From an uncultured Clostridia bacterium (GTDB taxonomy: Bacteria > Bacillota > Clostridia > Christensenellales > CAG-314): DNA of 64,000 nt. The stretch spans positions 194 to 64,193 of the forward strand of contig CANQPI010000009.1 of the NCBI GenBank assembly GCA_947625725.1, written 5' to 3'. A program made the position numbers and the translations under genes. The notes beneath the pieces are model-generated. The model did not search any database, had not been told where the DNA came from, and saw only the letters and a list, made by a program, of their open reading frames with translations. How positions within the stretch are numbered: the first letter of the stretch is position 1; every line of letters starts with the position of its first letter. Shown in pieces: positions 1 to 64,000 of the stretch.

Positions 1-3000
1 ATCATATAATTGACGGGTGTGCAACCGTCCTCTGACTTGTCAAACAATATGGACAACAAGCAAATATCTTTTTCTTCCAATTTAATCATTTCGCTGTCGA
101 TAAGGTCGCCCATGGTCAAGTTTGTTGCCAACGTCGTCATCTTGTCGGCGTTCAATTCGTCAATGCGCAGGTTGGACATTTTTTCGTTCAAGCCTTTTAC
201 TCTGGTACAGGGGTGTTCGCCGGGTACGCCGTGTACGTGTTCGCCGAGATCAGTCGTGCCATAGTCTTTACAGTCGTACCACACGTAACCGAAACACTCA
301 AAGGTGTGCATTTCTTCGCCGCTGTGTTCGTTGGGTTTGTCGCATATCAACTGCGCCTCGAAGTAAATGCCGTGTTTAATGTCGTAAATGTACCAATTGC
401 CGTCCTTGTCTTTGAAAACTTCGTCCCGGTGATGTTTGGTGTCCATATCGGTAAACTTGTGTTCCCATTGTGCGGATTGCTCTTGTTCTTTGGCTTGGCG
501 GTCCACTTCTTTGCGTTGGAAGCCCATTGCAACGCCGACTTCGATACCGTCAAGTTCGCCGTTGAGTTCGCCGATCTTTATTGCGCCGAGTTCACGCAGC
601 AGCGGGTTGGAATTGTTATCCAACTCCAACACTTCGCCGAGTTCGGTGTCGTACACGACGGACGTAATGCCTTTGCTGTCGAGTTCGCTTATTTTGAGGT
701 GCGCCATTCTGCCCAGCAAATTGTTTGCGGGAACATAACTCTTGCCCTCCTCGCTCCATTCGCCGTCGTGCGAGTGCGCGTCGGTACATTCTTGATACCA
801 CAACACGATAAAGCACTCCGCGCCGTGCGTGTGGGCAAGTTTTCCGCAGTCCGCTTCCTCGTCGGTAGAGCCGTGGCAGATTGCGGGGTCGTGTTTATGC
901 TCCGTTTTGGTGCAAGTCAGCAACGCCTCGTACCAAACGCCGCCGTCGTTTAGGGCGTATTCCACCGAGCCGTCCGTGTTTTTGGATTTTATCAAGTCGC
1001 TCACGACGTCGGTGGTGTAGTCCGCTTCGAAAACGGGTCTGCGCTTGAATTGCAACAGATTGCCCAGATACATTTGGTCTATCGCTCCGCTCAGTTCGCC
1101 CAGCGGCGTATCGGCAAGGGACGCAAGGGGCGAGGGTATATTCTCGCCCAACACGTCGCGCATAGTAAATGTCTGAATGGTCTTGTCCAGATCGCCCAAC
1201 TCGCTTACCTTTTTGTTGGCGAGTTTTGCCATCATTCCGACGACTTCCGTTCCGTCTTTGCTCCACTCAAAATTGCCCTCAACGCCGTCGCCCTTGGTGT
1301 ATTGCAACAGATCGCCCAGATACATATTGTCAATGGCGGAATCGAGGTCTTTTATTTGCGTATCCTTGATACTTGCAAGCATAGAGGGAACGCTGTCGCC
1401 CAACACGTCCGACAAGGTGAAGGTTTGTATCGTTTCGTTCAGATCGCCCAACTCGCTTACCTTTTTGTTGGCGAGTTTTGCCATCATGCCGTCAACTACC
1501 GAACCGTCCTCTTTGGTCCAAACGTAGTCGCCGTCCGTTCCGTCGCCCTGCGTGTATCCCAACATAACGCCCAAGTACAGGTCGTTTATGGCTTGTTCCA
1601 TTTCGTTGAGTTTGGCGTTTTCCAGACCTTTCAGTTGCGAGGGAATGGCGTCGCCCATCACTTCGCCGAGGGTAAAGTCCATAACGTCCAACGTGCCGAG
1701 GTCCGCTACGGTGTTGTCGGCAAGTTTTGCCATAACTCCCGTGACGGGTTCGCCCGCCGCGTCGTTCCAGCCGTCGTCCGTTTGGGTGTAGCCGAGCATG
1801 TCGCCCACGCGCAATTGTTCGACTGCGCTTGCCAGGTTGCCGACGGTGGTGTCCTTCAACGCGCGCAGTTGCGAGGGAATGTTTTCTTCGCCGCCCATAA
1901 CCTGACTGAGAGTGAGGTCGTTGATAACGCCGTTTATGTCCGTCAGGTCGTTGATTTGTTTGTTGGCAAGCACTTCGGTCAGATCTTTGACCTCGTCGTC
2001 GCCGTTTTCCCACACAAAGCCGTAGCAACCCGCAACGTTGTGTTCGTGTTCTTCCTTGCCGCAGGTGTAGTCGGGCGCGTCGCCGCAATCTTCGGTGTGA
2101 GCGTGTTGCTTGGTGCAGGTTACTTTGCCTTTGTACCAAGTTTTGCCGTCCATTGACAGCCCGAGTACTTCGCCCTCTCCGCTCAAAATTACGTATTTGG
2201 CAACTTTGTCGCCGTCGTCGTGCGGTTCGGTTTTGTACAGCGGCACAACGTCGCCGTCGGGTTTGGCGATCTCCTCCAAAGAGAAACCCATAAGTTGCCC
2301 GATATACATATTGTCTATTCCGCCGTTTATCAGTTCGCCGATAGTCATATCGGCAATGCTTTCAAACACGCCGCTCATTTCCTGCCCCGCCAACAGTTCG
2401 CGCAGGGGGATATTTGTGAGTTTGTCCATCAAGACGTCGCTGTCGCCGCCCATAAGCATGCCCACCGTAATGTCGGCAAGCGCGGCGTAAATACCGCTCG
2501 CGTCCTCGCCGAGTTCCGTTTTCCACTCGTAGCCGAAACAATCGTCGTTGTGAACGTGTTCCTGTTCGTCAATGGTGCAGGTGAGTTTTGCCTTGTACCA
2601 CACGTCGCCGTCGAGTTTGATGTATTCGTCCGAGGCTTTTCTGACGTTTGTTTCGGGTATCGGCGTGTAATCTTCGGGGTTGGTTACTTCCGTGCGCGAA
2701 AGCGCAAGCAACTGTCCCAAATACAGTCCGTCAAAAACTTCGCCGCCCATCAAGTCGCCGATAGTGTAGTCCACAAAGTTTTCCAGCAGACCGCTTATTT
2801 CCACCGAGTCGCCGAGTAGGTCGCGAATGGGGATATTGGTGAACTTGCTCATCAGCGCGTCCTGATCGCCGCTTGTGAGCATACCGACCGTCACGTCGGC
2901 GATCGCGCCGTAGATACCGCTTGCGGCGTTGTCCTCCGCGTCGTACCAGGCAAAGCCGTAGCAATCGATGTCGTGAGTGTGTTCCGTTTTGCCGCAGGTA

Positions 3001-4049
3001 TAGTTGTCGGGGTCGCCGCACTCCGCCGTGTGAGTGTGTTCCTCGATATTGCAGTTAAACCGCGCCTCGAACGCAACCCCGTCGGTATTGACCAACGCGT
3101 AGTCGCCGTCGTCGTTGCGATAGAGAGTCAAATTGTCGTTTTGGTATTCGGTGTTGTCGTAGTCGGCAAGGTCGTTGATCTCCTTGCGGTGCAGACTGAC
3201 AATATCGCCCAAGTACACGCCGTTGATGATGTCGTCGGGATTGAGGTTGCCCTCGTCGTCGATCATGTCGGCAATGGCGTTGTTTCCGATAAAGGCGTTG
3301 AGGTACTGACTGCTGTCGCCGAGCATGGCGACAATGGGCATTTTGCCCAACTCGTCAAACGCGCCGCCCTCTTTGAATTCTCTCAAAATGTTGCCGTTGA
3401 GCCCGCCGCCGATAAGCGCGCCGAGTTTGGCTTGCCCGACAGCCCACATCAAGGCGTTGTCCTCGGTTTGCTCCAACGGGAGCATGCCCATGGCTACTTC
3501 GGCTATACGCACTTCTTCGAAAACGGTAGCAATGCCGTTTTCGCCCATGAGTTCGGCAATGGTGTGAGCGGACAGTTTGTTCATAAGTTCTTCGGAAAAG
3601 AACGGAATGGGATTTCCCTCCTCGTCCGTGCCGTTGTCCACAAACATATTTACAAGCGCGGGAATAACGCTGACTTTGAGTTTGTTTGTGCCGCCGTCCT
3701 CTGCGAACAAATCGAAAATGGGTATCTCCAATATTTCCGAACGCACCTGTTTGCCGCCGAACAATTGGGACGGGTCGATATTGTAGTACTCGCAAAACTG
3801 TCCCAGCGTAAAGTAATTGCCGTTTTCATCCTGCACGCCTACTTTGTCTTTGTACAGTTTGCTGACGGATTCGGCAATTTCGTAGACGGACATATTTGCC
3901 AGATCGCCCAAAAATTCTCCGCCGCCGGGTATGAATTGACCCGTTTTGGGAATAACCGCCAATCCTATCAACGCTCCGGCGATCGCGCCGAAAAAGAATA
4001 TCACGCCGAAAATCGTTCCAAGGAAAAATGCCAAAATTCTTCTGCCCAT
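1..4049 (-). CDS. giant membrane-anchored repeat protein, C-terminus cut by window edge (>1349 aa)
   Basis: Absent from the ORF track because the frame stays open to the left edge. Hand translation from ATG 4049-4047 gives 1349 uninterrupted codons; no other minus ORF in the track uses this frame. RBS AAGAGG lies 7 nt upstream, inside the 3-prime end of the GDPD gene. N-terminus MGRRILAFFLGTIFGVIFFFGAIAGALIGLAVI looks like a single TM anchor. The rest is acidic, with 84-aa tandem repeats and five Cys/His-rich motifs. Confidence 0.8.
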   Translation of the reverse strand, partial: MGRRILAFFLGTIFGVIFFFGAIAGALIGLAVIPKTGQFIPGGGEFLGDLANMSVYEIAESVSKLYKDKVGVQDENGNYFTLGQFCEYYNIDPSQLFGGKQVRSEILEIPIFDLFAEDGGTNKLKVSVIPALVNMFVDNGTDEEGNPIPFFSEELMNKLSAHTIAELMGENGIATVFEEVRIAEVAMGMLPLEQTEDNALMWAVGQAKLGALIGGGLNGNILREFKEGGAFDELGKMPIVAMLGDSSQYLNAFIGNNAIADMIDDEGNLNPDDIINGVYLGDIVSLHRKEINDLADYDNTEYQNDNLTLYRNDDGDYALVNTDGVAFEARFNCNIEEHTHTAECGDPDNYTCGKTEHTHDIDCYGFAWYDAEDNAASGIYGAIADVTVGMLTSGDQDALMSKFTNIPIRDLLGDSVEISGLLENFVDYTIGDLMGGEVFDGLYLGQLLALSRTEVTNPEDYTPIPETNVRKASDEYIKLDGDVWYKAKLTCTIDEQEHVHNDDCFGYEWKTELGEDASGIYAALADITVGMLMGGDSDVLMDKLTNIPLRELLAGQEMSGVFESIADMTIGELINGGIDNMYIGQLMGFSLEEIAKPDGDVVPLYKTEPHDDGDKVAKYVILSGEGEVLGLSMDGKTWYKGKVTCTKQHAHTEDCGDAPDYTCGKEEHEHNVAGCYGFVWENGDDEVKDLTEVLANKQINDLTDINGVINDLTLSQVMGGEENIPSQLRALKDTTVGNLASAVEQLRVGDMLGYTQTDDGWNDAAGEPVTGVMAKLADNTVADLGTLDVMDFTLGEVMGDAIPSQLKGLENAKLNEMEQAINDLYLGVMLGYTQGDGTDGDYVWTKEDGSVVDGMMAKLANKKVSELGDLNETIQTFTLSDVLGDSVPSMLASIKDTQIKDLDSAIDNMYLGDLLQYTKGDGVEGNFEWSKDGTEVVGMMAKLANKKVSELGDLDKTIQTFTMRDVLGENIPSPLASLADTPLGELSGAIDQMYLGNLLQFKRRPVFEADYTTDVVSDLIKSKNTDGSVEYALNDGGVWYEALLTCTKTEHKHDPAICHGSTDEEADCGKLAHTHGAECFIVLWYQECTDAHSHDGEWSEEGKSYVPANNLLGRMAHLKISELDSKGITSVVYDTELGEVLELDNNSNPLLRELGAIKIGELNGELDGIEVGVAMGFQRKEVDRQAKEQEQSAQWEHKFTDMDTKHHRDEVFKDKDGNWYIYDIKHGIYFEAQLICDKPNEHSGEEMHTFECFGYVWYDCKDYGTTDLGEHVHGVPGEHPCTRVKGLNEKMSNLRIDELNADKMTTLATNLTMGDLIDSEMIKLEEKDICLLSILFDKSEDGCTPVNYM

Positions 4050-4051
4050 AG

Positions 4052-4807
4052 TTACCTCTTGTTTTGTATCAAATCTTTTCTTTCGGGAAGGAAAGAGTCG
4101 AATATCATATTGTCAAAGCAATCTTGCAGTTCTTCGTACTGCGACCGACTCTTTATTGTCCAACATATTATCGGAATTGTTTTTGCCCACTTTTTGAGCG
4201 ATTTGCACCTGCGTATTGTCGCCGCGTCGTAGGCAATGAATTGACTACCGTTCCACTTGCACAGCACCAGATCTCTCAACAGCCACCGTTTGAGCGGAGT
4301 AAACACCCCCGCAAAGGAACAGGACAATTGTCCGCGAACGACTTCGGGCGCGTGTACTTTGAACCAACGCACTATCAAAGGGTTAAACGACTCGATACAG
4401 TAGTGTCCTTTGTAGTTTTTCAACGCGTCGTAGGTTTTTTGTTCGACTTCGCCGATTCGGTCGTGCGTTTTGATCTCCACAACGATATTTACGCCGTTTG
4501 CCGCTTGTAGAAATTGCTCGAAAGTGGGAATGGCGCAATCGGTTTTCAGCAAACGCAACTGTTGCAGTTCGCGCAGAGTTTTGTCGCAAAGTTTGCCGCT
4601 TTCTCCCGTCATGCGTTCGAGAGAGTCGTCGTGGAATACCACCAACACGCCGTCTTTGGTCATTTGAACGTCCGTTTCGATGGCAAAATTGTTTTTTGCC
4701 GCAAGTTCGAATGCGGGCAAGGAGTTTTCCGGAACGACGGCGTTGTCAAACAAGCCTCTGTGCGCCACGTAAACGTCCGTGAGCCACTTGTATTCTTCTC
4801 TGATCAA
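4052..4807 (-). CDS. glycerophosphodiester phosphodiesterase (GDPD family)
   Basis: 251-aa ORF. VAHRGL...ENSLPAFELA...IETDVQMTKDGVLVVFHDD matches recalled GDPD motifs. RBS AAGGAG upstream. Its stop is 2 nt from the start of the downstream giant gene. Confidence 0.85.
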   Translation of the reverse strand: MIREEYKWLTDVYVAHRGLFDNAVVPENSLPAFELAAKNNFAIETDVQMTKDGVLVVFHDDSLERMTGESGKLCDKTLRELQQLRLLKTDCAIPTFEQFLQAANGVNIVVEIKTHDRIGEVEQKTYDALKNYKGHYCIESFNPLIVRWFKVHAPEVVRGQLSCSFAGVFTPLKRWLLRDLVLCKWNGSQFIAYDAATIRRCKSLKKWAKTIPIICWTIKSRSQYEELQDCFDNMIFDSFLPERKDLIQNKR

Positions 4808-5065
4808 ATTTGCTCCTTTTGCGCGACGGGTCGCGCAGTTGACAAAATAATTATTCCCGACAATTATACGCCGATCCGTCGGTATTTCAAACGGAACTAT
4901 TTTGTCAATTATATATTATATATTGAAACATTCCAAATTGCAACAGATTACGGTCAAATTTTTGCGCGCGTTCGGCGCGTAAACAAAAATAACGGAAAAA
5001 CCCCTTTGTCGCAGATATTGTCTGCAAATTGTTTGCGGTTAGTTGCGGCAAACGCTCACAACGTG

Positions 5066-5094
5066 TGGACAAAACGCTGTTTTTATTGTATAAT
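5066..5094 (+). promoter_or_regulatory. sigma-A-type promoter upstream of lepA (TGGACA-17-TATAAT)
   Basis: Hexamers and 17-nt spacer read directly, ~30 nt upstream of the lepA ATG. Confidence 0.45.
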
Positions 5095-5123
5095 TTGACT
5101 ATATCATAACGGAAGCGAACATT

Positions 5124-6923
5124 ATGTCACAACAGCAAACACGAAATTTTTGTATAATAGCGCACATTGACCACGGCAAGAGTACGCTCGCCGACAGGTT
5201 GATGGAGTACACGGGTCAGGTAGCCAAGCGCGATATGGAAGCGCAATTGTTGGACTCTATGGATATCGAACGAGAGCGCGGCATTACCATAAAACTGACT
5301 CCCGTCAGAATGTGTTACCGCAAGGACGGCACGGAGTACACGTTGAACCTTATAGACACGCCCGGACACGTGGATTTCAATTACGAAGTTTCCCGTTCTC
5401 TTGCCGCGTGCGAGGGCGCGTTGCTAGTGGTGGACGCGTCGCAGGGCGTAGAGGCGCAAACTCTTGCCAACTGTTATCTCGCGTTGGAAAACAACCTCGA
5501 AATCATTCCCGTTATCAACAAAATAGACCTGCCCTCGGCGGATATAGAGGGCGCAAAGAAGGAAATAGAGGATACTATCGGCTTGGATACGACAAACGCG
5601 CCGTTGGTTTCCGCCAAAGAGGGTATCAACATCAAAGACGTGTTGGACGCCGTGGTGGATCTCGTGCCGCCGCCGCAAGGGGACGAAACCGCGCCTCTCA
5701 AAGCGCTCATTTTCGACTGTCAGTACGACAATTACAAGGGCGTTATCATTTTTACCCGCATTGTGGACGGCGTTGTGCGCGTAGGCACCTCCGTCAAAAT
5801 GTTTCAGACCGCGGGCAAAACTTTCGACGTGACGGAAGTTGGCATATTCGCCCCCGCAATGCAACCCGTCGATTGCCTCAAAGCGGGCGACGTCGGCTAC
5901 ATTTGCGCAAGTATCAAGACGGTATCCGACACCAAAGTGGGCGACACCGTTACGGACGCCGCTCGCCCTTGCGCGCAACCTTTGCACGGCTACAAGGAAG
6001 TCAAACCTATGGTGTTTTGCGGCATTTACCCCGCTGACGGCAGCAAGTACAACGACCTCAAAGACGCGTTGGAAAAACTCAAACTCAACGACGCCTCTTT
6101 GACTTACGAGCCGGATACGTCCGTTGCGCTGGGTTTCGGTTTCCGTTGCGGTTTTTTGGGATTGTTGCACATGGAGATCATTCAGGAACGGTTGGAACGC
6201 GAGTTCGATCTGGACTTGGTGACGACCGCGCCCAGCGTAATATACAAAGTTTTTACCACGCAAGGCGACGTGCTGTTTATCGACAACCCCACCAAGTTGC
6301 CCGCGCCCACGCTGATCGAACACATAGAAGAACCGATAGTGCGAGCGGAAATTTTTTCCCCGCCCGAATACGTCGGCGACGTTATGGGGCTGTGTCAGGA
6401 CAAGCGCGGCACGTTTATCGACATGACATATCTCGATACCCGTCGGGTCAGACTCACCTACGAGATACCTCTCAACGAAATTATTTACAACTTTTTCGAT
6501 ACGCTCAAATCCCGCACGAGGGGCTATGCAAGTCTGGACTACGAACTGAAAGGCTTTGTGACGGGCAAATTGGTGCGTATGGACATGCTGTTGAACGGCG
6601 AAGTCTGCGACGCGCTGTCCGTTATCGTCAACGAGGAACGCGCCTACGCGCGAGGACGTCAGATGGCGGAAAAACTCAAAGACGCCATTCCCCGTCAGAT
6701 GTTCGAAATACCCATTCAAGCGGCGATCGGCAACAAAATCATTGCCCGCGAAACGGTCAAAGCCCTGCGCAAGGACGTGCTTGCCAAGTGCTACGGCGGC
6801 GACATCACCCGCAAAAAGAAACTGTTGGAAAAGCAAAAAGAGGGCAAAAAACGTATGCGCCAAGTGGGTTCGGTATCCGTTCCGAGCGAGGCGTTTATGT
6901 CCATACTCAAAATCGACGACTGA
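5124..6923 (+). CDS. lepA: translation elongation factor 4 (LepA)
   Basis: 599 aa. N-terminus [20 protein letters not shown] and DTPGHVDF GTPase motifs; full-length EF4-like sequence. Confidence 0.97.
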
Positions 6924-6993
6924 GCGCCAATCGCGCCGCGCGGTTTGTTTCCTTTGGGGACGAGCCTGCGGTCGCGTTGATTAAAGGTAAACT

Positions 6994-7803
6994 ATGCTGA
7001 AAGATTTTGTTACTTACAATGGAATATCCATTCCCGCCGTGGGGTTGGGAACATGGCAAAGCGCGCCGAACGATTGCTACAACGCCGTGCGTTGGGCGTT
7101 GGAGGCAGGCTATCGCCACGTGGACACGGCTTTCGACTATCTCAACGAGCAAGCCGTCGGCAAGGCGTTGCGCGACAGCGGTTTGGGGCGCGACGAATAT
7201 TTTGTCACCACCAAATTGCCCGCCGACGTCAAAGACGCCAAACTGTGCGAACAACGGTTTTTTCAATCTTTGGACAACCTCGGCACGGATTACATAGATC
7301 TGTATCTTATACACGCGCCGTGGCCCTGGGATCAGGTGGGCAAGGATTTTACCGAGGGCAACATAGCGGTGTGGGAGCAACTGCTCGAATTCAAGCAAAA
7401 GGGGCTTGTTCGCGAAGTGGGCGTATCCAATTTCGAAATTTCCCACATTCAAGCAATATCCCGCGCCGTCGGCGTTATGCCCGCCGTCGATCAAATATAC
7501 CATTTTGTGGGAGTGACCGAACCCGAGTTGAGAGAGTACTGTCAACAAAACGGCATAGTCGTGGAGGCATATTCCCCGTTGGGTACGGGCAGACTTTTGT
7601 CCGACGAACGGCTGACGGAGATCGCGCGCGGTTACGGCGTGAGCGTCGCTCAACTTTGCATAAGATATTGCTTGCACAAAAACACTCTCCCTTTGCCCAA
7701 ATCCGTTCACCGCGAACGAATAGCGCAAAATATTTCCCTCGATTTCGATATTTCCGAGCGGGATATCGAATTTTTGGACAGCCTCGAAGGCAAAACAGTA
7801 TGA
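6994..7803 (+). CDS. aldo/keto reductase (2,5-diketo-D-gluconate reductase-like)
   Basis: 269 aa. IPAVGLGTWQ...GYRHVDTAFDY..E..VG, LHAPWP-like and EVGVSNF motifs of the AKR family. Confidence 0.85.
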   Translation: MLKDFVTYNGISIPAVGLGTWQSAPNDCYNAVRWALEAGYRHVDTAFDYLNEQAVGKALRDSGLGRDEYFVTTKLPADVKDAKLCEQRFFQSLDNLGTDYIDLYLIHAPWPWDQVGKDFTEGNIAVWEQLLEFKQKGLVREVGVSNFEISHIQAISRAVGVMPAVDQIYHFVGVTEPELREYCQQNGIVVEAYSPLGTGRLLSDERLTEIARGYGVSVAQLCIRYCLHKNTLPLPKSVHRERIAQNISLDFDISERDIEFLDSLEGKTV

Positions 7804-8918
7804 ACTCACCTTCCGTTTACGTACACATTCCGTTTTGCAAAGCGCGGTGCGGATACTGCGCTTTTTCGTCGTGTACGGACATGTCGTTGACGGAGGACTA
7901 CTTTGCCAAACTTTTTGCCGAAACGGATTACTATGCCGACAGATCCGTCCCCGTTTACACGGTGTATATCGGCGGGGGAACGCCCTCGTCCGTGCCGACC
8001 GAGTACCTGGACGCGCTTTTTGACAGGTTGCGCCGCAATTTCGATTTGTCCCGCGTGCGGGAAATAACGGTGGAGTGCAACCCCGAAAGCGCAGACGACA
8101 AACTGTTCGAGTGCCTTGTGCGCAACGGCGTAAACCGATTGAGTTTCGGTTTGCAAAGCGTCAACGACGCCACCTTGCGCAGGATCGGACGTTTGCACAC
8201 CTACCGACGGTTTTGCGAGGCGTTGCAACGCGCGCGCAGTTTCGGTTTTTGCAACGTCAACGCCGATATTATTATCGGCTTGCCGGAAACTCACGCCGAT
8301 TTTATCCGTTCGGTACGGGAGGCGGCTGCGCTGCCCTTAACGCACCTGAGCATGTACGCGTTGGAACTTCACCCCGGCACTCCGCTGTTCGAGCAAAGCG
8401 GCGGCGTTGACTTTTTCGACGGGGACGAACAGGCGGATATGTACGACGAGGCGGTAGCGGTGTTGGCGCGGCAGGGCTTTGAGCGGTACGAAATTTCCAA
8501 TTTTTGCAAAGAGGGCAACGAGTGCAAACACAACCTCAATTATTGGCGCGAAGGGCGTTACTTTGCGTTCGGCGCGTCGGCAAGCGGTTTCGTGGGCAAC
8601 GCGCGCTATGTAAACCCCCGCTCCGTCAAGGAGTATATGACGACGTCCGTCAGTCAAATGCACTCTTTCGAGCGACAAGTAATCGACCCGAACGAAGAAG
8701 CCAACGAATTTGTAATGCTCGGTCTGCGATTGGAACAGGGCATAAGCGGCAGCGAGTTCGCGGCGCGTTACGGCGAGGACTTTTGGCGGTTTTTCCTCAC
8801 GGCGGACAAGTTGCGCGCCGACGGCTTTTTGATCGCCGACGGCGACCGTATCAAAGTTCCCTCCGACAAATTTTACGTTATCAATTCCATTCTCGCGGAG
8901 TTGTGGAAGTCGCAGTAG
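7800..8918 (+). CDS. hemW: radical SAM heme chaperone HemW / coproporphyrinogen III oxidase-like
   Basis: The real start is MNSPSVYVHIPFCKARCGYCAF (CxxxCxxC radical-SAM motif). The ATG overlaps the AKR stop (ATGA). The 621-aa track ORF from 7053 is an upstream extension out of frame with the AKR gene. Confidence 0.85.
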   Translation: MNSPSVYVHIPFCKARCGYCAFSSCTDMSLTEDYFAKLFAETDYYADRSVPVYTVYIGGGTPSSVPTEYLDALFDRLRRNFDLSRVREITVECNPESADDKLFECLVRNGVNRLSFGLQSVNDATLRRIGRLHTYRRFCEALQRARSFGFCNVNADIIIGLPETHADFIRSVREAAALPLTHLSMYALELHPGTPLFEQSGGVDFFDGDEQADMYDEAVAVLARQGFERYEISNFCKEGNECKHNLNYWREGRYFAFGASASGFVGNARYVNPRSVKEYMTTSVSQMHSFERQVIDPNEEANEFVMLGLRLEQGISGSEFAARYGEDFWRFFLTADKLRADGFLIADGDRIKVPSDKFYVINSILAELWKSQ

Positions 8919-9048
8919 TTTGCCTTTACTCAAATTTTTTTTGTAGATTATGTCCGAATTTGCCGATTTTCAGAATACTATGTCGCACATAGTATATCAA
9001 AAAGCGCAAAAATTGTGCGCAAACCCTCAAATTTCCTCTGTTTTTGAG

Positions 9049-9077
9049 TTGATTTATTGGCGATAGTCTGCTATAAT
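9049..9077 (+). promoter_or_regulatory. sigma-A-type promoter for the LysR gene (TTGATT-17-TATAAT)
   Basis: Hexamers and spacing read directly. Confidence 0.4.
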
Positions 9078-9092
9078 TACATAGTCAAATCT

Positions 9093-9115
9093 TTGTTCAA
9101 CTTCGATTTGAACAA
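9093..9115 (+). promoter_or_regulatory. inverted repeat TTGTTCAA-N7-TTGAACAA, possible LysR autoregulatory operator
   Basis: Perfect 8-bp arms between the promoter and the lysR start. It has T-N11-A-like architecture. Confidence 0.35.
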
Positions 9116-9140
9116 AATTTTTCTAATTTATAGGTGCAAG

Positions 9141-10016
9141 ATGAAGCTTCTACAAATGAGATATTTCCAGACCGTCTGCCGTTACGGCAGCATTACCAAA
9201 GCGGCGGAGGAGTTGTTTGTAAGTCAACCTACGATTTCGTTCTGTCTGAAAGAATTGGAGGACGAATTCGGCGTAAAACTGTTTCACCGCCGTCACAACA
9301 GATTGCAACTAACGGTAGAGGGGCAGTTTTTTTTGGACAAGGTCAACTACATTTTGCAGTCGGTGGATACCCTCACCACGCAGATGAAGGACATGGGCAA
9401 AAATCACAATCGGGTCAAGATCGCCGTCCCCGCAATGATAAGCACTTTTTTGTTCCCGAAGATGTTCGACGCCTACACGCGTATGTATCCCTCCGTGGAG
9501 TTGGAGATGTTGGAAACGGGTTCGTTGCAAGCGCGCAAACTCGTGGACGCCAATTCCGTCGATCTGGGCATCACCATTCAGGACAGTTTTGTGCAGGACG
9601 GCTACAACGTGTTGCCGCTGGTTTCGACGGAACTTGTGTTTTGCGTAAGCAAATCTCACCCGTTGGCAAACCGCAAGCAAATTTCTTTCAAGGAATTGGC
9701 TGAGGAACACATCATCATGTTCAAAGCGGACAGTTACCAAAACATCTTTATCAAGCGCGCTTTTTCCGAGGTGGGCGTCGAGCCGAAAATTTTGCTTTAT
9801 TCATCTCAACTGTACACGATAAAGGAATTTTTGAGTTACGGCAACGCGGGCGCTTTTTTGTACCGTCAAGTGGCGGAAATGGACAAAGACCTTGTTTGTA
9901 TCCCAATGGATAAGGCGATCATTCAGCAAATCGTGCTTATTTGGTCCAAGAGCAGCAGCCTGTATTCCGATTCGGAAAACTTTATTCAATTTGCAAAACA
10001 ATTCAACAAAGAGTAG
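9141..10016 (+). CDS. LysR family transcriptional regulator
   Basis: MKLLQMRYFQTVCRYGSITKAAEELFVSQPTISFCLKELE is a typical LysR wHTH N-terminus. I chose the ATG at 9141 rather than the track start at 9057. Confidence 0.85.
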   Translation: MKLLQMRYFQTVCRYGSITKAAEELFVSQPTISFCLKELEDEFGVKLFHRRHNRLQLTVEGQFFLDKVNYILQSVDTLTTQMKDMGKNHNRVKIAVPAMISTFLFPKMFDAYTRMYPSVELEMLETGSLQARKLVDANSVDLGITIQDSFVQDGYNVLPLVSTELVFCVSKSHPLANRKQISFKELAEEHIIMFKADSYQNIFIKRAFSEVGVEPKILLYSSQLYTIKEFLSYGNAGAFLYRQVAEMDKDLVCIPMDKAIIQQIVLIWSKSSSLYSDSENFIQFAKQFNKE

Positions 10017-10033
10017 TCAAGGAGGAACGACAA

Positions 10034-10570
10034 ATGAACATTTGGCATGATATTGCGCGTAGCAGAATAAATGCCGACGACTTTTACGCCGTCATAGAGA
10101 TCACCAAGGGCAGCAAAATGAAATACGAACTTGACAAGGAAACGGGCTTGTTGGTTTTGGACAGGATATTGTACACGTCAACTCACTATCCCGCAAACTA
10201 CGGTTTTATTCCCCGCACGCTTGCCGACGACGGCGACCCTATGGACGTGTTGGTGCTTTGCTCCGAGCCTTTGCTTGCGCGTAGTCTTGTGCGTTGCTAT
10301 CCTATCGGCGTGATAATCATGAACGACAACGGCTCTTGTGACGAAAAAATTATCGCTATACCCTTTACCGATCCCAATTACAACGGTTACAAATCCATTT
10401 CCGATTTGCCCAAGCACATTTTTGACGAAATGCAACACTTTTTCCGCGTGTACAAGGAGTTGGAAAACAAGCCGACCTCCGTATCGGAAGTACACGACGT
10501 CGAGGACGCCAAACGCATAGTGCAAAAGTCCATTGACGATTACATTGCGCAAATTTTGTCCAAGAGATAG
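10034..10570 (+). CDS. ppa: inorganic pyrophosphatase (family I)
   Basis: MNIWHDI...YAVIEITKGSKMKYELDKETG...YPANYGFIP.TL.DDGDP.DVLVL. RBS AAGGAGG precedes the ATG at 10034. Confidence 0.93.
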   Translation: MNIWHDIARSRINADDFYAVIEITKGSKMKYELDKETGLLVLDRILYTSTHYPANYGFIPRTLADDGDPMDVLVLCSEPLLARSLVRCYPIGVIIMNDNGSCDEKIIAIPFTDPNYNGYKSISDLPKHIFDEMQHFFRVYKELENKPTSVSEVHDVEDAKRIVQKSIDDYIAQILSKR

Positions 10571-10610
10571 TTCGCGCTCGGGCATTGCCCGAAAAAAGGC
10601 TTCGCTTCAA

Positions 10611-10660
10611 ACGCCACACATTTAGTAGGGGAACAAAATCCACTTGTGTGGCGTTTTCGT
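10611..10660 (+). terminator. terminator-like hairpin ACGCCACACA...TGTGTGGCGT + TTTTCGTT (module M1)
   Basis: 10-bp stem plus an inner stem, followed by a T-rich tract. It is the first structure after ppa. The same element recurs at about 11065, 11249, 41139 and 41590. Confidence 0.6.
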
Positions 10661-10945
10661 TGCAGATTATTTTTCGGGCAACACCCTCGCGCCCCTGTGA
10701 ACAATGTCGGAACTCTGATTAGAACTTTTTGTTTTGAAATAAAGTTTGCAACTGTTACAACAAAATAATGCTTTCCATTATAATGGGAAACAATTTCGGC
10801 GACTGCATTAAAAGCCTTCTCTTGGGGACGCAAGAGAAGGGGGACCGTCGTCAGACGGTGGATGAGTTTCGACTGTCAAAGCCGACTAAATATTACAATC
10901 TTTGCCTCTTTGGTTTATTCGAAAAAACATTTTTTTGCAAACGTA

Positions 10946-11012
10946 ATTTGAGTTTTGTCCGCTTGTGCGTTGTGTCCACACGCCCTGCGCTCACTCAAAT
11001 CCCTATTTTTTT
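10946..11012 (+). terminator. terminator-like element ATTTGAGT...ACTCAAAT + T7 (module M8)
   Basis: 8-bp closing stem around a GC-rich interior, then CCCTA and seven T. Copies lie at 41019-41085 and 41473-41536. Confidence 0.55.
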
Positions 11013-11286
11013 GACCAAATATAATTGACTCTCGGGCATTGCCCGAAAAAAGGCTTCGCTTCAAACGCCACACATTTAGTAGGGGAACAAAATCCACTTG
11101 TGTGGCGTTTTCGTTGCAGATTATATAGGTATTCGGGTATTCCGTGTCAAACGGCTTCGCACAGCACTTCGGGTGCTTGCACACAAAACGGCTTCACATA
11201 GTGCCTCGGGCATTGCTCGAAAAAAGGCTTCACTTCAAACGCCACACATTTAGTGAGAGAACACAACTCACTTGTGTGGCGTTTTC

Positions 11287-11570
11287 GTTGCAGATTATTT
11301 TTCGAGCAACACCCTCGGCACTTCCTAGAAGCAAGGATAGTGTTTGTTGCAGATTGTTTTGTAGTGCAACACCCTCAGTGCCCCTTTTACAAGGGCAGGT
11401 GTGTTGCAGATTATATAGGTATTCGGGTATTCCGTGTCAAATGGCTTCGTTTCGGGCTACGCCCTCGTTGCAGATTGTTTGTCACGAAACACCCTCATAC
11501 CTTGCTGGAACAAGGTTGAGTTTGCAACACCCTCGCGCCCCTGTGAACAATGTCGGAACTCTGATTGGAC
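11287..11570 (+). repeat. array of four 55-64-nt sub-repeats (GTTGCAGATT..GCAAC-ACCCTC + variable hairpin)
   Basis: GTTGCAGATT starts at 11287, 11346, 11403 and 11467, giving units of 59, 57, 64 and 55 nt. The array ends in the CACCCTCGCGCCCCTGTGAACAATGTCGGAAC module. Confidence 0.7.
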
Positions 11571-11970
11571 ATCTTGTTTCGAGATAATATTGGTAGCGAA
11601 TGAATTGCTTGCCCTTTGAAAGGATGAAGTGGTATTCGCGTTGTATCAAAACATTGCTTTCCACTATAATGGGAAACGCTGTTTTTCTTTTGCACTCACT
11701 AATTACCGGGTCGGAACTCTGATTAGAACGGTTTGTTTTGAAATAAAGTTTGCAACCGACAAATAATTTCCCCCGTCGAAACACTCGGTGGTACTCGCTA
11801 TTTCGCTAAAACGGTGCTTTCCATTATAATGGGAAGCAAAGTCGGCAACGAAGAAGTAACTTCCTCGGCGGCAATGCGCGCGGTGTTTTTGTTCCGTCCC
11901 GACAAAATTTCGCCCCAAACTTCGCCCGAAACGATTTTTACAATTTGCGCGCAAAATAGCCATCTCCGTA

Positions 11971-11999
11971 TTGACTTGCGCGTAGATTTACTATATACT
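11971..11999 (+). promoter_or_regulatory. sigma-A-type promoter for the DUF2974 operon (TTGACT-17-TATACT)
   Basis: Read directly, ~50 nt upstream of the ATG at 12051. Confidence 0.5.
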
Positions 12000-12050
12000 T
12001 GTGGCATATAGTGATCTATGAGATTGCTACGTAAATTGTGGGGTAAAGTT

Positions 12051-13148
12051 ATGAACATCACATCGTACGTAAAGAAAAATCGCGAAACTTTTGCCGACGC
12101 CCCGTTCAACGAGGTGGACAGTCTTGTTCTGTGCGAACTTTCATATCTTCATTACACTCGGGCGTTTGCGGGCGCGCCGCGCAAAACTCTCCGCGACATG
12201 GCAAAGGACGTCAAAACTCACAACAAAGACACCCTTTTGCCGCTGGAAAACATCGGCTTGCTCAAAGCGATCGCAAACAGCCCCCGTTTTGCCGACGTAA
12301 AGGTGGGGTACTTCCGCGAGCGCAACAGCGTCAAGCGCGAAACGCGTTTTGCCGCAATGACCTTCGAACTCGCGCCCGATCTTCACTATGTGGCGTTTCG
12401 TGGCACGGACATCACTCTGTTGGGGTGGAAAGAGGACTTCAACATGGCGATCGTCAAGGCGATCCCCTCTCAAAAGTTGGCGTTGCAATATTTGCAGACC
12501 GTTGCGTCCAAAGTGGACGGCGACCTGATTTTGGGCGGGCACAGCAAGGGCGGCAATCTGGTGGTGTATGCGGGAGTGTACGCCTCGCCCGAGTTGCAGG
12601 ACAGGTTGCTCGCAATATACGACCATGACGGTCCGGGCTTTCGCACGAACATTTTCGGCGATTCCAAATATCTGCGCGTTGCCGACAAGATACGCAAAAC
12701 CGTTCCGCACGATTCCATTATCGGCATGTTGCTCAACGTCATGGAACGCTACGAGGTGGTGGAGAGCAACAGTTTTTCCGTCATGCAACACAACCCGTTC
12801 AGTTGGCAGATAGAGGACAATCATTTCAAAAAACTCCCCGAAACGGCGCGCACGTCCGTTGCAATGGAACAGACCCTTACTACTTGGATATCCGGTTTGG
12901 ATCGCAAAACCACCCAAAAACTTACAAACGCGATATTCGCCGTGTTGTTCGGCAGCGGCGCGACGACCGTTCCGCAACTGCTTCGCCGTCCTATCGGGCG
13001 TTTACGCAACATGAAGCGGGCTTTTGACGCGCTGGACGACGAGAGCAAGTCGTTGCTCACGGGCAACGGCAAATATTTGATGTCTTTGTGGTTTGCCTCG
13101 ATGAAACACGTGTACGGCATAGTCGCGCCCGAGGTCGATCCGCAATGA
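12051..13148 (+). CDS. DUF2974 (Mbeg1-like) alpha/beta-hydrolase-fold protein, paralog 1
   Basis: MNITSYVKKNRETFADAPFNEVDSLVLCELSYL... with GGHSKGGNL (GxSxG), HDGPGF and VPHDSIIG. The family assignment is from memory. I prefer the ATG at 12051 over the track start at 12018. Confidence 0.78.
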   Translation: MNITSYVKKNRETFADAPFNEVDSLVLCELSYLHYTRAFAGAPRKTLRDMAKDVKTHNKDTLLPLENIGLLKAIANSPRFADVKVGYFRERNSVKRETRFAAMTFELAPDLHYVAFRGTDITLLGWKEDFNMAIVKAIPSQKLALQYLQTVASKVDGDLILGGHSKGGNLVVYAGVYASPELQDRLLAIYDHDGPGFRTNIFGDSKYLRVADKIRKTVPHDSIIGMLLNVMERYEVVESNSFSVMQHNPFSWQIEDNHFKKLPETARTSVAMEQTLTTWISGLDRKTTQKLTNAIFAVLFGSGATTVPQLLRRPIGRLRNMKRAFDALDDESKSLLTGNGKYLMSLWFASMKHVYGIVAPEVDPQ

Positions 13149-14239
13149 ATATCGTAGACTATGTCAAAAAGAACAAAGCCTCCTTTGCCGACAGCCCTCT
13201 CAACGAGGTGGACGGGTTGGTTTTTGCCGAACTCGCCTACTTGAATTTCGGCAGGAGAGCCTCGGGCATGCCCACAAAAACGTTGGGCGAGTTTTCCTCG
13301 AAACCCGACGTCCTTGTAGAGGGAACGCTCTCGTTGTTGAGAAAAAACAACCTGCGTCTGCTCAAAGCGATTGCCGCAAGTCCGCGCTTTGCCCCCGTCG
13401 AGGCGGGGTTTTTCAGAGTGCGCAACAGCGACGAAAAAGACGTGCGTTTTGCCGCAGTCACCTTTCGGATAGGTCAAGGGAAGTATCACGTTTCTTTTCG
13501 CGGGACGGGCGTTTCGCTTGTCGGTTGGCGGGAAAATTTCAAAATGGCTCTTTTGTCCGTTATTCCCACGCAAAGGCTCGCGCTTCGTTACCTCGTTGAC
13601 GTTGCGTCGCGCACGGAGGGCGATTTGACGGTGGGCGGATTGAGCAAAGGGGGAAATTTGTCCGTGTTTTCCGTCACGAACGCCCCCGCGGAAGTCAAAT
13701 CTCGCATACGGTCCGTTTTCAATTACGACGGACCGGGTTTCAAGTTGAGTATTTTCGACGATCCGCGTTACATCGAGATCTCTCCCCGCATACACAAACT
13801 CGTGCCGCACGACTCCATTGTGGGAATGTTGCTCACGTCCTCGCAGGTGTACGACGTGGTGGACAGCAACGGCATTTCCGTCAAACAGCACGATCCCTTT
13901 ACCTGGCAAGTCAAGGACTGCGAAAATTTCAAAAAACTGCCCCAAACTACTCGCAGATCGCAAGTTACCGACGCGGCGGTCACGGAATGGCTGGCGGGAT
14001 TGGACGAGCGCACCCGTCGCAAATTCGTCTACGCCGTTTTTTCCATTGTGGAAGGCAGCGGCGCAAAAGAGGTCGGGGACTTGTTGCGCAAACCCTTGCG
14101 CAAAATACGTCTTATGAAAAAGTCCTACGAACAGTTGGACGCGCCGAGCAAGGAGTTGATCTCGCGAGGCGGCAAGCAACTGCTCTCAATGTGGTTGGGC
14201 GAACTGTTCGCTTTTTCCAAAAAGAAAGCCGAGCAGTGA
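13145..14239 (+). CDS. DUF2974 (Mbeg1-like) alpha/beta-hydrolase-fold protein, paralog 2
   Basis: MNIVDYVKKNKASFADSPLNEVDGLVFAELAYL... with GGLSKGGNL, YDGPGF and VPHDSIVG. The start overlaps the stop of paralog 1 (ATGA). Confidence 0.78.
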   Translation: MNIVDYVKKNKASFADSPLNEVDGLVFAELAYLNFGRRASGMPTKTLGEFSSKPDVLVEGTLSLLRKNNLRLLKAIAASPRFAPVEAGFFRVRNSDEKDVRFAAVTFRIGQGKYHVSFRGTGVSLVGWRENFKMALLSVIPTQRLALRYLVDVASRTEGDLTVGGLSKGGNLSVFSVTNAPAEVKSRIRSVFNYDGPGFKLSIFDDPRYIEISPRIHKLVPHDSIVGMLLTSSQVYDVVDSNGISVKQHDPFTWQVKDCENFKKLPQTTRRSQVTDAAVTEWLAGLDERTRRKFVYAVFSIVEGSGAKEVGDLLRKPLRKIRLMKKSYEQLDAPSKELISRGGKQLLSMWLGELFAFSKKKAEQ

Positions 14240-14322
14240 ACGCGCGCCGCAAAATTTTTTGTTTTTCAAAAAACTTTTGCGCCCCTCGAAACAAAAATTT
14301 TATCCGCTTGTATTTTCGTATG

Positions 14323-14362
14323 ACCGACCGCGCGAAAAAAAAATCGTCGCGCAGTCGGTTTT
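14323..14362 (+). terminator. intrinsic terminator after the DUF2974 pair
   Basis: ACCGACCGCGCGA-A8-TCGTCGCGCAGTCGGT stem (~12 bp, one mismatch) followed by TTTT. Confidence 0.55.
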
Positions 14363-14405
14363 GCATATATAGAATATATATTTTTATCAATCCGCGCAAT
14401 TTGTC

Positions 14406-14434
14406 TTGCGTAATCAAATCAAATTTGGTACAAT
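14406..14434 (+). promoter_or_regulatory. sigma-A-type promoter TTGCGT-17-(TGg)TACAAT placed 7 nt before the rarA ATG
   Basis: Extended -10 element. There is no Shine-Dalgarno between the -10 box and the ATG at 14442, which implies a leaderless or near-leaderless mRNA. Confidence 0.5.
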
Positions 14435-14441
14435 ATTTATC

Positions 14442-15791
14442 ATGGTACAGTATGAACAAAATTCCCTGTTCGAGGAAGAAAAATTGGCGAATATACCGCT
14501 TGCCGAGCGTATGCGCCCGAGAGTTTTGTCGGAGTTTATCGGGCAAAAGCATATAATTTACGACGGGTCGTTGCTTTGTCGCGCCATCAAGGCGGACAAG
14601 TTGGGCAGTTGTATCTTTTGGGGCGCGCCCGGTACGGGCAAAACAAGTCTGGCAAACGTCATTGCCAACACTACGGGCAGTCATTTCGAAAAGTTGAACG
14701 CCGTCAGCAGCGGCGTTTCCGACGCCAAAAAGATAATAGACGAGGCGACGCGCCGTTTCAACGCCTACGGGCAAAAGACCTACCTGTTGTTGGACGAGTG
14801 TCACCGTTGGAACAAGGCGCAAAGCGACTGTATGTTGCCCGCTATCGAAAAGGGTTACATAACGTTTATCGGCTCTACGACGGAAAACCCCTACGTCAGC
14901 ATGACGCGGGCAATCGTTTCCCGCTGTCGCGTTTTCGAGTTTTTGCCCCTTTCCAAAGAGGACATTCGCGACGGCGTGCTTGCCGCGTTGCAACGGGACA
15001 AACTGCTGTCCCGCCGCAAGATCCTGCTGGACGAGGACGCGCTGGAATATATATGCGAAACCGCCTCGGGAGATCTGCGCAACGCCTACAACGCGTTGGA
15101 ATTGGCGGTAATGACCACCGACGTCCAAAATGACGGCTCGGTGCATATAACGCGACTTGTCGCTTCGCAATCCATGCAAAAAAAGGCTCTTTCGGTGGAT
15201 ACGGGCATGTACTACGACATGATTTCCGCATTTATCAAGAGCATGCGCGGCAGTGACGCAAACGCGGCTATGTTTTGGTTCGAACGTTTGTTGGAGGCGG
15301 GCACCGACCCGTTGTTGCTTGCTCGCCGTATCGTGATACACGCCTCCGAGGACGTCGGTTTGGCAGACCCTATGGCGTTGACGGTGGCAACGAGCGCATT
15401 GACGGCGTTTCAGAATATCGGCTTGCCGGAGGGTCGCATACCCCTTACCGAGGCGATACTCTACATTTGCAACTGTCCCAAATCCAACAGCGTAGTCAAC
15501 GCTCTCTATGCCGCCGAGGACGCCGCCAAGAACAATCCGACGGCGCGCGTTCCGCGCTACCTTATGGACGAAAATTTTCCGCGAGGCACGGAAGAACCCG
15601 ACGCTCCCGCGTACAAGTATCCTCACAACTACGGCGGCTGGGTGCAACAGCAGTATCTGCCCGACGAGGTAAAGGACGACGTTTACTATGTTCCGAGCGG
15701 CAACGGACAGGACACGGGTTGTCGTCAACCCAAGCAGGGCAAAGACTACGCCAAACAGCCCGTTCCCAACAAGTGGTTTGACAAGGACTGA
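14442..15791 (+). CDS. rarA: replication-associated recombination protein A (AAA+ ATPase RarA/MgsA)
   Basis: PLAERMRPRVLSEFIGQKHI...FWGAPGTGKTSLANVIA...LLDECHRWNKAQSD; full-length RarA-like. Confidence 0.9.
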   Translation: MVQYEQNSLFEEEKLANIPLAERMRPRVLSEFIGQKHIIYDGSLLCRAIKADKLGSCIFWGAPGTGKTSLANVIANTTGSHFEKLNAVSSGVSDAKKIIDEATRRFNAYGQKTYLLLDECHRWNKAQSDCMLPAIEKGYITFIGSTTENPYVSMTRAIVSRCRVFEFLPLSKEDIRDGVLAALQRDKLLSRRKILLDEDALEYICETASGDLRNAYNALELAVMTTDVQNDGSVHITRLVASQSMQKKALSVDTGMYYDMISAFIKSMRGSDANAAMFWFERLLEAGTDPLLLARRIVIHASEDVGLADPMALTVATSALTAFQNIGLPEGRIPLTEAILYICNCPKSNSVVNALYAAEDAAKNNPTARVPRYLMDENFPRGTEEPDAPAYKYPHNYGGWVQQQYLPDEVKDDVYYVPSGNGQDTGCRQPKQGKDYAKQPVPNKWFDKD

Positions 15792-15793
15792 CT

Positions 15794-16564
15794 ATGATAA
15801 GACTACACAATGTATCCAAAACATACTTCAAGTCGCCCGTAAAAGCGGTGGACGACCTTTCTTTGGAAGTCAAACCGGGCGAAATTTTCGGCTTTTTGGG
15901 ACCGAACGGCGCGGGCAAATCCACGACGATAAAAATCATCACGGGTATTTTGACCCCCGACAGCGGCACGGTGGAAATAAACGGCGTCAACCTTGCGGAC
16001 GATCCTATCGCGGCAAAGTCGCTTGTGGGCTATGTTCCCGACAATCACGAAATGTACGACGCCCTCAAAGGGATAGAGTACCTGCAATTTGTGGGCACAA
16101 TGTACGGCGTTCGCGCCGCCGATCTCAAAAGGAAGATCGACGAGTACGCCGCGCTGTTTGAACTGACCGACGCCATTCCCGACATGATAGGTTCTTACTC
16201 GCACGGAATGAAACAAAAATTGTCGGTGATCGCCGCGCTCGTTCACGACCCAAAGGTGTGGATATTGGACGAACCGCTCACGGGGTTGGACCCTCAGTCG
16301 GCATACCAACTCAAAACTTTGATGAGAAAGCAAGCCGAAGCGGGCAACACGGTGTTTTTCAGTTCGCACGTTATCGACGTGGTGGAAAAAGTCTGCGACC
16401 GTATCGGCATAATCAATCACGGCAAACTCGTAGCGGTAGACACTTTGGACAATATCCGCGCCGACGGCAAAGTTTCGTTGGAAAGTTTGTTCCTTACCAT
16501 AACGTCGAAAAACGAACGGCAGGACGCGCCCGACGACGCGTCTGACGACGGAGAGGGCAAATGA
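15794..16564 (+). CDS. ABC transporter ATP-binding protein
   Basis: Walker A GPNGAGKST, signature YSHGMKQKL, Walker B ILDEP. Confidence 0.9.
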   Translation: MIRLHNVSKTYFKSPVKAVDDLSLEVKPGEIFGFLGPNGAGKSTTIKIITGILTPDSGTVEINGVNLADDPIAAKSLVGYVPDNHEMYDALKGIEYLQFVGTMYGVRAADLKRKIDEYAALFELTDAIPDMIGSYSHGMKQKLSVIAALVHDPKVWILDEPLTGLDPQSAYQLKTLMRKQAEAGNTVFFSSHVIDVVEKVCDRIGIINHGKLVAVDTLDNIRADGKVSLESLFLTITSKNERQDAPDDASDDGEGK

Positions 16565-18282
16565 AGTACCTTGCGTTGGTAAAATTGCTGTTTGTGCAGC
16601 AGTACAAAGTTCGCAGTGCGGTTGCAACGCGCAGCGGCAAAAAAAGACTCGGCTCGGCGGCGTTGTACTTGGTCCTCGGCGTGTGCTTTGTGCCGTTGTT
16701 TGTCGCGGTGGCGGTGGCAATGTACTATATGGGCAAGGTGTCCGACGGCAACGTGTACGTGGCGACCTTTTTGACGTTGATTTGTCAAAGTTTGGTGTTG
16801 ATGTTCGGCGTGCATGCCGTTATTTCCAACGTGTTTGTCGTAAGGGACGCGGACAGACTGTTGTACTTGCCAATCCGCTCGCACGTGATATTTTTGGCAA
16901 AATTGACCGTCGCCTATCTCAACGAGGTGATAACTACCGCGGTCACGGCGATCGTGGTGCTGTTGCCTTTCGGAATCGGCGCGGGAGCAGGCGTTGCGTA
17001 CTACCTGATGTTGCTTGCGGCGTTGGTGTTGTTGCCCATGCTTCCTATGTTGGCGGGTACGTTCGTAGCCATGCCGATATCCGCGTTGGTCACTCTGTTC
17101 GGAAAAAACAGCGCGGTCAAGACGATACTGCGCATAGTGTTGTACGTGGCGATAATGGCGTTGTACATGTACGCCATGTACAGTTTTGGATTTCTCACGG
17201 GATCGAGCGGCGGCAACAACTTTTTGGACGACCCCGAAAAGTACATTGCAGATACGATAGGGGACTTTGCTCTCAACTTGCAAAACGTAATGCCCTATTT
17301 TCATTCGGACTACATGTTGATGCAAAGCATGTTGGCGACGAACTTTGCGCAATGGGCGGCGGGTTTTGCGTGCGCTCTTGCGGAAAACGCCGCGCTGTTG
17401 GGCTTGGTGTTTGCGGTTTCGTTGCCGTTTTATCGCAAGATGCTCGCTTCTTCCGTCGAGGGCAGTGGCGCGCGCGGCAAAAACAAAAACGGCGGATATG
17501 TCGTCAAACAACGCGGAACGGTGCGAGAGTTTATGCTCACGGATCTCAAACGGACGGTGCGCGACGCGCAAATCGGCTTTCAGTCCTTTGCGGGGATAAT
17601 AATGACCCCCGTTATCGTGGTGATACTGTACTTTTTGATGGGTACGGCGGATAGCGGCGAAACGTCCTTTTTGGAACTGATGCAGATCTCGCCCTTGTAC
17701 CAAATGATCGCGCCGTTGATAATCTTGGTGTACATGACCTTTCTCGGGTGCAGTACAAACGTTTTGGGTCTGTATCCCATCTCGCGCGAGAACAAATCGG
17801 CGTTTATACTCAAAAGTTTACCTGTGCCCTTTTCGAAAATATTGCTTTCCAAAGTGTTGCTTGCAACTGCGGTCATGGTGTTGAGCGATTTCGTCACCTG
17901 CATACTGATAGTTGCGCTGTTCGGAGTAAAGTGGTATATCGGCATTGTCATGTTGGCGGTGATGATATTGGTGGGCTTCGGCGCAATGTGTCTGACAACG
18001 CTGTTGGATCTCAAAAACCCCCGTTTTGGCTGGGACAACTTCAATCAAGGACTCAAAAACGCCAAAAACAGTTGGATAGCAATGTTGATAGCCTTGCTTG
18101 CGGGAGTTGCGCTTACCGTTTGCTCCGTGCCCTTTGTGGTGGTATTTGCAATTCTCGACAGCGTGTATCTGACGATAGCAATGTGGGCGGTGGATCTGGG
18201 CGTTTCGGCAGCGTTTGCCGCCGTTTCGTACAAGATAATGACAGGCAAAGCGGCAAAGTACTTTGAACGAATAGAGGTGTGA
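16561..18282 (+). CDS. multi-pass membrane permease of a putative ABC exporter
   Basis: 573 aa, highly hydrophobic with many predicted TM segments. The start overlaps the ATPase gene stop. Confidence 0.65.
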   Translation: MKYLALVKLLFVQQYKVRSAVATRSGKKRLGSAALYLVLGVCFVPLFVAVAVAMYYMGKVSDGNVYVATFLTLICQSLVLMFGVHAVISNVFVVRDADRLLYLPIRSHVIFLAKLTVAYLNEVITTAVTAIVVLLPFGIGAGAGVAYYLMLLAALVLLPMLPMLAGTFVAMPISALVTLFGKNSAVKTILRIVLYVAIMALYMYAMYSFGFLTGSSGGNNFLDDPEKYIADTIGDFALNLQNVMPYFHSDYMLMQSMLATNFAQWAAGFACALAENAALLGLVFAVSLPFYRKMLASSVEGSGARGKNKNGGYVVKQRGTVREFMLTDLKRTVRDAQIGFQSFAGIIMTPVIVVILYFLMGTADSGETSFLELMQISPLYQMIAPLIILVYMTFLGCSTNVLGLYPISRENKSAFILKSLPVPFSKILLSKVLLATAVMVLSDFVTCILIVALFGVKWYIGIVMLAVMILVGFGAMCLTTLLDLKNPRFGWDNFNQGLKNAKNSWIAMLIALLAGVALTVCSVPFVVVFAILDSVYLTIAMWAVDLGVSAAFAAVSYKIMTGKAAKYFERIEV

Positions 18283-18423
18283 CAAGAACTGCCCGCTACG
18301 GATCGAAAAAAGCCTTGGAAACTTTTTCCGCTCGGCAACAAACGGACGCGCAACACATTTCGGCGCAAGTTGCAACGCGCCGCTACTAAAACAAAAATAA
18401 AATTACTCGGGAGATAAATTTTT

Positions 18424-19623
18424 ATGAAAAACGTACTTGACGTGCTGAGAGAGCGCGGATACATCAAACAAACCGTATTCGAGGACGAACTGTACCAAAT
18501 GTTGGGCAACGAGAGCGTGACCTTTTACAACGGTTACGATCCGACTGCGGACAGTCTGACCGCGGGACACTTTGTTACCTTGATGGCAATGGCGCACATG
18601 CAGCGTGCGGGACACACGCCCATCATCTTGATAGGCGGCGGTACCGCAATGGTGGGAGATCCCTCCGGACGGACGGATATGCGCCGGATGATGAGCAAGG
18701 AAACCATCTCGCACAACGTGGAGTGCTTCAAAAAGCAAATGAGCCGTTTTATCGACGTGGACAAAGCAATTTTCGTCAACAACGCCGATTGGTTGTGCGA
18801 TTTGAACTATATCGACTTTTTGCGGGAGATAGGCACGTGCTTTTCCGTCAATCAGATGCTGACGGCGGAGTGTTTCAAACAACGCTTGGAACGCGGATTG
18901 AGTTTTCTCGAATTCAACTACATGCTGATGCAGGGCTACGACTTTTTGGTGCTTAACCGCAAGTACGGTTGCGTGCTTCAAACGGGCGGCGACGACCAGT
19001 GGAGCAACATGTTGGCGGGCGCGGACCTCATACGCCGCAAAGAGGGTAAAAAGGCTTTTGCGTTGACCTATACCTTGCTTACCACATCCGACGGCAAGAA
19101 AATGGGCAAAACGGCAAAGGGCGCGGTTTGGTTGGACGCCGACAAGACAAGCCCCTACGATTTCTTTCAATATTGGCGCAACGTCGAGGACGACAGGGTG
19201 GAAACCTGCCTCAAATTGCTTACTTTTGTCGATTTGGAGGAAATTGCCGAACTCACCGCGTATCGCGACGAGCGCATGAACGCCGCCAAGGAACGCCTTG
19301 CCTACGAAGTTACCTCTATCGTACACGGCAAGGACGTAGCGGACGAAGTACTAAAACAGGTGCGCGCCTCTTTCAGCGCGGACGTGGACAACATGCCCGC
19401 CGTGCATATAACCGAGCCGGGCAACATAATTGACATTTTGGTAAAGTGCGGACAGTGCAAGTCCAACGGCGAAGCGCGCAGACTTGTGGAGGGCGGCGGC
19501 GTGTCCGTTGACAACGACAAAATTTCTTCTCCCGCCTGGACGTTGCCCCGACAAGTCATCGCAAAGGGCGAATTTGTGCTTCATCGCGGCAAAAAAGTCC
19601 ATTTGCGCGTGATAATCGAATGA
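18424..19623 (+). CDS. tyrS: tyrosine--tRNA ligase
   Basis: YNGYDPTADSLTAGHFV (HIGH-like), KMGKT (KMSKS-like) and a C-terminal S4-like domain. Confidence 0.95.
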   Translation: MKNVLDVLRERGYIKQTVFEDELYQMLGNESVTFYNGYDPTADSLTAGHFVTLMAMAHMQRAGHTPIILIGGGTAMVGDPSGRTDMRRMMSKETISHNVECFKKQMSRFIDVDKAIFVNNADWLCDLNYIDFLREIGTCFSVNQMLTAECFKQRLERGLSFLEFNYMLMQGYDFLVLNRKYGCVLQTGGDDQWSNMLAGADLIRRKEGKKAFALTYTLLTTSDGKKMGKTAKGAVWLDADKTSPYDFFQYWRNVEDDRVETCLKLLTFVDLEEIAELTAYRDERMNAAKERLAYEVTSIVHGKDVADEVLKQVRASFSADVDNMPAVHITEPGNIIDILVKCGQCKSNGEARRLVEGGGVSVDNDKISSPAWTLPRQVIAKGEFVLHRGKKVHLRVIIE

Positions 19624-20237
19624 AAGACTATATCACAATTCAAACGGAAGAACGCACGGCTGAGTACGTGACGGAGAGATCCCGATTTATCGCCGCGGCG
19701 ATCCACGTCGATACGGTGGAAGAAGCCGCGCGCTTTGTCGAGGCGAAACGCAAAAAATACTTTGACGCCACGCACAATTGCTACGCCTACATAGCGGGCA
19801 ACAAAGCCAAATTCAGCGACGACGGCGAGCCGCAGGGAACGGCGGGCATGCCTATCTACGAATGTATCCGTCAAAACGACCTCGATTTTACCTGCGTGGT
19901 GGTGACGCGCTATTTCGGCGGCATAAAGTTGGGCACGGGCGGTCTGACGAGAGCCTACTCGACGGCGTGTTCGGACGCCCTCAAATTGTGCGACAGACTG
20001 CGCGTAACGGACTGTATCCTCGCGCAAATAGAGGTGGACTACTCCATGCTCAAAACGTTGCGCAACGCGTTGCGGGATCGCGCGCGGGAGCAGGCGGCGT
20101 TTTTTGAGGACAAAGTGCGTTTACTATATCTGTTTCCTACGGATTTATCAACTACTATTGCAGACATAGTATCTCAAAATACGCTAGGGAAGGGCGTTTT
20201 TGAGATTTTGGAACACAAATCCACGGTGTGGAACTAA
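19620..20237 (+). CDS. yigZ: YigZ / IMPACT family protein
   Basis: ERSRFIA......A.....K..Y.DATHNCYAY......FSDDGEP.GTAG.PI; ATGA overlap with tyrS. Confidence 0.85.
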   Translation: MKDYITIQTEERTAEYVTERSRFIAAAIHVDTVEEAARFVEAKRKKYFDATHNCYAYIAGNKAKFSDDGEPQGTAGMPIYECIRQNDLDFTCVVVTRYFGGIKLGTGGLTRAYSTACSDALKLCDRLRVTDCILAQIEVDYSMLKTLRNALRDRAREQAAFFEDKVRLLYLFPTDLSTTIADIVSQNTLGKGVFEILEHKSTVWN

Positions 20238-20365
20238 GTTTTGCGCAAATGCGCACGGCGAGTCGGTTTTGTCCCAAACGGATAAAAAAGTATTTTTGCC
20301 GTCCCTTTTGCGCCCAAGCGACGAATGTCGGGCGGCGCAAACTTTTGCGGTGACGAGGTGCAACA

Positions 20366-21004
20366 ATGTCTAAAATTCAATTCAAGGGCGCAAATCTTCT
20401 CGCGCCGTTGCCCGTCGTGATGGTTTCTTCGGGCGACATGCAAAACAGCAACGTTATAACCGTCGCCTGGACGGGTATCGTTTGTTCCGCTCCGCCTCGC
20501 GTGTACATTTCCCTGCGCAAGGACAGGCACAGTTTCGGCATTATCGAAAAAACGGGCGAGTTCGTCATAAACTTCACTTCCGACAAGTTGCTCGCCGCTT
20601 GCGATTGGTGCGGCGTGCGCAGCGGCAGAGATTTCGACAAGTTCGAGGAAATGGGCTTTGACAAGTTGCGCGCAAACAACGTCGCTTGTCCGTTGATAGC
20701 GCAAAGTCCGATAAATTTGGAGTGCAAAACGTTTCAAACGTTGGATCTGGGCTCGCACACAATGTTTTTGGCGGACGTGCTGTCGGTGGACGTGGACGAG
20801 GAACTTGTCAACGGCGGCGCGATCGACTACGAAAAAGCGCGACTCGTCAACTATCAACACGGCGAGTACTATGCCACGGGCAGACATCTCGGACGTTTCG
20901 GTTTTGCCGCGCAAAAGAAATACATAGCAAAGTACGGCAAAGGGGTAAACGCCGCAAATAACGACCCCTTGACCAAAAGAAAACGTCCGACAAAACGAAA
21001 GTAG
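20366..21004 (+). CDS. flavin reductase-like (FMN-binding split-barrel) protein with a basic C-terminal tail
   Basis: LPVVMVSSGD...NVITVAWTG.....P....ISLRK.R.S...I..TGEFVINF; RBS GAGGTG. Confidence 0.8.
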   Translation: MSKIQFKGANLLAPLPVVMVSSGDMQNSNVITVAWTGIVCSAPPRVYISLRKDRHSFGIIEKTGEFVINFTSDKLLAACDWCGVRSGRDFDKFEEMGFDKLRANNVACPLIAQSPINLECKTFQTLDLGSHTMFLADVLSVDVDEELVNGGAIDYEKARLVNYQHGEYYATGRHLGRFGFAAQKKYIAKYGKGVNAANNDPLTKRKRPTKRK

Positions 21005-21035
21005 TTTTCAAAATCAAATTTTCACGGAGCAAAAA

Positions 21036-25209
<4,174 letters not shown>

Positions 25210-25418
25210 AACGTCGTCCTTTTTTTCATTGCGTCGGCGTAGGGGGGTTCGACAAGACCGAAAGGCTTGGCGGGGAAAGTCGCCTTGCGTCAAACCGAAC
25301 GCACATTTGCGCGGTCGTTGCCGACCGACGAGAGCGACGACGGGGGCTAAGCGCAACTCACGCTTTCGGCGCAACATTGCTCAATGTAATTTATATTTAT
25401 ATTTTTTTGTATTATTGA

Positions 25419-25447
25419 TTGAAAAATATCAATAGTTGTGTTATAAT
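25419..25447 (+). promoter_or_regulatory. sigma-A-type promoter TTGAAA-17-(TGt)TATAAT upstream of yicC
   Basis: Read directly. Extended -10 element. ~30-nt leader with GGAG. Confidence 0.5.
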
Positions 25448-25477
25448 ACAAAATTAGAAAAATGGAGCAGTGTGACC

Positions 25478-26356
25478 ATGAAAAGTATGACAGGTTACGG
25501 CAAGGCGACGGTCGCGCGCGACGGTCGGGAACTTACCGTAGAACTCAAAAGCGTAAATCATCGTTTTTTGGATATATCCACCAAGATACCGCGCGCTTTC
25601 ATTGCGCACGAGGACATTATCCGCAACATCCTGTCCCGACTGTTGTCCCGCGGACACGTGGACGTGTTCATCAACTACGCGCTGTCGGGCGACAGCGACA
25701 AGGTAGTCAGTCTGGACATGGCTCTTGCGCGCGGATACGTGCAAGCGGCGCACCGTCTTAGCGAGGAATTTCCCGAGTTGCATCACGATTTCAACGTCAA
25801 CGCGCTGATGCGCTCCAACGAAGTTGTCAGTTTGGAGCAGACGGAGGAAAACGAGCAAGTTTTGCGCGAAATGCTTGGCGAGGCGGTGGAGCAAGCCGCA
25901 ACCAAACTCAACGAAATGCGCGAAACGGAAGGCAACGCGTTGCGGCGCGATCTGCTGGGCAAGATAGACAATGTGGAGCGGCTCCTGAACAAAGTCAAAA
26001 CCTACGCTCCGCGCGTCGCCGAACAGTATCGCGACAAACTTCGCGCGCGCATAGAGGAGGCTCTCGGCGACGTGCAGTTGGACGAAAGCAAACTTGCCAA
26101 CGAAGTATGCTTTTTTGCGGACAAGTCCTGTATCGACGAGGAGATCACCCGTTTGAGCAGTCATATAGCGCATGCGCGCGAAATTTTGGCGGAGGAGTCC
26201 CCCGTGGGGAGAAAGTTGGACTTTTTGGTGCAGGAATTCAACCGCGAAACCAACACTATTTGCAGCAAATCCTCCTATTTGGAGTTGACCGACGTGGCGT
26301 TGGAAATGAAGAACGAAATAGAAAAAATTCGCGAACAAGTACAAAATTTAGAGTAA
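25478..26356 (+). CDS. yicC: YicC family stress-induced protein / endoribonuclease
   Basis: MKSMTGYGKA.......L.VELKSVNHRFLDI...P; C-terminal FLVQEFNRE.NTI.SK. Confidence 0.88.
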   Translation: MKSMTGYGKATVARDGRELTVELKSVNHRFLDISTKIPRAFIAHEDIIRNILSRLLSRGHVDVFINYALSGDSDKVVSLDMALARGYVQAAHRLSEEFPELHHDFNVNALMRSNEVVSLEQTEENEQVLREMLGEAVEQAATKLNEMRETEGNALRRDLLGKIDNVERLLNKVKTYAPRVAEQYRDKLRARIEEALGDVQLDESKLANEVCFFADKSCIDEEITRLSSHIAHAREILAEESPVGRKLDFLVQEFNRETNTICSKSSYLELTDVALEMKNEIEKIREQVQNLE

Positions 26357-26380
26357 CACTCTATTGGAGAATAACAAAGT

Positions 26381-26956
26381 ATGGAAGAAAAAAAACAAGG
26401 TAAACTCATCATTATTTCCGGTCCGAGCGGCGCGGGCAAAGGCACTATCTGCGCCGAACTAATGAAGCAAATGCCCGACTTGGTGTTGTCCTGCTCGGTA
26501 ACTACCCGCGCTCCCCGCGCAAACGAGCGCAGAGATCGCAGTTACTTTTTCGTATCCGAGGACACTTTCCTCGATATGGTACGCAAAAACGAGTTGTTGG
26601 AGTACGACCAACACTTCGAAAACTATTACGGCACTCCCAAAAAGTTCGTCGTGGACATGCTCAATTTCGGCAAAGACGTCATTTTGGAGATAGACGTAAA
26701 GGGCGCGCTTCAAGTCAAGCAAAATTACGAGGACAGTATTTTGTTTTTTATCGAAGCCCCCAGCGAGCAGGCGTTGTACGAACGCCTCAAAAAGCGCGGC
26801 TCGGAAAGCGAAGAAAAAATACAGATCCGCATGGCTCGAAACAAATTAGAACTTGCTCAACGTTACAAGTACGATTACTGTATCATGAACGACGACGTAG
26901 ACAGAGCCGTTGACGAAATTATCGCAATATTGAAAGAAAGGAGAGAACAAAAATGA
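26381..26956 (+). CDS. gmk: guanylate kinase
   Basis: LIIISGPSGAGKGT...TTR.PR..E..G..Y.FVS...F. Confidence 0.95.
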   Translation: MEEKKQGKLIIISGPSGAGKGTICAELMKQMPDLVLSCSVTTRAPRANERRDRSYFFVSEDTFLDMVRKNELLEYDQHFENYYGTPKKFVVDMLNFGKDVILEIDVKGALQVKQNYEDSILFFIEAPSEQALYERLKKRGSESEEKIQIRMARNKLELAQRYKYDYCIMNDDVDRAVDEIIAILKERREQK

Positions 26957-27138
26957 TCACCAGACCTCCCATTGACGAACTTACGGAAAAAGCAGGGGAC
27001 AAATACACGCTTTGTTGCGTGGTGGCAAAGCGCGCCAAGGAACTCAACGACAATCCCGAACTTCCGCCGAACATGAAACCGATAACCTACGCGGCGGACG
27101 AATTTGACGACGACATTACGGAAATTGCAAAGAAGTGA
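26953..27138 (+). CDS. rpoZ: DNA-directed RNA polymerase subunit omega
   Basis: 61 aa, ...KYTLCCVVAKRAKEL... Lies in the conserved position between gmk and coaBC. ATGA overlap with gmk. Confidence 0.85.
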   Translation: MITRPPIDELTEKAGDKYTLCCVVAKRAKELNDNPELPPNMKPITYAADEFDDDITEIAKK

Positions 27139-28313
27139 TGAAACTCAGCGGTAAAAACATAGTAATAGGCGTCAGCGGCGGTATCGCCGTGTACAAGGTG
27201 TGTCAGGTGGTGCGTTCCTTCAAGCAGTTGGGGGCGAACGTAGACGTTATCATGACGAAAAACGCCGCGCAGTTTGTAACGCCGCTTACATTCGAAACGC
27301 TTTCCAACCGCCCCGTCGTGACGGACATGTTCCAACGCGGCGGACATTGGGAAGTAGAGCATATCGCGTTGGCAAAGAAGGTGCACTTGTTTGTGGTATG
27401 TCCCGCAACGGCAAATATCGTGGGCAAACTTGCAAACGGCATTGCCGACGATATGTTGAGTACAACGCTGATGGCGACTACCGCACCCATAGCGGTGTGT
27501 CCCGCAATGAACGTCAACATGTACCGTAGCGCGGCGTTTCGCGACAATCTGGACAAACTCGTCAAGCGCGGCGTACACGTTATCAACGCGGAATCGGGCT
27601 TTTTGGCTTGCGGAGATGTGGGCGAAGGGCGCATGGCGGAGCCGCAAACGATAGTGGACGCATGCGTCGCTTTGCTTTGTCCCAAGCAGGATCTGCAAAA
27701 CAAGCGCGTGCTGGTCACTTGCGGCGCAACGTTGGAGCGGTTGGACGACGTGAGATACGTCACCAATTTTTCCAGCGGCAAAATGGGCGCGGCGGTGGTA
27801 ACGGCGGCATTGGATCGCGGCGCGGACGTCACGGTAATTTTGGGCAAACACAGCGCGCAAATCGACGACAGGGCGACGGTGATCGACGTTTCCACAACGC
27901 GGCAAATGTTGGACGAAACGGAAAGTCGAGTTGCCGATCACGACATATTCGTCATGGCGGGCGCGCCCTGCGACTACCGTCCCGAGGCTTTTTCCGACAG
28001 CAAAATCAAGTCGGAAACGCTCACCGTCAAATTTGTCAAAAACCCCGACATAGCCGAGCGCGTCGGCGCGATCAAGGGGGACAAATTTTTGTGCGTTTTC
28101 GCCGCGGAAACGGACAACGGCGTGCAACACGCCCGCGAAAAGTTGCTCAAAAAACACGCCGACCTTGCCGTTCTAAACGACGTCAAGCACAACAACGTGT
28201 TCGGTTCGGATACCGACGTGGTAACTTTCGTTACCGCCGAGGGCGAACAAGACTATCCGCAAATGAGCAAATTTGACATAGCAAACTTAATTTTGGACAA
28301 AGCAATCAAATGA
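27138..28313 (+). CDS. coaBC: bifunctional phosphopantothenoylcysteine decarboxylase / phosphopantothenate-cysteine ligase
   Basis: KNIVIGVSGGIAVYK, PAMN..M and SSGKMG motifs. The ATG at 27138 overlaps the rpoZ stop; the track start at 27135 is a GTG one codon earlier. Confidence 0.93.
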   Translation: MKLSGKNIVIGVSGGIAVYKVCQVVRSFKQLGANVDVIMTKNAAQFVTPLTFETLSNRPVVTDMFQRGGHWEVEHIALAKKVHLFVVCPATANIVGKLANGIADDMLSTTLMATTAPIAVCPAMNVNMYRSAAFRDNLDKLVKRGVHVINAESGFLACGDVGEGRMAEPQTIVDACVALLCPKQDLQNKRVLVTCGATLERLDDVRYVTNFSSGKMGAAVVTAALDRGADVTVILGKHSAQIDDRATVIDVSTTRQMLDETESRVADHDIFVMAGAPCDYRPEAFSDSKIKSETLTVKFVKNPDIAERVGAIKGDKFLCVFAAETDNGVQHAREKLLKKHADLAVLNDVKHNNVFGSDTDVVTFVTAEGEQDYPQMSKFDIANLILDKAIK

Positions 28314-30505
28314 TCTATTCCGTCATAGTAGATGTTTCCGCAAGCGAAGTGGACAGGATATTCGACTACAAAGGCGAGGGCTACAAAGTTGGCGCTCGCG
28401 TTTTGGTAAACTTTGCAAACCGCAACACCGAGGGCTACATTGTGGGCGAAAAGGAAACATCCGACTACGACGAGAGCAAACTCAAACAGATCATTCGCCC
28501 TTTGGACGACTTTTGCGCAATTTCGGAGGACTTGCTGAAATTGAGCGATTTTATGCGCAAGGAGTATCACCTTCGGTGGGTGGACGTTTTGCGCCTTTTT
28601 ATTCCCGCGGAAATGCGCGGCAACCGAGTCCGTTCGCTGTATCGACAGCAAGTCAGGCTCGCCGTGCAGGACAGTCTGGACGTGATTCTGGACGGGCTCA
28701 AACCCAACGCCACCGCTCAGCGCGATCTGGTAACTTACCTGTATCTCAACGGCGCGTCCCTTGCGGAAACCGTCAACGCCGAGTTCGGCAATTCCGCGCT
28801 TCGCGCTCTCAAACAAAAGGGCATAGTGGAAACGCAGGATATTGTGGTGCGCCGCACGCCCTACAAGGGCATACAACTCAACGCTCCCGTCAAGCACAAA
28901 CTGTTGGAGGCTCAGCAAAAGGCGGTGGACGCCGCGCTTGCCGACAGAACGGGCAAATTTTTGTTGCACGGCGTTACGGGCAGCGGCAAGACGGAAGTGT
29001 ACATGACCGTTATCGAACGCATTGTCGCGGAGGGCAAAACCTGCATTATGCTCGTGCCGGAAATTTCCCTCACGCCCGCCGCTCTCAAACAGTTGCGCGA
29101 GCGTTTCGGGGACAGGGTGGCGTTGTTGCACAGCGGGCTGTCCGTGGGCGAACGCTACGACGAGTGGCTTCGGCTGAAAAACGGCGAGGCGCAAATTGCC
29201 GTCGGAGCGCGTAGCGCGGTGTTCGCGCCGCTGACAAACATAGGGGCGATAATAGTAGACGAAGAACACGACAGCAGTTACATATCCGATTTCAACCCGC
29301 GTTACAACACTATCGACGTGGCGGCGTTTCGCGCGGAGCAAAACGGCGCGCTGTTGCTGTTGGGCAGCGCGACTCCGAGTTTGGGCAGTTACTATGCCGC
29401 CAAGCATGGCAAACTCAAACTGATAGAAATGCCCGAGCGTATCAACAAACAGCCCTTGCCCAAGGTGGAGATCGTGGACATGTCGTTGGAAACGCGCCGC
29501 GGCAACAAAGGCATTTTTTCGGCGTTGCTCAAACAGCGGCTTGCCGAAACGTTGGAAGCGGGCAATCAGGCAATGCTGTTTCTCAACAGGCGCGGATACT
29601 CTTCCTTTTTGATGTGTACAAAATGCGGTTACGTCGCCGAGTGCAAAAACTGTTCCGCAACGCTCACCGTTCACCGCGACGACAAATTGCTCAAATGTCA
29701 TTACTGCGGCGCGGCTTACTACTTGCTCGACGTTTGTCCCAACTGTCACTCCGCAAGTTTTCGTCAGGGGCGCGTGGGTACGCAACAGGTGGTGGATTTG
29801 TTGCGGGCAATGTATCCCGACGTCAAAGTGTTGCGAATGGACGCCGACACAACGCAAACCAAGGAGAGTCACGGCAAGATCTTGCAGGCGTTTGCCGACG
29901 GCGAAGCGCAAATACTCGTCGGCACTCAGATGATAGCCAAGGGACACGACTTTCCCAAAGTGACTCTCGTGGGCATACTCGACGGCGACCAAAGTTTGCA
30001 CAACGAGGATTACGTCGCAACCGAACGCACGTTCCAACTCATCACGCAGGTGGCGGGGCGTAGCGGTCGGGACAAGGACAAGGGAACTGTTGTGTTGCAG
30101 ACCTACACTCCCAAACACTACTGTTTGCAGTACGCCGCGCGGCAGGACTACGTCGGATTTTACAATTACGAGATAAACATTCGTCAGTCGGCGTGTTTTC
30201 CGCCTTTTTCCGAGATCGTGCGCATTTTGTACGTCGGAGAAAAAAAACAGGATTGCATTGACGAACTGACGGAACAGTATGCCGCGCTTACGGAAATCAA
30301 GGCAAACAATCCGAACATACTTTTTATGGACAAAATGCGCTGTCGAATGGAGCGTATCGAAAACAAATTCCGCTATCAGATACTGTTCAAACTGTCCGCC
30401 GAGGGTACTGACGACGTAATACGGCAGATCTACGCCGTGTGCGACGCAAAAAAACGGCGCGACGTGTCGGTATCGGTGGAAAGAAATCCGCAAAATTTAT
30501 CTTAG
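28310..30505 (+). CDS. priA: primosomal protein N-prime (replication restart helicase PriA)
   Basis: LLHGVTGSGKTEVY, IVDEEHD.SY, and Cys-rich Zn motif C..CG....C..C.....H.......CH.CG. Confidence 0.95.
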   Translation: MIYSVIVDVSASEVDRIFDYKGEGYKVGARVLVNFANRNTEGYIVGEKETSDYDESKLKQIIRPLDDFCAISEDLLKLSDFMRKEYHLRWVDVLRLFIPAEMRGNRVRSLYRQQVRLAVQDSLDVILDGLKPNATAQRDLVTYLYLNGASLAETVNAEFGNSALRALKQKGIVETQDIVVRRTPYKGIQLNAPVKHKLLEAQQKAVDAALADRTGKFLLHGVTGSGKTEVYMTVIERIVAEGKTCIMLVPEISLTPAALKQLRERFGDRVALLHSGLSVGERYDEWLRLKNGEAQIAVGARSAVFAPLTNIGAIIVDEEHDSSYISDFNPRYNTIDVAAFRAEQNGALLLLGSATPSLGSYYAAKHGKLKLIEMPERINKQPLPKVEIVDMSLETRRGNKGIFSALLKQRLAETLEAGNQAMLFLNRRGYSSFLMCTKCGYVAECKNCSATLTVHRDDKLLKCHYCGAAYYLLDVCPNCHSASFRQGRVGTQQVVDLLRAMYPDVKVLRMDADTTQTKESHGKILQAFADGEAQILVGTQMIAKGHDFPKVTLVGILDGDQSLHNEDYVATERTFQLITQVAGRSGRDKDKGTVVLQTYTPKHYCLQYAARQDYVGFYNYEINIRQSACFPPFSEIVRILYVGEKKQDCIDELTEQYAALTEIKANNPNILFMDKMRCRMERIENKFRYQILFKLSAEGTDDVIRQIYAVCDAKKRRDVSVSVERNPQNLS

Positions 30506-30515
30506 CAGGTGTTAT

Positions 30516-30974
30516 ATGGCTAAACGAAACATAATCAAAATGGGCGATCCGTTGCTTCGCAAGATAAGCAAGCCCGTTGAAAACTTCGACGACAAACTTC
30601 ATCAACTTTTGGACGATATGGCGGAAACTCTCCATGCCGTCGGCGGGTTGGGACTTGCCGCTCCGCAGGTGGGCATTTTGCGCCGCGTTTGCATTGTGGA
30701 GTACGACGACGTTCTGTACGAGTTGGTAAATCCCCAACTTACAAGCAGTTCGGGCAAATGCGTGGACAACGAGGGCTGTTTGTCGGTGGTGGGCTTTCGC
30801 GGTTTGGTGGAACGCCCCGAGAAGATAGACGTTCGTTACTACGACCGAAACGGCAACTTGCGCGAACAGCACGCCGAGGGATACTTTGCGCGCGTGTTCC
30901 TGCACGAAATGGATCATCTCGACGGCATACTGTTCCCCGACAAAATGATAAAGAAAATTATCGACAACGACTGA
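30516..30974 (+). CDS. def: peptide deformylase
   Basis: GLGLAAPQVG, EGCLS and HEMDHL motifs. Confidence 0.95.
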   Translation: MAKRNIIKMGDPLLRKISKPVENFDDKLHQLLDDMAETLHAVGGLGLAAPQVGILRRVCIVEYDDVLYELVNPQLTSSSGKCVDNEGCLSVVGFRGLVERPEKIDVRYYDRNGNLREQHAEGYFARVFLHEMDHLDGILFPDKMIKKIIDND

Positions 30975-30987
30975 CGCGAGGTGAATT

Positions 30988-31914
30988 ATGAAAGTGGTGT
31001 TTTTGGGAACGCCCGATTTCGGCGTGCCTGCGCTATCGGAAATATGTCGGCGACACGATGTGGTCGGGGTGGTATGTCAACCCGACAAGGCGGGCGCGCG
31101 AGGCAAAGTGGAGTTTTCTCCCGTCAAAAAATTTGCCCTTGCTCACGGTTTGCCCATCATGCAGTTCGACAAGATCTCGCGCGACGGCGTGGAAACGCTT
31201 GCCGCTCTGCGCCCCGACATAATGGTGACGGCAGCCTACGGACAAATTTTGTCGCAACAAGTAATCGACGTCGCTCCGCACGGCATAATCAACATACACG
31301 GCTCGCTTTTGCCCAAACTGCGCGGCGCGGCTCCCATTCAGTACACCGTTTGGCAAGGACTTAGCGAAACGGGCGTCACGATACTCAACACTGTGCGACG
31401 TGTGGACGCGGGCGAGATCATTTTGCAAAAACCGTTGCAAATTTTGCCATACGAAACATGCGGACATCTTTTTGAAAGAATGGCTCTGCTGGGCGCGGAA
31501 GCCGTCGTCGAGGCGTTGGATCTGATCGCAAGCGGCAAGGCGACCTACACTCCGCAGGACGAGGAACAAGCGACTTTTTGCTCCAAGATCTCTGCCGAGC
31601 AGGAACAAATAGATTGGAATTTGCCCGCCGAACAGACGATAAACCTTGTGCGCGCGCTCAATCCGTCCCCCGCCGCTTGGACGAGTCTGGGCGGCAAAAG
31701 GCTCAAAATTTTTGCTTTGCGCCCCTGCGACGGTCAGTTTGACGGCGCGGCAGGCGAGGTAGTGCAAACGGGCAAAAAATGCCTCGCGGTGCAGTGCGGC
31801 GACGGCAAAGCGGTTTTTGTCACCGAGTTGCAAGCGGAAAATTCCAAGCGTATGGACATTGCGAGTTTTCTCAACGGACACGTCGTTTCGCTCGGCACGG
31901 TACTAGGCAGATGA
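30988..31914 (+). CDS. fmt: methionyl-tRNA formyltransferase
   Basis: MKVVFLGTPDFGVP.L......H.VV.VV.QPDK; HGSLLP..RGAAPIQ. Confidence 0.95.
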   Translation: MKVVFLGTPDFGVPALSEICRRHDVVGVVCQPDKAGARGKVEFSPVKKFALAHGLPIMQFDKISRDGVETLAALRPDIMVTAAYGQILSQQVIDVAPHGIINIHGSLLPKLRGAAPIQYTVWQGLSETGVTILNTVRRVDAGEIILQKPLQILPYETCGHLFERMALLGAEAVVEALDLIASGKATYTPQDEEQATFCSKISAEQEQIDWNLPAEQTINLVRALNPSPAAWTSLGGKRLKIFALRPCDGQFDGAAGEVVQTGKKCLAVQCGDGKAVFVTELQAENSKRMDIASFLNGHVVSLGTVLGR

Positions 31915-33182
31915 ACACGGCGTTTCTAAAAAGTTATCAAACGTTGCGCGAAGTGTATCAAAACAGAGCGTTTTCTTCCGTCGCGCTGAACAGATCGCTC
32001 AACGTTTGCAAAAATCAAGACAAGGCTCTCGTCACCAAAATAGTCTACGGCGTGTTGGACAACGACGGCAAGTTAAACTACGTCATCTCCCGCTTTGTGC
32101 GCAAAATGCCCAAAGGCGACGCGCTGTTGATCCTCAAAATGGGCGCGTACTGCCTTGCCGAACTTTCCATACCCGTCTACGCGGTGGTAAACGACTTTGC
32201 CGAACTTGCCAAGATCACCGAGGACAAAAGGATAGTGGGCTTTGTCAACGCCACTTTGAAATCCATTGCGCCGCAAATCAAAAATTTCGACGACTATCCC
32301 GACGATCCGATACAAAATCTTGCGCTTAGCCGTTCGTATCCCGAGTGGGCGGTGCGCAAACTTGTCAAAGACTACGGTTTCGACGTCGCTCGGCAAATCG
32401 TGAGTTACGATCCGCCAAGGTTGACGACCGTTCGTTTGCACGGTATTGCCCCTGCGGAATTTGCTCGCCGTTTTGCAACGGAAGTACAGCCGACAATTTT
32501 TGACGACGCCGTTTTTGTCAAAGGCGTGCCGCACGACGGTTCTGTATGCACGGCGCAAAGCCTTTCTTCCATGGCGATAGCGCGTATTTGCGCCGCGATC
32601 ACTCCTCGACAGGGCAAATTTTTGGATTGTTGCGCCGCTCCGGGCGGCAAGTCGGTCTATTTCAAACAACTTTCTCCTGCGGCGGAGGCGACGGCTTGCG
32701 ACGTTCACCCGCACCGCGTGGAACTCATTCAAAGTTACGCTCGGCGAATGGACGTGCAACTTGCAACTTACTGCCGCGATATGACCCAACCCGCAAGCGA
32801 GTGGAACGGCGCGTTCGATACCGTCTTGTGCGACGTGCCTTGCAGCGGTTTCGGAGTGTTGGATACCCGTCCCGACATCAAACTTTTCCGCGAAAACAAG
32901 GATATATCCGAACTTATGAAATTGCAGTATGCCATTTTGAACAATTGCTGTGAGTTTGTCAAGGCGGGCGGCAGTTTGGTGTACTCGACTTGTACGCTTT
33001 TCGACAACGAAAACGGTCAAAATGTGCGCAAATTCCTCAAAAATCATTCGGATTTTGACTACGGCAGGATAATTTTGCCCCAAATAGCGGCGGCGGACGG
33101 CAAAGGCTTTTACCAATTTTTGCCTCACGCAGACGGCATGCAGGGCTTTTACGTCGCGGTACTTACGCGGAGGGGATCATGA
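31911..33182 (+). CDS. rsmB: 16S rRNA (cytosine967-C5)-methyltransferase RsmB
   Basis: The start MNTAFLKSY overlaps the fmt stop (ATGA). NusB-like N-terminal domain, then DCCAAPGGKS and DVPCSG motifs. The track start at 31779 lies inside fmt. Confidence 0.9.
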   Translation: MNTAFLKSYQTLREVYQNRAFSSVALNRSLNVCKNQDKALVTKIVYGVLDNDGKLNYVISRFVRKMPKGDALLILKMGAYCLAELSIPVYAVVNDFAELAKITEDKRIVGFVNATLKSIAPQIKNFDDYPDDPIQNLALSRSYPEWAVRKLVKDYGFDVARQIVSYDPPRLTTVRLHGIAPAEFARRFATEVQPTIFDDAVFVKGVPHDGSVCTAQSLSSMAIARICAAITPRQGKFLDCCAAPGGKSVYFKQLSPAAEATACDVHPHRVELIQSYARRMDVQLATYCRDMTQPASEWNGAFDTVLCDVPCSGFGVLDTRPDIKLFRENKDISELMKLQYAILNNCCEFVKAGGSLVYSTCTLFDNENGQNVRKFLKNHSDFDYGRIILPQIAAADGKGFYQFLPHADGMQGFYVAVLTRRGS

Positions 33183-34222
33183 ATATTTTGCAGGATATGA
33201 CAAAGTCGGAGTTGATGGAATTTATCACGGCAAATTACGGCGTAAAACCCTTTGTCGCGGGACAAATTTTCGGTTGGCTCAACAAATCCGCGGATTTCGA
33301 CGGAATGACGAACGTTCCCAAAACCTTGCGCGACGCTCTCCGAAAGGATTGCGTGGCGGTCGCCGCCAAAATAGTCAAAACGCTCTCCTCGGAACAGGAC
33401 GGCACGCAAAAATTTTTGTTCGAACTCTGCGACGGAAATTTGGTAGAGGGCGTGCTTATGCGTTACAAGTACGGCAACACATTGTGCGTTTCGTCGCAGG
33501 TCGGCTGTCGAATGGGGTGCAAATTTTGCGCCAGCACTTTGGACGGCTTGGTGCGCAATCTGTCCGCGGGCGAAATCCTTTCGCAGGTGCTGTCGGTAAA
33601 CGCGCTGGGACAGGGCAAGGAGCGTTACGTCACCAACGTGGTGCTTATGGGTAGCGGCGAACCGTTGGATAACTTTGACAACGTAGTCAAATTTCTCCGT
33701 TTGCTCTCCGACCCCGACGGGCTGAACGTTTCGTTGCGCAACGTTTCGCTGTCCACGTGCGGCATTGTTCCCAATATCGTAAGGCTGGCGGATATGAACT
33801 TGCCCGTCAATTTGACGCTTAGTTTGCACAACCCGTTCAACGACCAACGCAAACAAATCATGCCCGTCGGCAACGCCTACTCGGTGGAACAGGCGGTGGA
33901 CGCGTGCAGATATTTTTTCGAAAAGACGGGGCGGCGCATAATTGTCGAATACACGCTTATCGACGGGCAAAACGACAGTTACGCTCACGCGCTCAAACTC
34001 GCGTCCCTTTTGCGCGGGTTGTCCGTTCACGTCAACGTGATCTCGCTCAATCCCGTCAAGGAAACGGGACTGCGCGGCACAAGCGAAACAAATCTCAAAC
34101 GTTTTTTGCAATATTTGGACAAACTCGGCTTATCCGCCACGCGCCGCCGCACAATGGGGCAGGATATAGAGGGCGCATGCGGACAACTTCGAAGAAGGTA
34201 TATGAACGACAATGGTAACTAA
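33179..34222 (+). CDS. rlmN: 23S rRNA/tRNA (adenine2503-C2)-methyltransferase RlmN (radical SAM)
   Basis: VSSQVGCRMGCKFCAS, GSGEPLDN and a C-terminal ACGQL motif. Confidence 0.93.
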   Translation: MNILQDMTKSELMEFITANYGVKPFVAGQIFGWLNKSADFDGMTNVPKTLRDALRKDCVAVAAKIVKTLSSEQDGTQKFLFELCDGNLVEGVLMRYKYGNTLCVSSQVGCRMGCKFCASTLDGLVRNLSAGEILSQVLSVNALGQGKERYVTNVVLMGSGEPLDNFDNVVKFLRLLSDPDGLNVSLRNVSLSTCGIVPNIVRLADMNLPVNLTLSLHNPFNDQRKQIMPVGNAYSVEQAVDACRYFFEKTGRRIIVEYTLIDGQNDSYAHALKLASLLRGLSVHVNVISLNPVKETGLRGTSETNLKRFLQYLDKLGLSATRRRTMGQDIEGACGQLRRRYMNDNGN

Positions 34223-35090
34223 ACGGGGAATCGTTGTAAAAAGCGTCGGCGGCGTGTTTACCGTAGCGGACGATCTCGGGCAAAAATACGTGTGTTTTGC
34301 CCCGAAAAAACTGCGCTACAACGAATTGGACGTGATCGTCGGCGACAAAGTGTCTTTTCAAGATCTTCGCCGCGGCAAAGGGGTCGTGACGGAGGTGCAA
34401 CCGCGCCGCAACAAACTTGTCCGTCCCGAAATAGCCAACGTGGACGTGTGTTTTGTAGTGATCGCGCCCCAACCTCAACCCGATTTTTACCTCTGCGACA
34501 AGGTGATGATAAACTGTTTTCAGGAGCATATCGAGCCTGTGGTGGTGGTAAACAAGTGCGATTTGTCTTTGGATACCGCGCGCGAAGCCGTTTGCAACTA
34601 CGGCAAAATAGCCGACGTCGTTACCCTGAGCGCGTTGGACGACAGCGTAAATCAGTTGACAAAATACCTGAAAGGGGGCAAAACGGGCTGTTTTGCGGGG
34701 CAGTCGGCTGTGGGCAAAACTTCCATACTCAACGCGCTTTTGCCCGAGGCGCAGGGCGAAACGGGCGGCATTTCCGTCAAATCGGGCAGGGGCGTGCATA
34801 CCACGCGACACAGTTCTCTGCACCGCGTGGCGGACGGCTACGTCGTGGATACGTGCGGCTTTTCGCTGTGCGAGTTGCAAAACATACGTTCCGACGAACT
34901 TCGGCTGTATCTCGACGATTTTGTGGACGTGGCGCGCGGTTGCAAATATACGTCCTGTACGCACACGGTCGAGCCCGATTGCGCCGTCAAACTCGCGGCG
35001 GAAAGGGGCGAATTGTTCAAACCGCGCTACGACAGGTACGTAGAGGAGTTTGCCGAACTTAGACAACAGGAAGAAAACAAATACAGATAA
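34212..35090 (+). CDS. rsgA: ribosome small-subunit-dependent GTPase A
   Basis: VVNK.DL, GQS.VGKTS..NAL, and Zn motif C.....C.H..EP.C.V. The start overlaps the rlmN 3-prime end by 11 nt. Confidence 0.9.
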   Translation: MVTKRGIVVKSVGGVFTVADDLGQKYVCFAPKKLRYNELDVIVGDKVSFQDLRRGKGVVTEVQPRRNKLVRPEIANVDVCFVVIAPQPQPDFYLCDKVMINCFQEHIEPVVVVNKCDLSLDTAREAVCNYGKIADVVTLSALDDSVNQLTKYLKGGKTGCFAGQSAVGKTSILNALLPEAQGETGGISVKSGRGVHTTRHSSLHRVADGYVVDTCGFSLCELQNIRSDELRLYLDDFVDVARGCKYTSCTHTVEPDCAVKLAAERGELFKPRYDRYVEEFAELRQQEENKYR

Positions 35091-35214
35091 CGCAAAAAAA
35101 ATTTTGTCGGTAGCACGAATATCCGACCGACAGGCGGTGCGGCGTTGCCGCTTGCCCGCTGTCGTCAACTTTGTGCCGATACAAAACCGATATGTCAACA
35201 ACAGAGAGGTCAAC

Positions 35215-35865
35215 ATGAGAAAAATTTTTGTCAGCCCTTCGATACTTTCCGCCGACTTCGCGCGTTTGGAACAGGAGTGCAAATCGCTGGAAAAATGCGG
35301 CGCGGATTGGATACATTGCGACGTTATGGACGGCAATTTTGTGCCTAACATCACGTTCGGCATGCCGATAGTGAGGAGTATCCGTCGTTGCGTGGTACTG
35401 CCGTTGGACGTTCACCTGATGATCGAACGTCCCGAGCGTTACGTCAGACAGTTTGCGGAAGCGGGCGCAGACTTGATCACGATACACGTCGAGGCAACGG
35501 ATAACGTTGCGGAAACGCTCGAACTCGTGCGCGCCTGCGGCAAAAAGGCGGGCATTTGCGTCAAGCCGAACACTCCCGTGGAGGAGTTGATACCCTATCG
35601 CGGGCTGTTCGATATGGTGTTGATAATGTCTGTCGAACCGGGCTTCGGCGGACAAAAATTTCTGCCCTCCGCAGTGGAAAAAATACGTTCTGCCAAGCAA
35701 CTTTTTCCCGACGCGCTGTTGGAAGTGGACGGCGGCATAAACCGCGACACGGCAAAACTCGTCATAGACGCGGGTGTGGACGTGATAGTCGCGGGCAACG
35801 CGATAATGAACGTTTCCGATCGCAAGCAGGCAATGGATCAAATTCGCGGCAATGTTACCTTATAG
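35215..35865 (+). CDS. rpe: ribulose-phosphate 3-epimerase
   Basis: SPSILSADFARL......L...GADWIHCDVMDG.FVPNITFG; MSV.PGFGGQKF. RBS AGAGAGG. The track start at 35050 lies inside rsgA. Confidence 0.93.
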   Translation: MRKIFVSPSILSADFARLEQECKSLEKCGADWIHCDVMDGNFVPNITFGMPIVRSIRRCVVLPLDVHLMIERPERYVRQFAEAGADLITIHVEATDNVAETLELVRACGKKAGICVKPNTPVEELIPYRGLFDMVLIMSVEPGFGGQKFLPSAVEKIRSAKQLFPDALLEVDGGINRDTAKLVIDAGVDVIVAGNAIMNVSDRKQAMDQIRGNVTL

Positions 35866-36082
35866 TTTTTTCTGCCCCGAGCCGCAATCGAACAGTCAAT
35901 TTGCAAACTGTTTGTAACGTTACCCGTTTTTGCCGCATATAATGTACAAAAACAGTGGGGGAATGTATGAAAAGCAGAATTTATTGTTTCAAGTTGCCGC
36001 GTTTTTTGGGAAACATTTTGCGCTTGCTCTTGGGCAAAGCGGCGATAGGAAAAAAATAATATATCAGGTTTTCTATGATAAT

Positions 36083-36111
36083 AAAGGCTGTCGCACAAGG
36101 CGACAGCCTTT
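36083..36111. terminator. bidirectional intrinsic terminator (AAAGGCTGTCGC / GCGACAGCCTTT)
   Basis: 12-bp perfect stem flanked by an A-run and a T-run, between rpe (+) and the XRE gene (-). Confidence 0.6.
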
Positions 36112-36192
36112 ATTTGCAAATATTTATATATTGAAAATGTTATTTGACTGTACACAACACAAATTTATGGCATCAATGCGGCGTATTTTGAT

Positions 36193-36411
36193 TTAATTTT
36201 CCAAACCCAATAGATAATCTACGCTTTCGTCGAAAAATCGAGCCATATCGGCAAGCAAGGAAAGAGGTGGCTCGCGCTGCCCCTTTTCATAATGTAAGTA
36301 TGTCACGCTGTGAATTTTCAATGCGGTGGCAACTTCTTTTTGCGTAAGACCGCGTTCTTCGCGTAATTCTTTCAATCTTTTACTTAACAAAATTTCCATA
36401 CTACTTGACAT
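36193..36411 (-). CDS. XRE-family helix-turn-helix transcriptional regulator
   Basis: LSKRLKELREERGLTQKEVA..L......YL.YEKG.REP.L..L...A.FF..S.DYLLG. The start is uncertain (ATG at 36411 or 36399). Lies in an AT-rich islet. Confidence 0.75.
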   Translation of the reverse strand: MSSSMEILLSKRLKELREERGLTQKEVATALKIHSVTYLHYEKGQREPPLSLLADMARFFDESVDYLLGLEN

Positions 36412-36460
36412 ATTACCATTTTGGTAGTAAAATAATACACAACTACCAAATTGGTAGCAA
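36405..36460. promoter_or_regulatory. overlapping divergent promoters with two palindromic operators
   Basis: The + promoter is TTGACA(36405-10)-17-TAAAAT(36428-33), with palindrome TACCA-TTT-TGGTA (36414-26) in its spacer. The - promoter is TTGCTA(36460-55)-17-TATTAT(36437-32), with palindrome CTACCA-AAT-TGGTAG (36443-57) in its spacer. Operator centres are 30 bp apart and the -10 boxes overlap. Confidence 0.5.
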
Positions 36461-36485
36461 ACAAACATAATGGAGGAAAAATTTT

Positions 36486-37064
36486 ATGAGGCGCAAAAGG
36501 TTAGTTTTTATTGTATTGGCAATGGTAACAATGATACTTTGTTGTACTTGTCTGAGCGCATGCAAAAAATGTGAGCAACACGTAGGAGTTGGCGAGTGTA
36601 CAGAGTGTGGTGCAGATTATTTTACTTTACTCAAAAAACATTGCATTAAACATGGAAAGTATAAATCAGGTACGTATTCTATAACATACTTTCCACAAGA
36701 GTCATCAACAGATACGGTTTTCTTGTTGGCTTATGATATATCGAGTGATGTAATCTCTATGTTTCTTCAATACAAAAATTCAGACATAATGATCGATATG
36801 GATGAGATTGATGGAGTATATAATTATTTATGCACATCCACATCCGGCGGATCTGAGAATACTATGAAAGGAACGCTAAATGGTTCGACTTTGCACCAAC
36901 TTTCCGCGTTGCCATATACTTATTCGAGTGCAAGCAGTTATTTAAATTCGGCTCTGGCAAAACTTGCATGTTCATTAGCGCAACTTCTTGTTCCATCCGC
37001 AGACTTGTATTTCATAGAAAACGACATGCCAATCAGATGCGTCAACTTGGGTTTTGCCGAGTAA
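36486..37064 (+). CDS. putative lipoprotein of unknown function
   Basis: Signal peptide MRRKRLVFIVLAMVTMILCCTCLSAC with a lipobox-like L-S-A-C, then a CxxC..C..C cluster. RBS GGAGG. AT-rich codon usage relative to its neighbours. Confidence 0.6.
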   Translation: MRRKRLVFIVLAMVTMILCCTCLSACKKCEQHVGVGECTECGADYFTLLKKHCIKHGKYKSGTYSITYFPQESSTDTVFLLAYDISSDVISMFLQYKNSDIMIDMDEIDGVYNYLCTSTSGGSENTMKGTLNGSTLHQLSALPYTYSSASSYLNSALAKLACSLAQLLVPSADLYFIENDMPIRCVNLGFAE

Positions 37065-37092
37065 TATAATAAAACTTGGCTTGTAATAAAAT

Positions 37093-37121
37093 TAGGGGAC
37101 TGCCAATACTGCGGTCCCCTA
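37093..37121. terminator. hairpin TAGGGGAC / GTCCCCTA between convergent genes
   Basis: 8-bp GC-rich stem with a 13-nt loop, between the lipoprotein gene (+) and the PAP2 gene (-). Confidence 0.5.
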
Positions 37122-37177
37122 GTTGTTTAACATACCTGTTAAATTGAGTTTAATATTTTTAATAGTCGTAAAAATTT

Positions 37178-38197
37178 TCAGATATTCGCTTGTTCTTCTT
37201 TGTCCGTTATCGTCTGTTCGGCGGTTACGGCGCAATTTTCCTGCTCTTTCGATTTGATCCAACCCCATTTGCGCCACAGTTTGTCCGTTTGAGCAAACAG
37301 CAGAGGATACACGCCTATATCTACAAAGGTCACTACGGCGTAGCGCAACACGCGGAAAATTCTCTCGAACCACACGTTTGAGTTGTAGTCGGGGTAAATT
37401 GCGCCCACGATCAATTTGAGCAATTCGTTCATTCCCAAAAACAGTCCGCCGCCCGCCGCAACGCGCAGTATCACTCGCCACCAAACTTTGGTATTGTCAA
37501 ACTTGGTAACGCGTTTTTCAAACACGACTCCGCATACAAAACCGATCAACAGTCCGTATGCGGTGTAAAAGTCGCTTGTGGTGCAGTAGAAAAATCCCGC
37601 AAGCCCGATAGCGAGCATACCGATATATATCCAAAGTTTGTTGTCGATCACGCGGAACAGCCAATTTATCAAAAACACCAACGCCACGCCGAGAGCCAAC
37701 CCGCAAATTACGTCGCTGGGGTAGTGCGCGCCGAGGTACGTCCGCGACAACGCCACGAGTACGGGCAACACGACGGCAACGGCAATGAGCCACTTTTGTT
37801 TGCCTTTGTACGCGACGGCTGCGCCCACGTAGGTAGACGCCGAACCGGACGAGTGTCCCGAGGGAAACGAGTAGCCGCTTACATCTCTGAAATTTTGTAT
37901 CCCCGCGTTGCTGTCAAAGGGTCGCGTGCGCCTGACTATGTTTTTGATGAGCGGATTTACCAATGTTGCGGCGATCATGGTAAAGCCCAACTGTTCGCCG
38001 CGACGTTTGTCCAAAGCCCAATACACCAAGCCGACTACCGCGACCAAAATCGTTTCCTCGCCCAGCATAGAAATGAAGTTCATCAGATAGTACAAAAAAC
38101 TTCCCTTCCCGGCAAGGCTCTGAAACCACAAAATAAATTCGTTTTCGCCCGGAATGGACCAGGTATAGCCGATAGCGGCGCAAAGCAAATCAAACAT
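37178..38197 (-). CDS. PAP2-family phosphatase fused to extra transmembrane segments
   Basis: K....RTRP, PSGHS and SR.YLGAHYPSDV motifs (PAP2 signature as recalled). 339 aa and hydrophobic. RBS AAGAGGAAA. Confidence 0.85.
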   Translation of the reverse strand: MFDLLCAAIGYTWSIPGENEFILWFQSLAGKGSFLYYLMNFISMLGEETILVAVVGLVYWALDKRRGEQLGFTMIAATLVNPLIKNIVRRTRPFDSNAGIQNFRDVSGYSFPSGHSSGSASTYVGAAVAYKGKQKWLIAVAVVLPVLVALSRTYLGAHYPSDVICGLALGVALVFLINWLFRVIDNKLWIYIGMLAIGLAGFFYCTTSDFYTAYGLLIGFVCGVVFEKRVTKFDNTKVWWRVILRVAAGGGLFLGMNELLKLIVGAIYPDYNSNVWFERIFRVLRYAVVTFVDIGVYPLLFAQTDKLWRKWGWIKSKEQENCAVTAEQTITDKEEQANI

Positions 38198-38283
38198 ACA
38201 TTTTCCTCTTTACGGTAATTGTTGCGCACAAAAGGTCGCAAAGCAATTGTAGCACATTTTTCATATTGATTCAACCCGAACGC

Positions 38284-38313
38284 AAAAAAAACCTCACCCG
38301 ATAGCGGTGAGGC
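38284..38313 (-). terminator. intrinsic terminator of rpmB
   Basis: On the minus strand: CCTCACC-GCTATCG-GGTGAGG followed by T8. Confidence 0.7.
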
Positions 38314-38322
38314 AAATTTCGT

Positions 38323-38511
38323 TTAGCGTTGTTCTTTGTTGGCTGTTCTGATGCAACGGGTGCAAACGTATTCGGTGGATTCCTTTCCGTCGATTTCCAC
38401 CTTTACCTTTTGCAAATTGGCACTGTACGTTTTGGGAGTTCTTCTGTTAGAGTGAGAAACTTTGTTGCCGGACATTTTGCCTTTTCCGCATATAGCGCAT
38501 ACCTTGGACAT
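38323..38511 (-). CDS. rpmB: 50S ribosomal protein L28
   Basis: MSKVCAICGKGKMSGNKVSHSNRRTPKTYSANLQKVKV. Strong RBS GGAGGTG precedes the ATG at 38511. The track ORF is extended upstream. Confidence 0.93.
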   Translation of the reverse strand: MSKVCAICGKGKMSGNKVSHSNRRTPKTYSANLQKVKVEIDGKESTEYVCTRCIRTANKEQR

Positions 38512-38738
38512 ATCTACACCTCCGTGGGTCGAAAAATTGTGCTTGTTTTCACGCTTAAATATAATATCAAATTTGAGTGATTTTGGCAAGTAATTGACGC
38601 ATCTTTTTTCAATTTGACTCTTACAAAGTTACAAAATTTGTATTTTGCGACTATTAAATACAAAATTGACCGTGAAACACTTGTGAAATAATAATTTTTT
38701 TGGTAAAATATTATCAATATACAGTGGAGGAATTTTCA

Positions 38739-39089
38739 ATGGCATTGCGTACAAGAAATTCGTACGGATTGATCACGGTATCCGACGACGTAATAGCGTC
38801 CCTCGCAGGGCATCTTGCGACGGAGTGTTACGGCGTGGTGGAAATAGTGCCTTTTGGTTTCTCCGATTCTTTTACCGACCTTTTCAAGCGCAACGGCAAA
38901 AGCCGCGGAGTCAGAGTTTCTACCAAGGGCGACCGAATTTTCGTCGATCTGTATGTAAAAATAAAATACGGACTTCCCGTTTCCGCAGTTTCGTCAAGTT
39001 TGAAGAACACGGTAAAATACGGCTTGGAACGCTTTACGGGTATGATAGTCGATTCTATCGACGTACACGTTGTAGGCGTCAAGTTGTAA
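38739..39089 (+). CDS. Asp23/Gls24 family envelope stress protein
   Basis: GLITVSDDVIASLAGHLATECYGVV; RBS GGAGG. Conserved position before yloV. Confidence 0.85.
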   Translation: MALRTRNSYGLITVSDDVIASLAGHLATECYGVVEIVPFGFSDSFTDLFKRNGKSRGVRVSTKGDRIFVDLYVKIKYGLPVSAVSSSLKNTVKYGLERFTGMIVDSIDVHVVGVKL

Positions 39090-39122
39090 CAAATTTTTAC
39101 GAAATCGCGAGGATAACATAAA

Positions 39123-40805
39123 ATGGCTGCTGCTCATACAATCAAAACTCACATCACGCCTTCCGTGATGAAACGCATGTTTATCGCCGGCGGAAAAATG
39201 CTGGAAGTAAACAAAGCGCAAGTAGACGCACTGAACGTCTTTCCCGTTCCCGACGGCGACACGGGAACAAATATGTCTTTGACAATGATGTCCGCCGTCA
39301 AGGAGATCAATTCCGCAAACAGCACGTCTATGTCGGAACTTGCGGAAAAACTCAGCAAAGGCGCGCTTCGCGGTGCGCGCGGCAATTCGGGCGTAATACT
39401 TTCTCAAATTCTCAAAGGTTTTTCAAATATCATAACTCAAAACGACGAGTGCGACGCGCGCACTTTTGCCAAAGGACTGCGCGAGGGCGCGGAACTTGCA
39501 TATCGCGCGGTATCCAAACCCAAGGAAGGCACGATCTTGACGGTCGTTCGTTCCATGGCGGAGGAGGCGATCGACACCGCCAAGCGCAGCGGCGACATTC
39601 AAAAGTTGCTGAACGCTGTGTTGGAAAAGGGCGAAGAAACCCTTGCCAAAACTCCCGATATGTTGGACGTGCTCAAACGCGCGGGCGTGGTGGACAGCGG
39701 CGGTTACGGACTTATCACCCTGTTCAAAGGGTTGATAATGGGCTACCTCGACCAGGAGATCACGGGCGCGGAGGAGTACGCCGAGCCTGAAAGCAACAAC
39801 AAACCCGTATCTATCGATTCGGCTTTCCCCGACGACAGCGAACTCGTAGTGGACTACGAATCTTTGGGCGAGTTGGATTTCGGCTACTGCACGGAGTTTT
39901 TCATCACCAACATAAAAAAGCGCACAACGGTTACGGATATTGACAAATTGAGAGAGTATCTCAACGAGATAGGCAACTCCGTTATATGTATCGGCGACCT
40001 CAATTTGGTAAAGGTGCATGTACATACAAACAACCCCGGCAAAGCGCTCACCAAGGCGCTCACCCTCGGCGAGTTGGACAAGATAAAGATCGAAAACATG
40101 ATGGAGCAAAACAGAAAGTTGCGCGCCCGTTACGAAGCGGAACGCAAGCCTATCGGTTTGCTTGCAGTGTGTTCGGGCGACGGTTTCGCCGCGATTTTCA
40201 AGGATCTTCTCGTCGATCAGGTGATAGAGGGCGGTCAGACAATGAACCCCTCCGCCGAGGACATAGCCTCCGCCGCGCGCAAAATCAACGCGGAAAATAT
40301 CATAATTTTGCCTAACAACAAAAATATCATTTTGTCCGCAGAGCAATCGAGAACGTTGGTGCAAAACCGCAACATCTTTGTGTTGCAAACAAAGGATATT
40401 CCGCAGGGACTTGCGGCGGTACTCAATTTCAGTCCCGACCTCAGCCTGTCCGAAAACCTCGAAAATATGACCGCGGGCTTTGTGGATATCGACGCGGGAC
40501 AAGTTACCTACGCCGTTCGCGACACCGTGATAGACAAGTTCAAGATAAAGAAAGGCGACATTATCGGTTTGGACAAGGGCAGTATCGTCACCAGCGGCAA
40601 GGACGTAGAGGCGGTCACGACCAAGTTGATAGAAGGAATGTTGACCGAGGACAAGGAAGTGGTTACTTTGTACTACGGACAGGACGTTCCCGAAGAAAAA
40701 GCCGAGGCTTTTGCGGAAAAACTGCAAAACAAACACCCCGACATCGAATTTATTCTTCACTACGGCGGTCAACCGTTGTACTACTACGTGCTGAGCGTGG
40801 AGTAA
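39123..40805 (+). CDS. yloV: DAK2 domain fusion protein YloV
   Basis: LNVFPVPDGDTGTNM..T, RGARGNSGVILSQ, 560 aa. Confidence 0.9.
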   Translation: MAAAHTIKTHITPSVMKRMFIAGGKMLEVNKAQVDALNVFPVPDGDTGTNMSLTMMSAVKEINSANSTSMSELAEKLSKGALRGARGNSGVILSQILKGFSNIITQNDECDARTFAKGLREGAELAYRAVSKPKEGTILTVVRSMAEEAIDTAKRSGDIQKLLNAVLEKGEETLAKTPDMLDVLKRAGVVDSGGYGLITLFKGLIMGYLDQEITGAEEYAEPESNNKPVSIDSAFPDDSELVVDYESLGELDFGYCTEFFITNIKKRTTVTDIDKLREYLNEIGNSVICIGDLNLVKVHVHTNNPGKALTKALTLGELDKIKIENMMEQNRKLRARYEAERKPIGLLAVCSGDGFAAIFKDLLVDQVIEGGQTMNPSAEDIASAARKINAENIIILPNNKNIILSAEQSRTLVQNRNIFVLQTKDIPQGLAAVLNFSPDLSLSENLENMTAGFVDIDAGQVTYAVRDTVIDKFKIKKGDIIGLDKGSIVTSGKDVEAVTTKLIEGMLTEDKEVVTLYYGQDVPEEKAEAFAEKLQNKHPDIEFILHYGGQPLYYYVLSVE

Positions 40806-41018
40806 ACCGACCAGGCGCAAGTCGGTTCGGTTGATTACACAACCGACCCCTACGGGGCGCAAGTGCGCCGACTTGGTCGGACTGCTAAGGAAGTCGCTAC
40901 ACGCGCCTTCATTTTCGGGCTCCCACGCAATGCGAGTGTCACTGCGTGGGAGGAGTCGCAACCCCGCCAACCCCCGCAAGGGCTGCAATCTCGGTACACG
41001 CCCGTGATTGCAGGAGGG
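40806..41018 (+). ncRNA. candidate structured RNA: unique GC-rich multi-helix segment leading into repeat locus B
   Basis: Begins right after the yloV stop. Nested helices: CCGACCA(40807-13)/TGGTCGG(40874-80) and GTCGG(40821-25)/CCGAC(40868-72) enclose three hairpins. Further helices: CTCCCACGCA/TGCGTGGGAG (40920-52), CCC-GCAA-GGG (40973-82) and CTGCAATC/GATTGCAG (40983-41014). No ORF. Family unknown. Confidence 0.35.
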
Positions 41019-41085
41019 ATTTGAGTTTTGTCCGCTTGTGCGTTGTATCCACACGCCCAGCGCTCACTCAAATCTCTATTTTTTT
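41019..41085 (+). terminator. M8 terminator-like element, locus B copy 1
   Basis: ATTTGAGT...ACTCAAAT followed by CTCTA and T7. Confidence 0.55.
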
Positions 41086-41472
41086 GACCAGATGCAATTG
41101 GCGCTCGGGTATCCCCTGCAAAAAGGCTTCACTTCAAACGCCACACATTTAGTGAGAGAACGCAACTCACTTGTGTGGCGTTTTTGTTGCAGATTATTTT
41201 GCAGGGGACACCCTCGCTCCCCTGTGAATAAGGTCGGAACTTTGATTGGAATTGTTTGTTTTGAAATAAAGTTTGCAACTGTTACAACAAAACAATGCTT
41301 TCCATTATAATGGGAAACATAGTTGACAACTGCATTAAAAGCCTTCTCTTGGGGACGCAAGAGAAGGGGGACCGTCGCAAGACGGTGGATGAGTTTCGAC
41401 TGTCAAAGCCGTCTAGATATTACAATTATTGCCTCTTGGGTTTATTTGATAAAACAGTTTTTTGCAGACGTG

Positions 41473-41536
41473 ATTTGAGTTTTCGCTTGTGCACTGTGTC
41501 CACGCGCCCTGCGCTCACTCAAATCTCTATTTTTTT
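41473..41536 (+). terminator. M8 terminator-like element, locus B copy 2
   Basis: ATTTGAGT...ACTCAAAT followed by T7. The interior has a 3-nt deletion and substitutions relative to the other copies. Confidence 0.55.
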
Positions 41537-41773
41537 GACCAGATGCAATTGGTACTCGGGAATCCCCTGCAAAAAGGCTTCACTTCAAACGCCACACATT
41601 TAGTGAGGGAACACAACTCACTTGTGTGGCGTTTTTGTTGCAGATTATATAGGTATTCGGGTATTCCGTGTCAAACGGCTTCACACAGCACTTTGGGTGC
41701 TTGCACACAAAACGGCTTCACATAGTGCCTCGGGCATTGCTCGAAAAAAGGCTTCGCTTCGGGCTACGCCCTC

Positions 41774-41993
41774 GTTGCAGATTATTTTTCGAGCAACACC
41801 CTCGGCACTCCCTTGAAGCAAGGATAATGCTTGTTGCAGATTGTTTTGTTGTACAACACCCTCAGTGCCCCTTTTACAAGGGCAAGTGTGTTGTAGATTG
41901 TTTGTTACGAAACACCCTCATACCTCGGTGGAACAAGGTTGAGTTTGCAACACCCTTGCGCTTGTGTGAAAAAGGTCGGAACTATGATTGGAC
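41774..41993 (+). repeat. array of three 55-59-nt sub-repeats (locus B version)
   Basis: GTTGCAGATT at 41774 and 41833, GTTGTAGATT at 41890. The 64-nt third unit of locus A is absent here. Confidence 0.7.
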
Positions 41994-42341
41994 AACTTGT
42001 ACCGTAACAAGGTTGCTAACTGTGAGAGGGCTTACCCTTTGAGGACATGAAGTGGTATTTGCAACTAACAAAACAATGCTTTCCATTATAATGGGAAACA
42101 ACGTCGGCGACTGCATTAAAAGCCTTCTCTTGGGGACGCAAGAGAAGGGGGACCGTCGTCAGACGGTGGATGAGTTTCGACTGTCAAAGCCGACTAAATA
42201 TTACGATCATTGCCTCTTGCGTTTATTTGATAAAGTTGTGCAATACCCTCGCACCCGTGTGAACAAGGTCGTACATTTTTGAAACTGCGCTCGCATATCC
42301 CTCGCAAAGTTGAATTTTACATTGATTTTACATATCGGACG

Positions 42342-42746
42342 TTAAGCGTTGCCTAACTTTTTTTCCGTTTTTCTCTTTTTCGGAGCGACAAGAGCGTAAC
42401 TGTCGTCAATGAGTTGCGACAGCAACGTCATATCCACCGTACCGTCCAGCAAAACGCCTATCCAATGCAGTTTGTTGAGGTGGTAGCAGGGCACAAAACC
42501 CTTTTGGTCAAGCAACACCTCGCGTGCAAACGGGTCGCACTTGATGTCCAAAATGTCTACAACGCCCTCGCCGTCCAGCCCGAGCCTTTTACGCGGCACG
42601 TTCATGATAATGCCGTACCATTTGCGCGTGTCGGCGCGCCTCAGCACGGCGTAATTGGGGACGTCCGCCCACATGTATTCCGCCTCAGTACCGTATTGAT
42701 TTGACGCATAGTTCAGCACGTCTTGTCTTGTAGCCCCGTTTGTCAT
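42342..42746 (-). CDS. MmcQ/YjbR family DNA-binding protein
   Basis: 134 aa; ...YAVLRRADTRKWYGIIMNVPRKRLGL......VDILDIKCDP....LL...G..P.YH.NK.HWI.VLLDG. Family assignment from memory. RBS GGAG. Confidence 0.8.
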   Translation of the reverse strand: MTNGATRQDVLNYASNQYGTEAEYMWADVPNYAVLRRADTRKWYGIIMNVPRKRLGLDGEGVVDILDIKCDPFAREVLLDQKGFVPCYHLNKLHWIGVLLDGTVDMTLLSQLIDDSYALVAPKKRKTEKKLGNA

Positions 42747-42793
42747 ATACGCACTCCGTGTACATTATAATATACTTGATCTGAAAATTCAAC

Positions 42794-42827
42794 ATTGTAC
42801 GCTTGATTTTATTGTACGCCTGATTTT
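42794..42827 (+). repeat. tandem direct repeat 2 x 17 nt (ATTGTACGCYTGATTTT)
   Basis: Read directly: 42794-42810 and 42811-42827 differ at one position. Lies in the divergent intergenic region. Confidence 0.7.
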
Positions 42828-43029
42828 AGACCTCGCCGTCGCATGCTTGCAATATTTTTGCCACGCTTGCCGCGCAATTCGGTATATCTTGTTAGCGAAA
42901 AAAGCGGTGCGCTCGTCAAGACAAACTCACGCCTAAATGCCAATTGACTTTTTGACCGTTTGATTTTTCTGTGCGTTTATGATATGATGATTGTACGATA
43001 AGTGTTAATTTAGCGGGGATAATTAAAGA

Positions 43030-43674
43030 ATGAATACGATTGAAGAAATGATACGAAATAGGGATTTCAAATACGAGCCGCCTTATTTTTATAATAATCC
43101 TTTTTCATTGCGGTGTGAATTGGGTATTGACGAAAGCAACGAGGCGTATTTGACTATCGCAAAGAAAAGAGCGGCGGAAATTTTTAATATTCTATTTGAA
43201 AACAATGTCGATTTGTTCTTCTTTGACAATTACATATATGACTTTGATTTTGATACGGGAAAAACTGTGTATATCAATAACCTGATTTCATTGGAGAAAA
43301 AGCGGCTTAAATTCTCTTTGGGCTATCAAAAGAAGTTTAAGCACGTAATTATCAGGGATATCCCCTTTGATAAAGACGACGATAATAACGACGAAATTGT
43401 TCGAAGAAATCGAATTTGTTGTTATCCGAATAAGAAATTCAACGCCATTGAGGCTATAAACTCTCAAATTGATAATCAAGAAAATCCGATTATCCATTTC
43501 GTATCATTTGACAATAGCTGCATATTCTCGGTATATGATGATAGAGGGTGCGATATCGTGTTCTTCGATAAAAAGAAATTCCAACACTTCTACCCGCTCT
43601 TGCAAACGTATTTTCTTGGCTATGATTTGGCTTTAATGGAACAAAGATTGAATAACTGTAAGGGAACAAAATAA
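43030..43674 (+). CDS. DUF3885-like hypothetical protein (AT-rich accessory gene)
   Basis: 214 aa, markedly AT-rich. The C-terminal SVYDDRGCDIVFF resembles the YDDRGC motif I recall from DUF3885 proteins. Not verified. Confidence 0.5.
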   Translation: MNTIEEMIRNRDFKYEPPYFYNNPFSLRCELGIDESNEAYLTIAKKRAAEIFNILFENNVDLFFFDNYIYDFDFDTGKTVYINNLISLEKKRLKFSLGYQKKFKHVIIRDIPFDKDDDNNDEIVRRNRICCYPNKKFNAIEAINSQIDNQENPIIHFVSFDNSCIFSVYDDRGCDIVFFDKKKFQHFYPLLQTYFLGYDLALMEQRLNNCKGTK

Positions 43675-43741
43675 TATGGAAGAATATTGGGGCATTTTCA
43701 AAGATGAGTTGTGATTTATTGTTTAATCATGAAGTATAAGG

Positions 43742-43770
43742 AAGGCGAGGGCGGTTTGTCCTCGCCTTTT
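43742..43770 (+). terminator. intrinsic terminator after the DUF3885-like gene
   Basis: AAGGCGAGG-N9-CCTCGCCTT followed by TTTG. Confidence 0.6.
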
Positions 43771-43815
43771 GTATAGAAAAAGATCAACCCAACTCGGTTC
43801 GAATTAGGTTGGTCG

Positions 43816-43902
43816 TGGTGCCGCTGACCGGGTTCGAACCGGTACAGTATTGCTACCGAGGGATTTTAAGTCCCTTGCGTCTGCCTGTTTCGCCACAGCG
43901 GC
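43816..43902 (-). tRNA. tRNA-Leu (anticodon UAA), CCA encoded
   Basis: Hand-folded cloverleaf: acceptor GCCGCTG/CAGCGGC, anticodon arm AGGGA-CTTAAAA-TCCCT, long variable arm with a GCAA loop, T arm ACCGG-TTCGAAC-CCGGT, 3-prime ACCA. Confidence 0.93.
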
Positions 43903-43911
43903 ATATATTTC

Positions 43912-43941
43912 AACTGCGAAGCACATTTCGGCTTCGCAGTT
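43912..43941 (-). other. perfect 11-bp hairpin in the tRNA-Cys/tRNA-Leu spacer
   Basis: AACTGCGAAGC-N8-GCTTCGCAGTT with no clear U-run. Possibly a processing or stability element. Confidence 0.45.
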
Positions 43942-43946
43942 GTGTT

Positions 43947-44020
43947 TGGAGGCACCACCCAGACTCGGACTGGGGGTGGAGCTTTTGCAGAGCTCTGCCT
44001 TACCACTTGGCTATGGTGCC
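43947..44020 (-). tRNA. tRNA-Cys (anticodon GCA), CCA encoded, atypical T-loop
   Basis: Acceptor GGCACCA/TGGTGCC, discriminator U, anticodon arm GAGCT-CTGCAAA-AGCTC, T arm CCCAG-TCCGAGT-CTGGG. The T-loop reads TCCGA instead of the usual TTCGA. Confidence 0.85.
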
Positions 44021-44236
44021 GTCAACATCTAATATTTTATCAAACAACCGAAAAAAAATCAACCCTTTAAGCGCAATTTGTATCGATATATTGTCGCAAA
44101 CATTTTTCGCGGTCGGCTTTGTTCCTTGCGAGGCTTTGTTTTCGTCGCAAAAGCAACTTTGCTCGCCCGCAACTTGGGCGTTGATTTGTTTTGTCGTATG
44201 TGTTATACTTATCCTATTCGGCAAGGAGCAGACGGT

Positions 44237-45445
44237 ATGAATATTTTTCAAAAGGCGTATTGTCGCACGTATCAATTTGTTTGCAAAATGGCAATTCCGT
44301 TGTTGCCGTATCGCCAACCCGAGCGGTTGGAGGGGTATGACGCAATCGCCGACGTAATGCAAAAGCGCAATTTGCGTTGCGCGCTCGTCGTCACGGACAA
44401 AACTTTGCGCGAGTTGGGCATCTGCGACGGGTTGCTTGCCGCGCTGGAAAAAAATAATTTAGGTTACGCCGTTTACGACGGCACGGTCGCCAACCCCACG
44501 ACGGACAACGTGGCGGAGGCGGCGGAACTGTACCGTCAAAGCGGTTGCGATTGCCTTGTGGCTATCGGCGGCGGTTCGGCAATGGATTGCGCCAAAGCGG
44601 TGGGCGCGCAGTTGGTGCGCCCGAACAAAACTCTCGCCCAAATGAAAGGGCTTTTGAAAGTACGCCGATCCCTGCCCGCGTTGTTCGCGATACCCACAAC
44701 GGCGGGTACGGGCAGCGAAACAACGGTGGCGGCGGTCATCACGGACGGCAAAACGCGGCACAAGTACGCCATAAACGATTTTTGCCTCATTCCCCGCTAC
44801 GTATTGTTCGACAGCGCGTTGATGGTGGGTTTGCCGCCCTCGGTAACGGCGGCGACGGGTATGGACGCCTTGACTCACGCTATCGAGGCTTACGTCGGGC
44901 GCAGTACGACCAAGCGTTCGCGGCGCAACGCGCTTTGCGCGGCAAAAATCATTTTGGATAATATCCAGACCGTTTTTGCCGACGGCGGCAACATACAATC
45001 TCGCGGAAACATGCTACGCGCGTCCTATCTGGCGGGTTTGGCGTTTACCGAAAGTTACGTCGGGTACGTCCATGCGATAGCCCATGCGCTCGGCGGCAAG
45101 TACAACGTTCCGCACGGGTTGGCGAACGCGGTGCTTTTGCCCTATGTACTCAAAGCGTACGGCAAGACGGCTTACAAAAAACTTTGGAAAATGGGTTTGT
45201 ATGCGGGATTGTTCGACAAAACCGTTTTCCCGCAGGAGGGCGCGCAAGCGGTGATCGCCCAAATCGAACGGCTCAATCGGCAAATGAATATCCCGCAAAA
45301 ATTGGACTGCATTGCGGCGCAGGACATTCCGCAACTTGCCAAAACCGCCGCGGCGGAGGCAAATCCGTTGTACCCCGTCCCCAAATTGCTGGGCGCAAAA
45401 CAATTGGAAAAAATTATCTTTGAGGTATGCGCCGTGGACAATTGA
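44237..45445 (+). CDS. iron-containing (group III) alcohol dehydrogenase
   Basis: 403 aa from the ATG at 44237 (RBS AAGGAG). LVAIGGGSAMDCAK, PTTAGTGSE and H.L....NVPHG motifs. Confidence 0.88.
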   Translation: MNIFQKAYCRTYQFVCKMAIPLLPYRQPERLEGYDAIADVMQKRNLRCALVVTDKTLRELGICDGLLAALEKNNLGYAVYDGTVANPTTDNVAEAAELYRQSGCDCLVAIGGGSAMDCAKAVGAQLVRPNKTLAQMKGLLKVRRSLPALFAIPTTAGTGSETTVAAVITDGKTRHKYAINDFCLIPRYVLFDSALMVGLPPSVTAATGMDALTHAIEAYVGRSTTKRSRRNALCAAKIILDNIQTVFADGGNIQSRGNMLRASYLAGLAFTESYVGYVHAIAHALGGKYNVPHGLANAVLLPYVLKAYGKTAYKKLWKMGLYAGLFDKTVFPQEGAQAVIAQIERLNRQMNIPQKLDCIAAQDIPQLAKTAAAEANPLYPVPKLLGAKQLEKIIFEVCAVDN

Positions 45446-45491
45446 GCAAAAAAATTCGATAAAAAAAGCGTTTTCGGGTCGATCCGTTCGG

Positions 45492-46931
45492 TCAACACTC
45501 GGAAACGCTTGTTTTGTTGCGCCGTTTGCGTTTTCTCGGCGGCGACGCGCTTGGTTTCGCGTTTTGCCCGTCGTCGAAATTCAATCGACGGAACAACGCC
45601 GCAAAAAACACAAAGTGAACAAGCGCGGTGATCGCCCAACTTATGGGGTAGGAAATGGCAAGCCAGGTTATGTTGTGAAAGTAGTCCAGCGGAAAAATCG
45701 CAAATATCCACAGCAACCGCAGTCCGCACGCGCCGCAGGTGGAAATCACCGTCGGCAACACGGAGTAGCCGATAGCGCGTAGCGAGTACGCGCCTATATC
45801 CATCAATCCGCACAAAAAGTAAGTTCCGACGGTTATGTAAATGCGATCCAACCCGAATTGCACGGCTTGCTCGGTGGGAGCGTAAAAACCCAACAGCGGT
45901 TTTGCGAAAATCATCACGAAAGACGACGGAATCGCCCACGCGCCCGCAACAACCAACATTGTGCGCAAAATGACTCTGCGGATATTGGGCTTGTTTTTTG
46001 CGCCGTAATTTGCCGAACCGAAGGTGACTATCCCCTGCGCACAACTGTTCATGGCGGTGTAGACGTACCCTTCGAGGTTTGCCGCCGCGCCGTTCCCGTC
46101 CAAAGCCGCCGCGCCCAAAGTGAGGCTCAGATCGTTTATGCTTGTTTGTATCATCACGTTGGAAATGCTGAACAGCGAGCCTTGAATCCCCGCGGGCAAG
46201 CCCAAACGGGTAATTTCCAACGCTTCCTTTTTGTACAGGCGAACGTCGCGAAAGCGAAAGCGGAAAAAGTTTCCCTTTTTGAAGCGCATGTAGACTATCA
46301 CGTCAACGGCGGCAAGCGCCTGCGACAGCGCGGTGGCGAGAGCCACGCCCCCAACGTCCATTTTGAATTGAATTACAAGCAGCAAGTTGAGCGCGACGTT
46401 GAACAACCCCGACAGCGTAAGGAAGTAGAACGGACGTTTTGTGTCGCCCACGGCGCGCAGCAGAGCCGCGCAAAAGTTGTAAACCATCGAAAAGGGCACG
46501 CCCGCAAAGTAAATTTGCAAATACAAAGTCGAAAGATCCAATACTTCGGGGTTTGTACCCATCCAAATCAAAAAGTATTTTGTGCAACACACCCCGATCA
46601 CGCCGACGATCAAACCCATTATCACGGACAGAACAAAGGCGGTGTAAACCACGCGTTGTCCTTTTTGTTTATCCTTTGTGCCGTAACAGCGCGACATAAG
46701 TATGTTTGCGCCAATGGACAGCCCGAGAAACAGGTTTACAATGAGGTTTACCAAAGCGTTGGTGCAGGTGATCGCGCCCACCGAGTGTTCGCTCCCGAAA
46801 TAGCGGCAAACGATCAAGTCGCTTGTGTTGAACAGCAGTTGCAAAATGCCCGACAGTGCGATAGGCATAACAAATCTTATTAAATTTTTGACCATGCCCT
46901 TGTTGGCGGTCATATCGATATTTTTCGTCAT
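45492..46931 (-). CDS. MATE family efflux transporter
   Basis: 479 aa with ~12 TM segments. N-terminus ...LIRFVMPIALSGILQLLFNTSDLIVCRYFG is typical of MATE/NorM-like proteins. Confidence 0.88.
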   Translation of the reverse strand: MTKNIDMTANKGMVKNLIRFVMPIALSGILQLLFNTSDLIVCRYFGSEHSVGAITCTNALVNLIVNLFLGLSIGANILMSRCYGTKDKQKGQRVVYTAFVLSVIMGLIVGVIGVCCTKYFLIWMGTNPEVLDLSTLYLQIYFAGVPFSMVYNFCAALLRAVGDTKRPFYFLTLSGLFNVALNLLLVIQFKMDVGGVALATALSQALAAVDVIVYMRFKKGNFFRFRFRDVRLYKKEALEITRLGLPAGIQGSLFSISNVMIQTSINDLSLTLGAAALDGNGAAANLEGYVYTAMNSCAQGIVTFGSANYGAKNKPNIRRVILRTMLVVAGAWAIPSSFVMIFAKPLLGFYAPTEQAVQFGLDRIYITVGTYFLCGLMDIGAYSLRAIGYSVLPTVISTCGACGLRLLWIFAIFPLDYFHNITWLAISYPISWAITALVHFVFFAALFRRLNFDDGQNAKPSASPPRKRKRRNKTSVSEC

Positions 46932-47176
46932 ATTTCAAATACACCCAATTATAGCACCGCGCGCAAAATGAGGCAACAAAACAACGCGCATATCAAGATA
47001 TTTTATTTCGACGATTTTCAAAATGTAAACTTTTTGTCGCCGCATTTTGGGACTACAATAACGAAATTCTTCAATTTGTATACTACTATTACAAACATAG
47101 TATTCAAAACTGTGCCAATTTGCCTTTTTTCGGATAGTTTTGGGGGATATTTTGCGCATACAAAGGGAATTTTGTG

Positions 47177-47205
47177 TTGACGTAGCGCGACCTTTGTTGT
47201 AAAAT
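47177..47205 (+). promoter_or_regulatory. sigma-A-type promoter TTGACG-17-TAAAAT upstream of the DUF362 gene
   Basis: Read directly; GGAGG RBS follows. Confidence 0.45.
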
Positions 47206-47222
47206 AAAATCGGAGGTACATT

Positions 47223-48107
47223 ATGAAATCCAAAGTGTTTTTTACGCAAAATATAACGTCGCAAGGTTTGCTGGATATCTACCGCGCGTTGGGCAAGGAG
47301 TTGCACGGGCGCGTTGCGGTCAAAATTTCCACGGGCGAACCGGGCGGACACAACTTTCTCAACCCGAATTTGATACAACCGTTGGTAAACAGTCTTGACG
47401 GCACGATAGTAGAGTGTTGTACGGCTTACGGCGGCAAGAGATGCAACCCCAAAGTCCATTGGCAAACGATCAAAGCGCACGGCTTTTACGATATTGCGCC
47501 CTGCGACATAATGGACGAGGAGGGCGAAATGGAAATTCCCGTCAACGGCGGCAAGCACATGGACGGCTACAATATTGTGGGCAGTCATCTTGCCAACTAC
47601 GACAGCATGCTGATGCTCAGCCACTTCAAGGGACACGCCATGGGCGGTTTCGGCGGCGCGCTAAAAAACATGTCGATCGGCGTTGCTTCCTCGCGCGGCA
47701 AAGCCTGGATACACACCGTCGGGCGCACCAAAGACCCCGACGAATTGTGGAATTTCGTAAACGATCAGGACGGTTTCCTCGAAAGCATGGCGGAAGCGTG
47801 CAAAGCGGTGATGGACTATATGGGGCGCGACAATATCCTGTATATAAACGTTGCCAACCGTTTGTCCGTCGATTGCGACTGCGACAGCAATCCGCACGAG
47901 CCTGAAATGGCGGATATAGGCATTTTTGCCTCCACCGACCCCGTGGCGTTGGATCAATGTTGTTACGATCAAGTTGTCAACTCTCCCGACCCTGGCAAAG
48001 CCGCCCTTATCGAGCGCATGAACAGCCGTCACGGCATACACACGGTGGAGTGGGCTGCCGAATTGGGCTTGGGCAACCGCGAGTACGAAATCGTCAACAT
48101 AGATTGA
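47223..48107 (+). CDS. DUF362 domain-containing protein
   Basis: 294 aa; VAVKISTGEPGG.NFL.P; C-terminal DCDCD....EP...DIGI.AS.DPVALDQ. Family assignment from memory. Confidence 0.65.
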   Translation: MKSKVFFTQNITSQGLLDIYRALGKELHGRVAVKISTGEPGGHNFLNPNLIQPLVNSLDGTIVECCTAYGGKRCNPKVHWQTIKAHGFYDIAPCDIMDEEGEMEIPVNGGKHMDGYNIVGSHLANYDSMLMLSHFKGHAMGGFGGALKNMSIGVASSRGKAWIHTVGRTKDPDELWNFVNDQDGFLESMAEACKAVMDYMGRDNILYINVANRLSVDCDCDSNPHEPEMADIGIFASTDPVALDQCCYDQVVNSPDPGKAALIERMNSRHGIHTVEWAAELGLGNREYEIVNID

Positions 48108-48216
48108 TTTTTGTCCCGCCGACCCGACGAAACGCGGCGTTTGCTTGCCGATTGTTTGCCTGCAAAAACGGCGACTTTGCGGCGAGCCGAACGAAACAAG
48201 CACAAGTCTTTGCCGA

Positions 48217-48249
48217 CAGAGAACGCCAACGCGCGCTCTCTGTTTTTTT
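48217..48249 (+). terminator. intrinsic terminator after the DUF362 gene
   Basis: CAGAGA..CGC...GCG..TCTCTG stem followed by T7. Confidence 0.6.
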
Positions 48250-48297
48250 GTCGGGTAATTAGCGCAAAAAATTTTTCAAAAAATTTTCGAATATGTC

Positions 48298-48326
48298 TTG
48301 AAATGTAGACTTAATTATTATATAAT
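48298..48326 (+). promoter_or_regulatory. sigma-A-type promoter TTGAAA-17-TATAAT
   Basis: Read directly, ~65 nt upstream of the ATG at 48391. Confidence 0.55.
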
Positions 48327-48390
48327 AGTATCGTATGTAAAGTTTGTCGTTTTCAACAGAACAAACTTTGCCAATTTCAAGGAGGACTTT

Positions 48391-49593
48391 ATGAAAGCAA
48401 ATAGAATCTTGATCGCTCTCGTTGCGGTTGTTTTGACGCTTGTCATGGTATTTGCCGTGGCGTGCAACAACGTCGCCGACAGACAGTCTGCAACGCTTGC
48501 CGAAACAGGCGTTACGCAAGAGGCGGCGCGCCCCAACAAACAGGCTGAAACCGCAATTACCGACCCTCACGAGGGACACACTTTGGAGTGGCGTCATGAC
48601 CAAACCGAACATTGGCGTTACTGCACGGATTGTCAAACGGTGGTTATGAGTACTTACGAAACTCACCAATTCGGCGATAGCGGCGATACCTGCACAAAGT
48701 GCGGCGCACCTCGTCACACGCAACATCAAATGACGGTGTGGAGATACGACGCTACTCAACATTGGCACGGGTGCTACATCTGCGGCGAATCGGATACCGA
48801 CAGAGCCGACCACGAGTTTGTCAACGGCTTGTGCGAGTGCGGCGCAAGAGAAAAGGAAGAATATGTTCCCGAAGAACCCGATCCCAACGCGGATTCTCCC
48901 TACATTTTGGTAGGAATGTTCGGCGGCAGAGATCGCTGGGCGGATCTGAACGGTCTTGGTTTGGCGGAGAGTAACGGCACTTGGAGCATTACGGTAGACT
49001 TCAAGGTCGGCGATCAATTCAAACTCAAAAAGAGAAACGTCATTTGGGACGATTGGCAAATCGGATACAGCGCAAACAAAAACATCACCAAAGAATCCGA
49101 CGTTGAAGGCGCGGTAGACAAAGTTTTGTTCGGTACAAATACCGACGGAAACTTCGTCGTCAAGTACAACTGCACGGTAACTATTTCGCACAATGGCGAC
49201 GCTTCTTCGGTCAGCATCCATGTTTTGGCGGCGGAAGGCGTACCCGAAAATCCCACCGAGTACAGATACACGTTCCACCTTTATGCACCTTCTTGGAGCG
49301 GCGCATACATTCACTGCTGGGGACCCATCGGCACGGGTAGTTGGGACAACAAGCCCTCTATGACAAGCGAAGGCAACGGTTGGTACGTTTGGACCTACAT
49401 CACCTATGAAGAACTCGGCTCCGCCGAACAAGGCTTTGTTATGTGCAACCCCTCCAATGTGGACGGCGAGCGCGTCACAATGGGCGGCACGGACGCAGGA
49501 CACGGACCGGGCGTTGTACTCAAAGAGAATATGTACTTCAACGCACTCAAAGGCAACAATCAATACGACAGCATGGAAGAAGCGCTTGCCTGA
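48391..49593 (+). CDS. surface lipoprotein with His/Cys-rich repeats and two putative carbohydrate-binding-like beta modules
   Basis: RBS AAGGAGG. Signal peptide MKANRILIALVAVVLTLVMVFAVAC (lipobox). It is followed by HTLEWRHDQTEHWRYCTDC, CTKCG and HQMTVWRYDATQHWHGCYICG motifs. Two W/G-rich modules come next (…NGTWSITVDFKVGDQFKLK…, …GSWDNKPSMTSEGNGWYVWTY…). Confidence 0.7.
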   Translation: MKANRILIALVAVVLTLVMVFAVACNNVADRQSATLAETGVTQEAARPNKQAETAITDPHEGHTLEWRHDQTEHWRYCTDCQTVVMSTYETHQFGDSGDTCTKCGAPRHTQHQMTVWRYDATQHWHGCYICGESDTDRADHEFVNGLCECGAREKEEYVPEEPDPNADSPYILVGMFGGRDRWADLNGLGLAESNGTWSITVDFKVGDQFKLKKRNVIWDDWQIGYSANKNITKESDVEGAVDKVLFGTNTDGNFVVKYNCTVTISHNGDASSVSIHVLAAEGVPENPTEYRYTFHLYAPSWSGAYIHCWGPIGTGSWDNKPSMTSEGNGWYVWTYITYEELGSAEQGFVMCNPSNVDGERVTMGGTDAGHGPGVVLKENMYFNALKGNNQYDSMEEALA

Positions 49594-49614
49594 GCGATCC
49601 TATTTGTATCAATT

Positions 49615-49646
49615 GAGAGCGCCGAATTTTTCGGCGCTCTCTTTTT
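49615..49646 (+). terminator. intrinsic terminator (GAGAGCGCCGAA-TTT-TTCGGCGCTCTC + T5)
   Basis: 12-bp perfect stem followed by a T-run. Confidence 0.75.
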
Positions 49647-49657
49647 ACGCTCTACGT

Positions 49658-49830
49658 GAAGTGTGGTGCAAAATGCCCTCACATTTCGGCAGAACTAGGT
49701 TGAGTTTGCAACGTCCATGCGTTTACAACAAAACTTGCTCACCGTAATGGAAAACAGAGTCGGCAACTAGACCGTATATTTTGTTGCTAGTTCAAATTAC
49801 ATTCTTTGCTCGCTCAAATCTCTATTTAAT
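49658..49830 (+). repeat. decayed fragment of the locus A/B repeat family
   Basis: Shares AGGTTGAGTTTGCAAC (49697-49712) exactly with 11513-28 and 41936-51. Also has a degenerate version of ACAACAAAAC..TGCT..TAATGGAAAAC..GTCGGCAAC and the GCTCGCTCAAATCTCTATTT tail. Confidence 0.5.
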
Positions 49831-50153
49831 TGTAATTTTATTTATAAATTGGGTTAATAAATGCAGTATATGCCCTTTCTTTGCGACTCGGTTGGACGCT
49901 CATTTTGTCGCAAAGTAAGTTTGAAACAGCGGTTTTTCCGTTTCATATACCGACGCACGCCGACGTTTATTACAGAACAAATATTTTATATAAAATTTTT
50001 TGGGTATAACCCTGTTTTCGATAGCAATTTACGTGGATATATCGTGAGATTTTAGTTGCGCAAAGCATTGCAAACCGAGCGATTTTTTGATATACTTAAA
50101 AATGTCGTTATGTCACAAAAGAATTTTGCTACCGTATGCAAGGAGGCGTTGAA

Positions 50154-51806
50154 ATGACCGACATTGAGATCGCGCGTAATTACAAAATGAAGAATATCGC
50201 GTATATCGCTCGCAAACTGAATATCCCCGCCAAAGACGTGGAGTTGTACGGCAAATACAAGGCGAAGATCGCCACAAAACCCTCGCCGCGCCCCGACGCC
50301 AAACTGATATTGGTAACGGCTATCAATCCCACTGCGGCAGGCGAGGGCAAAACCACCGTGTCGATAGGGCTTGCCGACGCAATGAACCTGCTCGACGTAA
50401 AAACCTGTCTTGCTCTCCGCGAACCGTCGTTGGGACCCGTTTTCGGCATAAAGGGCGGGGCGACGGGCGGCGGCTACTCGCAAATCGTGCCTATGGAGGA
50501 CATCAACCTGCATTTTACGGGCGATTTCCACGCGATAACCGCGGCAAACAATTTGTTGTGCGCGTTGATAGACAACAGCGTGTTTCAGGGCAATCCCTTG
50601 GATATAGACCCCGACCGCATTGTTTTCAATCGCACTCTGGACGTAAACGACCGCGCGTTGCGGGGCGTTGTCGTCAACCGCGGCGTAAAGGACGCCACGG
50701 AACACCGCGAAAAGTTCAACATCACCGCCGCGTGCGAAGTTATGGCGATTTTGTCCCTTGCCGAAGGGCTTGCCGATCTCAAACGGCGTTTGGGCAACAT
50801 TCTGGTGGCTTACACGCGCCAGGGCAGTCCCGTTTACGCGCGCGATTTGCACGCCGAGGACGCAATGACGGTACTGTTGAAAGACGCCATCAAACCCAAC
50901 CTGGTGCAAACTTTGGGCAAAACGCCCGCGTTTGTTCACTGCGGACCTTTTGCAAATATCGCGCACGGGTGCAACAGCGTTACGGCAACGAAACTTGCCA
51001 TGACGTATGCTCCCTACACTGTGACGGAAGCGGGATTCGGCGCAGACCTCGGCGCGGAAAAATTTCTTGACGTCAAGTGCCGCGTTGCGGGGCTAAGACC
51101 CAACGCCGTGGTGGTGGTTGCCACTCTCCGCGCTCTCAAAATGCACGGCGGAGCGACAAACGTGGACGTCGCCGATTTTTGCGCGCTACGCAGAGGTTTG
51201 AGCAATCTTGTGAGGCACGTTGACAACATCAAAAACGTTTACCGCTTGCCCGTCGTCGTTGCGCTCAACCGCTTTACCAACGACATCGAAAGGGAACTCA
51301 ACTACGTCCGCCGCGCGGTCGATAAGCGTTTGGGCGTAGAAACCGTCGTGTGCGACGTTTGGGCAAAGGGCGGCAAAGGCGCAAAAAAACTTGCGCGCAA
51401 GGTGATAGAACTTTGCCAAGAGGACAACAGTCAATTTTCCTTTGCCTACTCCGACGGAAAGGTGGAGGACAAGATACGCGCCGTCGCCACAAAAATTTAC
51501 GGTGCGGGCGACGTGGCGTTTTCCGACAAGGCAAAGCAAAGTATCGAAGCGTTGCGCGGCGTGTGCGACATAGATTCTTTGCCCGTGGTGATAGCCAAAA
51601 CGCAATACAGTTTCAGCGACGATCCCAAGGTGACGGGCGCGCCGAGCGGCTTTACGCTGAACGTGCGCGACGTTGAGTATCGCGGCGGGGCGGGCTTTGT
51701 CGTCGCCGTTGCGGGCAACATGCTGTTAATGCCCGGGCTGTCCAAAAATCCCAACGCCGTCAACATAACGATACTCGACGACGGCAAGATAATCGGTTTG
51801 TACTGA
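50154..51806 (+). CDS. fhs: formate--tetrahydrofolate ligase
   Basis: MTDIEIA....K.I..IA..L.I......LYGKYKAKI, TPAGEGKTT, 550 aa. RBS AAGGAGG before the ATG at 50154. Confidence 0.95.
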   Translation: MTDIEIARNYKMKNIAYIARKLNIPAKDVELYGKYKAKIATKPSPRPDAKLILVTAINPTAAGEGKTTVSIGLADAMNLLDVKTCLALREPSLGPVFGIKGGATGGGYSQIVPMEDINLHFTGDFHAITAANNLLCALIDNSVFQGNPLDIDPDRIVFNRTLDVNDRALRGVVVNRGVKDATEHREKFNITAACEVMAILSLAEGLADLKRRLGNILVAYTRQGSPVYARDLHAEDAMTVLLKDAIKPNLVQTLGKTPAFVHCGPFANIAHGCNSVTATKLAMTYAPYTVTEAGFGADLGAEKFLDVKCRVAGLRPNAVVVVATLRALKMHGGATNVDVADFCALRRGLSNLVRHVDNIKNVYRLPVVVALNRFTNDIERELNYVRRAVDKRLGVETVVCDVWAKGGKGAKKLARKVIELCQEDNSQFSFAYSDGKVEDKIRAVATKIYGAGDVAFSDKAKQSIEALRGVCDIDSLPVVIAKTQYSFSDDPKVTGAPSGFTLNVRDVEYRGGAGFVVAVAGNMLLMPGLSKNPNAVNITILDDGKIIGLY

Positions 51807-51869
51807 GTCGCAAAACCGTTTTTTGCACAAAATTTACGTAATGAGGACAAGATCATGAGGGAAACGCTT

Positions 51870-52451
51870 ATGCCCAAACTATATTTCAAGTACGGTACAA
51901 TGAATAGCAGCAAATCCGCGCAGGCGTTGATGTGTCAGTTCAACTACGAGCAAAAGGGCATGAAAGTTTTGCTTGTCAAGCCCGCAATCGACACGCGCGA
52001 CGACAGCGAGGAGCGAATGGTGCGCTCGCGCATAGGGCTCAAATCCAACTGCTACACGATAGCCCCCGACGAAAGTTTCGAGGAGTTGTTCGATCGGGTC
52101 AGCGCGCAAACGCCCGTAGATATAGTGATAGTGGACGAGGCGCAGTTTTGCACGTCGGAGCAAGTGGATCAACTCAAAGCGTTGACGCAACGCGCAACCG
52201 TGCTGTGCTACGGTTTGTTGTTGGACTTTACCTGTCACCTGTTTGAGGGGAGCAAACGTTTGGTCGAACTTGCCGACAGTTTGCAGGAAATCAAATCGGT
52301 GTGCCGTTGCGGTCGCAAGTCCAGCGTAAACGCGCGGTTTGTCAACGGCAAATGCGTGGATAGCGGTCCGACTATATTGATAGGCGGCGACGAGTCTTAC
52401 GAAAGCATGTGCTATTGGTGCTGGCAGGAAGAACTTCATAAAAACAAATAA
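51870..52451 (+). CDS. tdk: thymidine kinase
   Basis: MPKLYFKYGTMNSSKS (P-loop variant), VDEAQF, C-terminal Zn motif C.CG.....R......C..C. Confidence 0.93.
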   Translation: MPKLYFKYGTMNSSKSAQALMCQFNYEQKGMKVLLVKPAIDTRDDSEERMVRSRIGLKSNCYTIAPDESFEELFDRVSAQTPVDIVIVDEAQFCTSEQVDQLKALTQRATVLCYGLLLDFTCHLFEGSKRLVELADSLQEIKSVCRCGRKSSVNARFVNGKCVDSGPTILIGGDESYESMCYWCWQEELHKNK

Positions 52452-52458
52452 TTCCCCC

Positions 52459-52496
52459 AAAAAAAAAGAATTTGCGTTGTTGCAAATTCTTTTTTC
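52459..52496. terminator. bidirectional intrinsic terminator between tdk and the ilvD-like gene
   Basis: A-run, AGAATTTGC-GTTGTT-GCAAATTCT, then T-run. Confidence 0.7.
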
Positions 52497-52516
52497 TTCG
52501 ACTTTTTGTCCGCAAG

Positions 52517-54160
52517 TTATTTGGCGGGTTTTTGCACGCAGCCCTCAACGGCGGTGGAACAATTTTTCGCCCAATTTTTGAGGAACACATTGCCGTAATT
52601 GCCCGTTTCCGTTTCGTGACGGCGGTAGCGCATTGCAAGATCCTTGGATTTTATGTCAAAGGACACTTTGCCTTTGGCAAGGGATATTTCTATTTCGTCG
52701 CCGTCCTGCAACACGCTGAAAATGTTTTGTTCGCCCGTTTCGGGGGTGATGTGTCCGACGACAAACCCCTTGTAAAAATCCGCGATACGTCCGTCTGTTA
52801 TGACAGCGACTTTTTCGCCGAGGTCGTAACCCTGCAACAGCGCCAACGACATAAAAATTTCTCTCATGCCCGGTCCGCTCTTTGGACCTTCGCCCCTTAT
52901 GACCACAACGTCGCCCGCTTTGATCTCCCTGTGGAGCAGAGCGTCGATAGCCGTTTCTTCGTTTTGGTACACTTTGGCTTTGCCCACGAAAGCGGTCTGC
53001 TTGCAACCGCATTGCACAAACGCGCCGCCCTCGGCAACGTTGCCGTAAATTACGCGCAATTTGGAGCCTGTTTTCTGTTTGCCGTCTACGCAACGTATCG
53101 TTTGGTCGTTTTCGGGCGTGACGTCGGCAAGCAGTTCCGCCAGCGTTACCCCGTCGTAAACGTAATTGTCCGCTTGTATCAAACCCGCTTGGAGCAAACG
53201 TTTGAGCATTGCGTACACGCCGCCCGCCTTGTGGAATTGCGGCATTATGCAACGCGCCTCCTGCGAGGCAAGCAGAGTGGGCGTTGATTTGGCTGCCTCG
53301 CCGATGGTTTTGAAGTTGGTGTTGCGCACGCCCACTTCGCGGCAGATGGCAATGAGATTGAGCATTGTGGTGGAACTTCCTCCGCAAGCAAGATCCAGCG
53401 CGACGGCGTTGTTTGCCGAAATTTGATTGATCGCGCGGCGCGGCGTCCACCTGTCGTTGGCGAGTTTTACCGCCAATTTGCCCGTTTGAAACGCTATGTT
53501 TTTGCGCTCGACAGAGGCGGCGGGCGCAGTTCCGTTGCCGCGCACCGCAAGCCCGAAGGACTCCAAAACGCAGTTGAAACTGTTGGGACCGTAGCGGTCG
53601 CAGTCCGTCCCCAACGTCAGGGGCAGGTCGCGTTCTATTTGTTCTATTTGTTCGAACGAAGCGCGCCCCGTTTTGATACGGGAAATTTGTTCGCACAGGT
53701 ACACAAAGCCGTGTTCGCCCGCGTTATCCGCAAACGGAGCCATAGTGCCTTGACACACAAAGGCGCAGGGCATATTCATGCGGATCGCGCCCAGGAGCAT
53801 TCCGCTCACGATATTCGGCTCGCTTGCCGCAAATACCAACCCGTCGTAAAACCCGTTGGAGCATATCAACTCCACGGCGTTTGCCGCAAGGTCGCGCGAG
53901 GGCAGATCGTACTTGGCGGATTGCCCCGTGATAGCCGTTGTTTCCACCGACGGAACGTAGGCGATTGCGGCGTTGCCGCCCGCGGCGACAATTCCTTCGC
54001 GCACTTTTTTGCACAGTTCGTCCAACCCGCCCTGCGCCGAAGAAAGTTCGTTTTGCGCGGAAATTATCCCGATAAGGGGCAAATTTTTGTCAATCTGCAC
54101 GTAGTTGGCAAGGGTCTTTTGGGGAAGTTTGTCCATTTGATCGATAAATTCGCGTATCAT
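52517..54160 (-). CDS. IlvD/Edd-family dehydratase homolog with substituted cofactor motifs
   Basis: 547 aa, with family-like blocks (YDLPSRDL, ALDLACGGSSTT, GDVVVIRGEGPKSGPGM, VAVITDGR, GHITPE). The expected CDK, CxGxC, DDG and GRFSG motifs read SEP, absent, ETT and GRIADF. RBS AAGAGG. Confidence 0.75.
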   Translation of the reverse strand: MIREFIDQMDKLPQKTLANYVQIDKNLPLIGIISAQNELSSAQGGLDELCKKVREGIVAAGGNAAIAYVPSVETTAITGQSAKYDLPSRDLAANAVELICSNGFYDGLVFAASEPNIVSGMLLGAIRMNMPCAFVCQGTMAPFADNAGEHGFVYLCEQISRIKTGRASFEQIEQIERDLPLTLGTDCDRYGPNSFNCVLESFGLAVRGNGTAPAASVERKNIAFQTGKLAVKLANDRWTPRRAINQISANNAVALDLACGGSSTTMLNLIAICREVGVRNTNFKTIGEAAKSTPTLLASQEARCIMPQFHKAGGVYAMLKRLLQAGLIQADNYVYDGVTLAELLADVTPENDQTIRCVDGKQKTGSKLRVIYGNVAEGGAFVQCGCKQTAFVGKAKVYQNEETAIDALLHREIKAGDVVVIRGEGPKSGPGMREIFMSLALLQGYDLGEKVAVITDGRIADFYKGFVVGHITPETGEQNIFSVLQDGDEIEISLAKGKVSFDIKSKDLAMRYRRHETETGNYGNVFLKNWAKNCSTAVEGCVQKPAK

Positions 54161-54310
54161 ACAAAAACCTCTTTATATCTTATTTTACCGCGTAACAACT
54201 TTGTTGTCAACACGCTAAATCGGCTAAAATGGCGCAATTTTGCCTGTTTGTCGCGGGCGAAAACTCCCTTTGCGACGGCGCGAAACAAGCGTTGCGGCAA
54301 AGCGCGCTTT

Positions 54311-54340
54311 GTATAATATTTCCCGTCAAGGCTCAAAATA
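54311..54340 (+). promoter_or_regulatory. forespore-type (sigma-F/G-like) promoter candidate GTATA-18-CAAAATA upstream of sigG
   Basis: Motifs read directly and compared with recalled consensus (GHATR ... CATnnTA). The same bases also contain TATAAT, so a sigma-A reading is possible. Confidence 0.3.
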
Positions 54341-54366
54341 ACAAAAAAGCGGTCGGGGGTAAAATT

Positions 54367-55137
54367 ATGAACAGAAAAGTTGTGATCTGCGGCGTAGATA
54401 CGTCCTCGTTGCCCAAACTTTCGCAAAAGGAATCCAACGAATTGCTGCTTGCCATTGCCAATGGCGACGGCGAGGCGCGAAATTATTTTATCAATTGCAA
54501 TTTGAGGCTGGTGCTGTCCATAGTGCAACGGTACAGTTACCGCACGTCCAATCCCGACGACCTGTTTCAGATCGGGTGCGTCGGCTTGATCAAAGCGGTG
54601 GACAACTTCAAAGTGGACGTGGGCGTGTGTTTTTCCACCTACGCCGTGCCTATGATAGTGGGGGAAATACGTCGCTTTTTGCGAGAGGGTTCGATGCGCG
54701 TCAGCCGCGGTATCCGCGACGTTGCCTACCAAGCGTTGCAAACTCGCGAGCGGTTGGAGAGCGAAAGCGTTGACGAAGCCTCGATACAACAAATCGCCGA
54801 CGAAATGAAACTGCCCGTTTACAAAGTGTTGTACTGTCTGGACGCCATTTCCGAGCCGATTTCGTTGACGGAGGCGGTGTACTCCGACGAGGAGGACAGT
54901 TTGACGTTGATGGACCACATTTCGGACGGCAAATGTTCCGAAAATATCTGGGCGGAAAACGTCACCCTTTTCGACGCATTGAACACATTGGACGACAAGG
55001 AACGCAACATTTTGCTCAAACGGTACTTCGAGGGCAAAACGCAGATGGAAGTTTCCAAGGAAGTGGGGCTCAGTCAGGCGCAGGTTTCCCGATTGGAAAA
55101 AAACGCAATGTGCCATCTTCGCACGGAAATGGCGTGA
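54367..55137 (+). CDS. sigG: RNA polymerase sporulation sigma factor SigG
   Basis: MNRKVVICGVDTSSLPKL...NLRLVLSIVQRY...DDLFQIGCVGLIKAVDNF......FSTYAVPMIVGEIRRFLRE....RVSR closely parallels B. subtilis SigG as recalled. Confidence 0.85.
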   Translation: MNRKVVICGVDTSSLPKLSQKESNELLLAIANGDGEARNYFINCNLRLVLSIVQRYSYRTSNPDDLFQIGCVGLIKAVDNFKVDVGVCFSTYAVPMIVGEIRRFLREGSMRVSRGIRDVAYQALQTRERLESESVDEASIQQIADEMKLPVYKVLYCLDAISEPISLTEAVYSDEEDSLTLMDHISDGKCSENIWAENVTLFDALNTLDDKERNILLKRYFEGKTQMEVSKEVGLSQAQVSRLEKNAMCHLRTEMA

Positions 55138-55207
55138 GGCTTGTACCTATTTTGCCCGCGGGGTAATTTTGCGCCGAATCGCCGCTATACTAATAGCGGA
55201 GCAACGT

Positions 55208-55513
55208 ATGGAAATAGGTTACAGCGAATTGCGCACCAAAGAGGTAGTAAATCTCAAAAACGGCGCGCGCATGGGCAAAATCATAGATATGATAATCGAC
55301 AGTAGCGGCAAATGCGTTCTCGGCGTGGTCGTGCCGGGCGTGCGCAAACTGTTCAAGTCCGCCGAAGATATTTTTATCCCGTGGGGAAACATCTCCAAGA
55401 TCGGCGACGACGTGATACTCGTTCAGATAGACGCAAATTCCTTGACGAACGTCGCCCGTTCTCCCGAAATGAATTTGGAAGGTATCCCTCGCGAAACGGA
55501 CGACTACCTGTAA
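55208..55513 (+). CDS. ylmC: YlmC/YmxH family sporulation protein (PRC-barrel)
   Basis: YSELRTKEVVNLKNGARMGKIIDMIIDS.GK....VVPG........EDIFIPW..I.KIGDDVILV. Confidence 0.8.
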   Translation: MEIGYSELRTKEVVNLKNGARMGKIIDMIIDSSGKCVLGVVVPGVRKLFKSAEDIFIPWGNISKIGDDVILVQIDANSLTNVARSPEMNLEGIPRETDDYL

Positions 55514-55664
55514 AAAACGCATTTTCCGAGTTCGATTATGTCGATTTTCGGACTTTTGGAGAATAATATTACAGACATAGTATCAAATTTTGTTATAAAA
55601 CAATCACATTTAGCGGGCAAATAAAACATTTGTCCCTTTTTTATTGTGTTTTCGCCGATCGCTT

Positions 55665-56069
55665 GTGTAGTGCAAAATTTCGCTTTGAAAACTCCGTTAA
55701 AATATGCTTTTCCCCGTTGCTGTGTAGTGCAAAATAGCAAAAATTTCGCCCCGAAAAAGGAATTTCGAGCAATAAAAGCGTTTATGCGGTTTATGTCACA
55801 GTGCGTAGGGATTTAGCGGGATCGCAAGCAAAATGACTTTCGGTATGCCAGAATACGGCTGTCGTGTTTGTCGAAACAACTTGGAACTAACTAAAAACTC
55901 ATTAAATTTTCTTTTCTTTCGGTTCGCCAACTAAAAACCTCAACTAAAAAATCTTGTTGGCGAATTTGCAAGCGTTACCCCAAAAACTCTACTAAAATAT
56001 TTTTTTCCGTGTAGTTCAAAATAGCAAAAATTTTGCTCCGAAAATTTTGTTAAAATACTCCTTTTACCG
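55665..56069 (+). repeat. three dispersed copies of a ~50-60-nt direct repeat in a 0.7-kb ORF-free gap
   Basis: GTGTAGTKCAAAAT(AGCAAAAAT)TTYGC...GAAAA...GTTAAAATA starts at 55665, 55722 and 56009. Four AACTAAAAA-type short repeats lie at 55887-56000. Confidence 0.55.
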
Positions 56070-56190
56070 TCGCAGGGCGGTGCAACGCGCGTTGTCGCCT
56101 GCCGTCCTTTTGCCAAACGTTACGGTTTCGGCGGCGATTTGTCATCAAGACGTTTCGTATCAAGAATATTTTTCATTTTATATCAAATAT

Positions 56191-56219
56191 TTGCTTTTTT
56201 TCTATATATTTGGTATAAT
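56191..56219 (+). promoter_or_regulatory. sigma-A-type promoter TTGCTT-17-(TGg)TATAAT ending 6 nt before the ATG
   Basis: Extended -10 element with no SD before the ATG at 56226, which implies a leaderless mRNA. Confidence 0.55.
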
Positions 56220-56225
56220 CAGTTT

Positions 56226-57074
56226 ATGCTCCAAGAAATAATTGTAAAAAACAAGCAGTTGCTTTCCGATTTAATTGGCGAAAATACCGATTTGGGATAC
56301 TACCGCATACAAAAAATAATCAAATCGCGGCACGTCAAGATCAACGGTATGCGCGTCGGCGCGGACATGAACGTCAGCGCGGGCGACGTCGTTTACGTCT
56401 ATCTCGCCGACAGAGAAAAGGACGGTATCGAGGAAGTGTACCGCGACGAAAACATCTTGGTCGTCAACAAGCCCGCCGGTATCGAAGTGGAGGGCGAAGG
56501 CTCGTTGACCGAGCGTATCAACAACATTTTGACGGACGCCGTTGCCGTTCCCGTTCACCGTTTGGATCGCAACACAATGGGATTGGTGGTGTTTGCGCTC
56601 AACAAAACCGCCGAAGCGGAGTTGCTCGCCTCTTTCAAGGAGCGCGATATTGACAAAACTTACAATTGCATTGTCGTCGGCATGCCGCAAAAACCTAGCG
56701 GCAAACTGAAAGCGTTTTTGTTCAAGGACGCAAAAAAGAGCCTTGTCTATATCTCCGAAGAACCCAAAAAAGGCTATCTCCCGATAGAAACTCACTACAA
56801 CGTTCTCAAAAAGTACGGCGAGTTGTCCCTGTTGGAAGTAAAGCCGATCACGGGGCGCACGCACCAGATAAGGGCGCACTTGGCGTACATACACTGTCCC
56901 GTTTTGGGCGACGGCAAGTACGGTATCAACAAAATCAACCGTCGTTACCGCGTAAAAACGCAACTGTTGTGTTGCACCAAGATCACGTTCCACTTCAAGC
57001 AAGGCACGCTCAGATATCTGGACGGCAAGAGCGTCCTGCTCAACATAGACTTAACACAGTACTACAAGAAATAG
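56226..57074 (+). CDS. RluA-family pseudouridine synthase with N-terminal S4-like domain
   Basis: MLQEIIVKNK...; VVNKPAGIEV, HRLDRNT.GLVVFA, Y..IV.G. I chose the start at 56226 rather than the track start at 56139. Confidence 0.88.
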   Translation: MLQEIIVKNKQLLSDLIGENTDLGYYRIQKIIKSRHVKINGMRVGADMNVSAGDVVYVYLADREKDGIEEVYRDENILVVNKPAGIEVEGEGSLTERINNILTDAVAVPVHRLDRNTMGLVVFALNKTAEAELLASFKERDIDKTYNCIVVGMPQKPSGKLKAFLFKDAKKSLVYISEEPKKGYLPIETHYNVLKKYGELSLLEVKPITGRTHQIRAHLAYIHCPVLGDGKYGINKINRRYRVKTQLLCCTKITFHFKQGTLRYLDGKSVLLNIDLTQYYKK

Positions 57075-57086
57075 TCAGAGGTAATT

Positions 57087-57950
57087 ATGAAAAAGTTTTT
57101 AAGTATTTTTGCGGTTTTGTTGATCGCGGCTACGTCATTGACGCTTTGCGCTTGCAACTTTGTTCCGTCAACGCGCTTTTTGTCCAAGTATCAGGTAAAC
57201 AAACTCGCCAAGGAATTTGACAAACCGCAAGCGGAAATGACTCTCAACTACACAACCAACGGCAAGGAGGTCGAAGTAAAAATCACCTACGACCTGTTGT
57301 TGACTCAAACGCCGCTTGCCACGATACGTTTCATTCAACTTGTAAACGAAGGTTTCTACAACGAAACGGTTATCGATACCTACAACAAAACGGACAAATA
57401 CATGGTGTTGGGCAGATATTTGTACAAGGACAGCAAAGTGCAAAAGGAAGGCACCAAGGTGTACATTCAAAACGTTTCCGACAAAACTTTCAAGGGCGAA
57501 TTTGAAAGCAACGGCTATCGCGAGCCGAAAGACGGTTACGCGCAGTTCAAAATCTTCTCGTTGGGAATGTATCACGACGCCTACACCGAGGAAAACAACA
57601 ATTTCGACTCGGCTAACGGCTATTTGATTTTTGCCATGGCAAATCAAACGCTCAACCCCGCCAACTACGCCGTATTTGCGCAAATGGCTTCCGTATCGTT
57701 CAAGCGTAATGCGGAGGCGGAAGCAACGGTGTACACCAAAGTTCCGAGCGATCTGCTCGACCAATTGACGTCCTTTACGGGTACAAACACGCCCAGCAAG
57801 ACAAGCAGCAGTTACAACGGCATTTATACGGACGATTCCGAAACGAACACCGTCAGCCCCGCGCCGTCGGTAATGAGTACCGTCGTTACCGTGCATATAC
57901 GCATGTTGGGCGATTACGATTGGTCAAAGTTGCCCACGGTCGGCAGATGA
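57087..57950 (+). CDS. lipoprotein with a divergent cyclophilin-like (PPIase-like) domain
   Basis: Signal peptide plus lipobox LTLCAC. TPLATIRFIQLVNEGFYNETVID and GYLIFAMAN resemble cyclophilin blocks only loosely. Confidence 0.45.
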   Translation: MKKFLSIFAVLLIAATSLTLCACNFVPSTRFLSKYQVNKLAKEFDKPQAEMTLNYTTNGKEVEVKITYDLLLTQTPLATIRFIQLVNEGFYNETVIDTYNKTDKYMVLGRYLYKDSKVQKEGTKVYIQNVSDKTFKGEFESNGYREPKDGYAQFKIFSLGMYHDAYTEENNNFDSANGYLIFAMANQTLNPANYAVFAQMASVSFKRNAEAEATVYTKVPSDLLDQLTSFTGTNTPSKTSSSYNGIYTDDSETNTVSPAPSVMSTVVTVHIRMLGDYDWSKLPTVGR

Positions 57951-57960
57951 TTTTTCCTGC

Positions 57961-57986
57961 AAGGCAACCGTTCGGGTTGCCTTTTT
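57961..57986 (+). terminator. intrinsic terminator abutting the DUF512 start codon
   Basis: AAGGCAACC-GTTCG-GGTTGCCTT followed by TTTTGTTGGT and then the ATG at 57993. Confidence 0.65.
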
Positions 57987-57992
57987 GTTGGT

Positions 57993-59288
57993 ATGCTCAA
58001 AATCAAAAGTTTGGATAACAACTCAATAGCGGCGCGGTTGGGACTGCGACCCGACGACGAGATAGTCGCGTTCGACGGCAAGCCCGCGTGCGACATGTTG
58101 GACGTCGCCTACTACGATTCGCAATCGAAGTTTTCCGTCACGGTGGAGCGCGGCGGCGACCGCCTTACCTTTGACGTGCGCAAAAACGACCAACCAATGG
58201 GTTGGGACTTTTACGACGAGTGTTACATCGAGCCGAGATGGTGCGCCAACAAGTGCATTTTTTGTTTTGTCGATCAACTCCCCAAGGGGCAACGCAAAAC
58301 GTTGTACGTCAAGGACGACGATTGGCGTTTGTCCTTTGTGTCCGGCAATTTTGTAACTTTGACCAACTTGACGGACAGGGAACTCGACCGTATCAAGGAC
58401 AAAAAGTTTTCGCCGCTGTACATATCCGTTCACTGCACCGACGACAACGTGCGCCGCAAATTGTTGGGCAATCCCAACGCGCGCCCCATTTTGCCCTTGC
58501 TCAAAGAACTTGCCGCGGCGGGTATCAAAATGTACACGCAGGTGGTGATGTGTCCCGACTACAACGACGGCAAGGTTCTTGCCGACACAATGCGCGATTT
58601 GTTCGAACTGTACCCCGCGGTGCAAAATCTTGCGGTCGTCCCCGTGGGACTTACCAAATATCGCAACGGTTTGCGGCAACTTCGAACGGTCAGCCGAGAT
58701 GTCGCCGAAGCAACCGTTGCGGCGGTGGAAAATTTTGCCGCCGAGTGCTATGCCAAAACGGGCAACCGCTTTGCCTACTGCTCGGACGAAATGTACATCT
58801 GCGCCGAGAGGGAACTGCCCGATTTCGACTACTACGGCGATTTCGAACAGTTGGAAAACGGCGTGGGACTTGTCGCCGACATGCGATACCAATTCGATTT
58901 GGCTTTCGCCGACGCTCGCGCCCCCAAGCAAGGTTCTTTTTCCGTGGTGACGGGAGTTGCGGCAACGCCTTTTGTGGAGCAGGTACTCAACAAAGCAAAA
59001 AAACGCTTTCCCGAACTTGACGTAAACGTGATCACCGTTACCAACAAATTTTTCGGAGAAACGGTCACGGTCGCGGGTTTGGTAGTGGGGCGCGATATTG
59101 TCGATACGCTTGCCCTGCGCAACGACGTCGGCGACACGCTTTTGTTGCCGCGCGTTATGTTGCGCGAAACGGAAGACGTGTTTTTGGACGGAATGACGCT
59201 GGACGACCTCAAACGCGCCACGGGTAAAAACATAATTATTACTGCCGACGGCTACGCGCTTTGTCAGGCAATTTTGGAGTGCGACTGA
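57993..59288 (+). CDS. DUF512 domain protein (PDZ-like N-terminus + radical-SAM-like core)
   Basis: 431 aa; ...RWCANKCIFCFVDQLP.G.R..LY.KDDD.RLSF..GNF.TLTN. Conserved position upstream of der in Clostridia (recalled). Confidence 0.75.
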   Translation: MLKIKSLDNNSIAARLGLRPDDEIVAFDGKPACDMLDVAYYDSQSKFSVTVERGGDRLTFDVRKNDQPMGWDFYDECYIEPRWCANKCIFCFVDQLPKGQRKTLYVKDDDWRLSFVSGNFVTLTNLTDRELDRIKDKKFSPLYISVHCTDDNVRRKLLGNPNARPILPLLKELAAAGIKMYTQVVMCPDYNDGKVLADTMRDLFELYPAVQNLAVVPVGLTKYRNGLRQLRTVSRDVAEATVAAVENFAAECYAKTGNRFAYCSDEMYICAERELPDFDYYGDFEQLENGVGLVADMRYQFDLAFADARAPKQGSFSVVTGVAATPFVEQVLNKAKKRFPELDVNVITVTNKFFGETVTVAGLVVGRDIVDTLALRNDVGDTLLLPRVMLRETEDVFLDGMTLDDLKRATGKNIIITADGYALCQAILECD

Positions 59289-60610
59289 TGCAAAAACCTC
59301 TTGTTGCCGTCGTCGGCAAGCCCAACGTGGGCAAATCTACATTTTTCAACAAAGTATGCGGCGGGCGAATATCCATTGTTTCGGATATGCCCGGCGTTAC
59401 TCGCGACCGAATTTACGCCGACGCCGAGTGGTTGGGCAAAAAATTTACCCTTGTCGATACGGGCGGCATACAACTCAAAAGCGACGACGCAATGTTTCGG
59501 CACATAAAGGAACAAGCGCAAATCGCCTTGGACCTTGCCGACGTGATATTGTTTTTTTGCGACTACAAGAGCGGCTTGACTGCGGAAGATTGGGACGTCG
59601 CCGACCTGTTGCGCAAAACCAGCAAGCCCGTCCTTTTGGTGGTAAACAAAGTGGACAACTTTGTCGGGGCGGACTTGACGGACTTCTATTCGTTGGGGCT
59701 GGGCGACTTTTTCCCCATTGCCGCCGAGCAAAAACAAGGTTTTGGTGATTTGTTGGACAAAGTGACGTCGTTTTTCCCCGAGTTTCAGGACGACGAGGAG
59801 GACGACGCTATCAAAATTGCCGTCGTCGGCAAGCCAAACGCGGGCAAATCTTCGTTGGTAAACAAAATTTTGGGTTACGACCGTACCATTGTTTCGGAGA
59901 TGGCGGGCACTACTCGGGACGCGATCGACACGCCCTTTACCTACCAAGGACGGCGTTACGTCATTATCGATACCGCGGGCATGCGCAAAAAGCGTTCTAT
60001 CGAGGAGGGCAGCGTGGAGCAGTACAGCGTTATGCGCTCTCTCAACGCGGTGCGCCGCGCCGACGTGTGTCTGATCGTTATGGACGCAAACGAGGGGCTG
60101 TCCGAGCAGGACGTCAAAATCGCGGGCTTTATCCACGACGAGGGCAAGCCGTCGGTGGTGGTCGTCAACAAGTGGGATCTGGTCGAAAAGGATACTCACA
60201 CGGTGGAAACTTTCAAAAAAAAGTTGGCGTGCGATCTGGCGTTTATGGACTACTTCCGTTACATAACCGTATCCGCATTGACGGGACAGCGCGTGAGCAA
60301 ATTGTTGGAAGAAGTCAACTATGTCTACGCCAAAAGTACCTTTCGGTGTACGACGGGAACGCTCAACGACGCCGTTACGGACGCTATCCGCGCGGTGGAA
60401 CCTCCCGCAAGAAACGGCAGGCGCGCCAAGATCAAATATGCCACGCAAGCCTCAACTTGTCCTCCGACGTTCGTTTTCTTTTGCAACAACGCCTCTTTGG
60501 TACATTTCTCCTATCGGCGGTATCTGGAAAATTACCTGCGGCGGGCTTTCTCTCTTGACGGTACTCCGATACGCCTTGTGTTTCGCGACGGCAGCGAAAA
60601 GGACGAATGA
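59288..60610 (+). CDS. der: ribosome biogenesis GTPase Der (EngA)
   Basis: Two GTPase domains (VAVVGKPNVGKST and IAVVGKPNAGKSS) plus a KH-like C-terminus. The start overlaps the DUF512 stop. Confidence 0.95.
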   Translation: MQKPLVAVVGKPNVGKSTFFNKVCGGRISIVSDMPGVTRDRIYADAEWLGKKFTLVDTGGIQLKSDDAMFRHIKEQAQIALDLADVILFFCDYKSGLTAEDWDVADLLRKTSKPVLLVVNKVDNFVGADLTDFYSLGLGDFFPIAAEQKQGFGDLLDKVTSFFPEFQDDEEDDAIKIAVVGKPNAGKSSLVNKILGYDRTIVSEMAGTTRDAIDTPFTYQGRRYVIIDTAGMRKKRSIEEGSVEQYSVMRSLNAVRRADVCLIVMDANEGLSEQDVKIAGFIHDEGKPSVVVVNKWDLVEKDTHTVETFKKKLACDLAFMDYFRYITVSALTGQRVSKLLEEVNYVYAKSTFRCTTGTLNDAVTDAIRAVEPPARNGRRAKIKYATQASTCPPTFVFFCNNASLVHFSYRRYLENYLRRAFSLDGTPIRLVFRDGSEKDE

Positions 60611-61323
60611 TGTTTGATACTTTTGCAAGTTATTGGTGGCAGTTTTTACTGCTGGCTGTGGCAAGTTACCTTGTCGGCAACGTGAATTTTGCCGTGATTT
60701 TCTCCAAAGTTTTCAAAAAAAGCGACGTGAGAAACTACGGCAGCGGCAACGCCGGAGCGACGAATATGTTTCGCGTGTACGGCTTGGCTATGGGCGCGCT
60801 CACCTTTGTATGCGACGTGGCAAAGGGCGTCCTCCCCTGCTTTTTGGCCAGATACGCCCTGTTTCCCTTTGTGGCTTCCGACGTCAACGTTGCGGTCACG
60901 GCGGGCTACATTGCGGGACTTTTTGCCGTGGTGGGGCATATATTCCCCGCTTTTTACCGCTTCAAGGGCGGCAAAGGCGTAGCCACGGCGATAGGCGTGT
61001 GTTTTACTTTGCAACCGATGTTGTCGGTATGTTTGATACTGCCCTGCCTTGCGATACTGTTTATTTCCGACAGGACGTCGATAATGAGCCTGTTTTTGTC
61101 CGTCGTGGAAATAGTGTGGTGCTGGGTGTTTTACGCCGTGCATTACGAGTGGAAAATCATGTACACAAACATAGACGCATTTTGCTGTTTGATGTTGACG
61201 TTGATGTTCGCGTTGGTCATTTTTGCGCACCGACACAACGTGATACGTATTTTCAAAGGCACCGAAAAGCGCACGGGCATACGCAAGGCACTGCGCGGCA
61301 AAGCGGACAGGATAGTAAAATAA
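60607..61323 (+). CDS. plsY: glycerol-3-phosphate acyltransferase PlsY
   Basis: SYLVGNVNFAVIFSK...DVRNYGSGNAGATN..R; FKGGKGVAT. ATGA overlap with der. Confidence 0.93.
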   Translation: MMFDTFASYWWQFLLLAVASYLVGNVNFAVIFSKVFKKSDVRNYGSGNAGATNMFRVYGLAMGALTFVCDVAKGVLPCFLARYALFPFVASDVNVAVTAGYIAGLFAVVGHIFPAFYRFKGGKGVATAIGVCFTLQPMLSVCLILPCLAILFISDRTSIMSLFLSVVEIVWCWVFYAVHYEWKIMYTNIDAFCCLMLTLMFALVIFAHRHNVIRIFKGTEKRTGIRKALRGKADRIVK

Positions 61324-61333
61324 GCAACATTCT

Positions 61334-61359
61334 TTCGTCCCGACAAACGGGACGAATTT
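61334..61359 (+). terminator. intrinsic terminator after plsY
   Basis: TTCGTCCCG-ACAAA-CGGGACGAA followed by TTTGCTTTT. Confidence 0.6.
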
Positions 61360-61461
61360 GCTTTTGACCGAATTTTTGCGGAAAATTTTCCGTTCGGGCA
61401 GGTTTTGCGGGGCAAAAGTTTCGCCGCGCTATCGCCGAACGCCAAAAAAAACGGAGGGAAG

Positions 61462-62607
61462 ATGTTGGAGGAATTGCAACACGCGGAGTCTATTTCGAAA
61501 ATCACCGCGAGCGATCCGTTGACAAAAAGCGAATATTTTCGCGTTTCGCTACGCCCGTATCTACGCAAGGGCGCGATATGTTTTCAAGCGGAGATGTACA
61601 AGGGCGCGCAGGTGTTTCACCGAAACGTCGAGTTGACGAACCTGCCTCAGTGGGTCGAGCAAAACCTGTGGGGCAAGTACAAACAACTGCTTGTCGTCGC
61701 GACCGACCGCGAGATCACGTACCTGACCTCGACAAAGGGCAAAGTTACGCGCATAGAGCGCAAAAAAGAGGCGAAAATCGTCTTGCGGGGCAACGACCGC
61801 CGCAAAAATTACATTATCAACGAGGGCGACGACGTCCCCGCGCTTGTGGATCTGGGAGTTTTTACACGCGACGGCAAAGTCGTCGGCGGTATGTACGACA
61901 AATTCAAGCAAATCAACCGTTTTGCGGAAATTTTGGACGACGTTTTCAAGAATCACCGCGGCAAATTGACATTGTTGGACTTCGGTTGCGGCAAATCGTA
62001 CCTCACGTTTATCGTTTACCATTATTTGACCAAGGTGCGCAATATCGACGCCGAAATTATCGGCTACGACCTCAAAGCCGACGTGGTGGCAAATTGCAAC
62101 GCGCTTGCGGCAAAGTACGGCTACGACAAACTTCGCTTTGCGGTCGCAGACGTTTCCGAACCGTTGGACGTCGGGAACGTTGACGCGGTGTTGTCGTTGC
62201 ACGCTTGCGACACGGCGACGGACTATGCGTTGTATTTCGCCGTCACGCACAACGTGCCGTACATTTTTTCCGTCCCCTGCTGTCAACACGAAATCAACAA
62301 TACCGTTGTCAAAGGCAACGGAGATCTGGACGTTTTGCTCAAATACGGCATTGTCAAGGAACGCGTTTGCGCGCTGTTGACGGACTCGATACGCGCCATG
62401 CTGTTGGAGGACGCGGGATACAAAGTGGACGTTATGGAGTTTGTGGATCTGGCGCACTCGCCCAAAAACATCATATTGCGTTGCGTAAGGACGGGCAAAA
62501 AGTCCTCGCAAAACGCCGCAAAGATCAAGGAACTTGCGGACAGATACAAATTCGACCAAACGTTGTATCGCCTGCTGAACGGCGACGCTTCCGCGCGCAA
62601 GGAGTAG
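61462..62607 (+). CDS. class I SAM-dependent methyltransferase with N-terminal extension
   Basis: LLDFGCGKSYLTF (motif I), ...LHACDTATD. RBS GGAGGG before the ATG at 61462. Substrate unknown. Confidence 0.65.
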   Translation: MLEELQHAESISKITASDPLTKSEYFRVSLRPYLRKGAICFQAEMYKGAQVFHRNVELTNLPQWVEQNLWGKYKQLLVVATDREITYLTSTKGKVTRIERKKEAKIVLRGNDRRKNYIINEGDDVPALVDLGVFTRDGKVVGGMYDKFKQINRFAEILDDVFKNHRGKLTLLDFGCGKSYLTFIVYHYLTKVRNIDAEIIGYDLKADVVANCNALAAKYGYDKLRFAVADVSEPLDVGNVDAVLSLHACDTATDYALYFAVTHNVPYIFSVPCCQHEINNTVVKGNGDLDVLLKYGIVKERVCALLTDSIRAMLLEDAGYKVDVMEFVDLAHSPKNIILRCVRTGKKSSQNAAKIKELADRYKFDQTLYRLLNGDASARKE

Positions 62608-62613
62608 TTTTGT

Positions 62614-62700
62614 ATGTACGGATTCAACGTCGATCAAACGTATTTGCAAGAATTTGTAAACAAACTGTACGACGACTTCGGTAGGTATTATATTGCGTAA
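62614..62700 (+). CDS. possible 28-aa small ORF (MYGFNVDQTYLQEFVNKLYDDFGRYYIA)
   Basis: ATG 9 nt after an AAGGAG that overlaps the methyltransferase stop. Below the track length cutoff. No known homolog recalled. Confidence 0.15.
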   Translation: MYGFNVDQTYLQEFVNKLYDDFGRYYIA

Positions 62701-62870
62701 AATATTAACAAGCATATTTATTGAGATTTTGTAAAATAGCGTTTCGAACTTGAAGAAATCAAAATGCGTTCGCAGGGCGACTGCTTGCTTCGCGCAAAAC
62801 GCGGGGCATTTTTTGTTCTATCCTCGCGGCAACGTTCATATACTTTACCAAACGTATTTTGGAGGCAGTA

Positions 62871-64000
62871 ATGAACAATATCTATCAGGACATATCCGAA
62901 CGGACCAACGGCGACGTGTATATCGGCGTGGTGGGACCTGTACGCAGCGGCAAATCCACGTTTGTTACCAATTTTATGACAAAGTTGATTTTGCCCAACA
63001 TCACCGACGGCAACGACAGAGCGCGCGCCACCGACGAACTGCCTCAATCGGCAGACGGCAAAATAATAATGACTACGCAACCCAAGTTTGTGCCCAACGC
63101 GGCGGTAAGGTTGTCGCTGTCCGACAAGGCGACGGCAAACGTGCGACTTATCGATTGCGTGGGCTACCTTGTGGACGGCGCGGAAGGTTATCTCGAAGGG
63201 GACAAAATGCGTTTGGTAAACACGCCCTGGTCAACAGAGCCTATCCCCTTTGAAAAAGCCGCGGAGATCGGCACGCAGAAAGTCGCCACGGAACACTCCA
63301 CGATAGCCGTTGTAGTTACCACCGACGGCAGTATCGGGCAAATTCCCCGTCAAAACTACGTTTCGGCGGAAGAAAGAGTCGTTCGCGAACTCAAAACGGC
63401 GGGCAAACCCTTTGTTGTGGTACTCAACTGTACCGCTCCCGCAAGCGAGCAGTCCAAGGAACTTTGTTTGACCTTGCAGGAAAAGTACGGCGTGGCGGTT
63501 TTGCCTCTCAACGTGCAGACCGCAGGCGTCGCCGAGTTGGAAAGCGTGTTGCAAAGTATTTTGAAAGAGTTCCCCGTGCGGCGTATCGCCGTCGATTTGC
63601 CCGCCTGGATGCGCGCATTGGACAAGGACAACAAATTTATCGCGGATATTTTGGACAGGATCAAACTTCATTGCGGCAAAATTTGCAAAATGAAGGACGC
63701 CGAACAGTTTGTTTCGGCGTTCGACGGGTGCGACTACGCCGAGGAACTTTCCGTTCAAAGTCTGGATATGGGCAGCGGTGTGGCGCGCTACTCCTTTGTT
63801 CCCAAGGGGGATCTGTTCTTCCGCGTTTTGTCGGAAGAAGCGCAAATGGAAATAAACGACGAATTTTCTTTGATGAGTTTCGTGACGACCGCCGCCTACG
63901 CAAAAAGCCGATTCGAAACAATGAAAGACGCCTTGGACGAAGCGGACGCCAACGGGTACGGCATTGTGTATCCCTCTACTGAAAAAATGAGTATGGACGA
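62871..64000 (+). CDS. spoIVA: stage IV sporulation protein A, truncated by the right window edge
   Basis: Not in the ORF track because it is open at the edge. MNNIYQDISERTNGDVYIGVVGPVRSGKSTFVTNFM...LPNI parallels the SpoIVA N-terminus with its Walker A. RBS GGAGG. 376 codons without a stop. Confidence 0.93.
   Translation, partial: MNNIYQDISERTNGDVYIGVVGPVRSGKSTFVTNFMTKLILPNITDGNDRARATDELPQSADGKIIMTTQPKFVPNAAVRLSLSDKATANVRLIDCVGYLVDGAEGYLEGDKMRLVNTPWSTEPIPFEKAAEIGTQKVATEHSTIAVVVTTDGSIGQIPRQNYVSAEERVVRELKTAGKPFVVVLNCTAPASEQSKELCLTLQEKYGVAVLPLNVQTAGVAELESVLQSILKEFPVRRIAVDLPAWMRALDKDNKFIADILDRIKLHCGKICKMKDAEQFVSAFDGCDYAEELSVQSLDMGSGVARYSFVPKGDLFFRVLSEEAQMEINDEFSLMSFVTTAAYAKSRFETMKDALDEADANGYGIVYPSTEKMSMD

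Follow-up and report, generated by a model that had tools for sequence, protein, structure and literature searches.

On its minus strand, the start of the window (the whole 64,000-nucleotide stretch of DNA that was analysed) carries a gene for a giant protein of an uncultured Clostridia bacterium, which is judged here, with moderate confidence, to be a periscope-like, membrane-anchored, polyanionic stalk of the cell envelope stapled by zinc. The product would be a type II single-pass membrane protein (N-in, C-out), and its polyanionic ectodomain of ~1,370 residues would form an elongated, rod-like stalk running through the cell wall and past it. The stalk would be modular: between a conserved membrane-proximal domain and a conserved distal one lies a middle part whose length varies, where blocks of ~20-residue two-helix sub-repeats would take turns with small modules of antiparallel beta sheet. 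Many such modules are predicted to bear, in the loop between two small sheets, the knuckle C-x3-7-H-x-H-x3-C, which most likely acts as a tetrahedral Cys2His2 site holding a structural metal, probably Zn2+; the metal would staple the sheets together, a task performed by disulfides in aerobic extracellular proteins. The protein may thus serve as a periscope or fibrillar spacer (or adhesin), its length tuned between species, whose task would be to display the distal conserved domain to a partner or to organise the envelope.

Gene, layout and family

The earlier note had claimed that the ORF track missed a giant minus-strand gene, and that gene was recovered: the frame (3..4049, minus strand) is uninterrupted for 1,349 codons from an ATG at 4049 up to the window edge, and it is absent from the track because ORFs crossing the edge are unlisted by default. 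Window base 1 is contig base 194; recovery of the full gene from the contig, which the earlier note had proposed, adds 56 codons beyond the edge (contig 25-193 with the stop, the TAA being at 25-27) and gives 1,405 amino acids with the frame unbroken to the TAA. Four long plus-strand ORFs (213-953, 1050-2156, 2220-2819 and 2973-4232), already suspected of being antisense shadows, share one frame and are codon-aligned antisense to the giant gene. Differences from a 55%-identical orthologue number 414, 269 and 631 at minus-frame codon positions 1, 2 and 3, respectively; the minus frame is therefore the coding one, and these comparisons indicate that the gene is real and under purifying selection. 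The orthologue P0003, in another assembly, is colinear over 99% coverage (1,410 amino acids); orthologues of this kind, full-length and colinear in assemblies other than this one, speak against a hidden frameshift. The features of the locus, all on the minus strand and with residue numbers of the giant protein, are as follows:

1..4049, minus: giant gene, codons 1-1349 of 1405 (open frame, homologues, codon-position test)
3951..4037, minus: predicted N-terminal transmembrane (TM) anchor, residues 5-33, with invariant FFLGxIFG (GxxxG) (hydropathy, family alignment, modelled helix 2-31)
3150..3950, minus: membrane-proximal N-terminal domain, residues 34-300, with about ten short two-helix sub-repeats (67/68 homologues, model, sub-repeat motif)
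2946..3137, minus: beta module 1, double knuckle C333-H338-H340-C344 and C352-H357-H359-C363 (sequence, model)
2652..2945, minus: helical block 1, residues 369-466, four sub-repeats h..h..h-[TPY]-[IVL]-[GR]-[DEQ]-L-[LM]-x-G (motif)
2517..2651, minus: beta module 2, single knuckle C491-H498-H500-C504 (sequence, module alignment, model)
2253..2516, minus: helical block 2, residues 512-599 (repeat comparison, motif)
2004..2252, minus: beta module 3, double knuckle C645-H649-H651-C655 and C663-H668-H670-C675 (sequence, model)
1014..2003, minus: four ~85-residue units, residues 683-1012 (repeat comparison, model, hairpin count)
729..1013, minus: beta module 4, canonical knuckles C1046..C1058 and C1068..C1079 plus an extra C1088-x3-H1092-x-H1094 (sequence, model)
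465..728, minus: helical block, residues 1108-1195 (model)
207..464, minus: beta module 5, variant knuckles C1236-H1242-H1248-C1252 and C1260-H1271-H1273-C1281 (sequence, model)
1..206, minus: helical C-terminal (distal) domain, residues 1282-1405, its start inside the window (68/68 homologues, model)
4052..4807, minus: GDPD-family glycerophosphodiester phosphodiesterase, 251 amino acids, TTG start and AAGGAG ribosome-binding site (PF03009, E = 1.5e-26)
4055..4060, minus: ribosome-binding site AAGAGG of the giant gene, within the final GDPD codons (sequence)
4863..4890, minus: promoter-like TTGAAA-16-TATAAT upstream of GDPD (consensus match only)

The description of the product as one N-terminal TM helix followed by a very acidic ectodomain is borne out. 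Residues 5-33 form its only hydrophobic stretch, in which F8, G11, G15 and G21 are invariant across the family alignment, and the product carries a net charge of -151 (136 Asp, 116 Glu, 77 Lys, 24 Arg). Positive residues flank the 29-residue helix on its N-terminal side only, where R3 and R4 have equivalents in all homologues, and the flank after it is acidic; the N-in, C-out orientation is predicted from these preceding positive charges. The protein ends in TSADLLG, which is neither LPXTG nor a hydrophobic tail, and a search of the 93%-complete genome for sortase (PF04203) gave no match; since there is no sortase match, the TM helix with its invariant GxxxG is proposed as what keeps the protein on the cell.

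Past the anchor, the N-terminal domain (median 40% identity among homologues) found no match in a Pfam scan. Helical blocks 1 and 2 are 50% identical; each ~85-residue unit comprises a helical block and a knuckle-free hairpin (LGYT..DG..W..DG..V.GMMAKL), the DNA copies of the four units being spaced 252 nt apart, and the distal domain carries conserved columns of its own (C1330, C1343, H1364, H1373). Two AlphaFold2 models (pLDDT 79.9 and 83.5; pTM low, 0.47 and 0.55) consist of short-helix blocks alternating with 3-4-stranded sheets, with low confidence confined to the knuckle loops (pLDDT 47-63); models and motif agree on small beta modules and on stalk sub-repeats of ~20 residues with two helices each. 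The low pTM alongside a high pLDDT, together with the repeat architecture, hints indirectly at an extended, surface-exposed rod. The domain had been called unrecognised, and this description held in every search: the giant protein has no match in Pfam, NCBIfam or PDB sequences, and Foldseek with the two confident models returned none. G5, E, FIVAR and GA repeats have no Pfam match in it, and the recombinase zinc beta ribbon PF13408 has none when the segments of the protein are scanned at E<=10 (only in homologue P0016 does the summed score reach 30 bits, with no single stretch significant alone). The ~20-residue two-helix solenoid repeat has neither a PDB nor a viral fold match; both this repeat and the Cys2His2 knuckle are without a curated model or a solved structure.

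The 69 homologues found are single-copy and syntenic, are labelled hypothetical protein in every source that names one, and occur only in one GTDB family, presumably CAG-314 of the Christensenellales (Ca. Fimimonas and relatives). The carriers belong to a widespread, uncultured gut lineage with small genomes (hosts: rabbit, chicken, mouse, sheep, human). The N-terminal domain stands at one end in 67 of 68 homologues and the C-terminal domain at the extreme C-terminus in 68 of 68; the middle part between these conserved ends ranges from 405 to 1,423 amino acids.

The Cys2His2 knuckle

Five motifs of the form [WY][YF]xAxLxC..(E)HxH..C[FY]G[FY]xW had been placed at nt 2949-3059, 2526-2600, 2007-2141, 756-938 and 204-368, and all were located to within 3 nt. 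As had also been proposed, the knuckles punctuate the repeat blocks, lying singly or in pairs with helical blocks of 90-340 residues between. The C-x(2-8)-HxH-x(2-6)-C tetrad occurs seven times in canonical form, and modules 4 and 5 add variants of it; the corresponding regular expression matches 7 times in the giant gene versus 78 times across six frames of the remaining 1.68 Mb, the chance expectation for a gene of equal length being ~0.03. Among 17 aligned modules W, Y, C, H, H, C and W are invariant, the core pattern of those that bear a knuckle is C-x3-7-HxH-x3-C, and three residues separate H from C in 271 of the 291 knuckles of the family.

The ligand residues come as complete sets. When Cys and His are counted in the hairpin at the corresponding place of 73 repeat units, 43 hairpins have neither residue (0,0) and 21 have two of each (2,2), and none of the 73 has Cys with fewer than two His or a single Cys. 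Gain and loss as 2+2 sets fits a four-ligand metal site; we infer metal binding from sequence, strengthened by the all-or-none pattern of two Cys and two His, and the metal held is probably zinc.

The same sites might instead handle metal at the surface, the HxH/Cys knuckles and the acidic surface capturing or buffering Zn2+ or another divalent metal for uptake, much as in streptococcal Pht proteins, whose repeated surface His motifs bind zinc; the knuckles would then be working sites. The ~9-11 Cys2His2 sets, the negative charge and a location that is extracellular by context are consistent with such a function. However, the knuckle is missing entirely from 43 of the 73 equivalent hairpins, its copy number among orthologues runs from 1 to 11, a Christensenella sp. 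UBA4636 relative keeps the helical scaffold with zero knuckles, and the neighbouring genes (GDPD, lepA and FAD-dependent enzymes) include no metal transporter. An element that is optional, variable in number and absent from that relative has the look of a structural staple that can be dispensed with, not of a core activity, and metal handling is accordingly considered unlikely.

Closure of the loops by a disulfide between the two knuckle Cys, with the HxH having another role or none, would suit the spacing of the paired Cys (10-14 residues apart, flanking a loop) and the low confidence with which the loops are modelled. It is nevertheless quite improbable: the His pair is just as invariant as the Cys pair, all four residues coming and going together, the host belongs to a strict-anaerobe gut lineage, and the Thomasclavelia ramosa protease, with 24 Cys, has zero disulfides in its solved parts or models (PMC12237041).

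The knuckle core is not unique to the giant protein, and comparison of sequences indicates that hundreds of Gram-positive surface proteins share it. A module profile matches 1,217 cluster representatives, 254 of them at E<=1e-10; among the best 150 of the 1,217 matches, 99 lie outside the family and have, immediately behind a signal or anchor sequence, 6-34 knuckles in tandem. Among the best module-profile matches, 35 of 139 newly listed proteins end in LPXTG, and a Pfam scan of 43 matches returned DUF7601 (13), CHAP (7), Gram_pos_anchor (5), SpaA (4) and FctA (3), with single cases of TED, Cna_B, SdrD_B, Collagen_bind, VWA and PA14. Many matches are LPXTG, pilin or CHAP-type proteins with 10-30 tandem knuckles, and their context indicates that the motif, which is widespread and has no curated model, is extracellular. 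The tandem C-x3-6-HxH-x3-C-Y arrays at the N-termini of Clostridia LPXTG, pilin-like and CHAP proteins (unnamed, with no Pfam or NCBIfam model) have the core and spacings of the giant protein, their consensus being L-x-C...H-x-H-x3-C-Y, where 74% of units have Tyr behind the final Cys. Their matches to the profile fall at positions 17-35, with whole-protein E of 1e-28 to 1e-13, scores that are sums of many short, composition-biased matches; common ancestry with the family module is likely. The arrays repeat 20-24-residue units head to tail 10-34 times with no intervening sequence, whereas the giant protein sets each knuckle within a ~40-residue module (DG..WY.A.L.C...C[YF]G[YF].WY) with helical blocks between.

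The paired GDPD gene and the wider reading

Translational coupling to the GDPD gene had been proposed from the junction, which is indeed tight here: the GDPD TAA at 4052-4054 is followed by 2 nt (CT) and by the giant-gene ATG at 4047-4049, and the ribosome-binding site lies in the GDPD 3' end. The 2-nt gap, however, is a local feature, as the distance is 10-422 nt in other species. The pairing itself is general: of the 29 loci with upstream sequence, 28 have GDPD immediately before the giant gene, even where lepA has relocated, and in the usual locus the giant gene directly follows GDPD, beside lepA and with FAD-dependent enzymes also as neighbours. Inspection of the GDPD sequence finds no N-terminal hydrophobic segment or export signal, and the enzyme is therefore predicted to be cytoplasmic; the TTGAAA-16-TATAAT site is probably the operon promoter.

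The extreme charge and the conserved pairing with GDPD, which outlasts the relocation of lepA, raise the thought that the co-transcribed -151 chain provides fixed negative charge and cation buffering where glycerol-phosphate polymers are missing, and the 93%-complete genome indeed has no TagB/TagF-type (PF04464) or LtaS-type (PF00884) gene. This substitution for teichoic acid is very doubtful, given that 130 of 151 genomes from the order lack TagF-type genes, an absence that is therefore not carrier-specific, that the GDPD lacks an export signal, and that the pairing could be synteny inherited within one family. Least probable is a cytoplasmic scaffold with ordinary intracellular zinc sites, since the EzrA layout (one N-terminal helix, then long helical repeats) is shared but the positive charges precede the helix and the acidic flank follows it, and signal peptides and LPXTG anchors are found on proteins that bear the same knuckle.

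A more ambitious version of the zinc-stapled stalk, offered as an outside chance, would make it an undescribed envelope fibre in which a new two-helix solenoid, Zn(Cys2His2) rivets and a GxxxG anchor form a GDPD-paired teichoic-acid substitute (polyanion, cation buffer and spacer), with C-HxH-C marking a very large uncurated class of extracellular structural zinc sites that stand in for disulfides in anaerobic Firmicutes. The giant protein is the largest conserved lineage-specific component of the predicted cell surface in the presumed CAG-314 family, and it defines two building blocks, the Cys2His2 knuckle and the short helical repeat, the former being found also in adhesin-like, pilin-like and wall-hydrolase proteins of Gram-positive anaerobes, hundreds of them at least. 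Should the knuckles bind zinc, anaerobes would have in extracellular structural zinc a general alternative to disulfides, and a domain model would better annotate many gut-microbiome surface proteins now called 'hypothetical'.

Comparison with known systems

A close parallel is the M64 IgA protease of T. ramosa, in which ZBD1 and ZBD2 (CTD2/CTD4) are 'metal-associated periscope domains' whose predicted 2His+2Cys sites link three-stranded sheets, giving a rod that agrees with SAXS (PMC12237041, PMC12415215). Like that protease, the giant protein is predicted to have extracellular stalk elements of a gut Firmicute in which small up-and-down antiparallel sheets would be joined by 2His+2Cys sites, with metal proposed (and in both predicted) in place of disulfides. 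The PDB has no structural homologue of either, and the two agree in their ligand set and in a secondary structure of sheet, loop and sheet (sequence, AlphaFold2). At the sequence level, PDB chain 9qa6_A (1,145 amino acids, including ZBD1-BB8-ZBD2), which is findable in the PDB set because an M64 query retrieves it, was not matched by the module profile (E<=10), by the 1,349 in-window residues of the giant protein (E<=1) or by the tandem-knuckle protein P0150 (E<=10). The T. ramosa domains are all-beta rods near the C-terminal sortase anchor of an enzyme, whereas the knuckles of the giant protein are isolated inserts between helical blocks, in a protein with an N-terminal anchor and no recognisable enzyme domain.

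Eukaryotic CHHC zinc fingers (U11-48K, TRM13, GTSF1; Pfam zf-U11-48K) share the Cys-His-His-Cys order and the final H-x3-C spacing, but they are intracellular, nuclear RNA-binding modules with ~9 residues between the His, and have no Pfam match in the giant protein. The streptococcal Pht proteins, known for an HxxHxH motif and a role in zinc acquisition, are likewise Gram-positive surface proteins with repeated His-based motifs (metal-binding being predicted here); their motif, however, is without Cys and belongs to a different fold, and a role in zinc acquisition is unsupported for the giant protein.

In overall architecture, close analogues are the periscope and fibrillar proteins, such as SasG/Aap with their G5-E repeats and Ebh of Staphylococcus aureus, a giant, helical-repeat, membrane-anchored protein. 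Like these, the giant protein is cell-anchored, with conserved ends and a repeat stalk of variable length, and like Ebh it would be a helical-repeat rod anchored by a TM segment. Its repeat types are unrelated to those of the periscope proteins and its anchor is N-terminal; its length varies between species, whereas periscope stalks vary between strains or species.

The giant gene and its locus

The features on which the argument rests are as follows (window coordinates).
4049 down to base 3, minus strand: giant gene, ATG at 4047-4049, 1,349 open codons inside the window
4052-4807, minus strand: glycerophosphodiester phosphodiesterase (GDPD) gene (PF03009, E = 1.5e-26), its stop TAA at 4052-4054 followed by two bases and then the ATG of the giant gene
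4055-4060, minus strand: RBS of the giant gene, AAGAGG, inside the final GDPD codons
GDPD start, minus strand: TTG with an AAGGAG site, and upstream of it a promoter-like TTGAAA-16-TATAAT
5124-6923, plus strand: lepA (EF4), divergent from the pair of GDPD and giant gene

The minus-strand frame that the earlier note had followed from the ATG at 4049 to the window edge is indeed open, and in the contig sequence (the window being C9:194-64193, in an assembly of 39 contigs and 1.68 Mb) it goes on through 56 more codons and ends at a TAA (C9:25-27), so that the full gene could be recovered; the complete protein has 1,405 aa and a mass of about 154 kDa. The ORF track missed the gene because its frame shows up only when open-ended frames are permitted. 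The four long plus-strand ORFs, regarded in the same note as antisense shadows, all lie in one codon-aligned antisense frame of the gene, and substitutions relative to its orthologue in a related MAG are distributed 414/269/631 over minus-frame codon positions 1/2/3; the minus frame is thus the coding one and the plus-strand ORFs are its shadows. The protein contains 136 Asp and 116 Glu versus 77 Lys and 24 Arg, giving a net charge of -151, together with 22 Cys and 32 His, and its sole hydrophobic stretch is residues 5-33, which agrees with the original description of a very acidic product with one N-terminal transmembrane helix. No paralogue was found in its own genome. An assembly artefact is ruled out by the colinearity of the orthologues, and mobile-element cargo by the fixed syntenic locus.

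The order lepA, divergent GDPD, giant gene is fixed: among the 29 fetched loci whose sequence reaches upstream of the giant gene, 28 have GDPD immediately before it, and this adjacency is kept in five loci where lepA is farther off or absent. The single exception, a homologue locus (L007), has no GDPD between lepA and the giant gene (L007:5294-6001); its giant gene is followed, at L007:10421-12658, by a 545-aa ORF without a domain match and a Fic-domain gene. The 316-nt region between lepA and GDPD carries promoter-like sites on each strand. GDPD itself should be cytoplasmic, as predicted from its lack of an N-terminal hydrophobic segment. The translational coupling proposed in the earlier note holds for this contig, with its 2-nt gap and an RBS within the GDPD 3' end; in the other loci, however, the gap is 10-422 nt, so tight coupling is a local feature that the family does not share. 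The three genes differ widely in their pace of evolution, identity across loci being 84-93% for LepA, 54-75% for GDPD (64-75% without one locus) and 24-62% for the giant protein.

A search of 5.8 billion proteins gave 69 homologues of 811-1,850 aa, called hypothetical protein wherever the source gives a name, from MAGs labelled Clostridiales or Clostridia bacterium, from Candidatus Fimimonas gallinarum and from 'Corallococcus sp. CAG:1435'. Candidatus Fimimonas is the GTDB genus CAG-1435 of family CAG-314, order Christensenellales (PMC8035907). Among whole genomes the giant gene is present in 52 of 82 species and 8 of 18 genera of the window's own GTDB family, which we take to be CAG-314 because the named homologue hosts are classified there, and in none of 145 genomes of the order that lie outside this family. 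The named loci come from gut MAGs of rabbit, chicken, mouse, sheep and human.

Anatomy of the giant protein and its Cys/His knuckles

Conserved domains occupy the two ends of the protein, residues 34-300 being found in 67 of 68 homologues and residues 1282-1405 in all 68, and the part between them varies across homologues from 405 to 1,423 residues and from 1 to 11 knuckles (loops of the form C-x3-7-HxH-x3-C). Two AlphaFold2 models built from a 47-sequence family alignment (residues 1-700, pLDDT 79.9 and pTM 0.47; residues 701-1405, pLDDT 83.5 and pTM 0.55) predict one overall architecture, a succession of short-helix blocks with small antiparallel sheets, each of 3-4 strands, placed between them. 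The blocks consist of a sub-repeat of ~20 residues, usually four per block (helix, two residues, a bridging T/P/Y, short helix; motif h..h..h-[TPY]-[IVL]-[GR]-[DEQ]-L-[LM]-x-G), of which the N-terminal domain is also built. The C-terminal domain is helical, with its own conserved Cys pair (C1330, C1343) and His pair (H1364, H1373). Residues 683-1012 form four units of ~85 residues whose hairpins contain no Cys or His; the DNA copies underlying these repeats (window 1046-1733, at 252-nt spacing) are 100% identical over 23-27 nt only, 79% over 134 nt and 68-85% elsewhere, and since Tandem Repeats Finder detected no DNA tandem repeat in window 1-4100 they are diverged and not near-identical.

The five Cys/His motifs first noticed are all present, each within 3 nt of where it had been placed, and these sites comprise seven canonical C-x(2-8)-HxH-x(2-6)-C tetrads, to which modules 4 and 5 add variant ones. 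Elsewhere in the genome this expression has only 78 matches when all six frames are counted, and for the length of the giant gene about 0.03 would be expected versus the seven observed. The genome has just one other plausible copy of the motif, a knuckle-like CEPKPDHEHTWVNGVCTQC, right behind the lipobox Cys of a predicted lipoprotein of 477 aa whose staphylococcal-nuclease domain matches PF00565 (E = 1.5e-9) on another contig, outside the window (C1:148369-149820, plus strand). The beta module that carries the knuckle has the consensus xxxGxxxxxxDGxxWYxAxLxC-x3-7-HxH-x3-C-[YF]G[YF]xWY; W, Y, C, H, H, C and W are invariant in 17 aligned module copies, and 271 of 291 knuckles have three residues between H and C. 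In the models the knuckle loop is predicted to bridge the 3-4-stranded sheet and a second, smaller sheet, and is their sole low-confidence part.

Cys and His residues were counted in 73 units from the family, in the hairpin linking one helical block to the next (LGY...G[MLIV]xAKL). Neither Cys nor His is present in 43 hairpins, two of each are present in 21, and a lone His occurs once; the remaining hairpins have at least two Cys and at least two His, including doubled 4+4 versions, so that Cys is never found without two His and never singly. Such an all-or-none pattern would be expected if the knuckle were a cooperative four-ligand site inserted optionally in the fold. Consistent with this, Christensenella sp. 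UBA4636 encodes a knuckle-free giant protein built from the same helical sub-repeats and hairpins (ORF of at least 1,689 aa at L033:5-5071, plus strand, contig DHMS01000003.1, with 'h-T-h-G-D-h-h' sub-repeats and 'GYTYD..KVWKNGETxV' hairpins); neither Cys/His knuckles nor a significant Pfam match was found in this ORF. We infer that the knuckles bind metal. That they serve in metal capture, in a role like that of the Pht proteins, is improbable, and that the loops are closed by disulfides is slightly less probable again.

The knuckle in other surface proteins

A search of 1.84 billion cluster representatives with a 40-position module profile returned 1,217 proteins at E<=1e-3, 254 of them at E<=1e-10. 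Members of the giant-protein family match along the full module. A larger second class matches at positions about 17-35 only (core L-x-C...HxH...C-Y), 6-34 times per protein, with a unit every 20-24 residues; in these long proteins the units lie within the N-terminal 15%, directly behind a signal or anchor sequence. An LPXTG C-terminus is present in 35 of 139 newly listed proteins. In 43 tandem-array proteins Pfam identifies DUF7601 (13), CHAP (7), Gram_pos_anchor (5), SpaA (4) and FctA (3), with single cases of a thioester domain, Cna_B, SdrD_B, Collagen_bind, VWA and PA14; the sources give them no names beyond 'CHAP domain-containing' or 'LPXTG cell wall anchor domain-containing' protein, and no Pfam or NCBIfam model covers the knuckle arrays. 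The knuckle is therefore not private to the giant protein, and this company of signal, anchor and wall-protein sequences, together with the lack of a model, indicates that it is an extracellular building block, widespread in Clostridia and uncurated. Were zinc binding to be shown, the finding would gain weight, as the knuckle is common to at least hundreds of gut-Firmicute surface proteins.

That the domain had not been recognised at first sight is borne out by the searches. Pfam and NCBIfam gave no match on the 1,349 in-window residues of the 1,405, nor did Pfam on four segments that together span most of the protein and take in its last 56 residues; PDB sequences gave nothing above chance by phmmer or profile search, and Foldseek found nothing significant for either model in the PDB or for the second model in BFVD. 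One homologue (P0016) has a summed 30-bit Pfam match to a recombinase zinc beta ribbon, in which no individual stretch is significant. Literature searches on the knuckle motif, on CHHC/LPXTG/zinc proteins and on fibrillar adhesins found nothing relevant.

A probable surface stalk and its described analogues

The best-supported reading is that the giant protein is a type II membrane-anchored polyanionic stalk, in which small beta modules would join the helical-repeat blocks and many of these modules would be stapled by a structural metal, probably Zn2+, at a Cys2His2 site. Its most conserved stretch is the N-terminus (MGRRILAFFLGxIFG..., with F8, G11, G15 and G21 invariant, giving a GxxxG motif). 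Sortase (PF04203), TagB/TagF-type glycerophosphotransferase (PF04464) and Sulfatase/LtaS-type (PF00884) genes were undetected in the 93%-complete, 1.68-Mb genome; as sortase is lacking, the conserved GxxxG helix would itself serve as the anchor. An LPXTG protein is ruled out, there being neither sorting motif nor sortase. The missing TagF- and LtaS-type genes might suggest a surrogate for teichoic acid, but this idea, which is quite unlikely, gains little from them, since most of the order is without TagF and its absence carries no specific signal. Positive residues occur only N-terminal to the hydrophobic helix, so a signal anchor is predicted, N-in and C-out; a cytoplasmic scaffold is very improbable.

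The closest described analogues are ZBD1/ZBD2 (CTD2/CTD4), residues 879-1008 and 1101-1171 in UniProt Q9AES2, of the M64 IgA protease of Thomasclavelia ramosa. AlphaFold predicts them to be elongated chains of three-stranded sheets joined at putative two-His, two-Cys sites; they are without structural homologue, CTD2 gives rod-like SAXS data, and the authors named them 'metal-associated periscope domains', the zinc in them being putative (PMC12237041, PMC12415215). The knuckle modules answer to this description. However, the PDB construct 9qa6_A (1,145 residues, ZBD1/ZBD2 included) is unmatched by the module profile (E<=10), by the in-window 1,349 residues (E<=1) and by a tandem-knuckle protein, P0150 (E<=10), and the T. 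ramosa domains are therefore treated as an analogue, the closest one described, and not as the same family. A sequence bridge through M64 homologues failed because those of Clostridia lack knuckles: of 401 Clostridia genomes searched, 9 have M64 peptidases, and no knuckle was found in these peptidases or in the 120 best homologues of one, among which the T. ramosa protein was not listed. The giant protein is a lineage-restricted form of the variable-length surface-stalk theme, made from two uncurated building blocks, and may be likened to periscope and fibrillar surface proteins in its conserved ends, its variable-length middle and the extracellular company of its knuckle.

Follow-up and report, generated by a model that had tools for sequence, protein, structure and literature searches.

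Nesting hairpin modules in a species-restricted, non-coding repeat array downstream of ppa in an uncultured Clostridia bacterium

Locus A among described repeat families

The BOX and SPRITE repeats of Streptococcus pneumoniae and the BOX-type repeats of Streptococcus suis are intergenic modular repeats of Firmicutes, with modules in set permutations (PMC3049150; PMC3184786). In pneumococci, BOX repeats are modular, the terminator-like SPRITE is found at the 3′ ends of genes, and repeats are inserted into one another (PMC3049150). The REP, BIME and REPIN repeats are intergenic hairpins in mosaic clusters, with compensatory changes that preserve the hairpin; REP and REPIN sequences form ordered tandem clusters of up to ~700 bp, some by insertion, and their abundance differs sharply between close relatives (PMC3116915; PMC3184786). 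For REPINs, compensatory changes, tandem clusters and insertion into existing elements have been described (PMC3116915). Promoters are present in Correia elements, which undergo processing as RNA hairpins (PMC3184786).

The stretch of DNA analysed here (to be referred to as the window) comprises 64,000 nucleotides from an uncultured Clostridia bacterium. The 1.3 kb after ppa (10571-11850, locus A) contains no credible gene and consists of hairpin modules that recur in a fixed order. At least five copies exist of this species-restricted, non-coding array of nesting hairpin modules, locus A being one of them. These mosaic arrays are most like the BOX, BIME and REPIN repeat clusters of other bacteria, and no described family fits them. 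Their building block is a hairpin of ~120 nt (H), the 5′ (left, L) and 3′ (right, R) halves of which pair with each other. The apex of H is a terminator-like hairpin (T), a short hairpin or another complete tier, and stacked tiers give a nested 'onion'.

As in BOX, modules at the 5′ and 3′ sides pair with each other and enclose variable internal modules (here T, a short core or further tiers), the repeats are located downstream of genes, and insertions are sometimes nested. SPRITE resembles the T core in being a long terminator-like hairpin that has a U-rich tract and lies close to the 3′ ends of coding sequences (PMC3049150). There are clear differences from BOX, however. The units here are larger, ~450 nt with at least nine modules, and no likeness in sequence is apparent. 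The halves are arranged as L-L-L...R-R-R with tier-specific covarying arms, in contrast to boxA-(boxB)n-boxC, and no terminal inverted repeats or target duplications are definable in the arrays.

The arrays are also intergenic mosaic hairpin clusters with compensatory changes, like those of REP, BIME and REPIN. A REPIN is made of two inverted 16-20-nt REP copies, whereas the left and right motifs here differ and only the arms are complementary. Moreover, no RAYT gene is nearby, and the host is of the Firmicute type. Neisserial intergenic mosaic elements (NIMEs) are arrays of different 50-150-bp modules separated by a short palindrome, dRS3 (ATTCCC-N8-GGGAAT), and the palindrome of module M5 here (TTTCCA-TTATAA-TGGGAA) is similar to dRS3. 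There is, however, no apparent sequence relation to NIMEs or Correia elements, which are from a different phylum, and neither is known to have a nested tier structure.

The right halves recur with a 57-59 nt rhythm like that of CRISPR repeats and spacers. A CRISPR array was rejected, however: the repeats vary at 3-5 central positions, the 'spacers' are hairpins conserved between locus A, locus B and contig L017 (82-94% identity between loci), a complementary left half lies upstream of each repeat, and there is no cas gene in the 64 kb. With their ordered hairpin tiers, tier-specific covarying arms and invariant junction loops, the arrays are more regular than BOX, BIME or REPIN clusters. Whereas a few cultured pathogens have well-studied complex repeat families, almost none are known from uncultured Firmicutes of the gut/rumen type.

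Modules, the long hairpin and the nested tiers

A module scan gives the same order everywhere, M8 - (M1, long hairpin, M2) - M3 - M4 - M5 - M6 - M8. Repeat finding and self-BLAST place all repeat copies in the window on the + strand, with direct repeats spaced by 454 nt in locus A and 451 nt in locus B. The features of locus A are as follows.

10574..10692, + strand: H1, complete long hairpin (M1 + M2), starting 4 nt past the ppa stop codon
10689..10725, + strand: M3, small S-type hairpin (CCCCTGTGAACAATG) followed by GTCGGAACTCTGATTAGAAC
10731..10761, + strand: M4, GTTTTGAAATAAAGTTTGCAACTGTTACAAC; copies at 11735-11756 and 41258-41288
10769..10791, + strand: M5, palindromic hairpin TGCTTTCCATTATAATGGGAAAC; five copies in the window
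10795..10896, + strand: M6, core of two perfect hairpins (GCCTTCTCTT..AAGAGAAGG; ACCGTC..GACGGT), with the direct repeat CGACTG on either side
10946..11016, + strand: M8, hairpin ATTTGAGT..ACTCAAAT, then CCCTA and a run of seven T
11031..11124, + strand: start of the second unit, with left half L0, T hairpin and GTTGCAGATTAT; 94% identical to 10554-10670
11125..11534, + strand: nested stack, with left halves L1 (11125-11160), L2 (11161-11197) and L3 (11198-11233)
11234-11286, + strand: T hairpin, core of the nested stack
11287-11316, 11346-11376 and 11403-11414: right halves R3, R2 and the start of R1, each followed by a small S hairpin
11415-11496: 3′ part of the stack, a complete small H with a short core, then an S hairpin and the right-half remnant TTTGCAACACCCTC (to 11534)
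11535..11850, + strand: tail of locus A, with M3 copy 11535-11571, a variant spacer, M5 copy 11655-11677, M3 and M4 copies 11710-11756, extra hairpins and the last M5 copy 11815-11837

Repeat similarity in locus A stops near 11850, and the locus contains M6 once, M8 once and M5 three times. A first-pass annotation of the sequence had described modules M1-M8 here, with a full unit of 454 nt followed by an expanded and rearranged second unit. All the modules were found at their places, and the unit length agrees with the direct-repeat spacing. The M1 and M2 sequences are also present, but they are the 5′ and 3′ halves of the one hairpin H and not separate modules. The second unit is indeed expanded; it is not a mere rearrangement, but an orderly nested stack of hairpin tiers.

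The 5′ side of H1 consists, in order, of the outer helix GCGC/GCGC, CTCGGGCA, a 12-nt arm (TTGCCCGAAAAA) and GGCTTCGC. Its core is the terminator-like hairpin T, formed by ACGCCACACA (10611-10620) and TGTGTGGCGT (10645-10654) and followed by TTTTCGTT. On the 3′ side, T is followed by GTTGCAGATT, the arm TTTTTCGGGCAA and CACCCTC. The two arms are complementary at 12 of 12 positions. The 125-nt H hairpin alone has a minimum free energy (MFE) of -55.2 kcal/mol (z -6.3). The MFE of T is -22.6 kcal/mol, and UUUUCGUU lies directly 3′ of it.

An H tier is built of four helices: an outer helix of variable sequence, GGG/CCC, the 12-bp variable arm and a short GCUUCR/YGUUGC helix, the last with two U.U (T.T) mismatches. 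The loops between the helices are conserved, with a YA/CA internal loop and an AGAUU bulge recurring in every tier. These constant loops and the bulge have the look of a site recognised repeatedly, by an RNA-binding protein or by a DNA enzyme.

At the start of the second unit, the nested stack located downstream stands in place of the right arm. Three left and three right halves are stacked as an onion-like rod, the arms pair in nesting order, and the identical layout is found at 41649-41955. The right halves (30-31 nt) alternate with segments of 26-29 nt, which gives the rhythm mentioned above. Folding goes well beyond chance, the z-score being -3.5 for unit 1 and -8.4 for 11031-11600, with a rod-like MFE of -216 kcal/mol.

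Covariation of the variable arms was assessed with partners assigned by nesting order, not by complementarity. Both sides are changed in 12 of the 21 pairs across tiers. Paired cells amount to 84.8%, as compared to 70.2% in shuffles and 39-54% with the partners slid, and the covariation score is 0.37 versus 0.13 in shuffles, a value reached by none of the 500 shuffles. In the short GCUUCR/YGUUGC helix, 11 of 14 halves show the R/Y pair alternating between G-C and A-T, with one wobble pair in addition. The H arms therefore carry compensatory changes that preserve the hairpin, as in REPIN and REP/BIME repeats. The left motifs (CTCGGGYA and GGCTTCRC) and the right motifs (GTTGCAGATT and CACCCTC) are not reverse complements, and do not represent two inverted copies of one REP; only the variable arms are complementary.

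Further M3 copies are located at 11535-11571, 11710-11729, 41216-41252 and 41956-41990, and other M4 copies have 43-170 nt of additional hairpins after GCAACTG. In the predicted fold, M5 has a stem of 9 bp, including a conserved T.G pair, and a TTATAA loop. The MFE is -26.4 kcal/mol for M6 (z -4.2) and -16.0 kcal/mol for M8 (z -2.7), with copies of M8 at 41019-41089 and 41473-41540.

Copies, lineage and known element classes

Two other arrays are present in the window, one of them opened by an additional module (M0).

40806..41018, + strand: M0, G+C-rich multi-hairpin module opening locus B, beginning directly at the fakA stop codon
41019..42310, + strand: locus B, with M8; H 41098-41216 (arms TCCCCTGCAAAA/TTTTGCAGGGGA); M3-M6; M8; L0 and T; nested stack 41649-41955; M3; M5; M6 42100-42234; right-half and left-half remnants
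49655..49835, + strand: locus C, decayed and internally deleted copy (E = 1.5e-5)

The block of locus A recurs ~30 kb away, at 40806-42310, as the first-pass annotation had noticed. Segments 10571-11412 of locus A and 41098-41899 of locus B are 85.5% identical over 842 nt, and this common block takes in the nested part. An independent short-read contig from another sample (L012) is 100% identical to 40887-43032 of the window, and therefore locus B is not an assembly artefact. Locus C, which that annotation had missed together with the M1/M2 pairing and the arm covariation, consists of a right half, an S hairpin, a degenerate M5 and the end of M8, and sits downstream of an ordinary terminator at 49616-49647.

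The fold of M0 has an 11-bp outer stem around three hairpins, with two further hairpins on the 3′ side. A second copy lies directly after prs (contig L016, 1497-1695), and four pairs differ on both sides between the two copies. Its cloverleaf shape was considered as tRNA-like and rejected, as ARAGORN finds only the two real tRNAs.

Besides the three loci in the window, there are two arrays flanking prs, on another contig of the same species, and copies on two further contigs. Despite the fixed module order, the array ends vary by locus. The arrays start with H (locus A), M0 (locus B and L016) or a right half (locus C), and end with M5, a left-half remnant or M8. One copy each in L017 and L016 has left and right halves from different arm versions joined together. 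In contig L009, ppa is joined directly to the second unit; this junction is not counted as copy-number variation, since 97 identical bases make the assembly path ambiguous.

The arrays start 0-7 nt past the stop codons of ppa, fakA and prs, in the orientation of these genes, and they are the only terminator-like structures there. The T-tract hairpins are therefore probably the terminator of the upstream gene and a protection of its 3′ end. All copies share one orientation, and a positive GC skew places them on the leading strand.

After ppa, a strain of the same species (98.5% identity across 3.2 kb) has another arm version in the same place. In related species (FakA 94-96% identical), the fakA-yjbR spacer is 156 nt long with an ordinary terminator, and the site after ppa has an ordinary terminator and none of the repeat modules. 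These relatives are only 72-84% identical in DNA, so that their empty sites show lineage restriction and not recent insertion. A scan for the M5 21-mer, through one genome for each of 185,579 species and the JGI metagenomes, gave chance matches only, in a PBP2-like gene and in unrelated phyla. BLAST searches of plasmids and phages, and a search of viral contigs, gave no match to the repeats. The pattern GGCTTCRC..GTTGCAGATT has 74 matches in viral contigs, about the number expected from the pattern and the size of the collection, and complementary arms or outer motifs are found in none of them.

Open reading frames in locus A reach 147 aa when read mechanically. The absence of a credible ORF, as first annotated, is borne out: none of ten ORFs has a Pfam match, and ORFs reading through the repeats are without relatives beyond this lineage. 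An 86-aa ORF matches only four clusters among 5.8 billion, each of them a repeat copy (57-76 aa) whose ends diverge, and the 147-aa ORF has no match among 1.84 billion representatives. A coding reading of the 86-aa ORF was rejected, with no ribosome-binding site before its ATG, copies that end differently and no family match.

The first reading had also recognised no Rfam family, IS element or CRISPR, which agrees with the Rfam search and the gene content of the 64 kb. With Rfam 15 covariance models at the gathering score, the whole window has two tRNAs only. Loci A and B have no significant match, the best at E = 10 being 13-20 bits (E = 0.6-9), far under the thresholds. The window encodes only housekeeping genes, with no transposase, integrase, RAYT or cas gene among them.

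The arrays lack the constant terminal inverted repeats that a MITE has at its ends; the ends of H (CTCGGGCA and CACCCTC) share only GGG. Short direct repeats are located beside 'filled' variants, CGACTG at the M6 core, ATAGTG at tier 3 with its S hairpin and TTGCAACT at the M4 insert, and these could equally be deletion end-points and not target-site duplications. An integron attC site was rejected: GTTGCAG and GGGCAAC/GAGCAAC are off the consensus (R'' RYYYAAC, R' GTTRRRY), the candidate boxes are on the inner and not the outer side of the arms, and the 64 kb contain no integrase. A type III toxin-antitoxin repeat array, a retron and a diversity-generating element were likewise rejected, since their defining features and a partner gene are missing.

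Explanations of the arrays

We lean towards the explanation that the arrays are a lineage-specific family of mosaic hairpin-forming DNA repeats, spread by recombination or by a trans-acting enzyme and serving incidentally as gene-end terminators. It starts from the observed array anatomy, covariation, dispersal of copies and restriction to one lineage. H and the further hairpin modules (S, M3, M4, M5, M6, M8 and M0) make up a composite unit of ~450 nt that has been tandemly duplicated. The modules may multiply as selfish or neutral DNA, and hairpin formation, in single-stranded DNA or in a transcript, would be the property that is maintained. An element inserting at the apex of another would create a new tier. 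Recombination between dispersed copies could copy, convert and truncate whole arrays. The arrays are probably also sites of rearrangement. Among four roles that the first-pass annotation had offered without choosing, a BOX/BIME-like mosaic and a non-autonomous mobile element fit best, because the copies are dispersed, mosaic and lineage-restricted, one of them is decayed, and the sites in relatives are empty. The remaining two, a cluster of sRNA genes and a large ornate RNA, are less likely. Against this preferred explanation, the 64 kb contain no mobilising enzyme, and the arrays have no common terminal inverted repeats or clear target-site duplications. Moreover, the conservation of M5 and the M6 core appears as expected of a functional RNA or a protein-binding site, and the constant loops and bulge, with their look of a recognition site, also count against it.

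A specific form of this explanation, which we put forward tentatively, is that the H elements are transposons in the form of single-strand DNA hairpins, moved in trans by an enzyme that recognises hairpins. A gene outside the window would encode this enzyme, which could be of the IS200/IS605 TnpA type, of the RAYT type or some other structure-specific recombinase. Each incoming element would insert at the apex of a hairpin already in place. The flanks immediately left and right of each tier are complementary to each other. This could mean that targets are chosen by base pairing, although the relation is seen in only three independent tiers. The bulge and the mismatches are conserved inside otherwise covarying helices, complete tiers are nested in one another, nearly all the pairs are Watson-Crick, the loops can be as short as 3 nt, and the single leading-strand orientation of all copies is consistent with such a mechanism. 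REPINs likewise combine compensatory changes, tandem clusters and insertion into existing copies (PMC3116915). However, a candidate enzyme gene is not found within the window, the left and right conserved motifs are not inverted copies as they are in REPIN, the array ends are inconstant, and there is no conserved cleavage tetranucleotide.

The main rival, which we judge to be rather unlikely, is that the repeats contain multi-copy structured small-RNA genes, the other modules being terminators and hitch-hiking repeats. It owes its position to M5 and the M6 core, where the unit is most conserved. M5 is 100% conserved across unit copies, including its TATAAT, and the next 60-80 nt (the M6 core) have an identity of 0.95-1.00 between copies, versus 0.80-0.93 for the remainder of the unit. 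Every substitution in M6 is located outside the very stable stems, in loops and linkers, and the T.G pair kept in M5 is a wobble on the + strand only. In one possible form, M5 would be the -10 promoter of the M6 core, transcribed on the + strand and ending at M8 or T. The TATAAT is perfect, but the -35 box is poor (TTACAA, 3/6, with an 18-nt spacer), no promoter passes the scan inside the unit, M5 itself is uncalled, and it occurs without M6 at 11655 and 11815. In the other possible form, the M6 core would be a - strand RNA of ~80 nt with C-rich loops and its own terminator. The first M6 hairpin is terminator-like on this strand, where the scan calls a site at 10840-10815 (loop GCGUCCCC, linker UCCCCC). 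Such an RNA would presumably resemble the RsaE/RoxS- or LhrC-type regulators that bind ribosome-binding sites. The only candidate promoter on the - strand, however, is a weak extended -10, which the L016 copies lack and which differs in one copy at locus B. The lack of any Rfam relative even at E = 10, and the confinement of the family to one species-level lineage with some copies decayed, also argue against small-RNA genes.

No feature favours one particular transcribed strand. The MFE is similar on both strands, wobble pairs are rare (4 G.T pairs versus 7 A.C cells among 210), and two of the hairpins have 3-nt loops. The arrays are a clean test case for maintenance as single-stranded DNA, as RNA or by a dedicated enzyme.

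On a further and unlikely reading, the tiers would not be junk, each presenting the same three-dimensional site (YA/CA loop, AGAUU bulge and the helix with two U.U mismatches). The arrays would then be genes for an undescribed class of large, rod-shaped modular RNAs on which several molecules of a single protein assemble, or substrates of an undescribed system for inserting DNA hairpins into hairpins with targeting by base pairing. This reading is favoured by the covariation in three helices of each tier, by the constancy of the loops and by how strongly M5 and the M6 core are conserved.

It is very unlikely that each array constitutes one large ornate structured RNA, or a long structured 3′ UTR for the gene upstream of it. 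Such an RNA would form a rod of ~75-90 bp, with the loops and AGAUU bulges as repeated protein sites and the distinct arms holding the register. This fits the extreme predicted structure (z -8.4), the covariation seen in M0 and in three helices of each tier, the loops conserved throughout the tiers, and the start of the arrays at the stop codons of co-oriented genes. However, ppa is followed at once by a module with a strong terminator-like hairpin and a U-tract, so that read-through into the rest of the array would be limited. In addition, both strands fold equally well with few wobble pairs, the composition, ends and presence of tiers differ by locus, unlike in a defined RNA, and the array is absent from related species at both orthologous sites.

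In short-read assemblies, the arrays cause breaks at housekeeping genes. A difference in gene content also coincides with them, as a 5.6-kb trk/two-component block between ppa and an Mbeg1-like gene is absent here and present in a relative.

Organization of the repeat arrays

On inspection of the sequence, every motif listed in the first-pass annotation is found between ppa and the first of two Mbeg1-like (DUF2974) genes. In an nhmmer search, the repeat copies in the window are confined to three loci, the third being absent from the earlier list:

10034-10570, + strand: ppa (Pfam Pyrophosphatase)
10571-11850, + strand: locus A
from about 12018, + strand: first of the two Mbeg1-like/DUF2974 genes
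40806-42310, + strand: locus B, after fakA
40806-41018: M0, a G+C-rich, cloverleaf-like multi-hairpin module that begins at the fakA stop codon
49655-49835: locus C, a short decayed copy
1497-1695 of contig L016 (same species): second copy of M0, starting just after prs

All repeat copies of loci A and B are on the + strand. Repeat search and self-BLAST bear out both the repetition of the unit at locus A (motif spacing of 454 nt, start to start) and its claimed recurrence about 30 kb downstream (451 nt at locus B). Positions 10571-11412 and 41098-41899 are 85.5% identical over 842 aligned nt, and the second unit, described before as rearranged, is therefore itself part of a duplicated block. 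The module order is uniform at all places in a fuzzy module scan: M8, left half, core hairpin, right half, S/M3, M4, M5, M6, M8. These results confirm the original observation and refine its description.

The arrays are no assembly artefact: an independent short-read contig, obtained from another sample, matches 40887-43032 at 100% identity. Other short-read contigs break off on entering the repeats. At the end of contig L009, from one sample, ppa is joined straight to the second-unit version of the long hairpin (compare 10670 and 11124), as if the first 454-nt unit were missing; with 97 identical bases ahead of the junction, the assembler's choice of path may be the cause rather than copy-number variation. 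Contig L017 (1-804; sample ERZ27259946) carries two arrays head to head, a reverse-complemented nested part joined to a forward M3-M8 unit, with a right flank similar to that of locus C. Either a genuine inverted arrangement or an assembler chimera would explain this.

Locus A contains no credible gene. None of the 10 mechanical ORFs in loci A and B has a Pfam match. An 86-aa ORF starting within M5 matches just four clusters among 5.8 billion, and these are other repeat copies (57-76 aa) with different C-termini; a 147-aa ORF spanning the nested part has no match among 1.84 billion representatives. The earlier impression that no Rfam family is present also held, with only two tRNAs (43.8-44.0 kb) detected in the whole window and neither locus near significance.

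The H hairpin, its nested tiers and the other modules

M1 and M2, previously taken as separate modules, are instead the two halves of a single long hairpin, H. From 5′ to 3′, its parts are a short outer helix strand, (C/T)TCGGGYA, a 12-13-nt arm, GGCTTCRC, the apex, GTTGCAGATT, the complementary arm, CACCCTC and the other outer helix strand. At the apex lies either a terminator-like hairpin, T (ACGCCACACA..TGTGTGGCGT, then UUUUCGUU), with an MFE of -22.6 kcal/mol and z -4.7, or the short hairpin GGGC-TAC-GCCC, or else another complete tier, a tier being one left half and one right half of H. In both 11125-11534 and 41649-41955, left halves occur three in a row, repeating about every 36 nt. T comes next, and after it three right halves repeat about every 58 nt, each with a small S hairpin (CCTTG..CAAGG type) on its 3′ side. 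RNAfold predicts a nested rod for 11031-11600 (MFE -216 kcal/mol, z -8.4); the locus B counterpart has a z of -5.4.

The halves were paired by nesting order alone, and ten tiers were then aligned. At least five arm versions exist, and each has a matching complement (TTGCCCGAAAAA/TTTTTCGGGCAA; TTGCTCGAAAAA/TTTTTCGAGCAA; TCCCCTGCAAAA/TTTTGCAGGGGA; TTGCACACAAAAC/GTTTTGTAGTGCAA; TTCCGTGTCAAAY/GTTTGTCACGAAA). The outer helix also covaries (GCGC/GCGC, AGTGCC/GGCACT, GCAC/GTGC, AGGTAT/ATACCT). Over 21 pairs, 84.8% of the cells are standard pairs, compared to 70.2% in shuffles and 39-54% with slid partners, and both sides have changed in 12 of them. The covariation score of 0.370 (0.134 in shuffles) was reached by none of 500 shuffles, although the independent events number about five, the arm versions, rather than ten, as the copies share kinship.

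A third helix, read from the lists of halves, is formed by GCUUCR in the left half and YGUUGC in the right, and has two U.U (T.T) mismatches at its center. Of 14 pairings at its R/Y position, 11 are G-C or A-T, one is a wobble and two are mismatched. This pairing makes AGAUU(R) a conserved bulge on the 3′ strand, and YA/CA is a conserved internal loop separating GGG/CCC from the arms. As a result, the same loops lie between variable helices in every tier. Two copies join left and right halves that do not match.

Of the remaining modules, M5 forms a 9-bp hairpin whose loop is TTATAA, M6 contains two perfect hairpins (-26.4 kcal/mol, z -4.2), and M8 is a hairpin followed by T7. The two copies of M0 differ on both sides of four base pairs; ARAGORN finds no tRNA in M0, and no Rfam family matches it. 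M4 variants carry extra hairpins of 43 to about 170 nt following GCAACTG, and the M6 core is bracketed by CGACTG within an otherwise continuous GTCGGC..GCCGAC hairpin. Together with the nesting, these variants make a hairpin within the loop of another a general theme. Short flanking direct repeats may be target duplications or deletion end-points.

Nature of the arrays

On balance, we favor a mosaic hairpin-repeat family specific to this lineage, behaving as selfish or neutral DNA and also serving as terminators at gene ends. That a hairpin-specific enzyme moves the family, a sub-case of this reading, is rather unlikely; a Pfam scan of about 45 ORFs in the window revealed no transposase, integrase, reverse transcriptase or cas gene.

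Slightly less probable again are sRNA genes embedded in the arrays. The best-conserved windows are M5 (identity 1.00) and the M6 core (0.95-1.00), compared to 0.80-0.93 elsewhere in the unit. Substitutions in M6 spare the stems, M5 retains a pair that is a wobble on the + strand only, and M6 read on the - strand, with its C-rich loops and terminator-like site, resembles a small RNA. Because of these features, which suit an RNA or protein-binding role, RNA genes keep a small share of our confidence. However, the two strands fold about equally well, the 210 pair cells include 174 Watson-Crick, 4 G.T and 7 A.C pairs, and two hairpins have 3-nt loops, all of which argue against a strand-specific RNA. 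Moreover, the scan accepts no promoter within the unit (the TATAAT of M5 is perfect, but its -35 box at 18 nt is just 3/6), and the first structure after ppa is already terminator-like. One large structured RNA is improbable.

Neisserial mosaic arrays are among the closest described systems to this repeat family, together with BOX/SPRITE repeats and REP/BIME clusters/REPINs. Streptococcal BOX repeats are modular and SPRITE repeats are terminator-like (PMC3049150), while REP/BIME clusters and REPINs are known to show compensatory changes, to form ordered tandem clusters and to insert into resident elements (PMC3116915). The array family works like these systems but is a member of none, since no Rfam family fits, its left and right motifs are not inverted copies of one REP, constant termini are absent from the arrays, and neither the CRISPR nor the attC definition fits them. 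Its distinguishing features are the regular L-L-L...R-R-R nesting, in which the arms are tier-specific and the junction loops invariant, and a composite unit that spans about 450 nt and comprises at least nine modules.

Genomic setting and distribution

Arrays start 0-7 nt 3′ of the stop codons of ppa, fakA and prs; that of locus C begins beyond an ordinary terminator. The positive GC skew indicates that the arrays are oriented with the leading strand, the direction also of most genes. All of the scanned ORFs with Pfam matches are housekeeping genes, including lepA, ppa, tyrS, pcrA, ligA, priA, def, fmt, fakA, FTHFS, engA and plsY.

Across one genome for each of 185,579 species and across JGI metagenomes, the M5 21-mer has nothing but chance hits, and the plasmids, phages and viral contigs searched have no match. 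In relatives, FakA is 94-96% identical (DNA identity only 72-84%), and the fakA-yjbR spacer is 156 nt with a normal two-way terminator. Their ppa is followed by a normal terminator, trkH-trkA, a two-component system and then the Mbeg1-like gene, without the repeat modules. In a same-species strain (98.5% over 3.2 kb), H is at the same site after ppa with another arm version, ATCCCTCGCAAAAA, shared with L017 and the end of locus B. This distribution, the strain difference and the mismatched halves point to a family that is young, fast-changing and restricted to the lineage, with copies that exchange sequence.

Several other features were observed. In one relative (GCA_947625115.1, CANQND010000012.1), a 5.6-kb block (6537-12191; trkH, trkA, histidine kinase, response regulator) separates ppa from the Mbeg1-like gene; it is missing from 10571-12017 of the window, where the repeat array fills the gap. 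In this relative, the A+T-rich spacer preceding trkH contains an unrelated tandem duplication (about 190 nt; 6600-7000), followed by a G+C-rich hairpin region (7060-7130) that might be a leader element. Between fakA and yjbR, some related-species strains carry an HTH-type regulator (68 aa, - strand) and a 322-aa ORF without a Pfam match (L020 6550-8343, L021 2453-4247), and others (L019, L022, L023) just the 156-nt spacer. Directly downstream of locus A, the two Mbeg1-like paralogues are in tandem (12018-13148 and 13088-14239), and a good sigma-70-like promoter (TTGACT-17-TATACT, 11971-11999) is distinct from the repeats. A 625-nt gene-free spacer (55514-56138), with no Rfam match at E = 1, has a different short repeat, GTGTAGTGCAAAAT.., three times, and a 41-nt pair at 55717 and 56004 (88% identical). 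Five consecutive + strand ORFs (213-5098; 246, 368, 199, 419 and 194 aa) have no Pfam family, and within the 368-aa ORF a 134-nt stretch is repeated (1123-1256 and 1375-1508, 79% identical).

Follow-up and report, generated by a model that had tools for sequence, protein, structure and literature searches.

The window analysed here is a 64,000-nucleotide stretch of the genome of an uncultured Clostridia bacterium, in which two intergenic spacers are occupied by mosaics of shuffled and nested modules, each 1.45-1.5 kb long. Intergenic mosaic 1 (10571-12017, + strand) extends from the stop codon of ppa (TAG, 10568-10570) to the start of an Mbeg1-like gene (12018), and intergenic mosaic 2 (40806-42330, + strand) extends from a FakA-like/Dak2 gene (stop at 40805) to a convergent YjbR gene (42342-42746, - strand). 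The same module set is present in both mosaics in a different order. The neighbouring genes were identified with Pfam as ordinary housekeeping genes, and no transposase or recombinase was found near either mosaic. A degenerate remnant of mosaic modules (49655-49835, + strand; repeat families D9 and D15) follows an ordinary terminator (49612-49650) and lies upstream of the formate-tetrahydrofolate ligase gene. That terminator comes after open frames of ~430 codons that overlap on both strands (48259-49593), neither with a Pfam match. Elsewhere in the window, two tRNA genes (43819-44020, - strand) are located ~1.5 kb downstream of mosaic 2, and a 1349-codon open frame on the - strand (3-4049), which has 252-nt tandem repeats (1046-2771) and no Pfam match, is also covered by four shorter + strand ORFs.

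Within the mosaics a recurring unit of 95-140 nt was recognized, with the order 5′ arm, GGCTTCRC, variable hairpin, GTTGCAGATT and 3′ arm. The core GTTGCAGATT occurs in ten exact copies in the window, all on the + strand, and allowing one mismatch raised the count to 17, compared with 5.5±2.6 in shuffled sequence. A covariance model (R1) built from 53 units of other genomes matched seven units in the window, of which five are complete and two truncated; all seven lie on the + strand within the two mosaics.

Mosaic 1 contains six exact cores in addition to other repeated modules. Its first unit (10574-10692, + strand; model match 10569-10698, 75 bits, E 2.9e-18) is complete and consists of a 5′ arm (10574-10597), GGCTTCGC (10598-10605), an inner hairpin designated M1 (10609-10656), GTTGCAGATT (10659-10668) and a 3′ arm (10669-10692). 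A truncated unit (11031-11148, + strand; 27.1 bits) comprises the 5′ arm, M1 and the core, with the start of the next unit (TATAGGTATTCGGGTATTCC...) standing in place of the 3′ arm. An outer unit (11177-11378, + strand), recognized from its sequence and predicted fold, carries a whole unit at the position of its inner hairpin; in the predicted fold, TTGCACACAAAAC-GGCTTCAC (11177-11197) pairs with GTTGCAGATT-GTTTTGTAGTGCAA (11346-11369). Within these bounds lies a complete unit (11197-11326, + strand; 69.9 bits) with the stem GCTCGAAAAA/TTTTTCGAGC and an M1-type inner hairpin. Another complete unit (11414-11506, + strand; 87.9 bits) has a short inner hairpin (GGGC-TAC-GCCC) and the stem CGTGTCAAA/TTTGTCACG, with one mismatch.

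In mosaic 2, complete units were found at 41096-41225 (+ strand; 82.3 bits; stem CCCCTGCAAAA/TTTTGCAGGGG, M1-type inner hairpin) and 41721-41813 (+ strand; 92.4 bits; stem GCTCGAAAAA/TTTTTCGAGC, short inner hairpin). The truncated unit between them (41547-41679, + strand; 28.7 bits) has the 5′ arm CCCCTGCAAAAA, M1 and the core, and no matching 3′ arm. In both truncated copies, at 11031-11148 and 41547-41679, the 5′ side thus occurs without a matching 3′ side and GTTGCAGATTA runs into the beginning of another unit. One unit per mosaic carries a complete unit in its inner-hairpin position. A separate module with the near-palindrome TGCTTTCCATTATAATGGGAAAC is present in five copies (10762-10803, 11648-11689, 11808-11849, 41289-41330 and 42070-42111), three of which then carry two hairpins, CCTTCTCTTG...CAAGAGAAGG and GACCGTC-GTCA/GCAA-GACGGT.

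The unit was predicted to fold as a single rod-shaped hairpin in which a variable block X pairs with X′. The consensus of the 5′ part was GTCGC(A)TCGGGTATTC followed by X and AAAA(C/A), that of the centre was GGCTTCRC-TTCG, a variable inner hairpin and CTC-GTTGCAGATT, and that of the 3′ part was (G/A)TTTT, X′ and GAACACCCTCGC (in another version of the consensus, GAACACCCTCGCTCC). The outer ends read GTCGC(A)TCGGG at one side and CCCTCGCTCC at the other, and the arms form imperfect inverted repeats of ~30 nt, the terminal-inverted-repeat character of a MITE. From the outside inwards, the rod is composed of the distal stem, the X/X′ block, an A4/T4 block, an internal loop, the segment GC/GC-T·T/T·T-CG/CG and the inner hairpin. 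Two features interrupt the distal stem, a TC/TC loop that is fixed and a position that is mostly A·C, and the tandem T·T lies below the inner hairpin, flanked by GC/GC and CG/CG pairs, with the internal loop beneath. The loop letters were invariant over 14 species-level genomes, and the most conserved letters of the family were the central GGCTTCRC and GTTGCAGATT, not the ends of the arms. The inner hairpins ranged from 11 to ~55 nt; their stems were unrelated between species, yet all paired, and the long ones shared a recurrent TTTAG(T). The fold of the 130 nt at 10571-10700 had a predicted energy of -55.2 kcal/mol (z = -5.2 relative to shuffles). Both strands of the unit folded well below shuffles, and the complementary strand of the first window unit reached -62.6 kcal/mol, compared with the -55.2 kcal/mol of the GTTGCAGATT strand.

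A first-pass annotation of the window had proposed that the segments on either side of M1 and the core form a long-range stem, both sides of which change together between copies. Direct reading of the window confirmed the pairing of GCCCGAAAAAA (10587-10597) with TTTTTCGGGC (10670-10679), and the pairings of CCCCTGCAAAAA (41113-41124) with TTTTGCAGGGG (41197-41207) and of the second GCTCGAAAAAA (41739-41749) with TTTTTCGAGC (41785-41794) were likewise present. The first GCTCGAAAAAA also pairs with its TTTTTCGAGC (11298-11307), and here only the coordinate of the 5′ side was in error by 10, the segment lying at 11215-11225 rather than 11225-11235. An upstream TCGGGC (10578-10583), placed so that it could compete for GCCCGA, was found as described, as were all of the differences confined to hairpin loops (GTCA and GCAA; TTCGG and TTTGG).

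The proposed stem was examined in a larger alignment of 53 short units from other genomes, which were aligned with MAFFT with no selection on pairing. RNAalifold predicted the stem from this alignment, with both-sided changes in 12 of 19 pairs. In a 28-pair model of the same units, 85.5% of the cells were paired, as opposed to 74.3±0.6% with shuffled partners (0 of 500 shuffles). Cells changed on both sides numbered 173, compared with 70.6±6.0 in the shuffles (0 of 500), and such changes were distributed over 17 pairs; sliding the partners by 1-3 columns left only 40-51% of the cells paired. Arm complementarity scored 9.88 of 12 for a unit's own partners and 8.44±0.12 for shuffled partners. 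The X and X′ blocks varied widely yet stayed complementary (GGTGC/GCACC, CCACGC/GCGTGG, CCCCTGT/ACAGGGG, GCGCTC/GAGtCGC and CCCGA/TCGGG). These data confirm that the outer long-range stem claimed from the window copies is real and maintained by compensatory change, and the same holds for the inner hairpin.

The distribution of the unit was determined by scanning one genome per prokaryotic species with the pattern GTTGCAGATTRTTTN{6,10}ACACCCTC. At least 99 stretches matched, and among those listed nearly all belonged to metagenome-assembled genomes (MAGs) of uncultured Clostridia, mostly from rabbit gut, with a few from other sources. Related loci were fetched as 8-kb tiles around the repeats, and 236 GTTGCAGATT cores were harvested from them. 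Model R1 identified 113 units beyond the window in 689 kb of these tiles, which derived from 14 species-level MAGs; one MAG alone supplied at least 21 tiles with the repeat, and arrays reached up to eight cores. Multi-copy dispersal over 14 species-level genomes is thus observed, within a clade of uncultured Clostridia of the gut to which the family is restricted. Absences in this set are undersampled, because the related genomes are all fragmented MAGs that were fetched because the repeat was present. Two contigs of a MAG labelled Corallococcus sp. (JAMPAB01, loci L053 and L086) contained genuine units and had 44-48% G+C, unlike a myxobacterial genome, and are probably mis-binned Clostridia contigs.

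The family gave no match in viral contigs or, by blastn, in phage and plasmid collections, and scans of JGI metagenomes returned no match to an M1-specific pattern and one match to the family pattern, so that the subfamily of the window gained no copies. A search of Rfam at E<=1 over window positions 10500-12100 returned nothing relevant. Literature searches with the core sequence retrieved only unrelated primers, and those for repeats at stop codons in Firmicutes retrieved nothing specific. The family therefore appears to be undescribed.

Six other assemblies with an identical pyrophosphatase all ended 30-125 nt past the ppa stop codon, and assembly breaks at this point are the behaviour expected of a repeat. 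Among loci of the window species, L004 differed from L003 and L005 in that the first unit after ppa continued as the truncated type (window 11113 onward), as though the 454 nt separating two M1 copies were missing. This difference reflects either strain variation through direct-repeat recombination or an assembly path through the repeat.

Comparison with a close relative (L090, Lapin-002 bin65; LepA 93% and Ppa 86% identical to the window proteins) revealed turnover of the units. In L090 the ppa spacer is 263 nt long and contains an ordinary terminator and no repeat, followed by the same downstream gene, whereas the window spacer is filled. At the 3′ end of lepA the situation is reversed: L090 has a three-unit array starting from the lepA stop codon, and the 70-nt spacer of the window is empty. 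At a third orthologous site, the content of the arrays differed among three species. Units are thus gained and lost between close relatives. With crude ORF calls, 23 arrays in tandem gene pairs were co-oriented with the genes and 12 were antisense, 13 lay between convergent genes and 11 between divergent genes; spurious ORFs that extend through the repeats add noise to these orientation statistics.

The first-pass annotation had gone further and interpreted the locus as an attenuator or riboswitch expression platform, in which a helix between TCGGGC and GCCCGA and the long-range stem, being mutually exclusive, would set whether M1 forms as a terminator. In the window copies either helix can be drawn, M1 is followed there by TTTTCGTT, and some kind of local hairpin was predicted in 62 of 101 5′ arms folded alone. 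Across the family, however, covariation of the upstream helix was only marginal, with 63.2% of cells paired versus 60.0±1.3% in shuffles (5 of 500) and 16 versus 12 both-sided cells. When 10571-10700 is folded at minimum energy, the partner of TCGGG is CCCTCG, which extends the outer stem, and not GCCCGA. Enforcing the TCGGGC/GCCCGA helix gave -46.9 kcal/mol versus -55.2 kcal/mol, a cost of 8.3 kcal/mol, and left M1 unchanged. Since M1 is identical in both states, the alternative helices do not decide whether it forms.

The T-run behind M1 is peculiar to the window variant. There, either GTTTTCGTT or GTTTTTGTT follows the hairpin, with three of the T paired to AAA; the run is not conserved, the family usually having CTCGTTGC at this position. 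No conserved aptamer-like or sensor domain was recognized, and neither the window nor 17 related loci (123 kb) gave an Rfam match that reached the gathering score. The attenuator reading thus fails on the start of units at stop codons, 3′ of genes, on their arrangement in arrays and in either orientation, on the absence of any unit from the orthologous ppa spacer of the close relative, on an M1 untouched by either helix, and on the marginal upstream helix. It is contradicted on its defining logic, and we regard it as extremely improbable. A riboswitch-like picture also arises when hairpin repeats are copied as units, and clean compensatory changes together with two alternative helices should be read with caution, as on their own they do not indicate a riboswitch.

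The reported stem is probably the principal stem of one unit in an intergenic repeat family of the REPIN or BOX kind, modular in build, present in many copies and folding into hairpins. Under this explanation, units would be copied whole, truncated, joined at GTTGCAGATTA or nested in one another's inner-hairpin position, giving rise to mosaics of 1.5 kb. The arms would change together because a copy must keep them complementary to persist, and each variant would then be propagated as a unit, as in REPINs. We infer that spread would occur at the DNA level, through a folded single strand and an enzyme that recognizes it and whose gene lies elsewhere in the genome, and transcribed copies may secondarily serve as 3′-end hairpins.

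Comparable repeats have been described. The REP/REPIN sequences of Pseudomonas and Enterobacteria, which are mobilized by RAYT transposases, are likewise short and extragenic, each genome having tens to hundreds of them, and two inverted arms around a spacer form one long hairpin in which compensatory changes are common (PMC3116915). They also have an alternative local fold of the arms, the 'clover', and share with the family here the occurrence of higher-order clusters and vertical inheritance within a lineage (PMC3116915). The two differ in that there is no sequence similarity, the host here is a member of the Clostridia, no GTAG-type head was seen on the arms in the 53-unit alignment, and no RAYT gene was found in the available 8-kb tiles. 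In addition, REPINs are reported to be placed randomly in extragenic space, whereas the units here abut stop codons.

The BOX elements of Streptococcus pneumoniae (boxA-boxB(n)-boxC) are a modular interspersed repeat of the Firmicutes whose end modules pair, whose variable number of inner modules barely alters the fold, and which lie mostly downstream of genes, vary in length between strains and show no clear target duplication (PMC3049150). All of these features are shared by the family described here. The sequences are unrelated, however, and the present family has many more module types and true nesting of whole units; the ends of BOX resemble an insertion sequence (ISSpn2), and no such IS is known for this family. 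In the intergenic mosaic elements of Neisseria, shuffled modules alternate with a short junction sequence that is repeated. The Correia elements are hairpin-forming, can be transcribed and are cut by RNase III; they have defined terminal inverted repeats and are inserted at TA with duplication of the TA. Intergenic mosaics of shuffled modules and hairpin-forming units are common to these elements and the present family, which belongs to a different phylum and has different sequences, and for whose units a TA duplication could not be shown.

Several observations weigh against the interpretation as a mobile repeat. No full-length IS with unit-like ends was found in the fetched loci, and ORF clustering and inspection revealed no transposase-like ORF or recombinase recurring next to arrays or between inverted arrays; apart from housekeeping genes orthologous between loci, the clusters comprised nothing but an AAA-type ATPase-like ORF and the like. 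Inspection of nine loci defined no consistent target-site duplication, a suggestive 8-nt match being seen in L064 alone. The orientation data derive from crude ORF calling. The precise and oriented placement of units at stop codons could, moreover, instead reflect a selected role at the RNA level.

Among the first units of 80 arrays, 22 started directly at a stop codon (offset 0 or -1 nt) that ends a co-oriented ORF with 100 or more codons, and a few more started at +2 or +3; against a uniform spread over 55 nt, the peak has a probability of 6e-14. No such peak was present for the stop codons of convergent ORFs at the 3′ side of the units. These findings support the main rival explanation, in which the units would act in cis as RNA modules within 3′ untranslated regions. 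Transcribed together with the upstream gene, the rod-shaped hairpin would protect mRNA 3′ ends and, through cutting by a double-strand-specific RNase, could uncouple neighbouring genes; the M1 variant of the window may aid termination, and the spread of the units would be secondary. The excess of co-oriented over antisense arrays in tandem gene pairs and the constancy of the loop letters among the 14 species-level genomes point in the same direction, as does locus L064, where a single unit lies between a stop codon and the ribosome-binding site of the next gene. The terminator behind ppa in L090 is missing in the window, where M1 with its T-run is the sole terminator-like hairpin, and effects of a 3′-RNA type are known for other repeats (PMC3049150).

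An RNA-level role does not account equally well for the remaining data. About one third of the arrays are antisense to genes or lie between divergent genes, arrays of up to eight cores and truncated units are hard to explain functionally, and units turn over between close relatives. In 85 of 107 units, RNA parameters gave the GTTGCAGATT strand, which is the one co-oriented with the gene, a less stable fold than the complementary strand. On that same strand A·C mismatches outnumbered G·U pairs by 122 (plus one conserved column) to 56, the opposite of what selection on an RNA would predict, although these counts are not independent events because a few inherited columns dominate and the copies share ancestry. 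Comparison of G·U and A·C counts was consequently dropped as a pointer to an RNA strand, the A·C excess stemming largely from those few columns. No RNA signature specific to one strand is evident in these counts, in keeping with the repeat interpretation. A role as a 3′ untranslated module, which is not exclusive of that interpretation, is the main rival, though an unlikely one.

The consistency of the strand difference, with the complementary strand folding better in 93 of 107 units under DNA parameters, is a feature also of integron attC sites. Like these, the units form an imperfect rod-shaped hairpin of similar size (95-140 nt), in which unpaired positions are conserved and the tip varies strongly, and the 5′ end of a unit abuts the stop codon of the upstream gene, just as an attC site begins at or near the preceding gene's stop. 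The unit could on this basis be a recombination site that is recognized by its structure, with folded single-stranded DNA as the substrate, the fixed mismatches marking the recombined strand and the inner hairpin providing the variable terminal structure. The outer ends nevertheless lack R and L box consensus sequences (RYYYAAC/GTTRRRY), the neighbours are housekeeping genes (LepA, Ppa, FakA-like, FTHFS and similar) and not cassette ORFs, and units stand back to back with no ORF between them. Furthermore, no integrase was found nearby in the fetched loci, and instead of a single co-oriented array the units are dispersed over many loci in both orientations. An attC-like site is thus a distant rival and very unlikely, both as a description of the unit and in the roles it would assign to the mismatches and the inner hairpin.

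The repeat explanation, which we continue to prefer, has to accommodate the composition of the stop-codon junction as well. The stop codons at the 22 junctions were TAG in 13 cases, TAA in 8 and TGA in 1, compared with background frequencies of 25%, 37% and 38%, respectively. TA, as part of TAG or TAA, immediately preceded 21 of the 22 stop-abutting units, which recalls the TA at which Correia elements insert, and the junction took the form TA(G/A)|GTCGC with TGA almost excluded (for example in L024, L017, L092, L029, L049 and L090, and at 10568-10574 of the window). In both pairs of empty and filled orthologous sites the end of the protein was unchanged, with TGA at the empty site and TAG at the filled one. 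We tentatively consider, as a possibility with the odds against it, that the unit is not just a passive REP-like repeat but an oriented element placed exactly at stop codons. The placement would then be due either to an insertion mechanism, so far undescribed, with the stop codon as the sequence it targets or rebuilds, or to selection for a widespread post-stop RNA or DNA structure whose invariant loop letters are read by a dedicated protein. If the exact, TAG/TAA-biased junction reflects a mechanism, bacterial repeats would have a mode of target choice that is new, and the junction would offer a handle for finding the responsible enzyme. The family in any case offers a rich natural alignment for studying the persistence of hairpin repeats; it is abundant in the rabbit and rodent gut Clostridia clade, where it breaks short-read assemblies.

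Other modules were observed in the neighbourhood of the units. A module of the form GTC|GTCACC...GGTGAC-CTGATGAG...CGAAAC is present 5′ of some GTTGCAGATT cores (L009, L011, L018, L081, L084, L087, L101 and L104, all from Lapin-012 bin87), and a weaker form occurs in the window at 10855-10885. The CTGATGAG...CGAAAC part resembles the core of a hammerhead ribozyme, but this identity was rejected, as stems II and III failed to form on inspection and Rfam returned nothing. The module CCCCGACC(N)CCCACCCCTATTCGCGGAGACACAG recurs 3′ of units in several species, and the motif CCGACCA(C/A)A is often found upstream of units, in both cases including L008, L024, L090, L092, L105 and others. At L075 (3200-3330), an antisense unit stops 5 nt short of the next gene's start codon, and the likely ribosome-binding site (GAGGAA) lies within the complement of the unit's 5′ arm.

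What the first reader, a model, noticed from the sequence alone, without database searches (positions are those of the whole stretch)
11287..11570. Internal array of 55-64-nt sub-repeats with copy-number difference between loci
Each unit consists of GTTGCAGATT, a short variable loop, GCAAC (a GTTGC/GCAAC hairpin), single-stranded ACCCTC, and a different small hairpin. Examples of that last hairpin are CACTTCCT..AGGATAGTG, GCCCCTT-TTAC-AAGGGC and CCTTG-CTGGAA-CAAGG. Locus A has four units (59, 57, 64 and 55 nt). Locus B (41774-41993) has three and lacks the 64-nt unit. At first glance it looks like a CRISPR or a type III antitoxin (ToxI-like) array. However, the variable parts are conserved between the two loci and are themselves hairpins, and no cas or toxN-like gene follows. 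Tandem structured units with variable copy number could be repeated protein- or RNA-binding modules.
Basis: seen in the sequence. Interest (0 to 1): 0.62.

Follow-up and report, generated by a model that had tools for sequence, protein, structure and literature searches.

The report
Nested hairpin repeats, not CRISPR
The tandem 55-64-base units are real, but they are the closing halves of hairpin repeats stacked inside one another, from a repeat family scattered about 60 times through this uncultured rabbit-gut bacterium, not a CRISPR, an antitoxin array or a string of independent binding modules.

Summary
The sequence facts hold. Five heads GTTGCAGATT/GTTGTAGATT stand 59, 57, 64 and 55-57 nt apart in locus A. 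Locus B is collinear and lacks exactly the 64-nt unit.

The structural reading does not hold. The "variable loop" after GTTGCAGATT is the 3' strand of a long-range stem. Its 5' strand lies upstream, just before AAA(A/C)GGCTTC. In 35 units from at least 8 species this 17-pair stem has 12 pairs with compensatory changes. The proposed GTTGC/GCAAC hairpin has none, and the CCC of "ACCCTC" is paired.

In both loci the 5' halves (a, b, c) are followed by the 3' halves in mirror order (c', b', a'). The "array" is therefore the closing side of concentric hairpin units. The 64-nt "extra copy" is an opening half that forms a complete local unit with the 55-nt unit.

The family fills about 62 co-oriented loci (1.6% of a 1.68-Mb genome) and lies just downstream of genes. 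It occurs in 12 of 25 sampled species of one genus and in none of 16 outside it. Family blocks differ between strains.

I found no Cas1, no ToxN hit, no linked gene, no repeat-flanked transposase and no Rfam match. Best reading: a lineage-specific REP/BIME/BOX-like repeat family with an unusual self-nesting architecture. The mobilising mechanism is unknown.

The parts
10574..10692 (+). Simple, un-nested family unit (type c2). It reads L-arm GCGCTCGGGCATTGCCCGAAAAAA, GGCTTC (10598-10603), a terminator-like apical hairpin, head GTTGCAGATT (10659-10668), then R-arm ATTTTTCGGGCAACACCCTCGCGC.
   Evidence: (arm duplex -17.7 kcal/mol).
11030..11122 (+). Outer opening half c2( of the locus A composite: L-arm, GGCTTC (11052-11057), terminator-like hairpin and head (11113-11122). 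Its proximal R-arm is replaced by the nested group.
   Evidence: Closure by 11524-11538 is read from the sequence and from the folds.
11123..11231 (+). Three stacked opening halves: a( with GGCTTC at 11153-11158, b( with GGCTTC at 11190-11195, and c( with GGCTTC at 11226-11231.
   Evidence: The folds pair b(and c(with U2 and U1; the first a(is left unpaired there, and U4 pairs with the a(inside U3.
11240..11281 (+). Apical hairpin of unit c (CGCCACACA...TGTGTGGCG, followed by TTTT). It is terminator-like and is itself a repeated module.
   Evidence: (the 'hp' pattern, 5 copies in the window contig and others elsewhere).
11287..11345 (+). U1 (59 nt) = closing half )c. It reads head, then R-arm ATTTTTCGAGCAACACCCTCGGCACT, which pairs with 11200-11225, then a linker.
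   Evidence: (-15.6 kcal/mol).
11346..11402 (+). U2 (57 nt) = closing half )b. It reads head, then R-arm GTTTTGTAGTGCAACACCCTCAGTGC, which pairs with about 11160-11189, then the local hairpin GCCCCTTTTACAAGGGC.
   Evidence: (-13.7 kcal/mol).
11403..11466 (+). U3 (64 nt, absent from locus B). This is not a closing half. It consists of head + ATATAG + a second opening half a( (GGCTTC at 11443-11448) + the minimal apical hairpin TTCGGGCTACGCCCTC.
   Evidence: The same 64-nt module occurs at 6 head-to-head spacings of 64 nt in the genome.
11467..11523 (+). U4 (55-57 nt) = closing half )a. It reads head, then R-arm GTTTGTCACGAAACACCCTCATACC, then CCTTGCTGGAACAAGG. It can pair with the a( inside U3 (local complete unit) or with the a( at 11123-11152.
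   Evidence: (-9.5 kcal/mol).
11524..11569 (+). Headless terminal unit. GCAACACCCTCGCGC is the distal R-arm that closes the outer c2( . It is followed by the conserved tail CCTGTGAACAATGTCGGAACTCTGATTGGA.
   Evidence: (D9, 98% identical to 10678-10723). The path into the unique flank is supported by a 1028-nt unitig.
41649..41773 (+). Locus B opening halves a( (GGCTTC at 41677-41682), b( (41714-41719) and c( (41750-41755), plus the minimal apical hairpin 41756-41773.
41774..41961 (+). Locus B closing halves )c (41774-41832), )b (41833-41889) and )a (41890-41946, head GTTGTAGATT), then the headless distal R-arm GCAACACCCTTGCGC (41947-41961).

Best explanation
The array is the descending (3') side of concentrically nested copies of a roughly 100-130-nt hairpin repeat element. 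The element belongs to a genus-specific family of interspersed, non-coding repeats.

Shown. One element reads: outer stem, TC, GGG, (C/T)A, variable L-arm, A-run, GGCTTC, apical hairpin, (C)TC-GTTGCAGATT, T-run, complementary R-arm (often with one bulged T), (C/A)A, CCC, TC, outer stem. The 6-mer and the 10-mer never vary, while the arms co-vary freely. In the window's loci, and in others, several 5' halves are followed by their 3' halves in mirror order. So 37-nt opening halves pile up on the left, and 57-64-nt closing halves (the 'sub-repeats') pile up on the right. The 64-nt unit that distinguishes locus A is an opening half with a minimal apical hairpin. Together with the following 55-nt unit it makes one complete extra element.

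Inferred. The Russian-doll order arises because new copies enter resident copies next to the invariant motifs: either between GGCTTC-RC and CTC-GTTGCAGATT, or right after GTTGCAGATT-AT. Units are also gained, lost and shuffled by recombination between the invariant 10-mers. The invariant motifs are recognition or cleavage sites for an enzyme not yet identified. The hairpins act mainly as DNA, probably on the strand complementary to the neighbouring gene. Effects on transcripts, such as termination or 3'-end protection, would be secondary.
For: Genome-wide family. Nearly every 20-nt bin of both gaps has 15-58 copies in the genome. There are 62 loci totalling 27.2 kb, and each locus is strictly co-oriented.

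Long-range stem. It has 17 pairs, 12 of them with changes on both sides, and 90% of cells are paired. The covariation score is 0.449 against 0.160 +/- 0.011 in shuffles (0 of 500) and 0.05-0.12 when the partners are slid. The apical hairpin has 3 of 4 pairs compensatory and is 100% paired.

Bracket matching. Pairing 5' markers with 3' markers as brackets gives a mean duplex energy of -12.5 kcal/mol, against -6.4 +/- 0.5 with shuffled partners (0 of 200).

Mirror-order grammar. Examples: C18 d(b(cc )b )d; C22 d2(b(cc )b )d2; locus B a(b(cc )b )a.

Relatives. The same nesting, with different arm sequences, is seen in another species (G010) and in G005.

Folds. The two loci fold into nested rods with z = -7.1 and -4.0 as RNA and z = -8.5 and -7.3 as DNA.

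The 64-nt difference is a clean indel bounded by the 10-mer.

Strain turnover. Other rabbit samples lack a 343-nt and a 628-nt block that contain family modules, and one 143-nt unit of a sister module that is bounded by direct repeats.

Distribution. 12 of 25 genomes of the genus have the family and 0 of 16 outside it do. There are no true copies in IMG/VR viral contigs (3 chance pattern matches), none in phage or plasmid records, and one true hit in JGI metagenomes.

DNA-level hint. G.U pairs are rare on the gene-sense strand: 11, against 25 A.C mismatches plus 17 at one conserved position. The complementary strand gives the more stable arms in 112 of 133 distinct units and in whole loci.
Against: No mobilising enzyme was found. 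Y1 transposase genes exist in part of the genus, but their loci share no sequence or motif with the family. IS110 is absent from the repeat-rich genomes G000 and G010.

No autonomous copy with a gene between matched arms exists in this assembly.

No 'empty' hairpin with a GGCTTC loop was found, and no clean filled/empty pair was found for a hairpin unit itself. The 343-nt strain indel carries unique sequence as well as family sequence, and the simple-unit locus tested appears to be present in all four strains, whose contigs break at it.

Comparing nested and simple forms of unit b shows replacement of the apical segment, not a plain insertion.

Some arrays have closing halves without partners, for example C5 )a )a )a. 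So local duplication or deletion also operates.

The strand asymmetry rests on a few subfamily-wide positions and is not made of independent events. Recent within-genome changes include G.T on the sense strand.

The strong co-orientation with the upstream gene would fit an RNA role equally well.

The internal order of locus A is not independently verified.
Confidence: 0.6

Rival explanations
1. The elements work as RNA. They would be structured 3'-UTR modules of the upstream gene, acting as terminators, 3'-exonuclease blocks, RNase III or other processing sites, or decoys for an RNA-binding protein that reads GGCUUC / GUUGCAGAUU. Nesting and copy number would tune stability or titration.
For: Elements start 0-160 nt after the stop codon of a same-strand gene in 28 of 32 loci that have a gene within 200 nt (29 of 32 after correcting locus A by hand). 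They are enriched between convergent genes. Some apical hairpins look like intrinsic terminators with flanking A and T runs. The stems show strong covariation. Pneumococcal BOX, RUP and SPRITE repeats are likewise biased to the 3' side of genes and are transcribed (PMC3049150).
Against: G.U pairs are scarce on the sense strand while A.C mismatches are common, and the antisense strand folds better; the opposite is expected of a sense-strand RNA. Promoter-like and terminator-like sites are not enriched over shuffles. There is no Rfam match at permissive thresholds. No RNA-seq run holding the organism could be found, so nothing shows transcription or processing. Orientation also agrees with GC skew in 31 of 40 loci, so a replication-linked bias explains it as well.
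Confidence: 0.2
2. There is no insertion at all. The clusters would grow only by local tandem duplication, unequal crossing-over and gene conversion among dispersed copies that share the invariant 10-mer and 6-mer. The mirror order would be a by-product of duplicating long palindromic blocks.
For: The 64-nt indel is bounded by 10-nt direct repeats, and a 143-nt strain-level indel is bounded by 21-nt direct repeats. Runs of identical closing halves such as )a )a )a occur. A 628-nt indel is bounded by an 18-nt direct repeat. No transposase was found.
Against: Unequal exchange between co-oriented repeats yields tandem order, not mirror order. Outer arms of different types (a, d, d2) enclose the same inner b(c) core at different loci, and each is correctly matched to its partner. 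That pattern is expected from insertion or wrapping events, not from duplication. The spread to about 60 unlinked intergenic sites needs some form of transposition or horizontal copying.
Confidence: 0.15
3. The array is a degenerate CRISPR array or a type III (ToxI-like) antitoxin array.
For: Only the appearance supports this: a roughly 30-nt conserved part alternates with 25-30-nt variable parts at a 57-64-nt period.
Against: The 'spacers' are the same few sequences in many loci. About 30 loci carry such units. There is no Cas1 in the genome and no ToxN hit (without a positive control). The flanking genes are unrelated, apart from one paralogous surface-protein family. The 'repeat' is demonstrably half of a long-range stem.
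Confidence: 0.01

Closest known systems
REP / BIME clusters and REPINs of Enterobacteria and Pseudomonas (mobilised by RAYT Y1 transposases)
   Same: Both are extragenic, lie mostly 3' of genes, and are imperfect hairpins with bulges whose arms stay complementary. Both occur in clusters with copy number that varies between loci and strains, number in the tens to hundreds per genome, are lineage-restricted, and combine a conserved short motif with a structure.
   Different: REPs in BIMEs and REPINs alternate in orientation, whereas here every module of a locus points the same way. The units here are nested concentrically, not side by side. The invariant motifs sit in the apical region, not at the foot. 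No Y1 transposase gene flanked by the repeats was found. The host is a Clostridia lineage.
Pneumococcal BOX elements (boxA-boxB(n)-boxC) and SPRITE (Croucher et al. 2011, PMC3049150)
   Same: Both are modular repeats in Firmicutes with outer modules that pair with each other, a variable number of internal modules, and a bias to the 3' side of genes. Both occur in clusters with other repeat families, terminator-like members exist, and no convincing transposase is known.
   Different: boxB is predicted to fold largely on its own, so its number can change freely. Here each internal unit is half of a helix whose partner lies on the other side of the cluster, and the order is mirrored. There is no sequence similarity.
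Neisseria intergenic mosaic elements (NIMEs: dRS3 repeats flanking recurrent RS segments)
   Same: A short conserved repeat alternates with a limited set of recurrent 'variable' segments, which gives a CRISPR-like look without cas genes. The NIME description comes from my own knowledge and from the mention in PMC3049150.
   Different: dRS3 is a 20-bp inverted repeat that serves as an integration target. NIMEs are not known to have long-range nested pairing between segments, and they are not related in sequence. None of this was tested here.
Integron attC sites / CALIN arrays
   Same: Both are co-oriented arrays of imperfect hairpins whose sequence varies while the structure is kept. Both have extrahelical bases, a preferred folding strand, and short conserved boxes next to the stem.
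   Different: The R'' RYYYAAC / R' GTTRRRY boxes are absent: GTTGCAG does not fit GTTRRRY, read from the sequence. There are no gene cassettes between sites. Units are nested rather than serial. The integrase was not examined.

Membership tests
CRISPR array | Near-identical direct repeats separated by unique spacers | tested here: not met
   The intervening segments are the same few sequences at many loci. The 'repeat' itself varies, and its variable part co-varies with an upstream partner.
CRISPR array | cas genes (at least cas1) in the genome or next to the array | tested here: not met
   There is no Cas1 (PF01867) match in the whole assembly, while 7 of 14 control genomes matched. The flanks are ppa / Mbeg1-like and fakA-like / YjbR. 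The MAG is 93% complete.
Type III toxin-antitoxin (ToxI/ToxN) | Tandem identical ~36-nt repeats directly upstream of a toxN-type endoribonuclease gene | tested here: not met
   The units differ from each other. No ORF follows in a conserved way. There is no ToxN_toxin (PF13958) hit in the genome, but the control panel also gave none, so that search alone is weak.
REP/REPIN-RAYT system | Short extragenic imperfect palindromes in many copies | tested here: met
   About 62 loci, and arms that stay complementary through compensatory change.
REP/REPIN-RAYT system | REPs arranged as inverted pairs (REPIN) or alternating orientation (BIME) | tested here: not met
   Every locus has all of its modules on one strand.
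REP/REPIN-RAYT system | A single-copy Y1 (RAYT) transposase gene flanked by the repeats | tested here: not met
   Y1_Tnp genes occur in 12 of the 25 genomes of the genus (counting G000). Four such loci have no family motif around the gene (two hold isolated one-mismatch matches to the 10-mer) and no BLAST similarity to the family. The only Y1 fragment in this genome sits at a contig end (C15:3-179) next to unrelated sequence.
MITE (TIR-type, DDE transposase) | Conserved terminal inverted repeats matching an IS, plus target-site duplication | tested here: inconclusive
   The arms are inverted repeats, but they vary in sequence between copies, unlike transposase-binding TIRs. No clean filled/empty pair for a unit was obtained, so duplications could not be read.
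BOX-like modular repeat | Outer modules pair and inner modules vary in number | tested here: met
   Grammar table; 64-nt indel between the loci.
BOX-like modular repeat | Sequence homology to boxA/B/C | not tested
   No BOX sequences were compared. The family was found only in one genus of uncultured Clostridia.
Known structured RNA family (Rfam 15) | Match to a covariance model | tested here: not met
   The only matches at gathering score in the window are two tRNAs. Nothing credible appeared at E up to 10 in the two gaps.

The most novel reading that the evidence does not exclude
This would be a new kind of structure-specific mobile DNA. A small hairpin element carries two invariant recognition motifs (GGCTTC and GTTGCAGATT) in its apical region and preferentially inserts into that same region of resident copies, building Russian-doll stacks. 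It would be moved by an enzyme that is not a repeat-flanked RAYT or an IS110, and would act on single-stranded DNA of the strand opposite to the neighbouring gene, a strand choice comparable to attC bottom strands in chromosomal integrons.
Probability: 0.15. Interest if true: 0.75.

Novelty: new variant of a known kind. Interest (0 to 1): 0.45.

Why it matters
Small interspersed repeats are well studied in Proteobacteria and streptococci but hardly at all in uncultured gut Clostridia. This family takes 1.6% of a 1.68-Mb genome, breaks short-read assemblies (many loci sit at contig ends) and differs between strains.

Its architecture is the unusual part: strictly co-oriented units, concentrically nested, with two invariant motifs and freely co-varying arms. 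None of the repeat families I compared it with has this design. It points to a structure-specific enzyme that is still to be found.

In practice, the result warns that CRISPR-like periodic arrays can be the closing halves of nested palindromes. It also gives a simple bracket grammar for recognising such arrays.

Tried and rejected
- Rfam at gathering score over the whole window, and at E up to 10 over both gaps: nothing but two tRNAs.
- Tandem Repeats Finder does not report the array, because the units are too dissimilar.
- CRISPR and ToxI readings: rejected.
- Conserved neighbouring gene: none. The only recurrent flank is a paralogous family of large surface proteins.
- RAYT/IS200 link: Y1 genes exist in the genus, but they share nothing with the repeats.
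- IS110: not correlated with the repeats.
- Autonomous element with a gene between matched arms: none. The few distant matches are separate loci of the same type.
- 'Empty' target hairpin with a GGCTTC loop: none.
- Copies on phages, plasmids or IMG/VR contigs: none; the three pattern hits are chance.
- JGI metagenome scan: one true member only.
- RNA evidence: no RNA run could be listed.
- Unit number at locus A in other strains: the public contigs break at every repeat, so it cannot be read.
- Orthologous fakA-yjbR gap in related species: 200-900 nt, without the locus B cluster (a few isolated family motifs lie elsewhere in those loci); at about 80% DNA identity no exact junction can be read.
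- Promoter and terminator scan: not enriched.
- Group II intron or ribozyme idea for the neighbouring cloverleaf module: no support.

Full report
**What is at the coordinates.** The finding lies in a 1.45-kb ORF-free gap between an inorganic pyrophosphatase gene (10034-10570, +) and an Mbeg1-like gene (12018-13148, +). Locus B lies in a 1.5-kb gap between a fakA-like gene (39123-40805, +) and a YjbR-family gene (42342-42746, -). The 10-mer GTTGCAGATT occurs 10 times in the window, always on the + strand and only in these two gaps, against 0.17 expected. In locus A the heads at 11287, 11346, 11403 and 11467 delimit units of 59, 57 and 64 nt. A 55-57-nt unit and a headless terminal unit from 11524 follow. 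Locus B aligns collinearly and lacks exactly the 64-nt unit; the gap is bounded on both sides by the 10-mer. The sequence observation is therefore correct.

**It is not a local curiosity.** The window is part of a 66.8-kb contig of a 1.68-Mb, 39-contig MAG (93% complete) of an uncultured Clostridia bacterium. Its closest relatives are rabbit-gut ('Lapin') MAGs, and Candidatus Fimimonas is more distant. BLAST of the two gaps against the genome shows that almost every 20-nt bin has 15-58 copies. Merged, the hits make 62 loci and 27.2 kb, or 1.6% of the genome. Many loci sit at contig ends, and within every locus all modules lie on one strand. Units with the 10-mer head occur at about 30 loci, with head-to-head spacings of 57 nt (14 times), 59 nt (7 times), 64 nt (6 times) and a few of 94-116 nt.

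**The structure is not the one proposed.** Reading the copies side by side showed something different. I aligned 35 distinct simple units from this genome and from at least seven other species of the genus. GGCTTC, GTTGCAGATT and the A and T runs are invariant, and everything between varies.
- On this alignment the long-range helix has 17 pairs. Twelve have changes on both sides, and 90% of cells are paired. The covariation score is 0.449, against 0.160 +/- 0.011 in shuffles (0 of 500) and 0.05-0.12 when the partners are slid.
- The small apical hairpin between the two motifs is 100% paired, with compensatory changes in 3 of 4 pairs.
- The helix includes GGG/CCC, so the CCC of 'ACCCTC' is paired, not exposed.
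It remains possible only as a weak competing pairing.
- The tail hairpins have no covariation support.

**Why the units look like a tandem array.** I treated each AAA(A/C)GGCTTC as an opening bracket and each GTTGCAGATT as a closing bracket, and matched them like parentheses. Across the 62 loci this gave 72 pairs with a mean arm duplex energy of -12.5 kcal/mol, against -6.4 +/- 0.5 when partners are shuffled (0 of 200). Six arm types recur (a, b, c, c2, d, d2), and the closings mirror the openings:
- C18: d( b( c( )c )b )d
- C22: d2( b( c( )c )b )d2
- C11: a( b( )b )a
- Locus B: d( )d d( |L a( b( c( )c )b )a
- Locus A: c2( )c2 c2( |L a( b( c( )c )b |L a( )a

Here '|L' is a head followed at once by the L-arm of a new 'a' unit. 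Their partners lie at 11123-11231 in locus A and at 41649-41755 in locus B. U3, the 64-nt unit, is an opening half plus a minimal apical hairpin. It gives U4 a second, local partner. After )a comes the distal part of the R-arm of the outermost unit, which closes the whole block. Folding programs recover these nested rods for both loci, as RNA (z = -7.1 and -4.0) and as DNA (z = -8.5 and -7.3). Nesting with matched arms of quite different sequence is also present in other species (G010, G005), where the closing halves are about 90-100 nt long.

**Distribution and dynamics.** The family was found in 12 of 25 genomes of the genus and in none of 16 genomes of other families of the order. It is absent from phage and plasmid collections and from IMG/VR, and it has one true member in the JGI metagenome contigs. 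In metagenomes of other rabbits that hold the same species at 95-99% identity, long contigs skip a 343-nt block and a 628-nt block containing family modules. Both blocks begin right after an intrinsic-terminator-like hairpin of the neighbouring gene. One strain also lacks a 143-nt unit of a sister module, bounded by a 21-nt direct repeat. So family blocks are gained or lost between strains, and unit-sized changes bounded by direct repeats do occur. At locus A itself the public contigs break at every repeat, so unit number in other strains cannot be read. In the likely source sample no unitig spans the U2/U3 junction, so the order inside locus A depends on the original assembly.

**Position and strand.**
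- With crude ORF calls, the element has the orientation of the gene that ends just upstream in 28 of 32 loci with a gene within 200 nt. This becomes 29 of 32 after correcting locus A by hand. Convergent gaps are over-represented and divergent ones depleted.
- Orientation also agrees with GC skew in 31 of 40 loci, so transcription and replication cannot be separated.
- On the gene-sense strand the stems hold few G.T/G.U pairs (11). They hold more A.C mismatches: 25, plus 17 at one conserved position that otherwise reads A-T or G-C.
- Accordingly the complementary strand gives the more stable arms in 112 of 133 distinct units, with means of -31.6 and -27.1 kcal/mol. It is also more stable for whole loci: -182.5 against -170.5 and -134.9 against -124.3 kcal/mol as RNA, and -96.5 against -91.3 kcal/mol as DNA.
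- The units are not independent events, so this is a hint and not proof. It argues against a sense-strand RNA as the selected form, and for a DNA hairpin on the other strand.
- A bulged T in the R-arm recurs in several arm types.

**What it is not.**
- No Cas1 in the genome.
- No ToxN hit, although that search had no positive control.
- No conserved flanking gene, apart from a paralogous surface-protein family beside four loci.
- No Rfam family.
- No enrichment of promoter-like or terminator-like sites.

**Search for a mobilising function.**
- Y1 transposase genes occur in 12 of the 25 genomes of the genus (counting G000), more often in repeat-rich ones. Their loci share no motif and no BLAST similarity with the family, and the single fragment in this genome sits at a contig end.
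- IS110 is absent from this genome and from repeat-rich G010.
- No copy with a gene between matched arms exists, and no 'empty' hairpin with a GGCTTC loop was found.

**Most likely mechanism.** Shown: the unit anatomy, the covariation, the mirror-order nesting, the genome-wide spread, the strain-level turnover, and the nature of the 64-nt difference. Inferred: new copies enter resident copies next to the invariant motifs. Two junction types recur, one between GGCTTC-RC and CTC-GTTGCAGATT and one right after GTTGCAGATT-AT. Recombination between the invariant 10-mers then adds, removes and shuffles halves. An unidentified enzyme would read the two motifs on a DNA hairpin. Unequal exchange alone explains the indels but not the mirror order with correctly matched outer arms of different types around the same inner core. 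An RNA role in 3' UTRs remains a live rival, because of the position bias and because no transcript data exist.

**Comparison with known systems.** In kind this is closest to REP/BIME/REPIN clusters and to the modular BOX elements of streptococci. In BOX, outer modules pair and the number of inner boxB modules varies (PMC3049150). It differs from these in three ways: strict co-orientation; concentric nesting, in which each inner 'repeat' is half of a helix spanning the cluster; and invariant apical motifs combined with variable arms. It fails the RAYT-linkage test. It resembles attC arrays in being a co-oriented series of variable hairpins with extrahelical bases and a preferred strand, but it lacks their boxes and cassettes.

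**Verdict.** The structural description and the 'independent binding modules' idea are not supported. The array is the closing side of nested hairpin repeats of a lineage-specific family. I rate it a new variant of a known kind and moderately interesting, mainly for its self-nesting architecture and the missing enzyme.

Noticed in passing
window 40806-41010, with about 20 copies elsewhere (e.g. G000 C22:9619-9805, C22:28186-28662): A sister module of the same repeat family begins with a cloverleaf-like four-way junction (CCGACCA..GTCGG / three hairpins / CCGACTTGGTCGG). It ends in CTGCAATC-hairpin-GATTGCAG, where the 'head' motif is base-paired. The 3' end of this module resembles the apical region of the hairpin units, so the units may derive from it. 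There is no Rfam match.
   Followed up: partly
L135 (G000 C22:9000-28900) 533-875 and 19018-19645: Strains in other rabbit samples lack a 343-nt block and a 628-nt block that contain family modules. Both blocks begin in or next to the T-run of an intrinsic-terminator-like hairpin of the upstream gene. The larger block is bounded by an 18-nt direct repeat, CGACTTGCGTTTGGTCGG.
   Followed up: partly
window 10775-10795, 11660-11680, 11820-11840, 41300-41320, 42080-42100; L135 15769-15911: The palindrome TTTCCA(T/C)TATAATGGGAA, which contains a perfect -10 hexamer, ends another repeated module. One strain has one copy fewer of a 143-nt unit bounded by this palindrome.
   Followed up: partly
all hairpin units of the family (own genome and relatives): The strand complementary to the neighbouring gene folds better in 112 of 133 distinct units. 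One stem position is A.C in half of the copies and A-T or G-C in the rest. This is the pattern of a wobble pair read on the other strand.
   Followed up: yes
window 11905-11932: A 12-nt tandem repeat (AAACTTCGCCCC, 2.3 copies) lies upstream of the Mbeg1-like gene and is one unit shorter in all four other rabbit samples. It is a small VNTR near that gene's promoter region (TTGACT-17-TATACT at 11971-11999).
   Followed up: no
G000 C15:3-179: A fragment of an IS200/IS605-type Y1 transposase gene sits at a contig end. Intact copies are multi-copy in several relatives. It is unrelated in sequence to the repeat family.
   Followed up: partly
G000 C12:15505, C13:16, C20:32961, C30:15421 (ORF starts): Four paralogous large secreted or lipoprotein-like proteins (590-880 aa, with Cys-rich N-termini and repeated beta-rich domains) each have a repeat cluster next to their 3' end.
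   Followed up: no
window 12018-14239: Two tandem Mbeg1-like (DUF2974) paralogs lie directly downstream of locus A.
   Followed up: no
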